Program-made: the position numbers and the translations under genes | Origin: Schmidtea nova | Taxonomy: Eukaryota | Assembly: GCA_044892505.1 (NCBI GenBank) | Contig: CM097883.1 | Coordinates: forward strand, 419,492,001 to 419,556,000 | Length of the DNA stretch: 64,000 nt | Reading direction: 5' to 3' | Shown here: piece by piece, positions 1-64,000 of the stretch | Numbering within the stretch: the first letter of the stretch is position 1 | Layout: every line of letters begins with the position of its first letter | The notes under the pieces: generated by a model | What the model saw: the letters and a program-made list of their open reading frames with translations, nothing else | Database searches by the model: none | Told to the model about the DNA's origin: nothing

Positions 1-385
1 CTGTTGGAAAATGGTCCAAAGAATATGCCAATGGGTTTAAAGAATTCAAGGCAAGTGCAACAATCACACTGGAATTGTGGACTCGAGGCTCTCACTTTCA
101 GACATTAACATGGTGAAATCCATGGAATGGAACTCATTCCAACAATTCAAGGAAATAGCTTTCAGTGTCTATTTTGTAACTTTGCCAAAAGAAAAGTCTG
201 AGTGGGAAAAAGGAACCTGCAATCGCCCTTCTTTTTTCAAGAAGTACATGTGTAAACATGTTGTTGGATTGGCAATCAGGTCAAAATTTTGCACGCCACC
301 AGTTGAAGCAAAAAATATCCCCATTGGTCAAAAAAGAAAGCGTGCAAGACCATTACAAGCAAAGAAAGCCTTATTAATTCAATAA
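1..385 (+). mobile_element. C-terminal end of a MULE/Mutator-type transposase with SWIM zinc finger (truncated by window edge, probably decayed)
   Basis: ORF 77..385 contains GTCNRPSFFKKYMCKHVVG, a SWIM CxCx(n)CxH motif with the 2nd Cys changed to Arg, followed by a basic tail (IGQKRKRARP) typical of MULE-SWIM proteins. Confidence 0.6.
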
Positions 386-1076
386 AATTATATTTATTAC
401 TCCTTAAAATATAATTTTTACTTTATTTTTTGTTAATAAAATTCTTCTCAAAATTCCTATTTTATACTCGTCATATTAGAATAATTTACTGGTCATTTTA
501 ATAATTTTACTTTGCAAAACTAATTAATTTGCTGATCCAACATTACTGGTATTTTAATAAAAATTTACTGATCATTTAATATTGTCTCTTAAGTTTTCCG
601 TCGCATTTTTTTTCTTTTTTGAAGTAACATCTGCTAATATTTTGTCTTCTGATTAATGGTTTCGTACCACGTGCCAAATTCTATTCACAGCTAAACGAAT
701 TACTCCAAAATTCATTGCAACTAATTATTCTCTATTTTTAGCTGCAACAGCTGTGATTTTCTATGCAATTTAACACCATTTCATTAAAAATTTTCCATTT
801 CCTTAACTTAGTGGGTGTTGTTTTATTTTCTATAAAATTCAATAGTTTATTTGTTTAGTATTTTCCAAAAGACTAGATCAATATTTTTTAACTTTTTAAA
901 AATGATGAAAATTTCTGAAAGAAACGAAAAGAAAAATGGTGAAAATAAGAGATGTTAATTTTTCTTTTTGGAAAACTAATACTTAATTAAACATAAATTC
1001 TGGTTTGTGTGATTCACAATTTATCAGACAATTGTGAAAATAAGAGATAATTCGAATCACAGAATAATTTTTTTTT

Positions 1077-2218
1077 CATAACTGTCTTCGGTTTTGGTAA
1101 TAACTTGAACTTTATCAGAACCAAACAGGCCGCATAGAAACCGACACCAAATTGTCCAAATTGACCAATCATAGAAATATCGGCTCAAGCATAGTCAAAA
1201 GCTTCTATGAAAATTTTGGTTCTAAATCTTGTAATAGTGCCAAGATTGTTAATGAGTTCAGCTTTGGCCATACCGATACCAGTAGGGCTGTAACGAGGGT
1301 GGTGCGAGCGGTGGAGTTGCACAGGGCGCGCATCTGAAAAGGAGGCAAAATTGGGATGAAACATTTTTTTAATGTTACCAAAAATAATAAATAAAAAAAT
1401 TATCAAATGGCATGCACGAAAAAACGAACACCCATATCTTTAACATTACTGGTTGGACTGGTCCATTAGCGTGCCTTCGTAGGTGTGTATTTTGTAGAAT
1501 CGCCACCAAGACATTATTATCATAGTATGAAAATATTCTATAGTGGTGCCAGTGAAGAAGTTTTTTGATACTCACGTAGATGGCAAATAAGCTATGTTTG
1601 GTCGGTGAAAAACAATAAACGTCATACTTTTTTCTATCATTATAATTAATTTCAAATGGTGCCATCTAATAAGCCTCGTTGACTACGTAAAATTATATAA
1701 TATTATTTATAAAGACTTACTAATTCATTACTATACTAGCTAGCTGATGATGAAAAAAATAAAAGTTTCATTTTGTACAATATTAGTCCACAAAATGTGT
1801 TCCTGTCATTTTTTCAATTAGCAACAGAATTTTAAGAGCATTACTACCAATTATAATAGCTGGAGATGAATATATAGTTAACAATCTTAACATGAACATT
1901 ATAATTATTATAATAGGCTTTTTTGAATTCGCGTGTTTGGGGCGCCAGATATATTAACCACACAGGGCGCAATAATTCTTTGTTACCAGTATTGGCATCT
2001 TTAACCGGTACTACTTTGACCATTAAGTCCTTTTGGCTGTCCAAAACTGATGGGTCAGCTAGACATTTGTTACAAACTTTGTCAAGAGCATCGCTGGCAT
2101 TTGAAATAAATTCTTTAAGGAAGATTTCCTAGTTTGAATAAAAAGTCTTGATCAAGCTTATGAACTGAGAGATCTAAGCTTGAAAAGAAAATGTTTCAAT
2201 TTCTGAAATGTTTGACAT
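1077..2218 (-). pseudogene. HSP90: Hsp90 N-terminal ATPase domain pseudogene fragment, interrupted by an insertion at ~1283-1986
   Basis: Minus strand from ATG 2218 reads MSNISEIETFSFQA*ISQF...[40 protein letters not shown]...KDANT. After the insertion it reads TGIGMAKAELINNLGTI...ADISMIGQFGQFGVGFYAA. These are hallmark Hsp90 motifs, with stops and frameshifts. Confidence 0.93.
1283..1986. mobile_element. Non-autonomous hAT-like insertion in the Hsp90 pseudogene
   Basis: It splits contiguous Hsp90 sequence. It has a GC-rich start TAGGGCTGTAACGAG, a partial inverted end CTTTGTTAC and the subterminal motif CACAGGGCGC near both ends. TACCAGTA occurs at both junctions (1277-1284, 1984-1991). Confidence 0.6.
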
Positions 2219-2247
2219 TTTATCTGTTTTTTCTGAAATTCTACTTT

Positions 2248-2522
2248 TGTGATATAATTAATGAATTGATTATATTCATTAGTTATATTTTATAAACTTT
2301 AAAAACATGAATTAATTAAGAAAGTAAAATTTGTATTTTTAATTTATGTTATGAAGTTTGTTTAAATATTAAGAGTTGGCATAATTATTGAATAAAGTGT
2401 TGAAAGTATTATTGTGGTCTTATTTTATTATTATTTTATCTAATCATTGGTATCACATAAAGGTATTATTATTATATTTTTAATCAGTTATAGATTTCAG
2501 ATATAACCATAAAAATATAACA
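2248..2522 (+). repeat. 5' LTR of Gypsy element
   Basis: TGTGA...AACA termini; direct repeat of 8536-8810. Confidence 0.95.
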
Positions 2523-2537
2523 TGGCGTCACAAACTG
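2523..2537 (+). other. Primer binding site, probably tRNA-Ser(CGA) type
   Basis: TGGCGTCACAAACTG lies immediately after the LTR. It has 2 mismatches to TGGCGTCACGAACAG, the recalled complement of the 3' end of an animal tRNA-Ser(CGA). Confidence 0.65.
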
Positions 2538-2548
2538 AAAAATAATAC

Positions 2549-3690
2549 TTGCAGGAATACTTATTTAAAGATAAGTTATCAAAATTGATTATATTCAAGA
2601 AGCGAGGAACTAGCGTTAAAATTGAAGATCATTTAATTCTCGTCAAAAATTTTATTGATCAGTTTGCCAAACACAACTTGGTAATGGAAGAAGAGAAAAT
2701 TAAAGTATTTTTTAAATACTTTGACGAAGAAATAGTATAAGAGATTGACTGCTTAGGAGACATTAGTACAGCCAGAACCAGACTGGTACGAAGAAAAGAT
2801 TCTCAAAATCGTAGATGTTAAAAGGTCAAAGACCTCAATAATTATAGATATCCTCGACGACACCAGGCAGGAAAGAGATGAGACTGTGGTAGATTTTACA
2901 AAAAGAGTAAGAATGCGATGCCTAAGTTACGAATGAGAAAAAGTAAAAATGATGATACATGCCTTTATAGAAGGTGTGAGAAACCAAACTCTCTCGGTAG
3001 CCTTGAAGATCAGAGAGTAAAAAACGTTGAAAGAAGCTATAGAAGAGATAAAAATGGAGCATGTGTGGGTAAAAGAAAAGGAAGACGAGTATAATCAAGT
3101 TAGGAAACTGACCGGAAAACAACGGACGAAGGGACAATAAATTTCTTAAAAAGAGAAATTGACATGTTGAACAAGATTATTGAAAAATTGAGGAAGGAAC
3201 AATTGAGAAAACCGAATAAAAATCAGAGATAAGTAAGAGAAGACATTTCTTCCTATCAGCAAAAGGTTACATGTTTTATATGTAACAAGGAAGGGCATAT
3301 AGCGAGATTTTGCCTTAAAAAGATGACAGTGGAAACATTGATACAAGGACGTGCTATAAGTGTGGAAAAAAGAGACATATAGCATTGAATTGCAGAATAA
3401 GTACAAATAGGATGAATGCGATTAAATGTTACAAATTCGGTGGTGGACATTTGGCTAGATATTGTGACAAGAGGAATAAATTCAGATATTTCCAAGAAGA
3501 AGATGGAGAGGAAGAGGAAGGTTCAGTGAGAGGATCAAAGACCGATTCTGAAGGTGACAAACATTTAAATACTATAACAGAAGTAAGGTCTGCTAAAGGG
3601 ACGAAGAGACCAAATGAAAATTTAGAAGAAAAATATGCAAATTATATAAACGGTCAAGAGGAAAAACCAAAAAAACAGTTAAAAAATACC
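2549..3690 (+). pseudogene. gag (frameshifted) with several CCHC zinc knuckles
   Basis: CFICNKEGHIARFC, CYKCGK..HIALNC and CYKFGGGHLARYC occur in broken frames. Confidence 0.85.
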
Positions 3691-3744
3691 AGTCTACAGT
3701 TATCTCTAGTAGCAGACCGGAAAAAGCGCGGAATAAACCTGTGA

Positions 3745-4162
3745 TGGGGGTTTTATTTTGTCCGGCGGGTATGTCGGAGTTTGTGGGAAAAGTTGGAAAT
3801 TGCTCATAATAGCGATATAGATTATGAACAACTGATAATCAAGTCTGTAGATGAATTGGATACTTTAATCAATACTGATTGCAACGAAAAGCCTTCTCAA
3901 TGTTCACACTGTGAAGCAGTTTTAAATAACTCATTTGAACTTTTAACTCATTCATATACTCAGGCTGAATATAGTAAAGAAAATGAATTGTTTCAAATTT
4001 GCCCCAACTGTAGTAGATTATTTTTCAAAAAGAAAAAACAGTAAAAGCTATTTCAAAGATCATTATAATTCTGAACATCTTAAAAAGTCACCTCCTCAAT
4101 GTGATGCGGAATGGATGGAAAACTGCTCTGACTTTTCGCAAGAGGATTCACAGAATTTTTAG
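3745..4162 (+). pseudogene. 3' fragment of a host-type C2H2 zinc-finger gene inside the Gypsy element
   Basis: QCSHCEAVLNNSFELLTHSYT is followed by CPNCSRLFF.., which continues after a frameshift as SKSYFKDHYNSEH. A stop and AATAAA follow. Confidence 0.55.
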
Positions 4163-4525
4163 TCTCCAATTAATAAATAAAAACATTAATTGAAATTTAT
4201 CTTTATGTTGTGCCTTGACATTAATTTTCGATATTTTATCATTCTACAAATTTTGTATTGAAGCAGATTATATGTAATTTTGATTTAGGAAATATGTTTA
4301 AATGTCGCTATTAAATAACTCTGTACAAATTTTTTATTATTATTGGTTGATAAAAAAAGTTTACTTTATAAAAGTATTTATGATATTTTTTTATATATTT
4401 TTCGAGGTTGTTTAAATAATCAGAGATTTTGGTAAATTATCTTTTGGATTTGAAAATATTATTTTGTAATTGTGCTCTGTTTTTAATATATATTGTGAAG
4501 TTGCAATTTACAATTATTATCGATA

Positions 4526-4747
4526 ATGAATGAATTTGCTGAATATTTGAATTATAATGGTGGCGTATCTGTTGGTCATTATCAAAATATTCTCAATTAT
4601 TTACAAGAGCCAAGAAATTACGAGACAAAACTTTGCTTTTTGAATATTCTTAAGATCACGAACAGGAACATAATTAAAAAAATGGAAGCTTGTGGTTTGA
4701 CTGACATTTTATCGAGATGGTTTCAAAACTCCTTTATTAGAAAATGA
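4526..4747 (+). pseudogene. 5' fragment resembling the PNUTS/PPP1R10 N-terminal TFIIS-like domain, inside the Gypsy element
   Basis: LNYNGGV...YLQEPR...FLNILKIT...GLTDILSRWF aligns by eye with the recalled PNUTS LNRDGEV...LMKEAR...YLNILLQT...GGYKLLNNWL. Confidence 0.55.
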
Positions 4748-4844
4748 TTTAAATTTTATTCAATCGTTATTGAAAGTCTTCGTTTTCACTCCATCAATGT
4801 TTGTGTTATCTAATAATCAAATCAATTCGTGGTATAAAACCACC

Positions 4845-7800
4845 AAAAAACCAATAACTGAATGTTACATTGAACATCAGATGGTTAAAGTTATGTTTGA
4901 TACGGGTGCAGATTTAAATGTTATTAGCCAGGAGTTGACAGATAAACTAATAAACGTAAATCCAACCATAAAGGTGTATAATTCAAAAACAATAGTTACA
5001 TGTGCTAATGGAAGCTCAGTCGAATGTGCAAATAAAACCCAGCTAAACATAGCAATAGGACCGATTGTGACAAGTCATGTATTTGACATTATGCCAAATA
5101 TATTCCCACGTGTTTATATGAAGAAGTATAGAATTATCATTAATGCACCAGAAGACTACATAGAGATCCAAGGAATTAGGTTGCCATTCTTGAAAAAAAC
5201 TATTCCAGTGGCTTCTTTAAACGATTCCCAACTGGATTAGAGAGTCGTAATACGGTTGAAAGGAGAGACGAGATTTGGGGAGACGGTTATCAGGATTATT
5301 ATAGAGTTATTGTATCAAGTTACGTACAGGTGGAAACAGTCGGAGAGTATTTTATCAGAGGAATGGCAATAGATAAGCAGAACAAGAGATTAAAGGATCT
5401 TAATCAAAGATGTGTCTTTAATGGTGAATGAGTCAAAATGGCAGAGAGAGAAATTTTGATAAGTTATTACGTGCTTAAAGTTGATGAAGGATATGTATTA
5501 GTAAACATCGATATGATTGAAGGTGGTATTAAAAAGTTTCATGCAGGAACAACTTTAGGTTATATAGAAAGATTTTACGATAAAACAGCAGAAAAGGCTA
5601 CTATTAGAAGTATGTCATCATTAGAACAACGAAGAGAAACCACGGCAGTCGATAAAATATTACGAAGTATAGAAGATTCTTTAGATCGTTCTATTAAATA
5701 GAGCGAAAGAAAGGAGTTAATGAAAACAAGAAGAAAATAAGGATGTTTTTAGTAAATATAAAATGAATATTGGGAAAAGTACATCAGTACATCATGAAAC
5801 TGACACTGGAAACGCTCGGCCAATTGCTTTTAAACCGAGGAAGGTACCATTAGGTCTGGAGGAAGAGGTTGGCCACATGGTGAGACCAATCAAGTCAGCA
5901 TGGAATTTTTCGATTGTGGTTGTAAGGAAAAAGAATGGTGATATTAGAATGTGTGTCGATTATAGGGCACTGAACGCAAAGACGGCAAGACCAATCTTTC
6001 CAATACCAACTGCGGAAGATCTTTTTGATACACTTGGAGGAGCAAAGTTTTTCTCTACATTATATCTATCAAGTGGTTACTACCAAGTACCAATACAAGA
6101 AGGTGACATGGAGAAGACAGCTTTTAGCACAAAATATGGACAATTCGAATTTACAAGAATGCCATTTGGATTGATTTCCGCGCCAGCCACTTTTCAGAAG
6201 CTTATGAACATGGTCTTGAGAAATGAAAATTGGATTAAGTGTGTCGTATATTTGGATGATGTTCTTATATTTGGGAGAACCATCAAAGAACATAATCAAA
6301 GATTGAACGTCGAATTAAAGAGTCAGGACTGAAATTATCACCAGCTAAGTGTTCATTTTTAAAAACAGAAGTTAATTATTTAGGACATGTCATCAATGAG
6401 AATGGGGAAAAACTGATCCAGACAAAATTGAGATTATACGATCATGGACAACATGCAAAAAAGAATTGCAGACCTTCTTAAGATTTTGCAATTATTACCG
6501 TAGATTTATAAAAAATTATGCAACGACATCAAAAAAATTGAGTTCAAGTGAAAATAATTTTGTGTGGAATGATGATATAAAAGGAGCATTTTACGAACTT
6601 AAAAGCATACTGTCAACGCCACCGGTGTTAGCCTTGCCAAATAAGGAAGGGAATATATACTGGACCCGGACGCTTCGCACAATAGTATGGGAGCCGTTTT
6701 GTCACAGAGACAAAATGGAGAATAAAGAGTTTTGTGTAATACATCAAAAACCATGAGTAAGAGTCAGAGAAAATATTGTATAACAAGAAAAGAACTATTG
6801 GCAATATATACGTTTGTGCTGAAATTTAAACATTATTTGATGGGATCAAAGTTTTTAGTGAGAACGGACCACCAATCGCTGAAACGGTTATTGAAATGGG
6901 ATAATCAAAACACATCACAATATTGTGTTTGGAGAGCCGAACTAGAAGTCTACGACATGGTTGTCGGATATAGAAAGGGCGAAGAACACATAAACGCTGA
7001 TGTGATGTCCAGGTTACCTCCATGTGAACAATGCTAACTTAAGCATAAAGAACCGATGAAGCGTCGAAACGTAAAAGTATACGATGAATTAATAGATGTA
7101 AAAATGACATAAAACGACGATCTAGAATCAGAAAGGGTTTGTGCGTACTGAAAGTACATGGACATGATTGAGAACAAGACGATGATGTCGACATACAAAC
7201 CATAATTAAAACGATGAAACGTTCAGATTCTGAAAATGACAGAAACTTAGAAGAGATAAGAAGAGGTAGCAGAGAATTACAAACAATAATGGCACACTGA
7301 TAAGGGGCGATCTACTTTATATCCAGGAGGAAAACGAATACAGATTGATACTCCCGAAATTAAACAGGAAGGAAATAATAATACAATTCCACAGTTTTCT
7401 AGGACATCTCGGAATCGAAAAAACCTATCGAATAATAAAGAATGAATATTATTGACCCAATATGGAGTTTGATATATCAGAAGTAATAGGAAAATGTCAA
7501 GAATGCGCACATAACAAAAACAGAAACGGTAGAATAAGGGCACCATTTCAAAGCATAATTGGAGAAAAACCTTTTCAGATAATAGTAATCGACATAACAG
7601 GACCGTTCAAGACAATACAGAAAGGATTTAGGTATATACTGGGTATAATCGATTACTTTTCGAAATATATGTTTAATATCAATGAGAAATATCGAGACAG
7701 AGAATATTGCAGAAGCGGTGTGGTCGCAGTGGATTTCAAAGTTTGGAACACCAGAACAAATACACTCAGACTCTGGAAGTATTTTCCAATCAAGATTGTT

Positions 7801-8356
7801 TTCCGAATACTGTAAAATATTAGGAATTAGGAAGACTTTTACCTCACCATACTACTCACAGAGTGATGGGCTGGTAGAGCGACTATTTGGAACTGCAAAA
7901 AGTGTGATTGCAGCGGTGTTAGAAGAGAAGAAGAGCAAAGACTGGAGTGTAGTATTACCGGTAATAGAGTTCGGATTAAGAACTACAATACAAAAATCAA
8001 CGAATTATTCACCATATGAAATAGTATTTGGAAACCAAGCAAGATTACCCATATCAGCAATAAAGGTTAATACAAGACATTTTCAAGACTATGACGATTA
8101 CGTCCAACAGCTGCAACTAAATTTATCAGATATGCAGAAGAAAGTAAGAGAAAATATGGATAGACAAAGAGAGTGTATCGCCGTAAGATATAATCAGAAT
8201 CGATGGCACAAAGACTTGATAGTAGGAGATAAGATAATAATAAAGAATGAAAACAGAAGGGGTTTCGAGAAGAAGTATATAGGGCCATTCATAATAGAAG
8301 AAATAATGGATAAATGGACCTATGAATTATTTAGTGACAAAGTTAAAAAAGAATAA
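4845..8356 (+). pseudogene. pol (protease, RT, RNase H, integrase), multiply frameshifted
   Basis: MFDTGADLNVIS; RMCVDYRALN, MPFGL, YLDDVLIF; YCITRKELLA, RTDHQSL; IHSDSG, QSDGLVER, YSPYEIVFG, KYIGPF. Confidence 0.95.
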
Positions 8357-8535
8357 AAAGAAATTATAATCAAATAAAAGTAGTAAATGACGAGGGAGAT
8401 TCCTGTAGAGTAAAGCCAACCAACACTAGTATTTGGTCAAGGGAACCGCAGACCAATTAAACCGATGAGAAGGTACCCATTACGGACGACGAGAAATCAG
8501 AAACATAAGTACCGTTCGGTTGCCAGCGAGAGGGA

Positions 8536-8810
8536 TGTGATATAATTAATGAATTGATTATATTCATTCGTTATATTTTATAAACTTTAAAAACATGAAT
8601 TAATTAAGAAAGTAAAGTTTGTATTTTTAATTCATGTTATGAAGTTTGTTTAAATATTAAGAGTTGGCATAATTATTGAATAAAGTTTTGAAAATATTAT
8701 TGTGGTCTTATTTTATTATTATTTTATCTAATCATTGGTATCCCATAAAGGTATTATTATTATATTTTTAATCAGTTATAGATTTCAGATATAACCATAA
8801 AAATATAAAA
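8536..8810 (+). repeat. 3' LTR of Gypsy element
   Basis: Follows the PPT; terminal CA mutated to AA; followed by TSD ACTTT. Confidence 0.95.
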
Positions 8811-9623
8811 ACTTTTTTCTTGTTTATTTAAACAAGGGTTATTTAATTTAATTTTTTATTTTAACATAATGCTAGTACATATTATTAGTAATAAAAGTTT
8901 ACTTTATTATAGATATAATTATACCTGAATTATATGACCAACACAGTAATCAATTTGATTAATTATTTAATCTTCAATTTATTTTAAAAATATATCATAT
9001 TTTCGGACAGAGTGAGAAGATAAATTTATTTCTACTTTCATTAAAATTATTCTTTAATTATTATTACTGTTACATATGTTTTCAAAACTCGAAGTAATGA
9101 AAAAAATAACTCTAGTTAAGATTGTTGCCACCTTTTCGAAATGATTCACTCGGACAAAAATTAAAAGATTAAAGTTTAGTTACATTCTATTGTAGTTATA
9201 ATTTATAATATGTAGCTTTTAAATTGATTGTATTATACAAAATCATTTTCGACAAGTTCCTTAAGAAAAATTAGACTGGCAGAAAAAATAAAATTCGAAA
9301 AAGGAACGGTCAGAACATTCTTTTGAAGTAATGATTGAGAATTCGACTAGTTCATTTTCATTAACTATCATTAACGATTGGTGTTTTGACTGTGTTATAT
9401 ACGAAACAAACATTGTTATTTGTTGGGTTCAAGTTGTTTGATCAAAGCGACATGTGGAGTCAGCCAATTAAATCCTACCTATATCATTTGAAAAAATAAC
9501 ATTTTAATTAATATTTGTACTTTAAATATATTGATGTTTTTAACGATGTCTTCCTCATTTTTTATTAACCCCAACACAAGTTATAATTATATTCGTGTCG
9601 AGTACAGGCGGTCATCTTATTTG

Positions 9624-10832
9624 TGTTGGGTCATTGGGTTATTGGTGAATTATAAAATTATCAATTAATTACCTGACTCCAAGCGTGTTTTTATTGGTCA
9701 ACGAAATAACAATTTTCAAACGAAATAAATCTTTATTGATTATTATAGATTGTTATACATATTACAAGGTTACTACTAATTCAGTATCACCACCAGTTGT
9801 CTAGATAGTGCTTATAATGATACTACGTGTAGAATAGCACTACCGTATACTAGCGTATATAAGCCGCGGCCTATGCAATTTTCTACTCACTCCAGACCCT
9901 CCATGCTGGATTTTATTTTGGAATTTATTTTTATAATTTCTTCGTTTGTGAATCTTGTAAAAAAATTGTAAACGCCGCGGACGAGTATTAGCCGCATGGA
10001 GGGTCTAGTGAGTAGAAAATTGTATAGGCCGCGGCTTATATACGCTAATATACGGTAATTTGTACAACATCTTGAATTAACTTTCACTAACTGCTGCCTC
10101 TGACTCAGTAATTGACAAATTGATCTGGTTGTTTTCGTACTTTGACTTGGGTGATTTACTCATAAAACTGCTCCTTTCTAATTCGAATAATTCTTGCTTT
10201 GCTGCGTCTTATTTAAATTTTCTTTAATTTTCCTTTGATTCCACGTTTTCTAATAATTCACTTTTATTTTAAACTCAAAAAGTCCCTTTATCAATTTTCT
10301 CCTCCACTATTCCTATTCTGTAAATTCGTATCCATTAATTTTCTCCAATTTATGTAATCTCTCTAATTTCTCTCTAATATAATCTCTAATTCATCTGCTG
10401 TGGTTTCTACCTTTTATAGTTTGCCCTTCTCCGGAACTTAAGATTATTTTTGTTTCTTGCTTACAGGACATTTAATTTTTCCTTATGGTTCCCATATTAT
10501 CTCTAAAAGCTGTCGAGATATATAATTTTGTGATTATTTCCATTTTTATCCTTCTTCCGTTACTATTTCGTTATTTCTGAAAAGCAGTCGACATATGAAT
10601 TTTCCTCTTTTTTATTGTCAAATTTGGAATTCCTTTTTCCACTTAATAATGACTTTCTTTTACTTTATTGTTTGATTACCTTAATTTTTGGTAATATCTT
10701 CTCGTTTCTTAATTTCCTGTTCTCATTCATTGTTCTCAGAATTCCAAAGCAGCACATCATTTATTCTATCCAATTTCCCCAATAATTTTTATTCATTAGA
10801 AATTATTTAATTTTATTTAGGTATCCTTAACA
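9624..10832 (-). mobile_element. Solo LTR (family also at 25143-26516 inverted and 27302-27378)
   Basis: TGTTGGG...TTAACA termini with near-TSD TTTG/CTTG. Extensive reverse-complement similarity to ~25980-26510 (e.g. ATTACCTGACTCCAAGCGTGTTTT; AATAAATCTTTATTGATTAT). Confidence 0.7.
9843..10055. mobile_element. Tc1/pogo-type MITE inserted in the solo LTR
   Basis: ~60-bp TIRs CCGTATACTAGCGTATATAAGCCGCGGCCTAT... with TA TSD. The empty site AATAGCAC-TA-ATTTGTA is visible in the sister LTR at ~26295-26311 (reverse strand). Confidence 0.92.
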
Positions 10833-11619
10833 CTTGTAAAACAGTGGTTCTTCCGGGATGCAAGAAAAGGTCAAATGTAATATAGTATTTTAAATCTAAG
10901 TTTTGATGTTTAAGAATTAACCTCTTCTAAGTCGTAGAGTAGCTTATTACAAAGGCATAGATAAGAGATCCGTTTTAATTCAGACTGGAAGATATTGATG
11001 ATAATGACAATTTTAATCTAGCTTTTTAAATAATGTTTTTAAATAAGAAAAAATTCATAATATTTATTTACATGTTATTTTATGTTGGACGGCGAAAACC
11101 TTTGTTCGATTTTAAAGTGTTATTGTATATGTGTATATATAATTAATAAAAAAGAAATAATAATAATATAATAATATATAACACCACCATCTGTCAATCC
11201 ATTGTTTCCCAAATCATAGTGTTAATCATCATTATATAAAATTTGATAAATTTTCAATAAAATACATAATGCATGGAATTATTGTATTTTGTTTTTGTAA
11301 CGTATTGAAAAGGTAGTATAGAACGTTATTTATTCAATATGCGTTATATTAAAGAGAAAACTTTCTTATGTATCTAATATTTGGTAAATTCAAAATAATG
11401 CGACCGTCATTTGACAGACTTACTTCTTAACTAGTATTATGTAACAAGCATAAATAAAAATCTAATAAATAAAATAACGTTTAATAATCAAATTAAAGTA
11501 TTGATATCATCCATTACAATGAAGAAAGTTGAATATGAATTTCAAACGAAAAATTAAAAAAGATTACAAAATGAAATCAATAATACATTCCTTTAAAAAT
11601 TATAAAATTAATTTATAAC

Positions 11620-12528
11620 CTCTAATATGTCCTTTCTGAATTTAGCGATAGGTAGCTTGCAAGTTCTTTCATCGAAATTCAAACAATTCATTCCAAGAAT
11701 TGTACAAAAATATTCAAAAGCCAAAAATATAAAATATTCAATAACCTACTTTCCTATCACTATGGTAAAAGTTTTCATGCAAAAATGATCAAACTAAATA
11801 AAATCATCGATATCATAATGCAATTCAATTTATACTGAATAAATGACAAAATATTCAATTATAGATTTTAGTAATTAAATTATAGAATTTATGTTTTAGT
11901 CTTTAAATTAAAAACAAATTAGTTCTATATGGAAAAATTTTAGAAAATTGAATATATTATAAAATTATATTAGTGAACTAAATATAATTAACCGTTAATA
12001 TGTCATCTTTGAATTAACCGATAGGTAGTTCTTCTAGAATCAAATATTAATAAATATTGACATGATGCAAAAAGTATAAAATCAATACTTGATTGTCAAA
12101 GACAGCGGTTACTCAATAACCTAGTTTCATAAAATTCAAAAATTATGTTTGTAAATATCTGTTTAATGATTAGTCGTTATAAATGTCGGTCATTAGTTTG
12201 TCTATTTTATTCAACTGTTACTTAATTACTTAAATTTTGTAAGTAAATTATAATATTAAAATTTGACATTGAATTGAAAGCTAAAATTTCTAAAATTTTT
12301 AAAAATTTAATTTTTGCATACTAAATCAAACTTATTAAATTTCTGATTGATAATTTAACATTTTTACGTATAATTTTCAAACCACCATTTCCCAGCGTAG
12401 GTGATATTGATCTCTGGGGGACACTGGGACGATATCGCGTCTGTATACAATTTATGACACCGAATAAGATCAAGGTGATGGTATAAACATAAAGAAAAGA
12501 AAAATAATTTGAATAAATGTCTATACAT
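11620..12528 (-). other. Possible exons of an unknown spliced (perhaps secreted) gene or pseudogene, with a tandemly duplicated exon
   Basis: Signal-peptide-like MYRHLFKLFFFSLCLY at ~12528. An open AG..GT-bounded 126-nt exon at 11745-11620 (VIEYFIFLAFEYFC...KDILE) has a stop-containing paralogous copy at 12120-11993. Confidence 0.3.
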
Positions 12529-13916
12529 GTTTTGTAACAGAATTAAAGTTAAAAAGATTAATTTATTTTTCAAATAAACGTACAAAATATAGATTATAAC
12601 CGATTGGCGGTCACTGCAAATTTGGCAATGATTTTAATGTTTTTCAGAAAAAGAAGGTAAATTATAAGGATGTGTTGATCAACTTTTCATTTAAAGTACC
12701 AGTTTTTCATATTTTTTCAATTTAAATCTGATTTTTCTTTCCTATAACTATTCAAGAAATTTTATTTGTTTTAACTCGTATTGTGCTTATCAAAAAGGGG
12801 CAAAAAGAAAATAATGTAAGCAGGGTTAGCTGGATATTTTATCAAACATCATTCAAAACATTTTCGGTGGTGTCTTTAAACATTTATGAGCAAAAAATAA
12901 GGAAATTTATTTTAATTTTATTAAAATAATTAAAGATTTGAAATGGCTAAAATAGGAGGTTATTTTAAAATGGAAAGTTTGGTGTAATCACAATTTATTA
13001 CTAAAATAGTAATGCTGAGTATGCCTGAATAGTAAATAATATTATAAATAAATGGAATAACTTGAGGGTAATCCGATAGGGTGATTGAGAAATCATTCTG
13101 GAACCTGGCGGAGAAAACTGAAAAGCAAAAAAATTAAGAAATGAGAATATGGCAGCGAAATAAAAGAAATCAAACAATTATCCAGAAAAGGTCATTCCTA
13201 ATTAATAAGTACAGAAAAAAAAGAATTCCAAAGCTGGAAAACAAAATCGACATCTGACAGCTGTCAGAGATAACGGGTAACTGAAAAAAAACTTTTGGAA
13301 AATGCCAGAGGCAAAAATGAAAAAAAAACAAATTATACCGAGTGCCGAGCTTATATGGGTAACACGAGAGCTGAAAAAGAAAATGGGAAATGCCAGAGGC
13401 AGGAATGAGGAAAAACGAATTATCATGAGTGCCAGAGAATAGCGAACTAAAAAAAAGTGAAAAAACATCAATTTTACGACAGAAGTTTTATGGCAAGAAT
13501 TTGTGAGAGAAACTTATTGAGAAATTTATCGAGAGAAATTGATTAAGATAAATTGACTGAGAAATTGATTATTGAGAAATTTTTTTATAGACTTTATAGT
13601 GTTTTTTACAAATAAATAGAAAAAAATTTGAAGATATTTTTACCTTGACATGACGTGTTTGACACGCTGTAGAACAAAGACCATGAGTCATAACAACAAG
13701 TATGGCGCATCATCTTGTAACCTGAATCACGTCTGATTCGATCAATGAGTCATCGCGATGACCCATTGTGTCACCGATGAATCATTCCTTTATGAGCCAG
13801 AGCTCTTACAACTACATACTTATGGCATTAATACTTTTTGATTATTTGGAAGAGTGGTACACAAACCTTTTACTAACCGGTATAAAATAGAAAGAAAACT
13901 AAGGATTAGTGGCACA

Positions 13917-14372
13917 CAGGGTCGGCTTTAGCTAAAGACGGTGGACGCAAAGTATCGGTGCGCTTCTTGTAAAGGGCCCTTAAAAAATCAGAATTTTAGT
14001 CTGTCAAAAAAACCATTAAAACATTTTTAGGTTAAAATGTAATTCAAAATGTAATTGATGAATTTGCAAGTTTAAAAGCTAGAAAAGTAAATATCTAGAA
14101 TAATAGTTTTGTCTGATCTTATACAAAATTTTATTCATTGTATATTATGTTACAGAATAATATTGTTTCAATAAAATAAAAAATATTTAAACAAAATAAA
14201 ATCTGTATTCCAGTTGAAAAAGAATTATTAATTTTTTAATGTTTTTATTACAAATTTAACATTGCAAATTGAATTACGCTAAGTCTAAAATCTCAATAAA
14301 ATAATACTCCTAGAAAATGGGCTCCTAAAATGATTTTAACACCGGGCGCTATAAATGCTAGAGCCAGCCCTG
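13917..14372 (+). mobile_element. Non-autonomous hAT deletion derivative
   Basis: TIRs CAGGGTCGGCTTTAGC / GCTAGAGCCAGCCCTG with 8-bp TSD GTGGCACA/GTCGCACA. It retains the transposase C-terminus VIDEFASLKARKVNI*. Confidence 0.9.
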
Positions 14373-14579
14373 GTCGCACATTTTGAAATCTTTTACGGAA
14401 TACTAATATATTTTTTCGAATTTTTAAAAAAAAATTTTAAAAACATAAATCATTGAGTTCATGAAATGAAAAAAATACTTTCCATTCAACGTGATATTAA
14501 CGTAAGCATTAAAAAATTCATGTCAAAAAGACAAACTTATTTCGGGTCACATTCTAAATAAAATGTAAATTATTCGTTT

Positions 14580-15392
14580 TGTTGGGGTTAGCATAAAAAT
14601 AACAAAAGTACCAAGAAGTAATAGTAAAAACAAAGAAATATCAAAATAAATAAAAGTGCAAATATTAATTAAAATTTATCAAATATTTAAGATTATTCAT
14701 TGGGGGAAATGGGTATCGTTGAATGCCAAATCAAAAGACGAACCCAAAAATAATAATAAAAATTTAGTAAAGGGTCCCCAGAGAAAGTTATTTAATAAAA
14801 ACAAACTAATTAAAATTAATTATTCGCTCAATGGGAAACCCGAGACAATGGAAAGCCCGAGGCAATGGGAAACCCGAGAGGTGAGGAAAGCCCGAGCGCA
14901 GTAGAGACCCGAGAGATCAAAGTTGGGAGATTGTGCAGGGCAATTATGGAAAATCCACCTGAGCACAATCACAATAATTTGTTATTAAAACAATTAAGCC
15001 CGAGATTGGGTAACTTTGAGTTATCGATAAAACTTAATTGTTATTTGCGAGGTGTAAAAGGCAGCGCAAAGTAGAAGGAACAGGAGAAAAACGAACTGAG
15101 AGCCGACGAGCTGAGAGTTAAAACAGAGAGTATTAAAAATTACTGAAAACTAACAAAGAGAGAGATCTTGAGGAATCCAAGAGAGACAAAGTGGAGAAAA
15201 TATTTTATCATAGAGAATCAAATCCGAATCCAAAGAGAGAGCGCAAATTGGTCAGGAGTGTCCGTAACAGAAGTTGTAATTTGTGGTGATCGTTTAATAA
15301 ATTGTTCTGTGTTGGGTTCATTAATTTCGATAATTAAAGAACACGAGGAGTCAGGTCAGTAAACCGATCTTAAACATAATAATAACCCAACA
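14580..15392 (+). mobile_element. Solo LTR
   Basis: TGTTGGG...CCCAACA inverted termini, 4-bp TSD GTTT, internal short CCCGAG repeats and AATAAA near the 3' end. Confidence 0.8.
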
Positions 15393-15624
15393 GTTTTACA
15401 TTTTTCTATTTTTCTCTTTTTTGTGAAAATTATCCTGGCATTTTATATCCTAGTCCTTTTACTTATACCAACTCGGATAATGGACAGTAAAATATTGCTG
15501 ACCTTGTTGGTAAAGAATCCAATGGAATTTAACAATATATTAATATTACAAATTATCAACAATAAAAAATATGCATTTTACATATTACAGATATTTATGC
15601 AAAAATCGGCATTGGAATTTTATG

Positions 15625-16455
15625 TCAATTCCAAAAATGTGTATGATATTGGACAACAAATGAACCCTTTTCATAATAATAATTTCTACACAATTTTCTT
15701 TCAGTTGAATTCATCCGATTTAAGTCCTTGCAAAATGAGGGAGTGTCAATTTTTTCAGAATAATCAAAAGGGTTGAAAAACAAACTCGGATAGATCGTCG
15801 TTCGCTTATTATTATGGAACTTTTTCATAAACGTTGCAAGCATTTTAGTTAACATGATAGGACCTGTCATTTCTTCGGGTGTGAGCTTTCTGTGGGAGTT
15901 CTTCATTATGTTCTGTATTACATCTAACCAAAATGGATCTCCTTTTTTTGAATAAAATAGAGAATTCTCTACATACAAAACTTTGTTACCCATCGTTCCA
16001 AATGCTAATGAAGAATTGTCTAACAGATGCTCAAATGGCCGCAAACAATCTGCATCCAAATCTGCATAAATGCCGCCAAAATGATGCATGTAGAAATATC
16101 TTATTGAATCAGCCCGATAAATTGGTCTTCGAAACTCATCATAGGTTTGTAAAAACCAAGGATAATAATTTTTGATGAGATCCCTGTTACCTTCGTCTGT
16201 CCAAAGAATATATTTCCAATTCGGAAAACATTTTCTCCACGATTTCGAGTATTGTGAGAAAAAACTTGGCAAATTCGAATTTTTCCAAGATTGATGGATT
16301 ACCCTAATAACCCCTTCGGGTTGTTGTAAAAGTTTCTGACAAATATTTCTTACGCTGATTTGTCGGATTACGAAAATATATGATAAGATTAAAATAATAC
16401 AAAAAATTCGCGATTTTGATAAAATCTTCATTGGAATTATTCCTTTCAAAGTCAT
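15625..16455 (-). CDS. GT32 (DXD, SUR1/CSH1/OCH1-like) glycosyltransferase, type II membrane, copy 1
   Basis: Intact intronless ORF from ATG 16455 (MTLKG..., 276 aa) with an N-terminal TM. Motifs IHQSWK, YILWTD, RADSIRYFYMHHFGGIYADLD, EMTGP and terminal YHTHFW. Confidence 0.9.
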   Translation of the reverse strand: MTLKGIIPMKILSKSRIFCIILILSYIFVIRQISVRNICQKLLQQPEGVIRVIHQSWKNSNLPSFFSQYSKSWRKCFPNWKYILWTDEGNRDLIKNYYPWFLQTYDEFRRPIYRADSIRYFYMHHFGGIYADLDADCLRPFEHLLDNSSLAFGTMGNKVLYVENSLFYSKKGDPFWLDVIQNIMKNSHRKLTPEEMTGPIMLTKMLATFMKKFHNNKRTTIYPSLFFNPFDYSEKIDTPSFCKDLNRMNSTERKLCRNYYYEKGSFVVQYHTHFWN

Positions 16456-19400
16456 TGCAATTGAGAAAGTTGTGGAACACAATAGTATGTCCAACTTAGG
16501 TTGATCTTTAATTTCAACAGACTGTCCAAAAAAATTTAATGTGCTAGAATATTACAGATAAAATACAATAAGAAAATAAAAATAAAATAATAATGCAAAA
16601 TATTATTGAAAAACAATATTAAAATGTAAATATTTCAATAAACATCAACGGACATTTGATAAAAGCCTTAATGGCATTATATCGAATCTTCATTTACCCC
16701 TGTTTTCATACAATAAGTCATACATAAGTCTCTATAATACATGCAGTTGTTTACACCTACTTGTGAGTCATCAATGTTATTTTCATTTATGAAAATTTAG
16801 TCATTTTTAAAATTTAATTTATAAAGATATCTTTTAGGGCTTATATTTTTATGAGATTTGTATTTTTAATCTCATAATGATATGAGATCATTATAAAAGC
16901 TTTTGTTGGTAACATTAGCAGGATCTAATTCTATGGTGACCAAAATAACTGTTGTATTTACCAGTAGTTACCCGTCGCAAGCAACGTTGGTAATGTAACT
17001 ATTGGGCAAAACTACTCGCAAAAAGTGAGCACTGTTACCAGAATTATAATTAATAGAGTAATTTCTATGGGTCCAAGCGCTATATACATAGAAGATATGT
17101 GCTCATTTTTGATATTCGGTTCTTTTTCTTTCACAAAAATGCTTTAGCTTTTTAATGTTCGTTCGCAAATCTTATTTTAACTTCCTACTGCTCATACTAT
17201 TGTTTTTATCCGAGAAACTATGAAAATATATTTGATTAATCGAACACAGATTTAATATGTTAATAATCACGAAATCATTTGTAGCACTATACGATAAATA
17301 TCAATCAGGATGAGCAAAGCAAAAAAAATTTGAACAACGATGCTCTTCCTCTGTTCTATTTCTCAGTTGTAGAGAGTTGTCTTTCTTCTAAAATTAATTA
17401 TTCTCAAAATTTCCAAAAAAACACATTGTTTTTCGTGAAATTTTATCAAATTCTCAAATAAGTGCTAAAACTACTGAAAAAGGCACTGCTATATTTTTCA
17501 TTTCAGAGCATTTAATTTAATTGATTCAGTAAAAAAACAAATGCTTTTAGAACGTTTTTTTTATTTTATTTTCTTTAAAAGTTGAATATTTTATTTTTAC
17601 TAAAATAAATTTATATTTATGAATAAAATTTTATTCATTACTTTAATAAATTTTATTTTTACCAAATTTTATATTTTACATAAATTTTAACCGCTTTTAA
17701 TTTTAATTTTTACTATTTACTTTTACATTGTTTTACATTTATACTATTAAAATTAATATAATTAATTTTTAAAATTTCTGAATTGTTATATTTTCTTAAT
17801 TCTTTTATGAGTTTTTTGTTAATTTGTTTTGTCTGTGTTTATTCGTGTTCACTTCTTGCTTTTGTTCATAAATAAATTTTACTTTTGTTTTAATTAATTT
17901 TGTTCTGTGTTTCTAATTATATTTGTTTACTTTGTGTTTGCTCAGATATTTGAGTTTACTTCTTGCGTGGTCGCTATATGCTGTGTCCACGCGGACTTTC
18001 AAATTAATGGGATTCAGTTTTTGCATAACACTGAAAGATTACCTATATTTTATTTTAATTTTAATTTTAATAACTTTGTCAAAAATAATTTACATTAAAA
18101 ATAAGTCAAATTCATTTTTAATTAAGATTTGTCGCTGAATTATTGTGTTTGGATATTCCAAGAAATCTTGGAAGGTGGAAGAAATTTTTACTCTTTTACT
18201 TTATTATTTTTACTTGGTCAATTTCTGAAATTTCATCAAAGTATGATATTTTCAACATTTAAATTTTTTAAAATTTATAACTTTTGAGTTTCAAGTTTTA
18301 TTTTCCATTTCAAACATTGCAAAATTTTATTGTCCTACGTTATCTGAGACTTCAGAAATATCCGAATTGCTATGTAAATATGTAAGATTTTTCATAAAGT
18401 GAAATAATTTGACAAAATTATTTTTCGGAAATTTGAATAAATTTTACGGTGCCATTTCATTATTTTCTCGATAACTCCCCTAGGAAATATTCCAAATGTT
18501 TACTCACAACATGTGCTTTATAAACAAATAAAATTATTATAGAACTTTTAATAATGTAAAAGATGTCGAGTTTTAAAATTCGTAGGTATTGTTAATTGTG
18601 TTGTGTTTATGTGTATTATTTATTTTTTCTGTCACTTTGTCTATGACATATAAAAACTTTTTCCTATGAAAAACCAAAATTTAATACCCACGTAAGTTTT
18701 CATTTCCTATTGATAATTTTTAACATTTATTATAGAAACTCTTATTGTATAAAAAAAGGTGTATAAATAAAAAAACCAGCTTATAAAAATGTATGTGTAT
18801 CCAATCCAAAACTGGCATTAATTTGGAGTTTATAAAATATGGATGTAAATAAAAAATTAATTCATGTAATGAAAGTCAATATTTGTCTTAAAAAAGTGAC
18901 CTTTAACCTTTTTAACATAAAAGATTTTCACATGAAACAGTTTCTGACAAAACCTCATAGATACTCAAACAGGATCGGAGTATGTTTTGATTGCAAATAA
19001 ACATTTAATGTGTCATACGATAACTAAACTTTTCTCCTTTTTTAGATATTATCACAGAATAATTCGCTATTAATTTATTGTGATAACATAATCGCTATGC
19101 CAACATTGATCTCTCTAGAATAAAACTAATGATCCTATTTTATGACTGAAATAGAGAAATCCTCATAGCTTTGGTGCCTCTAAGCTTTCGCTTTCAAAGT
19201 CCTGCCACATTGAATCATTTCCTAAGCCGACCCTGGAAGTATTTTTTCGAAAGCAAAGAACTTATTTACAATACGCAAAACCAGATGTCTTTTATTGGTA
19301 AATTTGACTACTTTAGAGAAATAAGGATTCCAAAGCCTTGGTGTTCCGAACCAGTGCCATATCGGCTCTCCCTTAAACTGGTGATCGGATATTTTCAATT

Positions 19401-19820
19401 ACTTTATTTTTGAAAATTTCAAGACTAGATCCATAACTTTGTGCAGAAAAGAAAATATGCTCTTTTTTAGTTTTGACCGACTCGAAAATGTTCAAAGAGA
19501 AGCCAAAATTCGGTCTGAGTTGTAATTTATTCAAAGTGACTAAATACAAAAATCTTAGTGACAATAATTGCATTGAAAACCTTGAAATCTATTTGTATAG
19601 TTTTGAACTTCCTTGTCTCTAGCCGGCGTAGAGCCGTAGAATTCGGCAGTTTAATAAGTCAATCATAAACAAACTTAATTAAACAATAAAAGTTTCATTT
19701 TATTTATAACTGCTATTTATAATGCCAGACGTGAAACTAGTTAATTCCTGTTTGTCGGGTAAGACCTACTTCGACCGCTACTTTTTATTAATTCTTTCGC
19801 GGCCTCTCTAAAACTTATTT

Positions 19821-21296
19821 ATGCAGCAGGATCAAATTATCATTCCGTCAAATAGAAATGCCTTTATCAAATTTATGATTTCAATAAAGCTCCTAATTAT
19901 TAGCATTGTATTTTTGACAAACTACAGTTTCTTTATCCTCAAGATCACCCCTCTCGATGGTCGATGCAGCGGGATCCCGGAAATAATCACAAGTGCCATG
20001 GTGATTGTAAAGATGACAAATATCGTGTTGATTATTTACAACGCGAGAATCAATTACAGGTTCAGAAATTTGAGGATCCGAAATCCCGTTGAACGGCCGA
20101 TAATTCTGTATTTGATTTGCTTGCCACTATTGGTGATTTCGATGATCTGTATTTCTATGAGTGTTCTTCATACAACCTTTTCTTCATACAACTCCGGTCT
20201 GGACAAGTCCGTTGATTGTGGGTTCTCAATCATAAATCTAATGGCGGTCCTTTTGTTCATTCTTGATATGAGTGGATGCAGGAACACTGGAGAGGAATGG
20301 TTGATGAGTTATATGAATTTTTTGATTATCATAATCACGATTTGTACGATGTCAATGGAAGCGTTGAAAACCCTTTCTAGTAAAATGTCGAGAACTTATT
20401 CACATTTAATTTACAAATATTTCAATATCTCTCTAATTGAACAGAGCAAATCTTTTTTTTCACCATCTATAATCCATACAGTTTATGTTATTGAAGAAGA
20501 CTCAGTCATAATGCTTCTCTTGGCTCTCTTTCCTTATCTGATTGTTTGTTTGGATCAACATATGAAAAATATGCAGAAAAGTATATCAAAAGAAAACGTT
20601 CCACAAGCACTTTATGTAAGAAACCCAACCTTTCTTTCTAAATCCGGACCTATCACTGTCATTGTATTTACTGGTTATGAACTTATCTTGATAATCTATG
20701 GTAAACTGATCCACAATTGGGGCGACGAGGTATGGATTTATAGAGGAGTAGACGGCTTGAAATTTATATTTATAATGATAAACATTCTATTAATGTTCCA
20801 TGAAGTGCGTCCTTGGTTCAGTGTCGAAGAAAATAGGTTTTATGATTTGAGAAAACTTTTCATCTATTTCGGAACATTTGGGAACATAACCAAAGCGGCC
20901 GTCTTTATTTTGTTTAATGTTTATCAAATTTTTACGAAAGACGTTTTTCAACATTCATCGTTGTCATCAAATTGTTCCTTCATTGTAATGTATGCCGAAG
21001 ATATTTTACAAACTATTTTCATGAGCTCTATGATCTTGTTGATCCTCGAAAGGAAACCGAAACCATTTCAGAAAAATTCCTGGAGTTATAAATTTTGTAC
21101 ACCAATTTTGTTGCTGATGAATAGAATTAATGAAATAATTCGATGTAGTCTCTATCTGCTTATTGAAAGGGGACAATATCTTGAGGTCAACCTCATTCTG
21201 CTTGGGAGTTATTCTTTTATCCAACCAATCGTATTGTTCTATAATGTCACTTGCGTCATTATTCTCGCATCAACAATATGCTCAATGGCCAATTGA
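19821..21296 (+). CDS. Intronless polytopic membrane protein, probably divergent otopetrin-family proton channel
   Basis: Intact 491-aa ORF with about 11-12 hydrophobic segments in two halves. C-terminal FIQPIVLFYNVTC resembles otopetrin PxxIFYRxHS, and ILQTIF resembles QxxxQxxFI. Confidence 0.5.
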   Translation: MQQDQIIIPSNRNAFIKFMISIKLLIISIVFLTNYSFFILKITPLDGRCSGIPEIITSAMVIVKMTNIVLIIYNARINYRFRNLRIRNPVERPIILYLICLPLLVISMICISMSVLHTTFSSYNSGLDKSVDCGFSIINLMAVLLFILDMSGCRNTGEEWLMSYMNFLIIIITICTMSMEALKTLSSKMSRTYSHLIYKYFNISLIEQSKSFFSPSIIHTVYVIEEDSVIMLLLALFPYLIVCLDQHMKNMQKSISKENVPQALYVRNPTFLSKSGPITVIVFTGYELILIIYGKLIHNWGDEVWIYRGVDGLKFIFIMINILLMFHEVRPWFSVEENRFYDLRKLFIYFGTFGNITKAAVFILFNVYQIFTKDVFQHSSLSSNCSFIVMYAEDILQTIFMSSMILLILERKPKPFQKNSWSYKFCTPILLLMNRINEIIRCSLYLLIERGQYLEVNLILLGSYSFIQPIVLFYNVTCVIILASTICSMAN

Positions 21297-21344
21297 ACAG
21301 TTTTTATTCATTTGGAATATATTTTAAATCAAGAGTATATTTTA

Positions 21345-21367
21345 TGTATGTATGTATGTATGTGTAT

Positions 21368-21406
<39 letters not shown>
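21345..21406. repeat. (TATG)n and (TA)n microsatellites
   Basis: Seen directly. Confidence 0.9.
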
Positions 21407-21411
<5 letters not shown>

Positions 21412-21719
21412 GAAAAAGAGTACTAAATAAAATATGATTAAATGGTGTCTTCAAACTCTAGTATTCATAAATAACAGAGACCTTAAATGACATTTTAATT
21501 TTAAAAATATCACATTATGTCTGATAAGTAGCAATATAAGTGTTGCCCCCAATATTGAAAGGTGAATGTCAATTTTAAAATATTCTGTTTCTGCAATGTA
21601 CAAGATGCATTGCGTTGTTTAGGAAACGTTTTTGGGAAATGGGTAATGAAGCAGTGTGATTTGAGATGAAATTGAAGTGGAGATAAGGGATGTTTTTGGT
21701 GAAGAAGATCCTGTATAGG

Positions 21720-24700
21720 CAGCGGCGTATTTACCTGTAGGCAGATTAGGCATTTGCCTAGGGCCTCGGATTTATAAGGGCCTCCAAAATACAAAAAAAA
21801 ATTATAATTTTTTTTTTAAAAAAAAACAATATTCGTAGCATTTTACATTTTAAACTTTAACAGTTTTAAAATTGTCAGAGTTTAAAACCTTTTGGAGCCT
21901 CAATTTCAATTTACAAAATAAAATTAGTAGGCCTTTACAAAATAAAATATATGATATACAAAATATTGATTGGATGTTGCTTTTTTCCTTTTTGAATATG
22001 TTCAAATTCTTTTACTTATAAGAATTTATAAGAAAAAATAACAAATAGGATAAAAGCAACATCCAAGCAAGGTTTGAATTTTTATATTTTGAATATAATA
22101 TATTTTATTTTGTAAAGGCCTACTAATTTTATTTTATAAATTGAATTTGAGGCCCCACAAATAGGTTTTAAACTCTGAAAAATTAAAAAGAAAAATAATA
22201 AAATTATTTAAAAAAAAAAACAATAGTCGTAGCATTTCATATGCAATTTCATTTCATTTATTGTTTGAATTTTGTTACGTTAACATCAAATTTTCGTTGC
22301 ATGATTTTGAATATTGAAAATAAATATTTGTACGTATTGATTATTAGCATAATTTTGATTTTAGATTGATATTTTCCGAATAACCAACAGTTTTTTTAAA
22401 ACTACCAAAACCAATCGTTGTTGCTTCTTGCTTTCGTCATTTAATATTTCATAATTCACTCGACAACTATTCCATTTTATTTTTAAAAAAAAATATTGAC
22501 AAATATACGTTAAAATGAAAAGAACTTTCGAGTCTGGCGCACAAAAACGATTGCGAAAAAAAATTCAATTGAAGGAAAACGAAAAGCAAAGAAACTCCCT
22601 TGCTAAATTTATGTCTTTGGATAAAAATGTTCCATCTACCAGTACTGCGGCTGCAGATAAAACTGTTTCACTACCAGTAATAGCTGATAGCGATGTTAAT
22701 CTTTCGATAAGCAGTCTTTGTGCAGAAGTAGGTGCAAGTGATAATTGCGTTGCCACTACCAATGACATTGAGGTTGAAATTGAGAGTGAAGTAGTAAGTA
22801 CAAATACTTATCCTATCTTTACTGACATTGGTTTATGGCCAAAAATAATTACTAATGATGTGATTGAACATTGTATCTGTACAAAACCCAAAAATGTGGG
22901 AGATTTAGAGTCTTCTAAAAAATGGTATAAAGATAACAATGATCAACAAATATACCGAAAATTAAATGATGTACATTTTTATACGACTAAAATAAACGGA
23001 GTCCAAGAGCTTAGAGAATGGTTGATTTATTCTGAAACAACGAAATCTGTTTATTGCTTTGCTTGTAAACTATTTAGTAAAAAATCTAATGTTCTAGTTT
23101 CAGGATATTCAGATTGGAAAAATATTGTAGACGTTTTGAAAAGACATGATGAGTCGAAAGAACATAAAAGTTGTATGTGTGCTTATGTTCGTCGTGCTAA
23201 AATAAGTGGTCGCATCGATTCCAAACTTTTACAGGTAATAGAAAAAGAGTCAATTTATTGGCGAGAGGTATTAAAACGAGTCGTTGCTACAGTTAAACTT
23301 TTGGGAAGTTTGGGTTTAGGGTTCAGAGGACATGATAATTCTTCCAAAGGCAATTTTTTCAGCTGTATTGAATATTTGACTGAATTTGATGACTTCTTAA
23401 AGGTTCACTTAGAAAAATACAGTAATTGCGGAAGTGGGCATGTTAATTATTTATCTAAAAGCACGTGTGATGAATTTATAGAACTTATGGGCAAAACCGT
23501 ACAAAAATCCATTGTTGATGAAATAAACCAAGCTAACTATTTTGTTCTTATAGTTGATTCCACGCCTGATGCAAGCCATACTGACCAGTTAACTATTATT
23601 ATCAGGTACGTAGATCTGGATCAAAAAATTCAAGAAAGGTTCATATGTTTTATTTCGATTGAACATCATGATGCAACATATTTAGAAAAAACTATTTTGT
23701 CCGCCTTGTCAGAATTAGGGTTGAACATTAATAATTGCCGGGGACAAACGTATGATAATGCTGCGAACATGTCAGGCATTTATAACGGTCTCCAAGCCAA
23801 AATTAAATGTTACAGCAAAAATGCTGAATTTGTACCTTGCGCAGGACATTCTTTAAATGTAGTTGGAAATACAGCAGCAGAATGTTCTTCTAAAGCTATT
23901 AGATTCTTTGATTTTATTCAAAATTTGTTTGTTTTTTTTTCCTCTTCGACAAAGAGATGGGATCAGCTAATGAATACTGATCAAAAATTAAGCCATAGTT
24001 TAAAACGTATATGCGACCCTCAATGGTCATCTAGAGCTGAAGCTGTATTAACTGTAAGAATGAATTTTTCTTCCATAAAAACTGTTCTTGGTGAAATTTG
24101 TATTAACCCATCTGAAAAACCCATAGCAAAAATTGAGGCGAAAAAATTACATAGCAGTTTTGAAGATTTAGAGACGGCTCTGTTATTGATTTTTTGGAAT
24201 ACGCTATTGCAAAGAATCAATGCCACCAATAAGTCGTTACAAAGCAAAGAATGTAACTTACAAAAAGGAACATATTTATTGAAATCTTTATCAGAATTCA
24301 TACTTAGTATTCGAACTAATGATGCATATTTTCACCAAATGGAAAAAGAAGCAATCGAATTATCTGGTAGTACAGAATACTCAACAGCAAAAAAATCGAA
24401 ACAGGAAAAGAAAAATACTATTCGATGAAACTTCTGATAATGACACAATTTTATGTGGGAAAGAACTTTTCAAAGTTGAAACATTTTACTCAATTTGTGA
24501 TACTTTAAACTCTGAAATAAAAAGAAGGTCTGTAGTTTATGACAAGGTATTAGAAAAGTTTCTAATATTTGTTGATTTAGATTTGCCTGAAGAAAAATTT
24601 GCTCAGTGTGTATCAAATTTAGCTGAACACTATAAAGATGACATAAATCAATTAGTATTCAAAGATGAGGTTGAACAGTTCCTTCATTTTGTAAAATTGG

Positions 24701-25131
24701 AAAAATTATTAACACTTCCTGAAATGTATGCATCAATTCTGGAAGGTTTATCATCAACATTTCCAAACGTTGAAATAATCCTAAATTTTTTTTAACAATC
24801 CCAATTGCAAATGCGTCTGGTGAGAGATCATTTAGCATTTTTAAGCGGGTCAAAAACTACCTAAGGACGTCACTTGGCCAAAAAAAACTAAATCACTTAG
24901 CTATCATGGCAATTGAAAGCGATCTAGTCGAAAAAATTAACTATGACTCCTTAATTGATAATTTTGCAAATAATAAATCACGAAAAAAAATATTATAAAT
25001 GGGCTTTCTTTGGTCAAAATTTAGAAACTAAGCCATGAAAAAAAAAATATTTATTATTTAAAAAAAAATCTTAGAGGGGCCACAATAATTGATTTTTGCC
25101 TAGGGCCTCAATTTGTTAAAATCCGCCTCTG
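21720..25131 (+). mobile_element. Full-length hAT transposon (ZMYM1-like/Tip100-Blackjack type)
   Basis: TIRs CAGCGGCGTATTT / AAATCCGCCTCTG, perfect 8-bp TSD TGTATAGG (21712-21719 / 25132-25139) and subterminal TTGCCTAGGGCCTC at both ends. Confidence 0.97.
22515..24998 (+). pseudogene. hAT transposase (TTF zinc finger, DUF4371, DDE, dimerisation domain) with two frameshifts
   Basis: YCFACKLF, FRGHD, VDSTPD, TYDNAANMSG, CAGHSLN, SGERSFS, LAIMAIE. Shifts near 24390 and 24790 fall in homopolymer runs. Confidence 0.92.
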
Positions 25132-25142
25132 TGTATAGGTTA

Positions 25143-26516
25143 TGTTGACGATACGTAAATAATAATAATTAAATAATATTCTAAAACAGGGTTGCCCAAA
25201 GATCATAGAATGCTTGGTCAAAAATTATCGATTACAAAAAATACAAGAACGAACGGGCTTTTGGCTATGGTGGTTATAAAAAGCCAGGAAAATGAGTTTG
25301 TCCTTTTAATTAATTTGTTTTTATGTAAATAAAATCAATTCAAATATGTTAAAATGTAAAGTTTAACGTCCATTTTAACAATGGCATGCGATTTTTTCAG
25401 ATTATATTTAACCAAGGGTTCAATTGAACCACCATATTGAATATTATTAATTACAGGCATATTAATTTTAGAAAGAGTTATTAATTTTTTTGCCTTCGCT
25501 GCATGTGTGTTTACAATGTGCTTATATTGTCGTTTTCTATTACAATTTAAATTAAATTGAAAATCAATTTTTATTTTCTGAAAATAAAATGTAACAAAAT
25601 ATTTTATATTTTAATCACAATGGTAATGACCGCGCACAAATGGAAACTGGCCACACTTCTAGAATGAATAAAAGTGATTGATGGAAAATGGATAGAATAA
25701 ATACTGTGCTGTTTTGGAATTCTGAGAAGAAGGAATGAGAGGAAGAAATTCAGAAATGAGAAGGAAATTAAACAATAAAAATAAATAATAGTCAACGTTA
25801 ATTAAAACATACTAAATGCAAAAAAAGGAATTTTAAAATCAAAAACAAAATCAAAGGCAAGTTTAATATATCAACAGGTTGTCAAAGATAATAGAGGAAC
25901 CATGAGAAAAAAATGAAATGTGCTGTCAGCAAGAAACAAAACTAATCTGAAGCACTGGAGAACGACAAACTATTAATTGGAGAAATCACAACAGATGAAT
26001 TAGAGATTAGAGAGATTAAATAAATTGGAAAAAAGATTAATGGAGACGAATTTGAAGAATAAGTATTGTAATAGAAGAAATTGTCAAAGGAATTTATTGT
26101 GTCAAATAGAGTTGAGTAATTGGAAAACGTTGAATCAAAGGAAAATTAAAGAAAATTTAAATAAGACGCAGAATTGACGTGAATTAATACGTAAATTAGA
26201 AAGGAGCAGACCTATTGTGTAAATCATTCAAGTACGAAAACAACCAGATCGATTCGAAAATTATTGAATCAGTAATAGTTAACTCATGGTGTTATACAAA
26301 TTAGTGCTATTCTTCATATAGTATCGTAATAAGAACTATATAACAAACGGTGGTGATAATGAATTAGTAGTATCCTTGTAATATGTGTAATCATCTGTGA
26401 TAATCAATAAAGATTTATTTGGTTGGAAGATCGTTAGTTTATTAACCAATTAAAACACGCTTGGAGTCAGGTAATTAATTGGTAATTGTACAATTCACCA
26501 ACTACCCAACAACCCA
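25143..26516 (+). mobile_element. Diverged LTR copy (same family as 9624-10832); 5' boundary approximate, probably with an internal insertion
   Basis: Start TGTTGACGATACGTAAATAA resembles the reverse complement of the 10832 end. Clear homology over ~25980-26510. Confidence 0.6.
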
Positions 26517-26519
26517 GAA

Positions 26520-26900
26520 ATTACAAAAAAAACTGGTTCATTCAATTTAAAGCTGGAAGAAGCTCTGTGACAAATATGGAAGATTTAGGAAAGCCTTGTG
26601 AGATCAGCGAAAGAATTAAGAAAAAGCTTGATGACATCATTAAAATTAAAGAAAAATCACAACCAGAGTCACAACGCATTCAAGTGTTAACAAAGTTGCT
26701 TTCCAAGCATTGATGGCAGTAACTGGCAGCAAAAAATTGTGCTCAAGGTTTGCACTACACATTTTTAGCGCTGATATACCAGCTCATAGATTGGAATTTG
26801 CAGAGAGAATCTAAAAACATTGCCCTGTGTTTGAAACCACCTGTTGCATTGCAACATCACGATGAACAAGGTAGCACATTTTTTCTCTATCTTGAGTCAA
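26520..26900 (+). mobile_element. Decayed mariner transposase fragment
   Basis: WFIQFKAGRSSVTNMEDLGKP matches the mariner HTH signature WFxxFxxGxxxxxDxxRxGRP. The downstream part is degraded. Confidence 0.6.
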
Positions 26901-27379
26901 AATAAGGGGTAACCAGTTTAAGTAAGACGCGCCTCTCATGACAAGTTTCTCTTTCCGCTGCAAATTTTATATACAATTTGGGAAACTTTGAATCTCGTCT
27001 TCTTTATCCATAAGCAAACATTTGAAATTTTTAAATATACTTAAAAACATTTATTGATATAAAATCTATCACTAACTAAATACAACATACAACAAGAGTG
27101 TCTAACACAAATTCATAACTCAACCTCAATAATTCCGCCTTATAAAGAAAATAGCAAATCGTTTGTAGACCTGACTGTCAAACTATAGATTCTGCGTGTA
27201 ATTTCTTGATAATTGATGAGAATAACAAATTTGTAATTAATTAATAATTTAGTTAGTAAGAGTCACGCATCATTTTGAAAATATTTGGTATTTATTTATA
27301 TTGTTAGGATATTGGGTTGTTGGTGAAATTTAAATTTACTAATTAATTCTCTGACTCCAAGTGTGTTTATTTGATCAGA

Positions 27380-28235
27380 ATTTATCGAAACTATATTAAA
27401 TTATACGAGTGATGCGAAAGAAACTTGTCTTACTCCAATGGGATATGGAGCATCTGAGGATAGAAAAAAGTGGATTAAGGGATCGAAACTTTTCAACATG
27501 TGTTCATCATTACAATTAGATTTTAAGCTAAATATTTACTTCCCGGAGTTAATGTACATATTAGATTGAAGCGATCTGATTCTGCATTGTCATTGACATC
27601 TACAGCTGGGAAACCAATAATACAAATAGTAGATGCAAAATTAATGTTTCGAAGAGTTCTATGTGAATCTTCAGCATTAGCTGGACATCAATTTGGGTTA
27701 AATAATAAACATGCAATTTATCCGATAAAATCAAAAGAAATTGTATCTTTTGCAATCTGTAAAGAGGCATCATCCTTTTACAAGGAGCAAATATTTGGAG
27801 GTAGAAGAATGCTTGATTTCATTCTTGTAGAATTAATATAACGGATCTTATGCTGAATCTTCATCTGCATTCAAACATTTCAATGTAACTTCATTATCTT
27901 TGTCGAAAAATACCGATTATCGAGAAACTTATACTCAAGATTTTGAAAATGATAATATTAGCGCAACATATATGCAAAGTCTTGTCCGGAATTTAGGTTA
28001 TTTGGATAAAACTTGAATTTTGGTATAAGTCTGGATGAATTTAAAACTAAATATCCATTCTTTACATTTATTCTGGCTCCCGAATTTGATTTTAATCAAA
28101 ATCAATCCCTCAAAACGGGAATTTACGCCTAGATATAAAGTTTTCTAAACCCATTGACGAACAGGTTCATGTAATTATATATGGAGTTTTTGAAAATGAA
28201 GTACAAATTACTGCAAATCGAACAGTATTAGTTTA
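27380..28235 (+). pseudogene. Polinton major capsid protein (PY / double jelly-roll), 5'-truncated and frameshifted
   Basis: FIETILNYTSDAKET...LQLDF..KYLLPGVNVHIRLKRS...AIYPIK...FKHFNV...GNLRLDIKFSKP...VIIYGVFENEVQITANRTV. Confidence 0.85.
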
Positions 28236-28287
28236 AGGAAAGCTTAAACAGTATAAATGACAAAAGTTATTATTATTATTAATTATT

Positions 28288-28665
28288 ATGGAGTAAGTTT
28301 TTTTAATTGATTAATTATTTATTTTTAATTAGTTCTATTCAGGTATTACAACAAGGTAAAAAACTGTTGGAAAATCAATTTATTGGAGTCTATCCGCTAA
28401 ATAAAATACCTTATTTGAAAATGAATCAAGCCATCATTGTAAATACTCAGACATCTACTTTGGGCGGTGAAAATTGGATTGCTGTTTACGTTAAACCAGA
28501 TCGAATACATGTATTTGATCCCTTTGGAAATTATTATCCGAATTTACTAGTTCGAAAATTGCAAACTATTGGTAAATCTATTGTGTATAATATAATTCGG
28601 TATCAACTGTCCATTAACAATTACTTGTGGTGAACAGTGCCTTGCGTGGTTGAAATCTATGTTAT
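28288..28665 (+). pseudogene. Adenain-type cysteine protease with an apparent 40-nt intron (28293-28332)
   Basis: MD|SIQV...FIGVYP...IIVNT...GGENWIAV (catalytic His changed to Asn)...FDPFG...YQ..; TCGEQC follows a frameshift. Confidence 0.8.
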
Positions 28666-28698
28666 AAACAATTTAGTTTAATAAATTTTATTTGAAAA

Positions 28699-29081
28699 AT
28701 GGCTTGTTTTTTATTGATATTTATGGTTATAATGAAATGGGTTAAGAATATGCATTATGAATGTTAATAGTATTTTCATACCACAGTATTATATATACAG
28801 TGATTTATCTTTCTGGCCTGATCGTTTGAAATGGTTTGAAGGACAAAATTTTTTTAGCACAAAATGTATTATGAATGATATTATAGATAAAGGAGCTATT
28901 TTCTATGTTACGGATAATGAAAAGTTGCAAGTCTTGAAGAAATATTTCCCGAAATTAAGATTAATTAAATTGAATTATAAAGAAATAGAATTTGTTCCAG
29001 ATAATATTTCATGTCTTTATAAAGATCATTGTATGTGTGCCTATAAATGGTGCTTGTCTGGTGTTATAGATTATTTGATAC
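28699..29081 (+). pseudogene. Polinton accessory ORF (DEDD-exonuclease-like, Cys/His-rich C-terminus)
   Basis: FFIDIYGY...FYVTDNEKLQVL...CLYKDHCMCA pattern recalled from adintovirus accessory genes; one in-frame stop. Confidence 0.45.
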
Positions 29082-29242
29082 NNNNNNNNNNNNNNNNNNN
29101 NNNNNNNNNNNNNNNNNNNNNNNNNNNNNNNNNNNNNNNNNNNNNNNNNNNNNNNNNNNNNNNNNNNNNNNNNNNNNNNNNNNNNNNNNNNNNNNNNNNN
29201 NNNNNNNNNNNNNNNNNNNNNNNNNNNNNNNNNNNNNNNNNN
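29082..29242. other. Assembly gap
   Basis: Run of N. Confidence 1.
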
Positions 29243-29261
29243 TTTGATCTTTTTTTATTAT

Positions 29262-29450
29262 TATTATCAATAATTCTCATAATGACTATAGATCAAATTT
29301 TTTTTTATAAACAATAACACAATATTTCGGCACAGCCTTTATCAAGTGTGTATTTCTGAAAATACACACTTGATAAAGGCTGTGCCGAAATATTGTGTTA
29401 TTGTTTATAAAAAAAAATTTGATCTATAGTCATTATGAGAATTATTGATA

Positions 29451-29452
<2 letters not shown>
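29262..29452. repeat. Near-perfect ~95-bp-arm palindrome carrying two minimal hammerhead motifs (Penelope pLTR-like)
   Basis: The arms are reverse complements around ~29358. Confidence 0.9.
29366..29398 (+). ncRNA. Minimal type I hammerhead ribozyme motif (U3-A8 variant); mirror copy at ~29317-29349 on minus
   Basis: ACAC-TTGATAA-A-GGC TGT GCC-GAAA-TAT-T-GTGT: stem I ACAC/GTGT, stem II GGC/GCC, palindromic ATAT stem III. Confidence 0.65.
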
Positions 29453-29492
<40 letters not shown>

Positions 29493-30089
29493 ATTATTAT
29501 TAATTAAATATTATTATTAATTATTAAATATTATTATTTTAAAAATTATTTCAATCATTAATCATAACAAAAAAAGTGCATGATACGTGCATGATAAGTG
29601 CATGATAAAACATGTGATGTCATGACGTCATATGTCTTTGTCACGATACAAAGCAGCTATCGTGACGTCAAACACATAAGCAAAGGTACAGTATGTGTGC
29701 ATAAATTTCTCTATCCTATCTCAACTATGATTGGTCGGTTAATAATACCTGTTTTATATAGACTATACTTTTATTATTTTTTCACTTTTCATTTACAATT
29801 TTCAAGAACAACAACTACTACTACTACAATTATAAACAATATCGAAATCACAAAAGAACGCCATCTGGCAGGAGGAGTGAACGGTAAATTTATTATTATT
29901 ATTTTGTATATTATTATCATTATCCTTTTAGAAATGAATATTGCGCGAAATATGGCAGCAACCATGATGCGACAGAATGCACCGACAACATCAAGGAATG
30001 ATGATCCAAGATTTACAATCGGCATCAATAATGGTATACGATTTTTAAGTATGATTTATTATTATTTATTATAAGTTTATTATTATTAA

Positions 30090-30144
<55 letters not shown>

Positions 30145-30930
30145 TATAAGTTTATTATATATGTGTTCACTTAATCATTGAATGCAGCCAAATGTGATTA
30201 CAATGTGATCAGTGTCCTTCAAAAAATGATTTGATTAAGAATGAAATCGAAAAAATGATTACCAAAATCATTGAAAGAGTCAAATGTCCGAATCAAACAT
30301 TTATTAAAAAACAATATGAACAAGTCAGATGTCAAGATCAAACAGTTGAAATTGAAAACGAAAAAACAGCATTAGTATTACATTATATCAGTTTATTGAT
30401 ATTAATCGTGATCTTGATATTATAAACTTCGATAAGGTTAGAGAAAATATCGAATATTCTTATTCCTATAAATAATATTCCTATGAATAATATTCGTATG
30501 AATAATATGTCTATGAATAATTTTGATATGAATAATTTTGATTCGAAATTTTGTACAAGTACCCAACGTTATATATAAATAAATTTTATTATTTAGTCTC
30601 TGTATTTATTATAACTAATGTCTTTGTTTGCTTGCATCTGAATTGCAATGTTTTTGTTAACTTGCATCTTCATTGCAATGTTAACTATGTCGATGTTTAA
30701 AAATTATATTTGCGTACCATCAACATAGTTTTAAATATAATGACCATGAAAAAATCTTTTCAATTATATATAATTTGTTTGAACTTTTTGTTTCAAAATT
30801 TTATTTTTCGATCACACACCTTCAAAAATCATACTATCGTGTGTATCTTGCAAAGGGCTTTCTAACGATACCAAATTTGACCTTAGTACTTGTACTTATT
30901 AAAATTAAAAAAAATTATTTTAATTTGAAA

Positions 30931-31220
30931 TGAGTCATCGATGACATAATATAATTCAAATTTAAAATGAGTCATCGGGTTAGTCATCGATGAGTCATAA
31001 GGATGAGTCATGAATATTATGAGTCATCGACGAGTCATCAATTTAAAAATTTTTTAATTTTTAAAAATTTTTAAAAATAACTTCTCAAATAATAGCTGAG
31101 TCATCGATGACTCCGAAAAACCAAAAAAAAATCAAAATAATTAAAATTGAAAAAGTTTTTTTTTAAATGCTTATTTTTCGATGAGTCATAAAATTTTTTG
31201 ATGAGTCATCGATGAGTAAT
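30931..31220. promoter_or_regulatory. Dense AP-1 (TGAGTCA) motif cluster
   Basis: Eight perfect TGAGTCA (30931, 30968, 30991, 31004, 31020, 31097, 31182, 31202) plus variants, often as TGAGTCATCGATGA. Confidence 0.6.
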
Positions 31221-31391
31221 CGATTGGTCAAATAAAAATAAATTTAAAAAGAGAAAACTTTGCGAAAATAAAAGATAAAAAAAGTAAATAAAAAGTAAAT
31301 AAAACAAATTTTTAAAGAATTAAAATTTTTTGTTTTTGTTTGAATTTTTCCGTCCACGCATTTCTTTGTGATTGACTCCACACATCTACCT

Positions 31392-31581
31392 ACTGTAAGA
31401 CTATAGATTCTTTTGGTTGTGAAGTACACGGTATTTCGGCAAGCCTTTATCAAGTGTATGTAGAGGAAATACACGCATGATAAAGGCTGTGCCAAAATAT
31501 CGTTTACCTAATAATAAAATTTTGATTTATAGTCTTACAAATATTAATATGAAAATTATTGAATTAAAAAAGAGATCAAAG
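31392..31581. ncRNA. Second inverted pair of hammerhead-bearing pLTR-like repeats
   Basis: Minus copy TACAC-TTGATAA-A-GGC TT GCC-GAAA-TAC-C-GTGTA (~31425-31458). Plus copy ATGATAAAGGCTGTGCCAAAATATC is mutated. Both share the family tail GATyTATAGTC; the plus copy runs on to GATCAAA. Confidence 0.6.
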
Positions 31582-31775
31582 TTGAAACTAAAAAATATTT
31601 ATTTTTAATTGTCCAAATCGTTGCCCCCCCCCCGAATAATTACTTTTAAAATCCTTATAAATCTATTAAGTAAAATATTAATATATTAAACTCAATTTAA
31701 TGATATAGGGGAATTACACCATTTACAACCAGCAATTATAATATTTATATATATTGAAAAAATTGGAATTTTATG

Positions 31776-32606
31776 TCAATTCCAAAAATGTGTATGATAT
31801 TGGACAACAAATGAACCCTTTTCATAATAATAATTTCTACACATTTTTCTTTCAGTTGAGTTCATCCGATTAAAATCCTTGCAAAATGAGGGAGTGTCAA
31901 TTTTTTCAGAATAATCAAAAGGGTTGAAAAACAAACTCGGATAGATCGTCGTTCGGTTTTCATTATGGAACTTTTTCATAAACGTTTCAAGCATTTTAGT
32001 TAACATGATAGGACCTGTCATTTCTTCGGGTGTGAGCTTTCTGTGGGAGTTCTTCATTATGTTCTGTATTACATCTAACCAAAATGGATCTCCTTTTTTT
32101 GAATAAAATAGAGAATTCTCTACATACAAAACTTTGTTACCCATCGTTCCAAATGCTAATGAAGAATTGTCTAACAGATGCTCAAATGGCCGCAAACAAT
32201 CTGCATCCAAATCTGCATAAATGCCGCCAAAATGATGCATGTAGAAATATCTTATTGAATCAGCCCGATAAATTGGTCTTCGAAACTCATCATAGGTTTG
32301 TAAAAACCAAGGATAATAATTTTTGATGAGATCCCTGTTACCTTCGTCTGTCCAAAGAATATATTTCCAATTCGGAAAACATTTTCTCCACGATTTCGAG
32401 TATTGTGAGAAAAAACTTGGCAAATTCGAATTTTTCCAAGATTGATGGATTACCCTAACAACCCCTTCGGGTTGTTGTAAAAGTTTCTGACAAATATTTC
32501 TTACGCTGATTTGTCGGATTACGAAAATACATAATAAGATTAAAATAAAACAAAAAATTCGTGATTTTGATAAAATTTTCTTAGGAATTATTCCTTTCAA
32601 AGTCAT
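31776..32606 (-). CDS. GT32 (DXD) glycosyltransferase, copy 2
   Basis: Intact 276-aa ORF from ATG 32606, nearly identical to copy 1. Confidence 0.9.
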   Translation of the reverse strand: MTLKGIIPKKILSKSRIFCFILILLCIFVIRQISVRNICQKLLQQPEGVVRVIHQSWKNSNLPSFFSQYSKSWRKCFPNWKYILWTDEGNRDLIKNYYPWFLQTYDEFRRPIYRADSIRYFYMHHFGGIYADLDADCLRPFEHLLDNSSLAFGTMGNKVLYVENSLFYSKKGDPFWLDVIQNIMKNSHRKLTPEEMTGPIMLTKMLETFMKKFHNENRTTIYPSLFFNPFDYSEKIDTPSFCKDFNRMNSTERKMCRNYYYEKGSFVVQYHTHFWN

Positions 32607-35049
32607 TCGATTGTAACTCAAGAAATGCCTTTTTTAATTAATATTTGTTGATTAAAACAAACAATTATGTTGAATAATAAATGAATAATAAATATTCCTA
32701 ATTGGTAATCGAACCAATTAGTTGAACAAAACAAATAAATCACACTTTTTCCCGTAAACGTTTTAAGTGAAATCGAGTTTCAATTTTACGAAATAATTTT
32801 TCAGTTATTTATTTCATGGCTTATTTTAGACTTTACCATTGGAAACCTCAGAAATTCTGTTATCTGTTATTTTGATACTTTCCTTAAACGCAAGTCAACA
32901 TTTTAGTCATTTACATTCTGCATTCTTGTCATCAAAAAAATATTTTTTTGAATAAATATAAAAATTAAAAACAAACGCCAATCCAAAATTATATTCCGCA
33001 CAATAAATTTCAATAAAACCCTTCTCATCATCAGTTACTTTTCCGATAAGCATTTCGATATAAATCAAATAAACAAATTGATTTTAAACAAATTTGTGCT
33101 GTTTACAGTAAGTAGAAGTGAGCCTAATATGACTCATCTTTTTTCAAAAAATTTCTATGTCAGATATTAGTCACGTGATGAGTCATAATGTAGGTCAGGA
33201 TCATTTAAACAAAGATATATGTTACTATTTACAGACCATATAATATTGTGAGCCCACGATGATTCATCATTTTTTCAAAGTTTTTCTGAGTCAAAGACCC
33301 CTTCCCTACAGCTTAAACAGAAGGTAGTATGAAAAATATCTTTAATGTTTCGAAATCAGAAAATAATTCTTAGACTTTTAACTGAGAATATAATTTTTCA
33401 TAAGGTCGTTGTTTTAGCCGAAAATAGACCTTGAAGTGTTTGGTAATCATGCATTAGTATTGCACTAATCAAAACAAGATACAATAATACATTTATTTAA
33501 ACTAGAAAATAATTCAAAATAAATATTGGAAATTTAAATATTGATGATTTATTTGCAGAGTTTTGATCAAACTTTGACTGAAGATTCCCATTTCGATTTC
33601 TAACTTCATTCATTATTAGATTGAGCTGATCGTATAAGTTTGGTGTTATAAATTTGTCGAACTATTGAACATGATTATTTAATTTTTTATTGTTTTTTCT
33701 TACTTCAATCAATATAAGTTTCAAATCATTTTTGATTGTAGTAAGGGTTTGGTTGAATAATTGCATATTTTTATATAATTTCACACGAATTATTCATTCT
33801 TTTTGGTAGTCTCCCTGTAGAAGCCTTCAGTCATCTAGGTCTATCTGCTAAATCCAAAATATGTAAAAGCACAATCGTATTAGGGTCAACACACCTTGCT
33901 TTATTTTGTCCTTGAGTTTGAGTGTTTATGTGTGGTTACATATCCGTGTATATAGGTGTGTGCTTTAATAAATAACAATTAACTATTAATAATAAACAAA
34001 TAAACAGTACAACGTTTATTTAACTAAAGATACACCTGGTTTCTTAGTTTAAAAGTAACAATGATACAAGTAGGTGTGTACATCTGCTTGTTACTTATAG
34101 TTACTTTGTTGAATTTTTTATTTATTCATTTAGCAATTTTTTAAAAATGGCTATCTAGTAAGTTTATTTATTAAGATATCTTTTAATGCTTCTATTTTTA
34201 TTTTACAATGAAATAACTTTTTCATTCTTTTGCTTGCTTTATATACCCAAATTTCGTTTATTGAAATAAAACATTTTTTAAGTGTCTATTTATTTCTTCT
34301 GTTGTCAGGTTTCAGCAGTCAGTAATTTACGCACGGGGAGATATAGATGAAATTATTGATAATTCAGCTGTTTCGTAGGTCAAATTAATTGGTTATATTT
34401 CTTACAGAAATAATTCAATCTAAAAAAATAAAATAACACTACAATGTTAGTTATATAATGATATAAGAAGTAATTGATAATAGTCACAATATTAAAGTTA
34501 GTTAAATCACATAATTGTCAACATAATCATATAGGGTTTGATTGCATTGAATTTCAAATTGGAGACTTATTGGATTGATTGGGGAACCATTGGTGAAACT
34601 CTGTGATATTGGTTGGTTTGGATTGATTGATTGGGGTTTGATTGGATGTTGTTGTGGATTTTGAATTAGATCGATTGAGAGTGATCTTTTATTTATGACG
34701 GGGCTCTTCCTTTTCTGGGTATATGTTTACCTTGTAATTATTGGGCCCTGTCCCATAATATTTCGAGAGGATGAATGTATCGATGTGTCTACCCTCATCA
34801 TCTAACACTTGTGTAATTGATAATTTTTGAAGTTTTGTTGTAATTTCGAATAAATATCTGAATTTTGAATTTATTTTATGCTCGGTCTTAAATGATTCTC
34901 CGATCAAATTGATTTAGGAGGGGCTTTGTCAGCTCACCGGCCACGAATTCATGATTCATTGAAGAAATCAGACCGAAGAGTCGGAACGGGTTCTCAGACC
35001 ATCGTTTTTTAAATTATAAAGATTGGCTAGCGTAAAAGAGAATTAGGGG

Positions 35050-36800
35050 TGTTATTGGAAAGTGAACCAGGAGGAATAGAAGAGCTGTTATTCAGATATT
35101 TTTGAAAATAGATAGGTGTAGATGTTATATATCATAAAGTGATGTTATAAAAAGTGTTGGGGTAATGGATTGGGTGTTGAGAAATTCTACTAGGGGTAAT
35201 GTCGTGACGCATATCATATCGCTAAATCCCTTTCAATAACCACTTCATAAAATTAATGACTACTTATTGAGCATGTACCGTGATAGTGACTTGTCGTCAG
35301 TTGGTAATGTACATCTTGGGCGTATAATAAGTGGCAGGTGAGTTCTTATGTTAGAAATACAGCCACTTACAATACTTTTAAGGATTCTATAGGCGATAGA
35401 ATACTTTAATCCATTATCAATCCCTTCAGGTTACTAATTTAGGCTTAATTGATGACATTACTGTCAGGTAAAGATATTCAATGATTACCTATCTTGTATA
35501 ATGGTGATATAGCCGCATTACCTACTAATGATCTTGGTTCTGTTCCATTATTTAATAATTAATGCAGGTAACATAAACCTTATTTCTCCCTGAGCATTAC
35601 TGGGAATTCTAGTGTGCAATTTTTAGATTTAGCCACTTCAACTTCTTCTGCTACACATTGGTAACTATAGATTGCTTCCCTCATGATCCTGCCAAATGTA
35701 CCCTGCTCGGTTAACATAGGCATAACTAGATCTGGATTTACTATTGAAATTTCTAATCGATTTCTAATTATTTCACGGTTCAATCGGCAATCATTCAGGA
35801 TCACCTCTTGATACTTGTCTTGCATATTTTTCTGTAGATTATGATACAGAAAATCCAATTTATTATTAATGTAATTTGTTATTTTTATATCTGTTTTTTG
35901 CAGTTTTTCTGTCCCTGGGAAATATATTTATCTGCTATAAATATTCCCTGATAATTTGTCTTGTGTACCGTCACACCACATTTGATTTTCAGGTCTTTCA
36001 TTACCAGTCTAATTGCGTCTGTTACCTCCTTGGATACAAATACTAATGCAGTACTTTTTTCATGAATTTCCTCCCTTACTAATTATTTGAATTTTAGTCC
36101 ACCCCATACTTCTCCTTTATTTTTATTAATTGATAACCTTGTTCCGTTTTGTTTCTGGAATAATATTTTCATTTGGTATACTAACTCACAATAATCTTTC
36201 ATTATCTGATATATTAAGGTAGCGGACAAAGTTCTACAGAACCAACGCTTAATATTGCATTCAAGATGCAAAGTACTAATACGTAATCTTCCACTTTCAC
36301 CACATGATTTATCAGGTTTCCCCCCCCCTCACCTTGGTACATCCAAATCATGAACCATCATCATCGATTGTTTCTCGTCGAGTGATAGTTATCGCTAGGG
36401 CCTTCCCTACTTCGGTCGTAATAGTTACTTCGTCATCTATTTTAAGTGTTCCGGTTCGAAAAACATTTTCACAATCGTCTGGTAGTATGGCCATAGGTAC
36501 TAGTTTTGTTCCTAAGAACGCCGTAAAGCTGTGTCTCCCACACCAATATTCGAACGTTGTCTTTTGCTATCTACATTCTCTGACAGTAGTTCTGTAAAAA
36601 TCAGTCTCCTGATATACATGATACGAGACCTCTTCTCCTAACATCACCTTATCCGGATATGCTTCCTTGCATTCCACTGTATCAACTAATGAGTATATCC
36701 TACTCAAACTTAGATTGATGAAATCATATACTATTTTAGAATTCGTCGGACATAACATCCCTTTAGTTACTAGAAACATTACTAGTAATTTTAGGAAACT
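35050..36800 (-). pseudogene. Chuvirus-like (class III, gB-related) envelope glycoprotein
   Basis: Signal FLKLLVMFLVTKG; YSLVDTVEC; ECR*QKTTFEYWCGRHSF...DDCENVFRTG; LIYQ; DFLY...NDCRLNREII; AIYSYQCVAEEV...NCTLEFPV. This is the recalled chuviral G cysteine pattern. Confidence 0.85.
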
Positions 36801-37570
36801 GCCTCCTCCTATTCGATTATTTGGTACCAATGGATTAGTTGGCATATCCTCAGCTATCTCATATCGAATGGACTTCTCTCTTTTTTGTCCCAAAATATAA
36901 TTACTTCTAAACATTGTTCGAAATTTGTTTCGATGATTTTCCCAATTTGTTCTATTTCTAATTCGATTGACGTTTGATTATTGCACATTGATTTTACAAT
37001 ATTCTGTATCATCATTGTCAATATGGTTATCATCTTTCCTCTAAAGTCCATTTAATAGAAATTCGTTAACTATATAGTAAATATATGGTTTTCTATGGTT
37101 GTAGGGATCTTTCCCATTGCTACTCTTATCTCTTGAACAAATGAATTCACTTTAATAGTGTCATTTTTCACAATTTGCCATTCTGACTTAATTATTCTCA
37201 ATATTTGTCTCAGATACTTTTTCGTTTTAGTTTCTTCTTTTGTTTCATCATCGAACTGTTTGGCAATGTCTGCTAAAGCTTGGCTTGTTTTACTCTACAC
37301 CATTTTCAGATCTAACTGATCCCTCGGAGGCGATTTCATCATACTTTCTTAGGCCTTACTCTGCCATCTTTTTTATGTTTGGTTTCCTTAACTGTTTGTT
37401 CCGGAGCTACGGGCGCATTTTGTTGTATGATTGTGTTACCTTGTCCCCCAATTTTCTCTGGGGTTCTTACTTTTTCTGTGAAATTCTTCAGCCCAATCTT
37501 CCAAGATTCCATCCAACTGGTCTTGGTCAATATCCGCATTAACTACTTCTTCTAGTCTGGGCACTACTGG

Positions 37571-38440
37571 TTACTTCACCTGTGGGCAAGGAAGTTCCTC
37601 GACTCCTCCCTCATCAGGCAATCTGAGTACTGACCACTGTGATATAGGTGGCTCTATTGGTAATATTGTTATTATAGTGGTATTCCTTGGTGGACATCCT
37701 ACATCTACTAAAGATTCGTCATCATCCACTTGACAACCATGTATAGTGATTAAAAATAAATAATCGATGATTTTCTTTAATCCTTTCATCAAGTTTCTAA
37801 CTTGATGGAAGCATGAATATCTCTGTAACAACTTTTCTTGTCCAGGAATTCTAATATCGAGCTTCACTGGGCCTTGTCTCTCCTCTTGGTGCCTAATGGC
37901 ATGTTCGTATTTCATGATTAACATCCTTATTTTTGTCTGGTAAGGTGTTACTTCTCTCATAACTGATATGAGTAATGGTACTAATTCACATAAGGTTTCT
38001 AGTGGTATGCGTAACATGAGCATCCAGTCCATTATATTTTTAATATTTTCCCCGTTTCTCATGGTTTTTGTCAATTCATATGCCAGTCTTTGTTGGATTT
38101 ATTTAGCTTGATCTAACTGCTCAAGCTCAATTTCGCTGATTACAAATATATTTCTTAGGTCCATTGGATGTACCTTTACCATTGGTGAACACGCTTTAAC
38201 TAGATTGAGCCTATTAGGCAACAATCCGCTTTTTAATATTGTCTCATTGTCTTTTGACTTGACATCTTAATAATATAACCCTCGTGCTTTGACGTGTGTA
38301 CTCTCATTTATCTCTTTTATTAATTGCTCTACTCTTTCATTAGGGTCTATTTTAAATATGTACAAGTGTCCCCTTGGATCAACCACATGTATCTTGATAA
38401 TCTCGTTTGCCCATCGAAAACTTTGTAATTCACCAATGTT
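37571..38440 (-). pseudogene. Accessory ORF with two ubiquitin-like domains (~38398-38195 and ~37870-37665)
   Basis: One frame with 2 stops: IKIHVVDPRGHLYIFKIDPNERVEQLIKEINESTHVKARGLYY*DVKSKDNETILKSGLLPNRLNLV ... VKLDIRIPGQEKLL...QVRNLMKGLKK...LITIHGCQVDDDESLVDVG...TIITIL. Confidence 0.55.
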
Positions 38441-38889
38441 TTTCAATAATTTGAAATTATACTCTTAATATTTCTCTATCTCTTGAATTTTAGATACAGT
38501 TTTGTTAACTCTGGTATCTCTTCTACTCGACTCTCAGACTCTACTACTTTTAATAAATACTCGTCTAGTTCTCGCTGGTGCTCTTTCTCTGAGTCAGCCA
38601 GCATTAAACATGGGTCTATGGGATGATCCTCATAACCCCATTTCGACCTCTCCTCGAGTGTCTCATTGGACTTAACAGTCACTTCTCCACTGCTGCGTCA
38701 AGATACCTCATAGCTGGAATAGACACAGGGTTCATTTTCCGCCTTTTCTCTACAACCTTCTTTCTCCAAAGCTATGGGACTGCTGGCCTCAGATTCACTG
38801 AACCTAGCCTGTTGATTTCTTTGGGTGAAAGTCACATAAGCCCTTCCGTTCTCCTCGTTAGTGAAGCTCGAAATTCGATTAATCTCCTA

Positions 38890-39680
38890 TTGAATTTCTA
38901 ATTCAAGTTGTTGCAAATAGGTTAAATTTTGATTTACAGCAAATGACGTCTGCATTGGATTCTCAACATTATTACGATCATTATTATTTACTATCTGAGT
39001 TTGCTTACATGACCTCGGAATATGACCAAATTTTCCGCAGCTGCAACATTTGATTTCCCCCACAAATTAACTTCGTCTCTTTTTATATTATTATTATTAT
39101 TATTATAAATTGGATAGTTACGATTATTACTATTATTATTATATTGAAAATTAGTGCTTGGACTTTTATTCCTACTTCTATCATTATTTTTACCCTCGTT
39201 ATTATTTTTATTATTATTATTATTATTATTATTACGCTGGTTATTATTGTTACCCCTAATCGTCGGGTTTTACATACTAAAGCCACGTACCCCCTACACT
39301 CACATCTATCGCAGCTTAAGTCCGAACATTTGCAATTTGGTGCATCATAGGGAATTTACTTAATTTACATAATTTACCCCTGGGGAATTGTTTCTCCAAT
39401 TCGCTCTACAGTCCTTAACCACATTCCCCTTTCTACGACAATTGTAACACTCTACTTCATTAACTACAAAATTGCTAACCTTCTCTATATTGCTTTCTAT
39501 TAAAACTGCTTTCCTAGTTAACTCCTCAAAATTATCACCTATATGTAAGTTAAGTAAGTTTCTCATATTTGTACTTAGCCCTAACCAAAATTGGTTCTTA
39601 ATCAGTGCTTTAGTGGCATCATTCCACTCTGCTCTAGCTCCAAATGCTCTCTCAGCTAATAAATTTACTTGGTTTAGCTA
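38890..39680 (-). pseudogene. gag C-terminal half with CCHC knuckles and Asn-rich microsatellite
   Basis: ECYNCRRKGNVVKDC, CECRGYVALVC, KCCSCGKFGHIPRSC. Confidence 0.8.
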
Positions 39681-39879
39681 CTGAAATAAAACAAAATAAA
39701 ACTAGAAAATAATTGAACATTTATTCGATTCAATAGTGGTTGCTTCTTTGAATAATTGTGCTTCAGAAATTGATGTTTATGTTTAATGGATTTTCTTTTC
39801 TTGCTTGATATTCAGTTTCCTAAAAGAGAGCCGTTTTTCGTGATTTTAAACAAAAACTTTTTTATAATTCTTTATATAT

Positions 39880-40928
39880 GCTGACAATGAGAATTCAAGC
39901 AATTCCACAAACAGAAGAGGCCAGTATAAGCGAATAGCAGAGGAAACTAGATCAAGAATCATACATTCTCATCAGAGTGGTAACTCAGTAAAAGTAATTG
40001 CGGAATATGAAATGCTGAGTGTTTCAACTGTTAGAAATATCGTGAATAAATTTATTGGGGCGGGAAGAGTAGCATCTCTGCCGCGGGGAGGCAGTAAAAA
40101 CGTTAAAATCAATGATGAAATGAAATCATTTATTTTGGGTCTTGTTGATAATGATTGTTCAATCTCACTGAGGCATATCCAAGGAAAACTGCAGGAAAAT
40201 TATGACATAAAAATTGCAATATCAACCATATTCTATTGCCTGAAAAATCTTCATTATACACTTAAAAAACTAACTCCGATACCAACAAGACGTAATGACG
40301 CTAGATCGATTGAATTGCGAAGGGTCTACGCTGCAAGATATTTGGAAATTGAAGAGTCTTATGCCGGAGAAGATATTTTTTCTTAGACGAAGTTGTATTC
40401 AATGTATCTATGAGATGCAAGAAGGGACGCTCAATCGTTGGAAGTCCAGCAAATTTAATCGTTCCGAATATTCGTTCTAAAAATTTATCTGTGTGCAGTG
40501 TTATGACCAAGAATGGCTTGGTGTTTTGGAAGTTGAGCCACGTACCATACAACACCGCTTCTTTTGTTGGATATGTCGATGAATTCGCTGACTATATCGT
40601 CGATCGCAATGTTATGAATTGTGTACTGGTGATGGACAATGTGGCGTTTCATAAGAGCGCACGAATAATGGAATTGACCTCTAAGTGGAACATTCGAGTT
40701 GAATTCCTCCCGCCTTATTCACCTTTCCTGAACCCAATCGAGAATTTATTCTCGAAATGGAAAGATTTTGTAAGACGATCTAAGCCAATGAATGAAGAAG
40801 AACTGATGGTAGCAATGAATGATGGATTGAGAACCTTGAGCCAAACTGATTGTGAATATGAAAAAATATATAAGAATATGAAAAAATATATTCGTTTATC
40901 AATACAGGGACTTGAAATTGTGGATTAA
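39880..40928 (+). mobile_element. IS630/Tc1-like DD34E transposase (one frameshift at ~40380)
   Basis: HTH region (STVRNIVNKF...PRGG), then FLDE...MDNVAFHK...FLPPYSPFLNPIE, with 34 residues between D and E. Confidence 0.9.
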
Positions 40929-41774
40929 AAATAGTTTTATGCTTAATATAAGCTTTTAGAAACCATTGTTTTGCTAATTTTTTATCGCCTATAGTATATT
41001 TTCAACATGTGTTGTATTAAAATTAAATCGAAGTGAAATAAAATCAATTTGAAATGAAAATATACCATTTTGAAATGAAAAACTACGAAAATTAATTATA
41101 AAAATTAAATTGAAATGAAAAAACATTAACTAGAATTGAAAATCCTATATATATTAATTTTAAATAAATATTAATTTTAGAATAAAATAACTAAAATAAT
41201 GTAAAATATATTTTTGTTAATTTCTAATTACTAAAAATAGAATGGATATTATAAATAATTACTAATTTTAAGTAAAATATATTAATAGTAATTTATATTT
41301 AATTATAATTTACTTATAGTAATTTATAAAATAATATTTTAATATATAAGGCATTAGATTTTAGTTCAGAAAGGAGAATTATGTTTAATCAAAATGGAAT
41401 AGCGAAAACGTTTAAATTAAAATTATAAATATTATTATCAATTGTGTGGATTTCAAAGTAAATAATTATGAAACTTTCGAGATTTTTTCCTGTCGAAAAT
41501 TCATTTAAATAGAAGTTCTATTTCTGTGGGTTGTTGATCGTCATGGTTCAGCATCAACAACTCAACAAATAAAACATTATCTTAACCATCTTGTTGCCCG
41601 CCGAAATGTAACGTTCGTAATGCAACAAATTGGGGATGTCCGAAAATAGCGAGCGTCGAAAAATCGAAACTATGATTGACCGAACATCACAATGGGTTCA
41701 AGGGCTACCAACAGAAGGTTTAGTGCCCATTTTAAGTCCCTTAACATGATTTCATTTTTAGTAATTGTTTCATT

Positions 41775-44222
41775 TGTTATAGTTGATTGTTGATTGTTTA
41801 AAGAATAAAAATAGAGGTGTTTTTTTAAATAAATTATGTTGCACTCAATGCTAGAAAGAATATTGTTTAAGGGAGCTGTCGTTTACCTAGACAATGTATT
41901 GATTTATGGAAAAGACAGAAAAGAAAATAATTTACGGCTAGAGGAAGTTTTCAAAAGGATACAAATAGCAGGGTTGAAGGTTAATCCTGGTAAATGCGAT
42001 ATTTCTAAAAAAGAACTGACATTTCTGGGACACGCTGTTAGTTCCAAGGGGATAAAGACGAATGACAAGAAGATCAAAGAAATTAAAAATGCAGAGATAC
42101 CGACATGCGCTAAACAATTGAGGTTGTTCCTTGGTATGACTAACTACTACAGGAAGTTCATAAAAGATTACGCAAAGATTGCTGAACCGTTGTACGTTGC
42201 AACTTCTGGATGCGGGAAAATGATTAATTGGTCAGAAGATTGCAATAAAAGTTTTGAATTGCTTAAAACAAAATTATGTGAAGTCCCTATCCTGGATTAT
42301 CCAAGAGTAGAGGACAAATTTATTCTGGACACAGATGCCAGTTTTGGAGCTATTGGAGCAGTTCTGTGTCAAGAAAGAGGAGACCATACAGAGGTGGTTA
42401 TTGCGTCTGGATCAAGACATTTACCGGCACACGAAAAAGGGTATTGTGTGACAAGGAAGGAATTGCTTGCAATACACGAATATGTTTTATATTTCAAACA
42501 ATATCTATTTGGGAAGGCTTTTGTAGTGCGAACAGATCACAAAGCACTAGTCTTCATGAGATAAACCAAGAAAGCAATAAGCCCACAGTTTCAGACATGG
42601 CTAGCCGACCTTTCCGGATATGACTTCGACTTGCAATATAGGACAGGAGAAGAACATGGGAATGCAGACGGTATCTCAAAGATCAAGGGAATGTTATGTG
42701 CTCAATGCCAGACACAACATGAAGACGCGAAAGAGGATAAAATAGAGTGAGACATATTATTATATTACAGAAGACTGAATCAATGACAAGACTATTAAGC
42801 AAACAAGAGGATGACGTAGACTTCATACACATGTCAAGGATATTACTGGGAAAAGAGAATGGAGAAAATCTGAACAAGAAGAAATTCCCTTTTAATTTGC
42901 TGAAGAACACAAAATTCGAAAACGGATTATTACTGCTTGAGAAAGACGGAAAGGATGTAATATTAGTACCATTTGACTACACTAATATATAAGTCAAAGA
43001 TATACATAGAGAAATGTGATATATTGGAGTGAAGAAATTAAAACGTTAAATGAGCGATTTATTTTTTTGGCCGAATATTCATGGAACAATTCAAAGCTGT
43101 TTAAGATCATGTGAAATATGTTGTAAACGGAAGATAGTACAAGAGAAAACAAAGGAACGACTGATACCGATAATGAGTTCAGATTTCTTAGAACAACTGG
43201 TTGTAGATAAGGCCCACATGAAACCTCAAGGAAGTTACAGATATTTATTAGTTATTATTAACCGTTAAATCAAGATGGTTAGTCTAACTGCACTGGAAAG
43301 ACAAGATGAGAAATCGTTGTTCAAAGCCTTATTAGAGAAGTGGATATATAGATTCGGTAAACCACGAAGTCTTTTTATCAGACAAAGGTAAGAATTTCGA
43401 CAGCATGTTCGTGAAGACACATCTAGGAAAGTTAGGCATCGAACAAGACCTGAGCTCACCATACCAACACCAATCGAATGGGCTGGTGGAAAGAACTATA
43501 CGGACAGTCAGAGACTTATTAACCACTTCTATATTCAGTGGATTAAGGGACAGAAATTGGGTAGATTTACTCCCACGTATAGAATTTTGTATCAATGCGA
43601 CAACGCAGAGTACAACGGGATTCTCACCATTCGAAATTGTTTTCGGGAGGAAAATTAATCTACATTCACGTTAATCTACTACCACAAACAAATTTGAACT
43701 CAACCGAAATACGCAAGCAGGTTCTAGCAAACAGTGAAAGGGCAGCAAAAAGAATGAAAGAAACAGAGGCGGATAGAAGGACGCATAGAACTTTTGAGGT
43801 AGGGGAGAAAGTATTGGTTCGGAAAGAACCACAAGATCGGGACAAAGATGGCCTTCAGTACGATGGGCCGTTCGTAATATCAAGATTTTTGTCAGAACAC
43901 CAAGTGGAGTTTATCGATGGAGATTCAAAGAAACTTCGACGTATCGAATGGATGAAGAGATGGGCAGATCCTTAAAGAAAGGGGGAGTTATATAAATTGT
44001 TGATTGTTTAAAGAATCAAAAGAGAGGTGTTTTTTAAAAAAAATTATTATCTTGCAATTTGTATTTTTTATGAATTCAGAAGGAGACATAACTGTGATAT
44101 TTATTCTTTACTTTCTTATTCGTTGCTGTTCTCTATAATAAAAGATTTTCTATAGAGAATTTTCATTTGTTATTTCGTTTTCTTTGGAGTTCAGAAAAAC
44201 ATGAAAATTAACGAATATTACA
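41775..44222 (+). mobile_element. Internally deleted Ty3/Gypsy element (RT C-term, RNase H, integrase, 3' LTR ~43986-44222)
   Basis: YLDNVLIYG, LDTDAS, YCVTRKELLA, QSNGLVER, YDGPF; PPT AAAGAAAGGGGG. A ~60-bp copy of the LTR start at 41775-41835 is fused directly to RT. Confidence 0.9.
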
Positions 44223-44632
44223 ATGCCTATATTATAGTAATTTATATTTAACACCTAATGAGTTAATTACAACTTACTATAAATGTTCCAATTTTAAGGA
44301 TCCATGGTATAAATATCACTAAAAATTAAATTAAATTATTTATAATAATTTAGTGATTCTAAATTTATAACAAAACTAAATTAAAATATAATGAAATATA
44401 AAACCATGGTAAAAAAGAGTACATCACGTTTAAAACATATCATTGACTTCATAATTAATAAATTGAAATAAAACATAAATCTTACTTAAAAAACCTATTT
44501 CAATAATCTAGAAATTTAATTTTAATTAAAACTCAAAAAATATGTATATTTATAAATATATTTATAATCCATCACCTTTTTGTTTTAACTGTCTTAATAA
44601 ACTAAATCTATTTATTAAAATTAAATTATATC

Positions 44633-47600
44633 ATGTCGGGCCCTGTTGCGCGAAAATTTTTTGGGTAAGACTATTTTGTGTATATTTTCATTGTTAATTA
44701 ATTCTTGTAGTGGTAGGAATGCTCCAAATAGAAATTCATTTGAAAGAGTTAATCCTAAATATGTTCCACCTAGCAGGCATGCGATTTTCATTCGAGGATT
44801 TGCCAATGATGTAGATACGCATAAAATTAGGTATATCTTATTCTAAATATTTAATAAAAGTACCCTGAAATTTACAATAGAGACTATTTTCAAGAAGCTT
44901 CTAAAAGCAATTGTGGCGTTGATTTTACTAGTTACAATGATGAACAGCGTAAATTAAGCATTGCATTACGGTTTGAATCACACGATATTGCTAAAGACAT
45001 GTTGTTGAAGTAATAAATCGATAATTGAAATCACGATTAATCGATAGATTTAGATTCAATAATACGGAAATATTTGGATATCGAGTGGAAGTGACTTGGT
45101 TTAAGGATTTGAAGAAAGCTCGCGATAGAAGTAGAGTGTTAATATTATCTTATCAGTTAGATCCAGTGATAAATCTGGTTTTTATTTAATATTTAATGTC
45201 TTGACAAATTTCAAATTTAATTAATGAAAAATATTTTTCAAAAGTATGTGCAATTTAACTAAATTATTATTACAAAATCAATCTTTAAACATTCCACTTT
45301 TTAAATGTATAATAATTATAAATTTTAAGAAATGGAATGTAAGATATCGGATTAAATCTAACATTTAAATTCAGTTTCAAAAAGCTATTTAGATTTTAGG
45401 TTAAATTAATTGTAATTCGCAATCATATATTATAGTCATAATTATTGATTCAATATAATTTGTGTAGCCGTGAAGCTGTTGACTTACATATAATTTGTGT
45501 TTCGTTAATGGTACAGGAGTTTTTAAACGCCTAATTTTGTAAGATATCAAATATAATCATATACATTTGGTGAAAGCAGTAATTCAATGTAATTTGGTAG
45601 CTGATTGGTCAGATCCTGTCTGGATTTGGCTACAATTTTATAATCAATAATCCAATAACCACTGGTTATTATAGAATAATAATTTTTAAAAGAAATAAAA
45701 GTTACATTTCATGAACAATGAATAATTAATTACAAAAACTTTTATAGAACTATATATATATAACTAATATAGCTAATACAACTACACTATTTACTAACAA
45801 CATTTAAAATTATCTAAATTAAGTAAATTAACCCCTTTCTGCATGAGTGTTCATATATGAACATAATTAATTAAGACTCGAAAATATTCTTTTTTCATAA
45901 AAATATTATTTTGTTTCTGGTAACATTCTTAAGTTGCAACCCTGTTTATTCAAATTTAGTATCAAAAACTGTCAAGTGGCGCTAATGACCCTACTTTTTT
46001 AAATGTAACGGTTACTATTCGGCCATTTTTTAAATATAAACAAAAAATTCATGCAGAAAGGGGTTAACAAATATCAAAGATAATTTTTTTGTAAACATGG
46101 AACTTTTGGTGTTGGTAGCTTTCTTCAATTTATGGAATATAAATTTTTTGAATTGATTGAACATTGCATTTACAAATTGGACAAGAATTGGCTGGGTTAT
46201 CTTTCAAGATACCGGAACAATTGTCACAGATACACACATGGAAACAAGGCACCATCATGTGGCTGATGCGTTCAATTAGACAGATTTTACAAACAATTGC
46301 AAGTGGTAGATATGTTTGCTTCTGAATGGCTTGCACACTTCTCTTGTTCAGCCTCCAGTGCTTCAATTTCCTCTTGTTCTCTCATTAGGTGTTCATTTCT
46401 TTCCTCAGTTTGGATCTTTTCCAAATCAGAATTAGACAGTTTAGGTTTGAAAATTGAATTGGAGTAATTGCATGATCTTGGAGTTTTTGTTCAGCTTTGT
46501 CCGTTACACGCTTTGCAAACTTAGTCTTCTTTGCATCCTCCATTCTCACTGGCAAATTGTTCTTGATCTGAGCAATCTCAATGACAGTTGGCTCAATAAC
46601 ATGCCGTGCTAATTGATCTAAAAAGGGACCAAATTGTCACCCCATGATGATTTTTTTGGCCATTCTGCAATGCAAGCTTTCACAATAGTTATTGGTCCTA
46701 TGTTATAGGCCATAACTGCTAATGACATCAGTTCCCACTTCCTGCATCCAGTACTTCAAAAAGTACTCCTGGTGAAGGATTTTCCACTGTCGCCGATATC
46801 TAGCACTTCTCAGCTGAGCGATTTCACCCTTGAGGACGTTTAATGTTGGAATTATTTGGTCCGGAAGAAGTAAAGACAAGGCAAAGTGTTTCCTTGCAAC
46901 TGTTGCAAATTCCTTATCATCTCTGAACTCAACAGCCATTGTTTCCTTCACTTTCCGGAGTAATTCTTGTCCAAAATGGAATCGGCATCCAGTTGTTTTA
47001 ATGTTGGGAAAAGCAGATCAAATAACTTTTAAGAGTCCAGCCTCAAAATCTGACATTGAATTTTGAGGTGCAAACTTTTCCCCTCCAAAGGATTTCAGCT
47101 TTTTGATGATGCTCTCATACAAGCCCTGACGTTTACTTGTCATAACAATATGAATGATTGGAAGAACTGTTCCTTTAAAGTCTATTAAGATGTTCAAAAC
47201 TTAAGCAAACAGTTTTGGATGTGGTCTGACTTTGAATGTGGCATCAAGAAACAAGTTTTTGGCACCTGACAAAATTTCTAAGCATTCATGTACTGCAAAG
47301 ATTAGACCAATCTCATCTCCAGACTCGACCCAGCTTTTGTAAAAATGAATTGAATGGGTGATCACCATTATCCAAAACAAAGACTGTCTCCTCTACCGTA
47401 CCAGGTATTGGTGGAAAAAGTGAACTCCTTTGATATTTTAAAGAAGGAGCAACTCCAGGCCAGTTTATATTTGCCTGTGGTTCTTGACTTGACTGAGATA
47501 ATACGTCACTCCAGATGTTACGTAGTGGATCTGTTGTTGTACTTGATCGTTTTTTCATTTCAACTTTGGCTTGAAAAATATCCCAATATTTTGAGTCAAC

Positions 47601-50600
47601 TTGCTTGCAGGTATGACCATTTGTCTCATACAATAAACTATCCTCCAGTTTGGCTCGTCCATTGCATTTTTGTGTGTAAAACTTACACTTTAAATAGATT
47701 CTGTCCTCTGTTATCTTCTTTGACACAACATAAGCTCTATTTACCTTGTTACGGTAAACTTTGGCACCCTTGAGACATTCTATCACTGTGAAAGGTATAT
47801 TCTCAGACATCACTTTTTTTGGTCTTGACTGGGGAGCGTGTTAAACGGTAATAAAAAGTTAACAATATTAATTAGCAATTTCTTTTAATTAAATAATTCA
47901 TAAAAACTGAAATTAATAAACAAAAAAAGGAACCCATAAAAACAAGTTTTTAATGTAACTTTCTTTTTCTCATGTTCTCGGTTAATTTTATTGTTGTTTT
48001 ATTGTTTGGTAGTTTCTTGGCAACAGTAAATTGAAAAATCTCATTGTTTCAAAAAATTTTCAATTTTTCAATGGAATAATTTGTGGGCCTCCACGAGTCG
48101 GCTCGCAAATTTTCAGATCGATTGGATATCGGGAAGTGGGTTAAAAATCTTTGACAAGAAAACAAACAGAAATTGGAAGTTAATAGAAAGAGTTAAATTA
48201 AAACATAAACATAATTAATGAAATTATTTACATAATGTGAAAAAACATTTTATTAACTTTTTCCCAAAAATTATTTGAATTAAATTGTCGACGATTTTTT
48301 TGGGATTCTTATATTAAGTCATCGACTAATTTTTTGGCATTTGTTGGATGTCGGTTATTTTTTGGGTTTGTAGTCGACTAATTTTTCGCGATCTGTCGAC
48401 TTTATTGACTTCCATATTCGACTATTCTGACTTTTACCTCCAGTTTATTTTTGTACCTAGTTTATTTGCAACCGATTTATCTCAAAATGAAGCTAGCATT
48501 ACTTGCAGCATTAAAAGTGAGTTTGTAGGATTTCAAATGTATTTAATCAAAGGGGTAAAAATTGTCATGTATTCAGACTCTGTTTGATTATATAGTCACT
48601 GGGTTTGATCTTGAATGGTATCGAGATTCTTACATGGTTTAGGTGAGAAATAAGCCTCTACCAAATAGAAATTGTATCGAGTATCACATTAAAAACCAAT
48701 TTTAAATTACTATATAATTGCTACATTATTCACTGTAAGACGATTATTTTCTTGATAAGAAAGTTCGATGAGATTGCATTTTTATAATAATTGATAATAA
48801 TATTGCAGTGTTGGATGAAAGAAGAGTTCCATTTGATGAGCATCGTATAAATTTCAAAAACAATCGTTTCGATTATGAAAGACGTGACAATCGTGAATGG
48901 TCTGATGCAAGGAAAAAGTTTTCCCAAAATAATAACAACAAACACAGTAAATCAGTTGAACGAAGTGATGCCAATAGTGAAGCTTCATACGGTGGTCGCA
49001 AGCGAAAACATTCCAGTGAATATGAGAAAAGTCGTTCACATTCATCAAATCGATCGGAAAAATCTTATTCAGAATCAGATTCTCGTTCGATATTAATAAA
49101 TAAAGTAGAGGGTGATATTCGCAGTAAGAGTCCATCTGTTAGAGAAGTGAAAGGTAAAAACGATGTAGTATCATCTTTGTCAGACAAACCGGCCGCATAT
49201 ACGGTGGATTTAGATGAGAGTTTCATTGAAAATGTGCCACAGGTTAAAGTGGCAGTGGCTCCAGTTCAGAAAGAACAAAGTATTTCTTCTATTCCTGATA
49301 ATTATAAGGCTGATAACATGGCTAATCATAAACATGATTCGGAAGATAAGAAGAAAAAGAAGAAGAAACGTAAACGTCGACGTGTTGAACACAGTGGTAG
49401 CGTGGATTCCTTTGGAGAGTATGGATTAATTATTTTTATATAATTATTTCTTTTTATTAATAATATTTTTAGTATTATCTTTATTATAATTATTATTAAT
49501 ATTACTATCATTATTATTAATATTATTACTTCTTTTTTCTTTCTTTTATAATTATTCTTATCTATATTATATTTTCTTTTTTTATTAATATTATTTTAAT
49601 TATGTTATTATTATTATCTTGCTTATTATTATCATTCTTTTTCTTCTTAAATTATGTTATTATTTTATTATTAACAATATTACTTTTTATTATTTTTATT
49701 ATTTTCATTATTATTTTATTATTGTAATTTTTTCTTTCTTTTATTATAATTTTTAATATCTATATTATTGTTTCTTATTATTTTATCATTAATGTTATTT
49801 CTTTTTTCTTTTCTTATCAATATTTTTTCTTATCAATAATTTTTCTTATCAATATTATATTTTCTTTTTCTTATTAATTCTATTTTAATTATGTTATTAT
49901 TATTAATGTTTTATTACTAACAATATTATTTTTACTATTATCTTTATTATTATTATTATTTTATCATTATTGTTATTATTTCCTCTTTCTATATTATTAT
50001 AATTTTTATTATTTTTTCTTTTTCTTATTTTCTTAATGTTATTTTTTCTTTTTTTCTTATCAATATTGTATTTTCTTTTTCTTATTAATATTATTTTTCT
50101 TATGTTATTATTATTTATTATTATTATTATTATTATTATCATTATTATTATTAATGTTATTATTTATAATTGTTATTATCATTAANNNNNNNNNNNNNNN
50201 NNNNNNNNNNNNNNNNNNNNNNNNNNNNNNNNNNNNNNNNNNNNNNNNNNNNNNNNNNNNNNNNNNNNNNNNNNNNNNNNNNNNNNNNNNNNNNNNNNNN
50301 NNNNNNNNNNNNNNNNNNNNNNNNNNNNNNNNNNNNNNNNNNNNNNNNNNNNNNNNNNNNNNNNNNNNNNNNNNNNNNNNNNNNNNNNNNNNNNNNNNNN
50401 NNNNNNNNNNNNNNNNNNNNNNNNNNNNNNNNNNNNNNNNNNNNNNNNNNNNNNNNNNNNNNNNNNNNNNNNNNNNNNNNNNNNNNNNNNNNNNNNNNNN
50501 NNNNNNNNNNNNNNNNNNNNNNNNNNNNNNNNNNNNNNNNNNNNNNNNNNNNNNNNNNNNNNNNNNNNNNNNNNNNNNNNNNNNNNNNNNNNNNNNNNNN

Positions 50601-53600
50601 NNNNNNNNNNNNNNATTATTATTAATTATTATTTCTTCTTAATTATATTCATTTACTATTTAATAAATAGCATTGCTTACTATTTGAAATATTAACAAAT
50701 TTAAATCAAATATGTTTATCAAGTTGTTTAAATTTGTATTGTCATTGTGTTATCGTTTGAAAACATACCGAATGTTACTTCTTTAAAGCAGCGGCTCAAA
50801 TATTTTTTTCAGGTAAGTTCAATGGCAAAACTTAATAACAAGCCGCGGGTCAAAATTATTTTAAATTTAACAATAACTAAGCACATTTTAGTTTGATTAT
50901 TTCATATTTTTATCAATCATTAAGTATTAAGTTGATGTAAGGTAAAAGTTGATAAGGTAAAAGCGTGAATTCGGAAGAAGGAAAATATTCAGAAAGAAGT
51001 GATGAGTAAATTTAAAATAATTTCGTATTGGAGTGATCAGGATCTTTTTAAGGTCAAATTATTTTATCAAATAAACGTTTCGGGAAAATGCTTTTTTTAA
51101 TAAACTTGGTTAACGATAAAACAAAAAAAATCTAAACAAAATTATAGCCAACAATGTAACAGTATAATTTCTGTTTAACTAATTATTATTGTACAGAAGC
51201 GAATATTACATTCATAAGCTATGTTTGCAAGTTTACATATTATCTGTAAGACCTTATATATTATATGTAGTACCTTACATATTGTCTGTGGTACCTTACA
51301 AATTGCCAAAAGACCTTACATATTATCTGTAAGACCTTACATATTGTCTGTAAGAACTTTCCTTTTATCTGTAGTACCTTACATATTATCTGTAAGACCT
51401 TACATATTATCTGTAAGACCTTACATATTGTCTGTAAGAACTTTCCTTTTATCTGTAGTACCTTACATATTATCTGTAAGACCTTACATCCAGTGTACCA
51501 GGAAAAGTAATCAATGAAGCTGTTGCAACCTTGTTTTATACTTACCTGTCGTGAAGAGCAATCGCCACTTCTCCTGCATAGCGCTGATGAGAACCAAAAG
51601 CTCATAACTAGTCTGATATTCTGTTGTTTAGCACTGGATATCACAAAGATTTACCTTTTGTTAATGATTTTTTTTCAAATTCAACTGTTTAATGTCATTT
51701 TCAATTATAACACGAATTTTTAATAACAAAATCAGGTTAGTTCGAAATTTGGTCAACAAATTATTCAGATTTGATGAAATTTGTTAATATTTATTCGATA
51801 AAGTTCGGATAAATTTATCCAAAATGGAACTCTCTTCAATATACATCTTTTCATATTCGTTCGACTATTGGTTATAATAAAATATAAAATAATTTTTTTG
51901 TCAAAATATTATTAATTAACTGTCAAAAATCCTTATGTGTACAATTAATAATAATGTAGATCGTCTAAGATAGCAAAATATAATCCAGCAACTGATCAGA
52001 ATGAAAATGCTCAGTTTTCAGCTATAGCAGGAGATATAAATAATTGGAAGCAAACAGCGTCTGATTCTGATGATTTCCTTACCAAAAACAGTAAGATTAT
52101 GTATTTTATTGTACATTTAATAATCAATAATTCAAAATATTATCCTCCCCTTCACTGCGGAGGACGAGTATGTCTCGTCATGTCGTGTATTTGTTTGTAC
52201 ACAGTCCTTGGAATCCTGTATTTTTTATTATAAAAAATGCTTTGTTTTAACAAAATTATCCTGTCGCACACAGCATTTCTACATGGTCACAGCGAAAGGG
52301 TTAGGTGTTTATAATTTACAATTATATTGAACAATTTATAATTTTTCTGATAAAAATGGGCTTGGATCAATAAAAAATTAATTAAACTTTAATTAAATCT
52401 AAAATTCATTGAAATCTTTATTATTAATCATTTTATTCTATACAGACTTGATAGAATCTTCTAATAAAAATAAATTGAAAACATTTTCGATCTGATCTTA
52501 AAAAATTTTAAAAAAAGATTTTTTTATTTAGTTTGATAATGGCGATTTTATTTTATTATTATTTTATCAATGGTATTTCTATAAATAGTAAAATAAATAA
52601 ATAAAACATTAAAAGTAAATTCTTTATTTATTTTATTATTAATTTTTACAAGCTTGATAAAGTCAACTAATAAAAATAATTAAAAATTTCGATCTAGTCT
52701 TACAAATAATTTTATGAACATTATTTTATTAAAAAATGATCAAACGTGAAAAAAAAGATAATTATGATTTTATTTTGTTTATTTCTAGTTATTTTATCAA
52801 TGATATTTAAATATCCAAAAATATTTATTGGTTATAAATTATAAAATAAATAAATAATACAAAAAAATTTATTTAAATTCTTTATTTTTTTATTAATTTA
52901 TACAAGTTACAGAAAAGTCTCCTAATAAAAACAATTTTGATCTAGCCTTAAAATATTTTTATGAAAATTTTTTTTTTTAAAATGATCAATTTCATTTATT
53001 TTATATTATTTTAGTTATTATTTAAATGTCCTAAAATATCTATTTGTTAAAATAAATATTAAAATAAATAAATAAAACATTAAACGTAAATTCTTTATTT
53101 ATTTTATTATTAATTTTTACAAGCTTGAAAAAGTCACCTAATAAAAATAATTAAAATTTTTTATATTTATATTATTTTAGTTATTATTTAAATGTCCTAA
53201 AATATCTATATGTTAAAATAAATATTAAAATAAATAAATAAAACATTAAAATTAAATTCTTTATTTTATTATTAATATATATTTGGTATATTTTTTATTG
53301 TTTAATTAATTATTTTATTAGTGGTATAAAGAATAAAATAAATAAAACATAATAATTAAACTTTAATTTAATGCAAAATTAATATTGCTATAAAAAAGCT
53401 TTTTCTGCTTCAATTAAAAATAATGCAAAAATATCCGAATTTATAAACCATCATAATCAAAATCTTATAAACAATCCCAAGTATCTGGATGAAAATTGTT
53501 ATAGATTCCCCATTAAATATTTCTCGATTTGTTTCATATTTCACTCTCATTCCGTGTTGAGAACTGGCAAACATGACGTAGGCAGAATTCGGTTTAACAA

Positions 53601-56089
53601 TTATATCATTTATTGGTCCGAATTTGTTTAAATAATTTTCAATCATTTCTCTACTCACTTTATTTTGATTTAAAATAAATGGCCCCATGTAAATTAGATA
53701 TGGATAGTGGATAAATTTGTTTGATTTCATTCCTATTTTCAATATTACAGACAGCCCTCGTATAACGCGGTTTACTGGTTCCGTTTTATGTAAAACCGGG
53801 TTAAATAAAACTAAACATTTACATATAATAAAAAAATTATCTAACATTTTAAATAATTACGGAGTTAAACGAGGGTTACTTGTATATTAAAATGAATTTT
53901 CAACGATGTTTTTTCGATATGGTAAAGAAATTTTTCCTGTCAATTTATTTAACTCAGTATTTTTTCATGTTAGATATTAATCAGTTTATCAAGAAGTGTT
54001 GTAGCGACTTCAAGTCATTTACAGTGAAGTTATAAAAATAGGTTATAATAAATAAAAAGGGAATTTAAATTACGAGGTCTTTATTTTGTATATTAAACAT
54101 TTATTTGACAGATTAATTTTTAAAATTAAATAGTGATTCTTTTAAAACAATCCCATGAATAGATGCTAACTTTTTCACAATTAGTCTTTCTTCGTTTCCC
54201 TTCGCAAATTTANNNNNNNNNNNNNNNNNNNNNNNNNNNNNNNNNNNNNNNNNNNNNNNNNNNNNNNNNNNNNNNNNNNNNNNNNNNNNNNNNNNNNNNN
54301 NNNNNNNNNNNNNNNNNNNNNNNNNNNNNNNNNNNNNNNNNNNNNNNNNATTTTTCCAGGTACTGTGTCCGTAAATTTATTTTTTCACATTCAAAAACAA
54401 AACTTATTACTTTATTAATGTCTTATAGTTATTTCATAGCTTTAACCAACAGGATCAAAGTATAGTTACTCTTTCTTTTTATATTCTGTTTGTTATTTAA
54501 TTTATTTTAACCAACAGGGTCACATTTTGTGGGATTATTGGGTAACACTAAAACATATTGCTGTATCTTACTGTGATAACCCAAAATTGGTATAACAAAG
54601 TTCCAGATGGACATCAAGCCTAGCTTGAGTGATATGCTTTGCTTGCTTTTAAATATTCGTCCGGGTAACCCCAGCTAGTATAAAAATTACTATTGATGAT
54701 TAAGTTAATATAACGATTGAAATCCACAATTGATAAAGACTGTGTCGAAATGTCGAGCACTTAACAACCAAAAACACAAAAAATTGATCTATATAATCAT
54801 TCAATTATGAAAATTATTGATGAAAATAATTCGACTGTGATGATTATAAATCAACATGATCTAAATTTCTTCCATTATGTGTTTTAATAACAAATGGTTT
54901 TTAGTGTTTTGTTTTTTATTGCTTTTATTTTTTAGATCAAAGTATAAAATCGAAACCAAAAATTCCCGTGTCTGCATCAGAAAAGTTAAATAATGAAAAA
55001 AGTCTTAAACTTTTAAAAATGAAAGTTGAAAATATTGAAAAAGTTTATTATTGATTATTAAACTTGCAAGAAAATAGTCATTTTTGTTTTCGTTTTTAGG
55101 CTTATAAAAAGGACAGTGAAACATATTCTAGTGTTATCAGTGTTTTGATTCGGTAATTCATTTAATTTTATATTTTATTTATAATCATTTATATTTCAAT
55201 TAAGTGTCTTTTGTCACCCATTGATATAATTCTTTATTGCACTCTTATTCATATTAAATATTATATTTTCAAGGTTACATTGTCGTATTATATAGATTTT
55301 TGGTATCTCTATTTATCTTTCAAAGAATATATTTATATATATTCCCCGGCAAATTTCACATTAAAAATCAAGATTTATCGAATTTAATTATTTTCCGATA
55401 GTGTTGATTTTAATTTCGTAAATCGAGTGAAAATGAATAATTTCTGTTTGATAATATCTTGCACAAACATATGATTATATTATTTATGCCAGATTATGAT
55501 TAATTTTGGATATTATTTACAGGATTTATGATGATGATAGATGCTATAAATTTTGCTATTTATTGATATTGACAATGAAAAATTATTACAATTTCAAGAG
55601 AAAATATTATCGAAATGATTATTTCAAGAAAAATTTTGTTGATCTCTATATTTATATTTTATTATTAAACAACAAACAAATTTGAAATTATTAAAAATTA
55701 AAGAAACTTGATGGTTTAATTATATATTCTGAATGGATAAAAATGAATATTCTATTTAATGTTCACTCTCATAAGCATTGAATTTTAAAAATACTCGTTT
55801 TATTGCGATTTTATAAAGTAAGTTATAGTGCTTTTTAAATTTATAAAGCAAACCTGGTTTTTCATTTTAGTTACTCTTTCTTTTTATATTCTGTTTGTTA
55901 TTTAATTTATTTTAATTTGTGTGTAGTAAATCGCCGGAATTAAAGGTGAAATTAGAATCGATGTTGAAAGATATATTAATAGATGTTGGAAACCAATGTA
56001 TGGATTCAATGCGCGAATATATACTACATTTATCGGATAACAATCAAAATCATATAGAACCCAGCGCTTCGCCTGTATCGAGCATGTAA
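44633..56089 (+). CDS. Spliced gene: N-terminal RRM, Arg/Ser/Lys-rich low-complexity middle, Periphilin-1-like C-terminal helical domain
   Basis: Phase-consistent GT-AG exons: 44633-44664, 44711-44830, 44881-45009, 45054-45130, 45157-45177 (tentative), 48809-49418, 51960-52090, 54936-55042, 55100-55152, 55927-56089, with AATAAA at ~56100. C-terminus KVENIEKAYKKDSETYSSVISVLIRKSPELKVKLESMLKDILIDVGNQCMDSMREYI. Confidence 0.75.
45832..46063. mobile_element. piggyBac-type MITE
   Basis: TIR CCCCTTTCTGCATGA / TCATGCAGAAAGGGG with TTAA TSD. Confidence 0.9.
46130..47813 (-). mobile_element. FLYWCH-MULE transposase with C-terminal RING finger (frameshifted), intronic
   Basis: YLKCKFYTQKCNGRAK...GHTC; LFLDATFK; SDFEAG; GCRFHFGQ; RTNNYCESLH; CKIC...PCFHVCICDNC...CPICK. 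Confidence 0.85.
50186..50615. other. Assembly gap flanked by AT-rich low-complexity DNA (49440-50185)
   Basis: Run of N. Confidence 1.
51233..51490. repeat. 21-bp minisatellite (ACCTTACATATTATCTGTAAG), ~12 units
   Basis: Seen directly; a variant unit recurs at 84-bp spacing. Confidence 0.9.
52441..53300 (+). repeat. Tandem ~210-250-bp AT-rich repeats related to the hammerhead-bearing family
   Basis: Units start near 52441, 52648, 52901 and 53118. They share CTTGATAAAG...GATCTAGTCTTACAAATA...ATGAA.ATTATT...GATCAAA with 31478-31581. Confidence 0.65.
53410..53730 (-). CDS. Small single-RRM ORF antisense within the intron of the RRM-periphilin-like gene
   Basis: LIYMGPF (RNP2-like)...IENYLNKFGPINDIIVKPNSAYVMF (RNP1-like)...FNGESITI. 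Confidence 0.5.
   Translation of the reverse strand: MKSNKFIHYPYLIYMGPFILNQNKVSREMIENYLNKFGPINDIIVKPNSAYVMFASSQHGMRVKYETNREIFNGESITIFIQILGIVYKILIMMVYKFGYFCIIFN
53748..53882. mobile_element. pogo/Tigger-like MITE
   Basis: Imperfect TIRs CAGACAGCCCTCGTATAAC / GTTAAACGAGGGTTACTTG flanked by TA. Confidence 0.6.
54213..54349. other. Assembly gap
   Basis: Run of N. Confidence 1.
54726..54830 (+). ncRNA. Further hammerhead-family copy with compensatory stem II
   Basis: TTGATAA-A-GAC TGT GTC-GAAA-TGT-C, followed by the family tail GATCTATA...TATGAAAATTATTGA. Confidence 0.55.
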
Positions 56090-56812
56090 TATTCCTGTTA
56101 ATAAATATATATATTAGTCGTTTTATTACGTTTGTTTGATATGATTTTGTTATGAAAATTACTTTTTAGCGATATTTATTCAAATTATTTAATACAGGCC
56201 CGGTTTAAGTCGAAGTGTGATTTTTAAAATAAATATCTGAGTATAAATTAACACTCACAGGTGCTGTGTCCTAACAGAAGTTTAAAAACGGCCGAATTGT
56301 AATGTTTCCATAAAATATGTTTGTTTCCAAAATCTTATCTAATGGTAATTAGCTTTAAAGTTATTCATATTTAGTCACCAAAATAAATATTAATTTTTTA
56401 AAATGTGTTTAATAATACAATTAGTGAAAAATGTATTTATTTGGAGTGTTTTATAAATTTTTGAAATGTTTTTTGCTGCAGGACATTTGTGTCGATAGTC
56501 TTGTAAAGTTTTAATTTTGCTTTTTATATAGTTATAAAAAATTAATGCAAAAGAAATTGAAGAACATTTGTTGAATTTATCAGATAGCTTAGCCAGTAAA
56601 CTTTAAGCGAAAACCCCTGTTAAATAGTTAAACGCATAGTTAAAAATTAAATTCATTCGTTAAATGTAAATATACAGTAAGAAATCTGCACCAAGTACCA
56701 ATAATACACTAGAACAGCGTTTTACAACCCTTTTACGATTATCAACGATTTCCAATTGCTAAAAATTCAAATCGCTCATGTTGGGACACATTGGGGTAAA
56801 ATAGATGTAACT

Positions 56813-59800
56813 CAGTGGTTCTCAACACGTTTTCCGCCAAAAAATCTACATTTTATCTTTAAATTTGCATTTAAGATATATATCAGGGGTGCCCAACTTT
56901 TCTTTATATAAGATCTACTTTTTTTCTTAAAAGTGTGTCGCGATCGACTTATTGTCATAGGCGTAGTCTAAGAGGGAAGAAGGGTTGTGAAATGCATACT
57001 ATGTTTATACACTGTATTTCAGCATAAGGTGCATTCCAGCGAGGTATGGGTAGATAAGTAAAATATATGTTCAAAACTATTTTTATTTTTAAATCACTTA
57101 TTAAGTTTTCGAGATATAGGCTCCTAAAGAAAATAAATTCCCAGACCAAACTTTTGATAGCAGCATTCCGTACATGCGGTACATAAAAAATTCGATTTTA
57201 CAACAATTTTTCGAGATAGATATTTACTAACTTAAAATACAATTTGGGGTTTTTATCAACTGCAATGTATAAGTTGTTGTGCTATTTGTTCGTAAATATA
57301 AAAAAGTTGTTATAAAAATGCACAGTATGGCTGATAATTTGATTACAATATTTCACTTTCTCGTTTTTTGGGTCAAGAAAATTTGTCACGAGAGAATAAA
57401 ATGACTTACTTTTACTAATTTATCGATAGCTCGCTAAGTTCACCTCGTACTGAAATATAGATATACGGCTTATCTACCTACGTAAAAAACATCAACAATA
57501 ATTATTTAAAGGGCCAAAAAACTAACGTCCAGGGGAGTTAAAAGAACATGGATAACTATTAACGATTTTTATTAATTCAAAGTAGCCACAGATAAATACA
57601 GATTTAGAATTTACTTTGTTCCCTTAACATGAATGGGAAGACTGAATTTGCATGTCTCTAACCATGCAAGGGAATTCATCTTCAGTTCGACATAGGGCTA
57701 TAAAATCCATTTTTGCATCCTATCATTGCAGCTGCACCATCCGTTGTTATTGAGACTTATTTGAAAAGGGGTACTTTCAAATCATAGAGCAAGTTTTTAA
57801 AGGCTTTAAATATGTCCACACTTCTAGTCCTTTCATTCAAAGAAATCATACCCAACAATTCTTCTTTAGATGTAAACTCCTTAAAAATCATACAAACAAA
57901 AACAAGTAATTGTGCTGTATCACTTATATCTGTCGATTCATCACACTGAATGGAAAAACAAGAACATTTACTAATATCCTAAATTAGCTGCTCTTTTACA
58001 TTCCCACTCATCATTTCAAGTCTTCGCACCACTGTGTTTCGAGACAATTGTAGATCTTGAATTGCAGTAATAATTTCACTCTTGTTCTTAAAATCGTTAA
58101 AAAGTGAATCTGACATTCCCAAAAATATTTCCTTTACAAATTCACCGTCGGAAAATGGCTTGCATTTTTTTGCTAAGAGATAGCTTACTTTGAATGATGC
58201 AGTAGTTACTGCTTGTGACTTCAACCTTGGCTTTTTAAAAACGCTTTGTTGATTTGATAATCGAGTTTTAAGATCCTTAACTTTATGTTTTCTCAGTTCA
58301 GAATTTGGTGGATAATCTGTTTGATAATTGTTATGTAAAGCTAAGAAATGTCTTTCCAGATTACCCTTCTTAGAAATGGCTACCGAGGTAAGGCATATTA
58401 ATCAACAGCATTTATTATACACCATTGTAAAAAAGTAATCGAGCTCCCATTCTTCATTGAAGTGATAAGTTTTAGATTTCTTTGGTTTACTACTCATGTT
58501 CATGGGTATACTAGAATACAAAGAAATAAGACAATTTAAAGAATAAATATTGAATTAAATATTTGCTTATAAAATTCAAAAACTCATGAACTGCGGCAAT
58601 TATCTCCATTACATTGAGAGAAATAATAACAATCCTGCATACTACAATCGGGGACAACAATACAACTATATTAAAATCTAATATAAATATATTTAAATTT
58701 ACAAGAAGTGTGTTAAAGGTACAATATATTTATTACGGTTTAAAATACTGACCTCTTACTTTAGATAGCATTACTGTTATTCTTAATATTTTTGTAATAC
58801 TGTTCATTATTATTCTCACAGTTTAATGACCGCAGTTTAGAGATCTGTTGCCGAGAATACTCACTTATAAAGTAAATAGATGGGTAAGAAAAGCAATTTA
58901 ATTTAAAACAAAGAAAATGAAATTACATTTTAAACAGAAGAAAAATTGAAATCCAACTTGGTCACCGAGGATAAATAATATTGCTTGATAATAACACAGT
59001 TAATACAAAAGAAAAGAAGCTACCGTATGGCACTACCAAATATTCAAGCTAACTGATTGTGTCCTTCGAGTTGTAACTGTTGCGTTCGCGCGTTGTGTCT
59101 GGTGACAATGTAACACATATTCAAATGTATTGTTTTGGGTGAGCGGATATAACAGTGTCTGGTTGTCAGAATTCTAGGTGTTCATGAACTTGGCAAGTTC
59201 CCAGAATACATTCAACTATTACTAAAAAGGTTTGTCTTTTAAAATCGCTTCAAAGTCACGGTAGTAAATGGAATTCTACCCCAGACATTGCGAGAGATCA
59301 ACGATCGACCAAAATTAGCCTCGCGATCGACTTGTTGGCCACCCCTGATATATATCATCAAAAACCTCAATTAATTTTTTATAAGATGATTCAATAAGAA
59401 ACCAGTTACACAGATATATAAACATACAAAGATAAAAGTATTTTTATTGCTTATTATTGTTGCACGTGGCATTTTCATTGCTTCTAAGAAGGCATTGTTT
59501 ACGACGTAAATCCGAGTTGCTTTGTCTTTTATACGACCTGATATTTCTGAAATTTACAAGAAACATAATTCAAACATATCACATTAGTTTTTTTTACTGA
59601 TTTATTTTTGTTGTGTTAATTGCACTGTGAATGTTTAATTTTTTTCGTGTAAGTATTTCTTTGTTGAATAAATTTGTTTTTTTGTTAACGTCCGTTTATA
59701 TTTAATATCTTCAAAACCATTTATTAATAGAGGATGGTTCAAAAGTCGTTTCATTATTCAAAAATGAAATAATATGTTCGTTTGTGAATTTTTTATGTAT

Positions 59801-59843
59801 TTTTGTCAGTGTTCCGCGCTTTTAAATTAGTTGAGAACCACTG
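56813..59843. mobile_element. Non-autonomous hAT (Charlie-like) element hosting a nested hAT
   Basis: TIR CAGTGGTTCTCAAC / GTTGAGAACCACTG with perfect TSD ATGTAACT. Confidence 0.93.
56884..59347 (-). mobile_element. Buster/GTF2IRD2-type hAT, internally deleted, transposase remnant ~57600-58500
   Basis: TIR CAGGGGTGCCCAAC / GTTGGCCACCCCTG with TSD ATATATAT. Motifs FNEEWELDYFF, NLERHF, KPFSDGEFVK, LSRNTVVRR, QCDESTD. Confidence 0.93.
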
Positions 59844-60302
59844 ATGTAACTACATGTAAGGTGATGTGTAAATAAAGATTGACAAATTGAGGGCATATGT
59901 ATTTATAGATGTATGTCATTTATAGGACTTGTTTGTGCTCTATATATATATAAATTGTATCTAGATTCCAGAATTAAGAACGACACGGAAATAATAAAAT
60001 TTGACATGCACAACACCGCCAACCTAAAATTTCAAATCACCCACTAGAAGCATAAAATCGTGCAATCAAAGATGAGCCCACAGTGAGGGAACGCATACTT
60101 TCAATCAATTCAAAATTTTGATATTGGAAATGCTCACGAAATTAAATTGAAAACAATAAAAATTCGACTACAAATTAAAATAGTTAAAATCAAAATTGTC
60201 AAAAGTAAGGAATATTAATAATTTATAGTTTATATAACAATTGATTTTAACATTCATATAGCAATTTCAAAAAGTAAAAAGACAAGTTTGTTTTATATTT
60301 AA

Positions 60303-61166
60303 TTATAATTTAATTGTTTTTGGGTCATGACAAACTGCCCCGTGATCCAGTTGAATTTGACACATGAATCGCAACGGCGCAATCAATCCTTCATAGCTTT
60401 CTAAGTTGAAATGATTCTCTTCTTCTAAGAATAGCAGAGCTCTCCCAACCGCTTCAACAGTACTGACGCACTTGCTATTTGGCTGAGTACGAATTACAAA
60501 TTCGCTTTGCCTCTGAAACACTTCATCTGTTGACGATGCCGAAATAACAACCTTCTGTATATCATGCAGCCATTTATTCCTCAGATAAATGCCTTTAGCC
60601 TGTGACCAGGTTCCGTCTAGAATTATCAAATTGTGTAGTTTTATATTAATTTTATCTATTGGAATTGCGTCTTTAGATGGATATAATACTGCAACAGAGT
60701 CAGTGTTTATACTATTGATTAATTCTGGATATCTTACAAATGTTAAGGCAAAAACCATGACAAATATTACTTGGAAGCACTGAAATTTCGACCTTTCAAC
60801 ACTTGTACTTTATCACTATCAATAGCTAATTGTAATATTATAGCTGTTTGGATTTTTCGGCTTTCCTATTAATATATTTTAAGCATATTAAATGTGTTTA
60901 TTAGAGAATATTTAATTTGATAGGCAAATTAAAATTTACAATACCTCAAATGGATGCTGTAAAATAGTTATTTTTGTTTTGATATTTAGTTTACTTTTAG
61001 GTAAATGGGCACACCAACACACTTTAATAGGTCTTCTAAAATTATTTTTAAGAGATATTTGCTTTAAAAATATGACATACTTGCATTGGATACATGATAC
61101 TCTTTTATGGTTAATTTTGCTCTCTAATGGTTCATCTATTAAATCGACAAATTCGAAATCCTGCAT
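60303..61166 (-). CDS. DTWD2: tRNA-uridine aminocarboxypropyltransferase, DTW domain protein 2
   Basis: Exons 61166-61081, 61035-60945, 60865-60771 and 60732-60303 (introns 45, 79, 38 nt, phases consistent). Motifs CIQCKRPIKVCWC, ILQHPFE, LYPS, LIILDGTWSQAK, IRTQP, VSTVEA. Confidence 0.92.
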
Positions 61167-63306
61167 TTTTAAATATATTATACAAACAAATGATAATTGA
61201 ATTCGATTTTAAAAATATTTCAAAATTAACTTAATGTTTAACTCTTACTTTGTAACTTATTAGAATTTATTAATGTTCATTTCTTTTAACAAATACTGTA
61301 AAACCTGTTAATCTATCCACTTCTGTATTTTGTTTAAAGGGTTTGGATGATGCAGCAGAGTAATGTTGGTTATAAATTTTGTTTGGCAAAAACTAAAATT
61401 TTAATTTAAGTTGTTTAAATGGTGCGATAATATCAAGGTCTTAACACGCACAAGAAGCTTATTTAAAATTTAATATAAACGCCCAATAAATTCTTTAAAA
61501 ATAACTTACAATAGGTACATAATTAAAATAAAAGAAAAATGTGCATGAACTAAACACGAAATTTACAAAGAAAATAACAAAAAAGTCTTAGACGACTAAG
61601 AGCTAAATACTAAGAGTGCAAGAAAACAAAATATTTATTAAAGAGAAAATATAGTGGTGGGTTGTTGATCGTCAATATGACCTTGACGTTGCTATGGCTC
61701 ATATCATATCATATAAATTTATTATCATCAAATAAACGACATTATTCAAGAATAATGTCTAGGTAAATGTATCCCAGCCACAGGCAAAACAAAATCAATT
61801 CAATCATTTCGAAGAGGGCTTAAGTTCTCGAAGAGTTCCAGCAAGCATTCCTACTTTTGATTTTCTACTCTTAAATTCAAATTAGTATCGGTTAAGGTGA
61901 TCAGCAACACTTTCAATTGGATTTTTTCCTCAATTTTTCCGATCAAAATCTAAAGCCTAATAAAATCAAATACTCTACTTTACCGCTACACACTATATTA
62001 TCCAGACACAAGTATTTTCGCACCTTTATTTTATTCCCAAGTTCATACTTGAACATATTAATTCGGAGATCAAAACAACTCAAGTCGGGGATCAAATGTT
62101 CCTTTAGAAATTCATATATTCCGGGATATTCAACTGTTGTTATTCGGGTCAAAATGACTATTATTTACATGATTTTTTAAATTCCTGTATTTTCAATGCT
62201 AAAAATCGAATTAAACTTTATTTAAATCCTAAATCTATTATCCCCCTATCTTGAAATACTTAATAAAAGATATTCTTCCAAAAATTCAACTTTAAATTTT
62301 CCAATTACCACTGAGGCCTTAGTAACGGCAACTGGGAAAATTTACGGATTTTGATAGTTGTTGGACACTGGGTTTTTTTTCTCTTTGGGGTTATTTACAA
62401 TGCATAGATACTTTAAATTATGTTTTAAAAAAATAAAAATTATAGTACCCCTGTTTTAATAAAGTTAAGAAATCACTACTAATAATAGTACTATATATCA
62501 AATTTTATGTTAGGGAAATTTCTTAAATTTCACTCTATGATATTCAACTCGCAACCTGAATGGTCGCATTTCATTATGAAAGGTATTTAACATATTCAAT
62601 TTTTTGATTTTTCAATTTGAATTTTGGAAAACAGATTCTCTTGCCTATATGAGTTTATCTCGGAAATGTAAAGCTAAATTTATTATATTTTCGTAAATTT
62701 ATGATTTTTTTCCATATATCTTGGACATCAAATGTTGGAATCTAGGAACGAAATGGTCAGCTTCAAGTAATAACTTTTACATCAAGTTATTTTTATTTGA
62801 ACAGTTAAAATTTTAGTTTCGGAAGCAGGTACATTATGAAACACTAAATGGTACGAACGGTGACTTTTTCTTATTAGCTGGTGTTTTACTCCTGTCAATG
62901 GGATTCTATAAACGACATTATTATGACATTTTTTCTTATGTTTTAAGCGAATTTTGACGTTTAATATTATGAAAATAAAAAGAAATTTTTTAAAAACTTT
63001 TCTTACACTATTCTAATTTTAATTATGAAAAAAATAAGTAAAGTTGATATTAGGACTTCTTATTATAAAAATATTGCATTTAGTTTGGATTTACCATTTT
63101 AGCTTGCTTAAGATAGATATTTTTCTAATGCTAATTTTGGCAACAGGTAAATTCAACAGGTGTACTATAATTCCCACAAAAGTGAACGGGATTACAGGCG
63201 GTTGGAAGTTCGCAGGAACAAGATCCCTCTTTTGAATTTAAACTTTTGCAATATGAATAAATTTTTGTCAGTAAACTTTTGAGTTATTAACCGAAATTCC
63301 CTAGGA

Positions 63307-63958
63307 CAGAGTTCGGCAACTTTTTGAGACGGAAGAGCTAAAAGTTACAATTTACAAAATTTCCCAGTTTATAAAGAGCCACTAATCTGTTTAACAAAAG
63401 TCAACTTCGTTAAACGTTAAAGCGCACTTATCTTTGAGAAGATAATTCGCTTCTAAATCGTCTTCTTCTTGAAACAACGAGAAATTGTTGTTTCTCGCAA
63501 GCGATAAAATTAACACACTTGCAACCGCTCTCTGAGGAAGACTGAACACTACCGTGCGCTGGGTTGTAGTAGTGACCAGTGTCGGCGGATATAGCAGACA
63601 TAGAGCCCTCGCGAAAGTGTTTTTTATTATATGCGCTGCAAAAAGCAAGTAATCAACCAAAACATATAAGGTCCTCGCTCGAACAGGCATTGTGTGTTGC
63701 TGAATTAATACAATATTATGTTAGGTCCCATACTGCCGACTGGTTCCCAAGCGGCTGTCAGCTGTCTGTCTACTTTCTAATCCAACTATTCTCACTGCTG
63801 TCGGCTGAGTGTTTCTATCCTGTTTATAGTATTTTTACTTTGCAGAATAATATTTTTTTATGAGTTTTGAAAATAAAATAATATAATTTTTAATATTTAC
63901 TCCTGGAACTGGAGAGCTGCATTTTGATATCGAAAGAGCCGCAGGTTGCCTACCCCTG
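63307..63958. mobile_element. Probable Buster/Charlie-type hAT MITE
   Basis: Right TIR GAGCCGCAGGTTGCCTACCCCTG and degenerate left end CAGAGTTCGGCAAC. The flanks CCCTAGGA/TTCTAGAC do not form a clean TSD. Confidence 0.45.
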
Positions 63959-64000
63959 TTCTAGACGTTAAATAAGTTTGAAAAATCGATGCCCTTGGCC

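Follow-up and report, generated by a model that had tools for sequence, protein, structure and literature searches.

Between ~39,680 and 35,445 of the window, by which we mean the whole stretch of 64,000 nucleotides analysed here, the minus strand carries a degraded coding region of which only ~4.2 kb is left. It runs from the C-terminal part of a Gag through ubiquitin-like (UBL) and Bcl-2-like domains into an env glycoprotein, and its read frames contain at least seven frame changes and 20 stops. The features of the region and its flanks are as follows, with the basis of each assignment in parentheses.

39868..40928, plus strand: flanking Tc1/IS630-type transposase, outside the element (HTH_SB E 1.9e-7, DDE_3 E 2.9e-24)
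39408..39680, minus strand: C-terminal part of the Gag capsid and first zinc-knuckle site (gag HMM, motif scan, blastp)
39272..39313, minus strand: second zinc-knuckle site, in another frame, histidine ligand missing (Cx2Cx4.x4C scan)
39070..39270, minus strand: low-complexity, Asn-rich spacer within the nucleocapsid region (translation)
39007..39048, minus strand: third zinc knuckle, complete CCHC (motif scan, gag HMM iE 9e-4)
38450..39000, minus strand: linker/coil region including GRAYVTF at 38,847-38,827 (no protease motif or HMM match)
38192..38452, minus strand: ubiquitin-like domain 1, the more decayed, one in-frame stop (leave-out HMMs, iE 1e-3)
37880..38098, minus strand: four-helix bundle of unknown family (AlphaFold2 helices 2-70; alignment with relatives L002, P0008 and P0012)
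37652..37876, minus strand: ubiquitin-like domain 2, integral beta-grasp fold (VIA, Foldseek, profile against PDB)
36881..37243, minus strand: degraded Bcl-2-like domain, its middle interrupted by two in-frame stops (blastp, leave-out HMM, hhalign)
36333..36800, minus strand: start of env, with a hydrophobic stretch resembling a signal peptide, the N-terminal ectodomain and two in-frame stops (PF24664, env HMM)
35891..36259, minus strand: middle part of env, in another frame (env HMM positions 196-319, iE 8.5e-20)
35445..35909, minus strand: C-terminal part of the env ectodomain (PF24664 E 4.3e-17; env HMM positions 314-472 of 630)
34550..35340, no strand assigned: unassigned, partly repetitive sequence past the env break (contig depth, Pfam)

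Gag and the accessory domains

An HMM built from the gag regions of six relatives matches 39,668-39,195 (iE 3.7e-5) and 39,075-39,001 (iE 9e-4), and blastp aligns the Gag part of the window with the gag of P0052 (E 0.004); the N-terminal part of gag is missing from the copy. The CCHC gag described in an earlier note on this DNA is therefore real, but it has three zinc-knuckle sites instead of one, and only that at 39,048-39,007 is complete (Pfam zf-CCHC_6 E 0.018, under the cut-off); the first (39,449-39,408) and the second are without the histidine ligand. N/G/R-rich spacers occupy the position of the Asn-rich spacer in P0008 and P0013. The stop previously taken as the end of gag is one lesion among many, and the word GRAYVTF is not a protease stump, as had been thought possible: it draws no protease-HMM score and a similar word ([RK]..V.F) follows the gag region in six of nine relatives examined.

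Both ubiquitin-like domains proposed earlier were recovered by an HMM made without the window sequence, at 38,098-37,664 (iE 1.6e-17) and 38,446-38,192 (iE 1.3e-3). Domain 1 matches Pfam UBL_UBAC1 at E 0.048. Domain 2 lies in an ORF (38,098-37,571) that AlphaFold2 models as four helices and a beta-grasp domain (pLDDT 80). VIA aligns 73 residues with a SUMO1 fusion (Z 12.1, rmsd 1.5), Foldseek gives E 2.4e-4, and the UBL profile matches ISG15 (E 7e-7) and ubiquilin-2 (E 9e-5) in the PDB; Atlas returned weak ubiquitin-type leads (<0.9) for the ORF. The fold ends without a C-terminal diglycine, and a domain of this fold would dock the ubiquitin/proteasome system and not serve as a conjugated tag. 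The window has two UBLs versus one in five relatives. The four-helix bundle precedes the UBL in every relative possessing the region, and the helical-bundle HMM finds no second bundle ahead of domain 1. A presumed likeness of the bundle to TFIIS N-terminal domains was dropped, as Pfam gave no support, and the L002 copy yielded no usable Atlas match. In the middle region, Pfam matches to Imm9, Pup and Ku_N (E 0.001-0.08) were under the cut-off and are taken as noise, and a word-seeded homology search with this region retained 0 of 6896 candidates.

The ~2 kb between gag and glycoprotein had been noted as free of protease, RT and integrase motifs. Scans for D[TS]G[AS] and YxDD motifs and with the protease HMM indeed gave no match at 34,000-39,900 (the same HMM run does find a protease at 4,851-5,102 of the window), but the interval also holds a domain that had been missed, the Bcl-2-like domain at 37,243-36,881. 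By blastp it is 33% identical to P0018 over 101 aa (E 1e-11). A leave-out HMM gives iE 1.1e-6, and a weak 0.0066 with P0018 also removed; the score of the domain was reached by none of 1000 shuffles, and hhalign gave 89%. Pfam Bcl-2 does not match the window copy, and the BH2 motif is without its glycine pair. The corresponding domain of L002 models as a Bcl-2 fold (Z 13.3), and every one of the top 35 VIA rows is a protein of that fold; this predicted structure supports the fold in the relative, to which the window copy is tied by homology. Among 8000 proteins scored, a Bcl-2-like profile search found three, each an already known relative. Against the PDB, the profile scores best with 8qad, a designed coiled coil (E 5.6e-5), which is a compositional match; the next are Bcl-xL chains, in the BH2 region only (E 4e-4).

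Viral Bcl-2 proteins have the same fold as the L002 domain (Z 12.2 for A179L of ASFV, 11.6 for KsBcl-2), and the BFVD matches of this domain are viral Bcl-2s (E 0.008-0.5). Sequence identity to the herpesvirus, poxvirus, ASFV (A179L) and iridovirus proteins is 8-19%, and the retroelement domain, unlike these proteins, sits in a polyprotein before an env signal peptide. By analogy of fold, its most likely role would be to damp apoptosis or immune signalling in the host, as viral Bcl-2 proteins do.

The env glycoprotein and the missing pol

PF24664 (Monjiviricetes_fusion) matches two of the three env frame pieces, in agreement with the fusion glycoprotein of the earlier note, although homology ends near 35,445 and not at 35,030. 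This end corresponds to position 472 of the 630-position profile, and no membrane anchor is present. The N-terminal piece matches PF24664 at E 1.6e-7 and the env HMM at positions 4-156 (iE 8e-32). Pfam gives no match on the middle piece, ahead of which ~40 profile positions are unmatched; contigs of other copies vary in length at 36,262-36,349. The C-terminal piece also matches herpes gB (PF00606) weakly (E 0.022). A word-seeded homology search with a 115-aa env piece retained 0 of 46 candidates. A glycoprotein of this fold would permit entry into new cells.

Capture of a chuviral glycoprotein had been suggested as the source of env. Identity of the window env to the envs of full-length elements is 33-35%, versus 20-22% to two named chuvirus G proteins. 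In a midpoint-rooted tree (FastTree, 90 rows, 430 columns), its clade (SH-like 0.993) consists of P0012, L001, P0009, P0008, P0007, P0010, P0018, P0015, L002 and P0011, separate from the named chuvirus G proteins P0034, P0063 and P0070, which fall in the other main group. A recent chuviral capture is not supported: the window env groups with retroelement envs.

Contigs with 0 differences cross the env break (34,812-35,490 in X1; similar in X2 and X3), and the break is therefore present in the DNA itself. Because pol follows env in the relatives and the window copy ends inside env, pol was most likely lost by truncation rather than never present; sister copies would carry it, judging from these relatives. 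Past the break, a six-frame Pfam search of 34,550-35,340 found nothing at E<0.05, and contig depth peaks at 34,754 (36 contigs). The sequence could come from the 3´ side of the element or belong to a different repeat; a remnant of the relatives' post-integrase membrane protein was considered and rejected, there being no match to the relatives' tails. In three contigs of other copies, 34,996 is joined to 35,089; part of the sequence beyond the break therefore recurs elsewhere in the genome, for which a family-wide deletion is another possible explanation.

At the opposite end, the Tc1/IS630-type transposase, for which no terminal inverted repeats were found, occupies the expected place of the 5´ part of gag and the 5´ LTR. 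Around the element the analysis found neither paired LTRs nor long direct repeats, as expected with both of its ends lost. The plus strand carries a pol fragment at 41.8-44.0 kb with 38-43% identity to the RT/RH of six relatives; four of the six share 60-74% with one another. Neither this fragment nor that at 4.7-8.4 kb is accepted as the missing pol: they lie on the opposite strand, upstream, with ~40% identity to relatives, and the 41.8-44.0 kb piece is also ruled out by a 20-50x higher summed depth. Neither pol nor LTR of the family was seen in the window.

Relatives and the origin of the copy

The polyproteins of the closest relatives are ordered gag–accessory–env–protease–RT–RNase H–integrase. 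The best seven phmmer matches (E<1e-30) are proteins of 748-2855 aa, five of them with a protease after env. Of 22 matches scanned, 10 encode protease and/or RT behind env within one ORF and one (P0144, from thrips) has integrase ahead of env; pol lies between gag and env in none of them. Pol follows env in L001, P0010, P0012 and P0157, the last of which also has ankyrin repeats. L001 is a single ORF of UBL-Bcl2-env-PR-RT-RH-IN, L002 and P0052 read gag-CCHC-helix/UBL-Bcl2-env, and L003 is gag-env-pol with the cassette absent. The cassette thus consists of a UBL only (P0008, P0012), of UBL and Bcl-2 (L001, L002, P0052, P0019) or of neither (L003). Gag and glycoprotein, whose pairing is central to the earlier note, also occur together in P0008, P0052, L002, L003 and P0029.

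In our assessment the copy is very probably a dead, doubly truncated Ty3/gypsy LTR retrotransposon of the Burro-like Gag-Env-Pol lineage; from env similarity, its host is probably a flatworm of planarian type. As reconstructed from relatives, the parent element would have encoded one long polyprotein, with the Gag capsid and zinc knuckles first, an accessory cassette of helical bundle and UBL and then a Bcl-2-fold domain, next a signal peptide and a class III gB-type fusion glycoprotein, and at the end at least one aspartic protease followed by RT, RNase H and integrase; cleavage of the polyprotein into parts would fall to the element's proteases. The 5´ end would have been lost where the Tc1-type transposon now sits and, on the other side, everything past the env ectodomain, pol included, with stops and frameshifts gathering afterwards. 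On this reading, the copy is today inactive as a protein-coding unit. The anatomy in the earlier note is largely real and its interpretation mostly not. The locus is an LTR-type retroelement with env, outside the arthropods, and of the two options in the note a deletion derivative of a large element is the likely one. A pol-less lineage is not supported: in this lineage pol follows env, and an interval without it between gag and env is the usual arrangement.

It is improbable that the locus represents a non-autonomous internal-deletion family, in which gag-UBL-Bcl2-partial-env is copied as a unit with Pol from a full-length partner. Diverged copies do exist in the same organism, in contigs 85-89% identical on 37,752-38,263, 38,102-38,569 and 36,464-36,885 and with a summed depth over middle and env of 210-1113 versus ~60 on unique contigs (X1), and LTR lineages commonly yield non-autonomous derivatives, for example Troyka (PMC12440569). 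However, the locus is flanked by neither an LTR pair nor a long direct repeat, neither product would work with an env lacking its anchor and a gag lacking its N-terminus, no other-copy contig among those listed bridges the env break, and the many frame changes and stops argue for a single old fossil. Decidedly improbable, too, is a satellite family without pol, present in many copies and descended from a Burro-like element, which would retain Gag, a duplicated UBL and an anti-apoptotic Bcl-2 fold and depend on an enveloped helper for mobilisation in trans; if true, it would be a defective-interfering retroelement with host-control domains.

We consider it very unlikely that the copy is a domesticated, host-useful remnant, for instance with the UBL ORF held open by selection. 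This ORF is open over 175 codons and its model folds well, but at 36,899-38,452 the best frame has 10 stops per ~518 codons (the other two 61 and 38), and at ~2 stops per 100 codons an open run of this length is unremarkable; both of its same-frame neighbours contain stops. The frameshifts that separate the parts, and a glycoprotein whose Pfam family is defined on negative-strand RNA viruses, might suggest that a gag fragment, a ubiquitin-like gene of the host and an EVE of a chuvirus glycoprotein came to lie side by side by chance. This reading is extremely unlikely and is refuted by independent, collinear relatives that carry these parts in this order within single ORFs (P0008, P0052, P0019, L001, L002), as well as by the greater identity of env to full-length element envs. 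The truncated Burro-like retrotransposon thus remains our preferred reading.

Known elements and significance

For planarian Burro/GYPSM1 elements the arrangement gag–Ubi/SUMO-like–BCL2–env–pol has been published before (PMC6431247), and it is not new here. Burro/GYPSM1, reviewed there after Grohme et al. 2018 and Jurka 2007, comprises gag, 2-3 CCHC knuckles, Ubi2/SUMO-like, BCL-2, env and PR-RT-RH-IN, with BIR, ankyrin and dUTPase domains, long LTRs and a length >25 kb; Dugesia japonica carries decaying Burro fragments with stops and frameshifts (PMC6431247). By description, the copy resembles Burro/GYPSM1 in its three knuckle sites, Ubi2/SUMO-like part and BCL-2-like domain directly before env, in one reading direction, and both envs are related to mononegavirus-type fusion glycoproteins. 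It differs in having two UBLs and not one, no MATH_TRAF_C match, and no pol, LTRs, BIR, ankyrin or dUTPase; the last three would lie in the missing part. Ahead of the UBLs, where the region is degraded, Pfam gave no MATH_TRAF_C match in P0005/P0006, and the Dugesia tigrina polyprotein is likewise without it (PMC6431247). As pol is absent and the copy stops inside env, it is filed as a relic of the Burro lineage and not as an intact Burro.

Gag-Env-Pol errantiviruses of the HSV/gB type are known from Platyhelminthes, Nematoda and Bryozoa (PMC13524379); Bcl-2 or ubiquitin domains are not mentioned in its main text and seven supplements. The nearest is Platyhelminthes_Rhabditophora_Smed_errantivirus_4 (PMC13524379), with a gB-type env after gag as in the window. 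Counted by eye in two ungapped blocks, its env is identical to that of the window at 70 of 100 positions; the first block has 35/48 identities, versus 20/48 for Smed_errantivirus_1. These errantiviruses are intact and multicopy with pol, whereas the window copy is truncated and decayed, without pol downstream of env. Scans of viral contigs gave no locus.

In Anakin, env comes after pol, and this type of order, unlike that of the window lineage, is seen in P0144. Anakin (mosquito BEL/Pao elements with a chuviral glycoprotein; PMC7642597) and Jingchuvirales glycoprotein EVEs (PMC10084718) have, in an LTR element or a host genome, a glycoprotein of the broad family PF24664 as the window does, but belong to a different host group.

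In conclusion, the significance of the locus is small, as it adds one further fossil to a described lineage. The additions are the support for a Bcl-2 fold in a relative and the two UBLs versus one in five relatives. For scans of such loci it is a caution that pol missing between gag and env is normal in the Gag-Env-Pol lineage. The profile-based Bcl-2-like motif of Burro is now backed by a predicted structure, that of L002, and the helix+UBL/Bcl-2 cassette recurs in variable combinations in several Gag-Env-Pol elements much shorter than Burro1. These shorter elements offer small, naturally occurring constructs with which to address interference with apoptosis and ubiquitination in the host, a question posed in PMC6431247.

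Anatomy and decay of the window copy

A broken coding region runs on the minus strand of the window from about 39,680 to 35,445. Its order, 5´ to 3´, is a Gag capsid remnant, three zinc-knuckle sites, a linker, two ubiquitin-like domains (UBLs), a helical domain and a glycoprotein (Env):

5´ end of the coding region, minus: Gag capsid remnant (HMM from six relatives, iE 3.7e-5)
39,449, 39,313 and 39,048, minus: zinc-knuckle sites, with a complete CCHC only at 39,048
3´ part of the coding region, minus: Env, broken by frame into three pieces; Pfam PF24664 matches two of them (E-values 1.6e-7 and 4.3e-17)
Flank, at the expected place of the gag 5´ end: Tc1-type transposase

Read from 39,000 downward, the copy has at least seven frame changes and 20 in-frame stops. 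The favoured frame holds 10 stops per 518 codons versus 61 and 38 in the others, and 2 versus 20 and 15 in a second stretch of 179 codons. Protease and RT motifs are absent from 34,000–39,900, where a protease profile that detects another element's protease at 4,851 likewise finds no match. Six of nine relatives and the window (38,827–38,847) have an RVxF-like word, of the PP1-docking type, downstream of the gag region; its information content is low, and it may be a chance occurrence.

The stretch is present in four sequencing runs of one study. In three runs, representing two samples, contigs with zero differences read across the env break, which places the break in the DNA, though these contigs may be the assembly's source. 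Both the UBL and the env region are covered by contigs at 85–89% identity. Summed depth there, which does not equal copy number, exceeds that of unique contigs severalfold; hence there are diverged sister copies. Among the contigs listed, none joins env to pol and none has the same env break in another copy.

The rest of the window contains the following:

2,688–8,356, plus: second decayed gypsy element, order gag-PR-RT-IN
15,625–16,551 and 31,776–32,633, minus: near-identical intronless DXD glycosyltransferase gene pair (97% over 300 nt; PF04488 in the latter, E 6.6e-18), a recent duplication
19,812–21,296, plus: intronless ORF of 494 codons for a multi-pass membrane protein, without a Pfam match at E<0.1
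22,500–24,795, plus: hAT-like transposase (DUF4371)
41,776–44,047, plus: gypsy RT-RH-IN fragment between direct repeats of 52–62 nt (89–92% alike), at very high depth and with 42,697–43,977 skipped in some contigs; a short deletion derivative from a different family, present at high copy
60,303–60,809, minus: DTW-domain gene

Env and the accessory domains

An env profile from nine relatives matches the window at positions 4–156, 196–319 and 314–472 of 630 and nothing beyond, so the membrane anchor is absent from this copy. In a FastTree phylogeny of 90 rows kept from 154 aligned (coverage of at least 75%, plus the window and the related protein P0018), the window Env clusters with the Envs of Gag-Env-Pol elements (SH-like support of this clade 0.993), and three named chuvirus glycoproteins belong to the opposite main group. 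Full-length element Envs are 33–35% identical to it, versus 20–22% for the two chuvirus glycoproteins measured. The chuvirus-type fusion glycoprotein of the earlier note is a fusion glycoprotein by PF24664 and groups with element Envs. Since the tree is rooted at midpoint, it does not give the direction of capture. Counted by eye over two ungapped blocks, the window Env and Smed_errantivirus_4 of Schmidtea mediterranea are identical at 70 of 100 positions, which suggests that the host is probably of planarian type.

UBL-unit profiles made without the window sequence match it twice (iE 1.6e-17 and 1.3e-3). Five relatives in which the region is complete (P0008, P0012, P0019, P0052 and the metagenome locus L002) have a single UBL each, so the duplication is a trait of the window copy or its subfamily. 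The ORF at 38,098–37,571 (minus) is predicted to fold into four helices and a beta-grasp domain. In the VIA structure comparison the UBL part is aligned in all 50 rows (best Z 12.1, rmsd 1.5, 73 residues), which hardly probe the helical part.

The domain preceding Env gives weak Pfam Bcl-2 matches in four relatives (E 0.001–0.055). When that of L002 was folded from a 10-row alignment (pLDDT 76), the first 35 VIA rows were Bcl-2-fold chains, cellular or viral (best Z 13.3, rmsd 2.8, 134 aligned), and the first non-Bcl-2 row had Z 5.2. Every row listed by Foldseek was of the Bcl-2 family, none at E 0.001 or better. Sequence similarity ties the window domain to this predicted fold: it is 33% identical to P0018 over 101 residues and matches a five-relative profile at iE 1.1e-6, or at 0.0066 without P0018 (0 of 1000 shuffles scoring as high; hhalign probability 89%). 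The BH2 glycine pair is absent from both the window copy and P0018.

Relatives and the position of pol

Searching with the env region by phmmer yielded 253 proteins at E≤0.001; of the 150 listed, 22, top hits and long ones, were scanned with Pfam. Protease and/or RT lie downstream of env in the same ORF in 10 of the 22 and integrase upstream of env in one; pol lies between gag and env in none. P0052 has the domain order of the window in one ORF. A metagenome scan added at least three loci:

L001: single ORF with UBL, Bcl-2-like domain, Env, three proteases, RT, RNase H and integrase
L002: gag-CCHC-helix/UBL-Bcl2-env, cut off where the contig ends
L003: gag-env-pol, lacking the helix/UBL and Bcl-2-like cassette

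The L001 polyprotein (3426 aa) also includes two further predicted membrane proteins, located between proteases and after integrase, respectively. A separate downstream ORF (L001:10617-12107, plus) encodes an exonuclease domain of the DEDDh/RNase T type (PF00929, E 1.4e-5). In L002, a lone in-frame TGA (L002:3058-3060) lies between the gag-UBL-Bcl2 ORF and env; this stop is a lesion, or else it is read through and would then determine how much Env is made relative to Gag. Aspartic protease arrays, C2H2 fingers and ankyrin repeats occur among P0157, P0008 and P0010; P0157, with seven aspartic protease stretches, is 4844 aa long, near the 4,873 aa given for Burro1 ORF1 (PMC6431247). The P0012 record is annotated as a hypothetical protein from a Flavobacteriaceae MAG; the protein belongs to a Gag-Env-Pol retroelement, and its source is probably animal DNA that was sorted into the bin of a bacterial genome.

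The account of Burro/GYPSM1 in PMC6431247 gives Gag two or three CCHC knuckles and places a Ubi2/SUMO-like motif upstream of BCL-2; env lies between BCL2 and protease and matches mononegavirus fusion glycoproteins, and decaying fragments are described from Dugesia japonica. GAG-ENV-POL gB-type errantiviruses are reported from Nematoda, Bryozoa and Platyhelminthes (PMC13524379), a source whose text and text supplements contain neither Bcl nor ubiquitin. Related topics covered in the literature are chuviral EVEs (PMC10084718), Troyka (PMC12440569) and Anakin (PMC7642597).

Nature of the element and its parent

The window fragment shares parts and order with the published Burro-like Gag-Env-Pol gypsy lineage of flatworms, in which gag and env normally have no pol between them. 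Because the window copy has no pol, it is filed as a relic of that lineage and not as an intact member of Burro or of the errantiviruses. Its domain content, order, decay and truncation are established by observation, as is pol downstream of env in relatives. It is a real but dead retroelement fragment, and very probably a truncated fossil. The pol missing downstream of env is best explained by truncation.

The earlier note's gag, tandem UBLs and glycoprotein on the minus strand hold, but "Pol-less" is not supported as a lineage trait, since relatives carry pol after env. A non-autonomous family is unlikely. A domesticated remnant is highly improbable. Least probable is a chance juxtaposition of parts, which the joint occurrence of gag and env in independent elements (e.g., P0052, L002 and L003) refutes.

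The parent element would have encoded a single polyprotein cleaved by its own proteases. Its Env may have served cell entry, its Bcl-2 fold may have blunted host cell death or signalling, and its UBL may have acted as a docking module.

What the first reader, a model, noticed from the sequence alone, without database searches (positions are those of the whole stretch)
44633..56089. RRM-fused Periphilin-like gene: candidate invertebrate HUSH-type transposon-silencing subunit
Seen: a phase-consistent exon chain that the ORF track does not assemble. It encodes an RRM, then an Arg/Ser/Lys-rich region, then ..IEKAYKKDSETYSSVISVLIRKSPELKVKLESMLKDILIDVGNQCMDSMREYI. Known: the human Periphilin-1 C-terminus (recalled IEQVYRQDCETFGMVVKMLIEKDPSLEKSIQFALRQNLHEIGERCVEELKHFI) dimerises and binds TASOR in HUSH, and human Periphilin binds RNA via a disordered Arg/Tyr-rich region rather than an RRM. 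Inference: this lineage keeps a Periphilin-like protein with a folded RNA-binding module, possibly an ancestral HUSH-like RNA sensor. Its own introns are filled with TEs.
Basis: partly seen in the sequence, partly recalled or inferred. Interest (0 to 1): 0.82.

Follow-up and report, generated by a model that had tools for sequence, protein, structure and literature searches.

The report
Planarian periphilin-like gene with RRM
A real, expressed and conserved flatworm gene joins an RRM-like domain to a tail resembling human Periphilin, the RNA-binding subunit of the HUSH transposon silencer; nothing here shows that a HUSH-like complex exists in this animal.

Summary
The exon chain is real, with two corrections. 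The gene has nine exons (44633-56089, + strand), giving 1422 coding bases and 473 aa with no internal stop. An exon at 51960-52090 was missing from the chain I first built by hand, and the large exon ends at 49418, not 49396.

One spliced, RNA-like contig joins the RRM exons to the large exon and to the new exon, skipping the first N gap. Both gaps lie in introns. The link from 52090 to 54936 rests on reading phase only.

Two related species show sharp exon-limited conservation. Exons 1-4 are 94% identical in protein, with differences by codon position of 9/4/50. The large exon shows 28/22/124.

The last exon alone hits Pfam Periphilin_C (E 7.8e-5) at the correct end of the profile. That score is below the curated cut-off, because only a fragment could be scanned. 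RRM support from the tools is weak, and the RNP1 motif is degenerate.

No full-length relatives, no TASOR partner and no MPP8 could be shown. Earlier notes indicate the genome is a planarian. The scan had not noted periphilin before.

Verdict: a periphilin-family variant with an RRM-like head. A HUSH role remains speculative.

The parts
44633..44664 (+). Exon 1: ATG and MSGPVARKFFG, donor GTAAGA
   Evidence: Read from sequence. The ATG, the peptide and the donor are conserved in related contig L002/P0002. The RNA contig does not cover it.
44711..44830 (+). Exon 2: start of the RRM-like domain (RNP2-like AIFIRGF)
   Evidence: The junction 44830|44881 is confirmed by spliced contig X4/25, which covers 44742-44830. 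The whole exon is conserved in L002 without gaps.
44881..45009 (+). Exon 3: core of the RRM-like domain (degenerate RNP1, KLSIALRF)
   Evidence: Both junctions are confirmed by X4/25. Weak Pfam hit RRM_PARP14_1, E 0.15, profile positions 22-58 of 80. Conserved in L002.
45054..45130 (+). Exon 4: last strand of the RRM-like domain (EIFGYRVEVTWF) plus a basic tail
   Evidence: The joints 45009|45054 and 45130|48809 (GT..AG, skipping 3678 bases) are in X4/25. Conservation with L002 ends at the donor.
45131..48808 (.). Intron 4, holding transposon debris
   Evidence: Minus-strand ORFs carry a RING finger (E 6.7e-9) and a weak MULE transposase hit. Repeat-level summed contig depth at 45830-46210 and 47920-48300 in the DNA-like runs.
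48809..49418 (+). Exon 5: disordered Ser/Lys/Arg/Asp/Glu-rich region. It holds a conserved Arg/aromatic block (DERRVPFDEHRINFKNNRFDYERRDNREW) and the basic run KKKKKKKRKRRR.
   Evidence: X4/25 covers 48809-49418. Similarity to L001 begins at the acceptor and ends at the donor. 76% aa identity to P0001, differences by codon position 28/22/124, pN 0.13 against pS 0.95.
49419..51959 (.). Intron 5, with ATT-type simple repeats, the N gap 50186-50614 and a 21/84-base tandem array at 51233-51489
   Evidence: The RNA contig passes from 49418 straight to letters that map to 51960-51989. Tandem Repeats Finder result.
51960..52090 (+). Exon 6 (131 bases), absent from the chain I first built by hand
   Evidence: The loose letters behind 49418 in X4/25 match 51960-51989 exactly. 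Acceptor TAG, donor GTAAGA, open frame, and it restores the phase that exon 7 needs.
52091..54935 (.). Intron 6 (inferred), with the N gap 54213-54349 and an antisense RRM-like ORF
   Evidence: Phase fit only.
54936..55042 (+). Exon 7: ..SASEKLNNEKSLKLLKMKVENIEK, leading into the periphilin-like domain
   Evidence: Sequence and phase. No Pfam hit when scanned alone.
55100..55152 (+). Exon 8: AYKKDSETYSSVISVLI(R)
   Evidence: Sequence and phase. At 17 aa it is too short for the family scan.
55927..56089 (+). Exon 9: KSPELKVKLESMLKDILIDVGNQCMDSMREYI.. and the TAA stop; AATAAA follows at 56100-56105
   Evidence: Pfam PF25234 Periphilin_C, E 7.8e-5, 23.4 bits, residues 1-36 against profile positions 47-82 of 84. 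Sequence.

Best explanation
This is a genuine, transcribed flatworm gene of nine exons under purifying selection. It encodes a 473-aa nuclear-type protein with three parts. The first is an N-terminal RRM-like domain of about 80 aa, split over exons 2-4, with RNP2 kept and RNP1 degenerate. The second is a low-complexity linker of about 250 aa rich in Ser, Lys, Arg, Asp and Glu. The linker carries a conserved Arg/aromatic block and a poly-Lys/Arg nuclear localisation-type run. The third is a C-terminal helical segment homologous to the Periphilin C-terminal domain. Shown: the exon structure from exon 2 to exon 6, expression in one run, conservation, and the partial profile match. Inferred: the tail forms a helical hairpin, as in human Periphilin, that dimerises and clamps a helix of a partner protein. 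Also inferred: the head and the Arg/aromatic linker hold the protein on RNA or RNPs, so that it acts as an RNA-associated adaptor. Whether the partner is TASOR-like, and whether the outcome is transposon silencing, is not known.
For: The spliced contig X4/25 joins 44742-44830 | 44881-45009 | 45054-45130 | 48809-49418 and continues into 51960 onward, all across GT..AG introns. Run X4 has no depth in the unique intron bins, so it behaves as RNA. The chain is 1422 bases with no internal stop. For exons 1-4 against L002, 112 of 119 aa are identical, differences by codon position are 9/4/50, and the introns are about 50% identical. For exon 5 against L001, differences by codon position are 28/22/124, pN is 0.13, pS is 0.95, indels are in frame, and similarity stops at the splice sites. 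The Periphilin_C hit of the last exon has E 7.8e-5 and lies at the C-terminal end of both the profile and the protein. The RRM_PARP14_1 hit of exon 3 is weak but consistent in position. Human Periphilin's C-terminal hairpin dimerises and binds TASOR, and its N-terminal region is Arg/Tyr-rich (PMC7544229).
Against: The Periphilin_C score of 23.4 bits is below the 27-bit curated cut-off and covers only 36 of 84 profile positions. Exon 7 alone gives no hit, and exon 8 is too short to scan. phmmer of exon 9 against PDB sequences does not reach human Periphilin. No RRM family passes a threshold on any exon. The junction 52090|54936 is not shown by reads. The first 40 letters of the RNA contig are not in the window, and they join at 44742 without an AG. 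No full-length relative was found, so the architecture is seen in this lineage only.
Confidence: 0.62

Rival explanations
1. One reading: the protein is the RNA-sensing subunit of a HUSH-like complex. It binds nascent transposon RNA through its RRM and recruits a TASOR-like scaffold for H3K9me3 silencing.
For: The periphilin-like tail. TASOR-like proteins (DUF3715-SPOC-DomI) exist in invertebrates (PMC10578480). A DUF3715 gene is noted elsewhere in this genome. The genome is rich in transposons.
Against: The earlier follow-up judged the DUF3715 gene of this genome to be a stand-alone domain, not the TASOR architecture (not re-tested here). No MPP8-like note exists in the scan. RNP1 lacks both aromatic RNA-stacking residues. 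No functional or interaction data exist, and no paper links periphilin or HUSH to planarians.
Confidence: 0.2
2. It is an SR-like RRM protein of nuclear RNA processing. The match of its tail to Periphilin_C would then be chance, or a generic amphipathic-helix resemblance, not homology.
For: The architecture of RRM plus a Ser/Arg/Lys-rich linker is typical of splicing-related proteins. The Periphilin_C hit is below the gathering score. The same exon also gave a clearly spurious Ig_F54D1_6 hit at E 0.007. There was no PDB sequence hit.
Against: The Periphilin_C E-value is about 100 times better than the spurious hit. It stays near 1e-3 after correction for the 18 fragments scanned. The match sits at the expected end of both profile and protein, and the two preceding exons continue in frame as helix-type sequence.
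Confidence: 0.2
3. There are two transcription units. The RRM-linker gene ends after exon 6 or in unassembled sequence, and exons 7-9 belong to another transcript.
For: The junction 52090|54936 is unverified, and an N gap lies in that intron.
Against: Exon 6 ends in an open frame at a good donor (GTAAGA). Exon 7 begins at an acceptor in exactly the phase required and has no start of its own. The RNA contig has 229 more letters after exon 6, enough for exons 7, 8 and part of 9. No other coding-like + strand exon lies between them.
Confidence: 0.07

Closest known systems
Human Periphilin-1 (PPHLN1), subunit of the HUSH complex; Pfam PF25234 Periphilin_C; crystal structure with TASOR described in PMC7544229
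   Same: The extreme C-terminus matches the Periphilin_C profile. A long disordered, charged region precedes it. That region contains an Arg/aromatic-rich block, reminiscent of the Arg/Tyr-rich N-terminal region needed for HUSH activity.
   Different: It has an RRM-like folded head where the human protein is described as having a disordered N-terminal domain. The linker is Ser/Lys-rich rather than Arg/Tyr-rich overall (Y 3%, R 7%). Partner and function are unknown. Dimer and TASOR-contact residues could not be mapped.
SR-like RRM proteins of nuclear RNA processing (for example RNPS1 or Acinus type); comparison from general knowledge
   Same: One RRM followed by a Ser/Arg/Lys-rich low-complexity region and basic nuclear localisation runs.
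   Different: Those proteins have no Periphilin_C-like tail. The RRM here has a degenerate RNP1, and its only (weak) family hit is the PARP14 first RRM.
Yeast Lge1 (disordered region plus a C-terminal coiled coil that binds Bre1); the link to periphilin is my recollection of older Pfam annotation and was not tested
   Same: The same logic of a disordered self-associating region followed by a short C-terminal helical partner-binding module.
   Different: No Lge1 family hit appeared for the last exon at E up to 10. No paper in the library links the two names.

Membership tests
Periphilin family (Pfam PF25234 Periphilin_C) | Sequence match to the Periphilin_C profile above the curated threshold | tested here: inconclusive
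   Exon 9 alone scores 23.4 bits, E 7.8e-5, against profile positions 47-82 of 84; the cut-off is 27 bits. Exon 7 gives no hit and exon 8 is too short. The joined domain could not be scanned because it has no reference.
Periphilin family (Pfam PF25234 Periphilin_C) | The domain sits at the extreme C-terminus, after a long disordered region | tested here: met
   The match ends 17 residues before the stop codon. About 250 aa of low-complexity sequence precede it.
Periphilin family (Pfam PF25234 Periphilin_C) | A helical hairpin that homodimerises (human Leu326, Leu333, Ile337) and binds a TASOR helix | not testable with these tools
   This needs a fold of the joined tail and an alignment to the human chain. 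phmmer of exon 9 against PDB sequences gave no periphilin hit. Residue roles are taken from PMC7544229.
Periphilin family (Pfam PF25234 Periphilin_C) | An Arg/Tyr-rich disordered N-terminal region that self-associates and binds RNA | tested here: not met
   The N-terminus is an RRM-like domain. An Arg/aromatic block exists, but at the start of exon 5. Overall Tyr is 3% and Arg 7.2%.
HUSH complex | A TASOR-type scaffold (DUF3715-SPOC-DomI plus a periphilin-binding helix) in the same genome | not tested
Only this window is readable.
HUSH complex | An MPP8-type chromodomain-ankyrin reader in the same genome | not tested
   The scan's notes hold only ankyrin modules fused to retroelement integrases.
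RRM (Pfam RRM clan) | Profile match to an RRM family | tested here: inconclusive
   Exon-wise scans gave only RRM_PARP14_1, E 0.15, for exon 3 at profile positions 22-58 of 80. Exons 2 and 4 gave nothing. PDB phmmer of exon 3 gave nothing.
RRM (Pfam RRM clan) | RNP2 and RNP1 motifs with RNA-stacking aromatics | tested here: inconclusive
   Read by eye. RNP2 is IFIRGF, with its aromatic kept. RNP1 is KLSIALRF, with Ser and Ala at the two aromatic positions. Both motifs are unchanged in the related species. The consensus used is from general knowledge.

The most novel reading that the evidence does not exclude
Planarians have a HUSH-like, nascent-RNA-guided silencing pathway outside vertebrates. 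In it a periphilin homologue reads RNA with a folded RRM-type head instead of a disordered Arg/Tyr region, and docks onto a DUF3715 or TASOR-like partner through its conserved C-terminal hairpin.
Probability: 0.15. Interest if true: 0.85.

Novelty: new variant of a known kind. Interest (0 to 1): 0.55.

Why it matters
HUSH is described in the literature as a guardian of vertebrate genomes (PMC7532188), and only TASOR-like proteins have been traced into invertebrates (PMC10578480). A periphilin-like gene in a planarian would give a second HUSH-related part outside vertebrates. Planarians are RNAi-tractable and have a very transposon-rich genome, so the question 'is there an invertebrate HUSH, and how does it see RNA?' becomes directly testable. 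If the head is a working RRM, it would also show that the RNA-contact module of periphilin can be exchanged in nature. Domain-swap experiments in human cells already suggested this (PMC7544229). If the tail's similarity turns out to be superficial, this is an ordinary SR-like RRM protein.

Tried and rejected
1. My first hand-built chain used the donor at 49396 and joined the large exon directly to 54936. The RNA contig rejected it (donor 49418, then 51960), and the 49396 donor is not conserved in L001.

2. Spliced-leader trans-splicing as the source of the 40-letter head of contig X4/25. The length fits the 40-41-letter leaders noted in this genome. But there is no AG before 44742, the head is not in the window, and no match exists in earlier notes. 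I could not read the planarian leader sequences, because PMC3994195 is not held. This stays unexplained.

3. Homologue searches. Exon 5 by word search and by the full phmmer scan found only P0001, the same exon in another species. Exon 9 found no candidate. The exon 1-2 ORF found only P0002. No full-length relative was found, so no survey of RRM-periphilin architectures was possible.

4. PDB sequence searches with exons 9 and 3 gave nothing useful.

5. The ESM Atlas feature search with exon 9 gave only low-score, unrelated clusters.

6. Rfam on 40-58 kb gave nothing.

7. A search for LTR pairs upstream gave nothing.

8. Literature searches for periphilin with planarian, Lge1 or Schmidtea gave no papers.

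9. The joined protein was not searched, scanned or folded.

Full report
WHAT IS THERE

Reading the sequence and checking it by script gives nine + strand exons, all with GT..AG borders:
- 44633-44664
- 44711-44830
- 44881-45009
- 45054-45130
- 48809-49418
- 51960-52090
- 54936-55042
- 55100-55152
- 55927-56089

Together they make 1422 bases, or 473 codons plus TAA, with no internal stop. AATAAA follows at 56100-56105. The quoted C-terminal peptide is encoded by the last three exons.

GAPS (asked to be tested first)

Both N runs lie in introns. The run 50186-50614 is inside intron 49419-51959. A spliced contig passes from 49418 directly into letters that map uniquely to 51960-51989, so this gap does not affect the frame.

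The run 54213-54349 is inside the inferred intron 52091-54935. The phase fits: exon 6 leaves one base and exon 7 supplies two. No read shows this junction. A hidden exon whose length is a multiple of three cannot be excluded.

I did not try to fill or look up any N.

TRANSCRIPT EVIDENCE

Four runs of one study hold the large exon. When laid on 44500-50185, X1-X3 give unspliced, genome-like contigs.

X4 has no depth in the unique intron bins. It has one 1305-letter contig that is spliced as 44742-44830 | 44881-45009 | 45054-45130 | 48809-49418 and then continues for 360 letters. The first 30 of those letters are 51960-51989.

This shows that the RRM exons and the Ser/Lys/Arg-rich exon are one transcript. 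It corrected my first chain on two points: the donor is 49418 rather than 49396, and there is an extra 131-base exon. After exon 6 the contig still has 229 letters, which is enough for exons 7 and 8 and 69 bases of exon 9. Those letters were not shown to me. This is one run of one study, and it consists of contigs, so it says nothing about expression level.

THE 5' END

The contig's first 40 letters are not in the window on either strand. They meet the gene at 44742, which has no AG before it, so this is not a normal cis- or trans-splice acceptor. Earlier notes report spliced leaders of 40-41 letters in this genome, but I could not obtain their sequence. I leave this point unexplained.

Independent support for exon 1 comes from a related species. 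P0002, from an ENA assembly, reads MSGPGPRKFFG, then an intron read-through, then the exon 2 peptide. Its contig L002 aligns with exons 1-4 without gaps.

SELECTION

Against L002, exons 1-4 differ at codon positions 1, 2 and 3 by 9, 4 and 50 bases, and 112 of 119 aa are identical. Introns and the upstream flank are only about 50% alike.

Against L001, a more distant species with high third-position G+C (GC3 0.70 against 0.26), similarity in exon 5 starts at the acceptor and ends at the donor. Indels are multiples of three. Differences by codon position are 28, 22 and 124, pN is 0.13 and pS is 0.95.

The gene is therefore real and constrained, including its 'disordered' exon. Two blocks in that exon are nearly invariant: DERRVPFDEHR.NFKNNRFDYERRDNREWSDA, and HKHDSEDKKKKKKKRKRRR.EHSGS.DSFG.

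DOMAINS

The joined protein was not scanned, searched or folded.

The last exon alone hits Pfam PF25234 Periphilin_C. The hit has E 7.8e-5 and 23.4 bits against a cut-off of 27 bits, with residues 1-36 matched to profile positions 47-82 of 84. The match therefore lies at the C-terminal end of both the domain and the protein. Exons 7 and 8 are placed to supply the first half of the domain. Exon 7 alone gives nothing, and exon 8 (17 aa) is too short to scan.

Allowing for the 18 fragments I scanned in all, the hit still stands near 1e-3. It is about 100 times better than the evidently spurious second hit. I put true homology at about 0.75.

For the RRM, only exon 3 gives a hit: RRM_PARP14_1, E 0.15, at profile positions 22-58 of 80, which is the right third of the domain. 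By eye the 72 residues from IFIRGF to YRVEV follow the RRM pattern without gaps. This uses a consensus from general knowledge. RNP1 reads KLSIALRF, with Ser and Ala where RNA-stacking aromatics normally sit. So the fold is likely, but RNA binding is not shown.

CONTEXT

Earlier notes of this scan point to a planarian: flatworm spliced leaders and Burro-like elements. I did not test that myself.

Upstream of the gene lie Tc1/mariner and Gypsy fragments, and downstream lies a DTW-domain gene on the other strand. Intron 4 holds MULE/RING debris and very high-copy repeats. Intron 5 holds ATT-type simple repeats and a 21/84-base tandem array.

RELATIVES AND LITERATURE

The word searches and the full phmmer scan found only single-exon fragments from two related species. 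I could not ask whether RRM-Periphilin_C proteins exist elsewhere.

The library holds no paper linking periphilin or HUSH with planarians. It does hold papers that:
- describe HUSH as a guardian of vertebrate genomes (PMC7532188);
- trace TASOR-like proteins into invertebrates (PMC10578480);
- define the human Periphilin hairpin, its dimer and its Arg/Tyr-rich N-terminal region (PMC7544229).

No MPP8-like note exists.

VERDICT

The periphilin-like tail is supported but not proven. The RRM is plausible but degenerate. The HUSH function is inference only.

I file this as a new variant of a known kind: a periphilin-family protein with an RRM-like head. Interest is moderate, chiefly because it makes an invertebrate HUSH question testable in an RNAi-friendly animal.

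Noticed in passing
window 44742 (contig X4/25): The spliced RNA contig starts with 40 letters (TTACAGTTGCAGTTCGGCTTCGAGTTTGGG...) that are absent from the window. They abut 44742, which has no AG acceptor. If their last three letters were ATG, they would be in frame with the gene. Possible readings are an assembly chimera, an unassembled 5' exon, or an unusual leader.
   Followed up: partly
window 53410-53847, minus strand: A 145-aa ORF inside intron 6, antisense to the gene, has a weak RRM_1 hit (E 0.0025; ..FGPINDIIVKPNSAYVMFASS..). It may be an exon of a nested antisense gene or a pseudogene fragment.
   Followed up: partly
window 46130-47813, minus strand: Decayed transposon in intron 4. 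It has a C3HC4 RING finger (E 6.7e-9), a weak MULE transposase hit, and a Cys/His-rich ORF. Summed contig depth in the DNA-like runs is several-fold above the neighbouring exon bins, which suggests a repeat.
   Followed up: partly
window 45830-46210 and 47920-48300: Two short stretches where the summed contig depth in the DNA-like runs is hundreds to thousands of times that of the neighbouring exon bins. These are very abundant short repeats, possibly MITE- or SINE-like.
   Followed up: no
window 51233-51489: Tandem array of a 21-base unit (12 copies; higher-order period 84 bases) inside intron 5. It creates long spurious ORFs on both strands.
   Followed up: partly
window 60303-60758, minus strand: An ORF with a strong DTW domain hit (E 7.6e-26). 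It is probably an exon of a DTWD-type tRNA-modification gene convergent with the periphilin-like gene.
   Followed up: no
window 40012-43975, + strand: Upstream transposon debris: Tc1/mariner-type HTH plus DDE_3 (E 1e-20), and Gypsy RT/RNase H fragments (E 5e-27). No LTR pair was detected in 33-45 kb.
   Followed up: partly
L001 359-1009 against window 48809-49418: The orthologous exon in the more distant species has third-position G+C of 0.70, against 0.26 here, and synonymous sites are saturated. This is a strong shift in base composition between related flatworms.
   Followed up: partly
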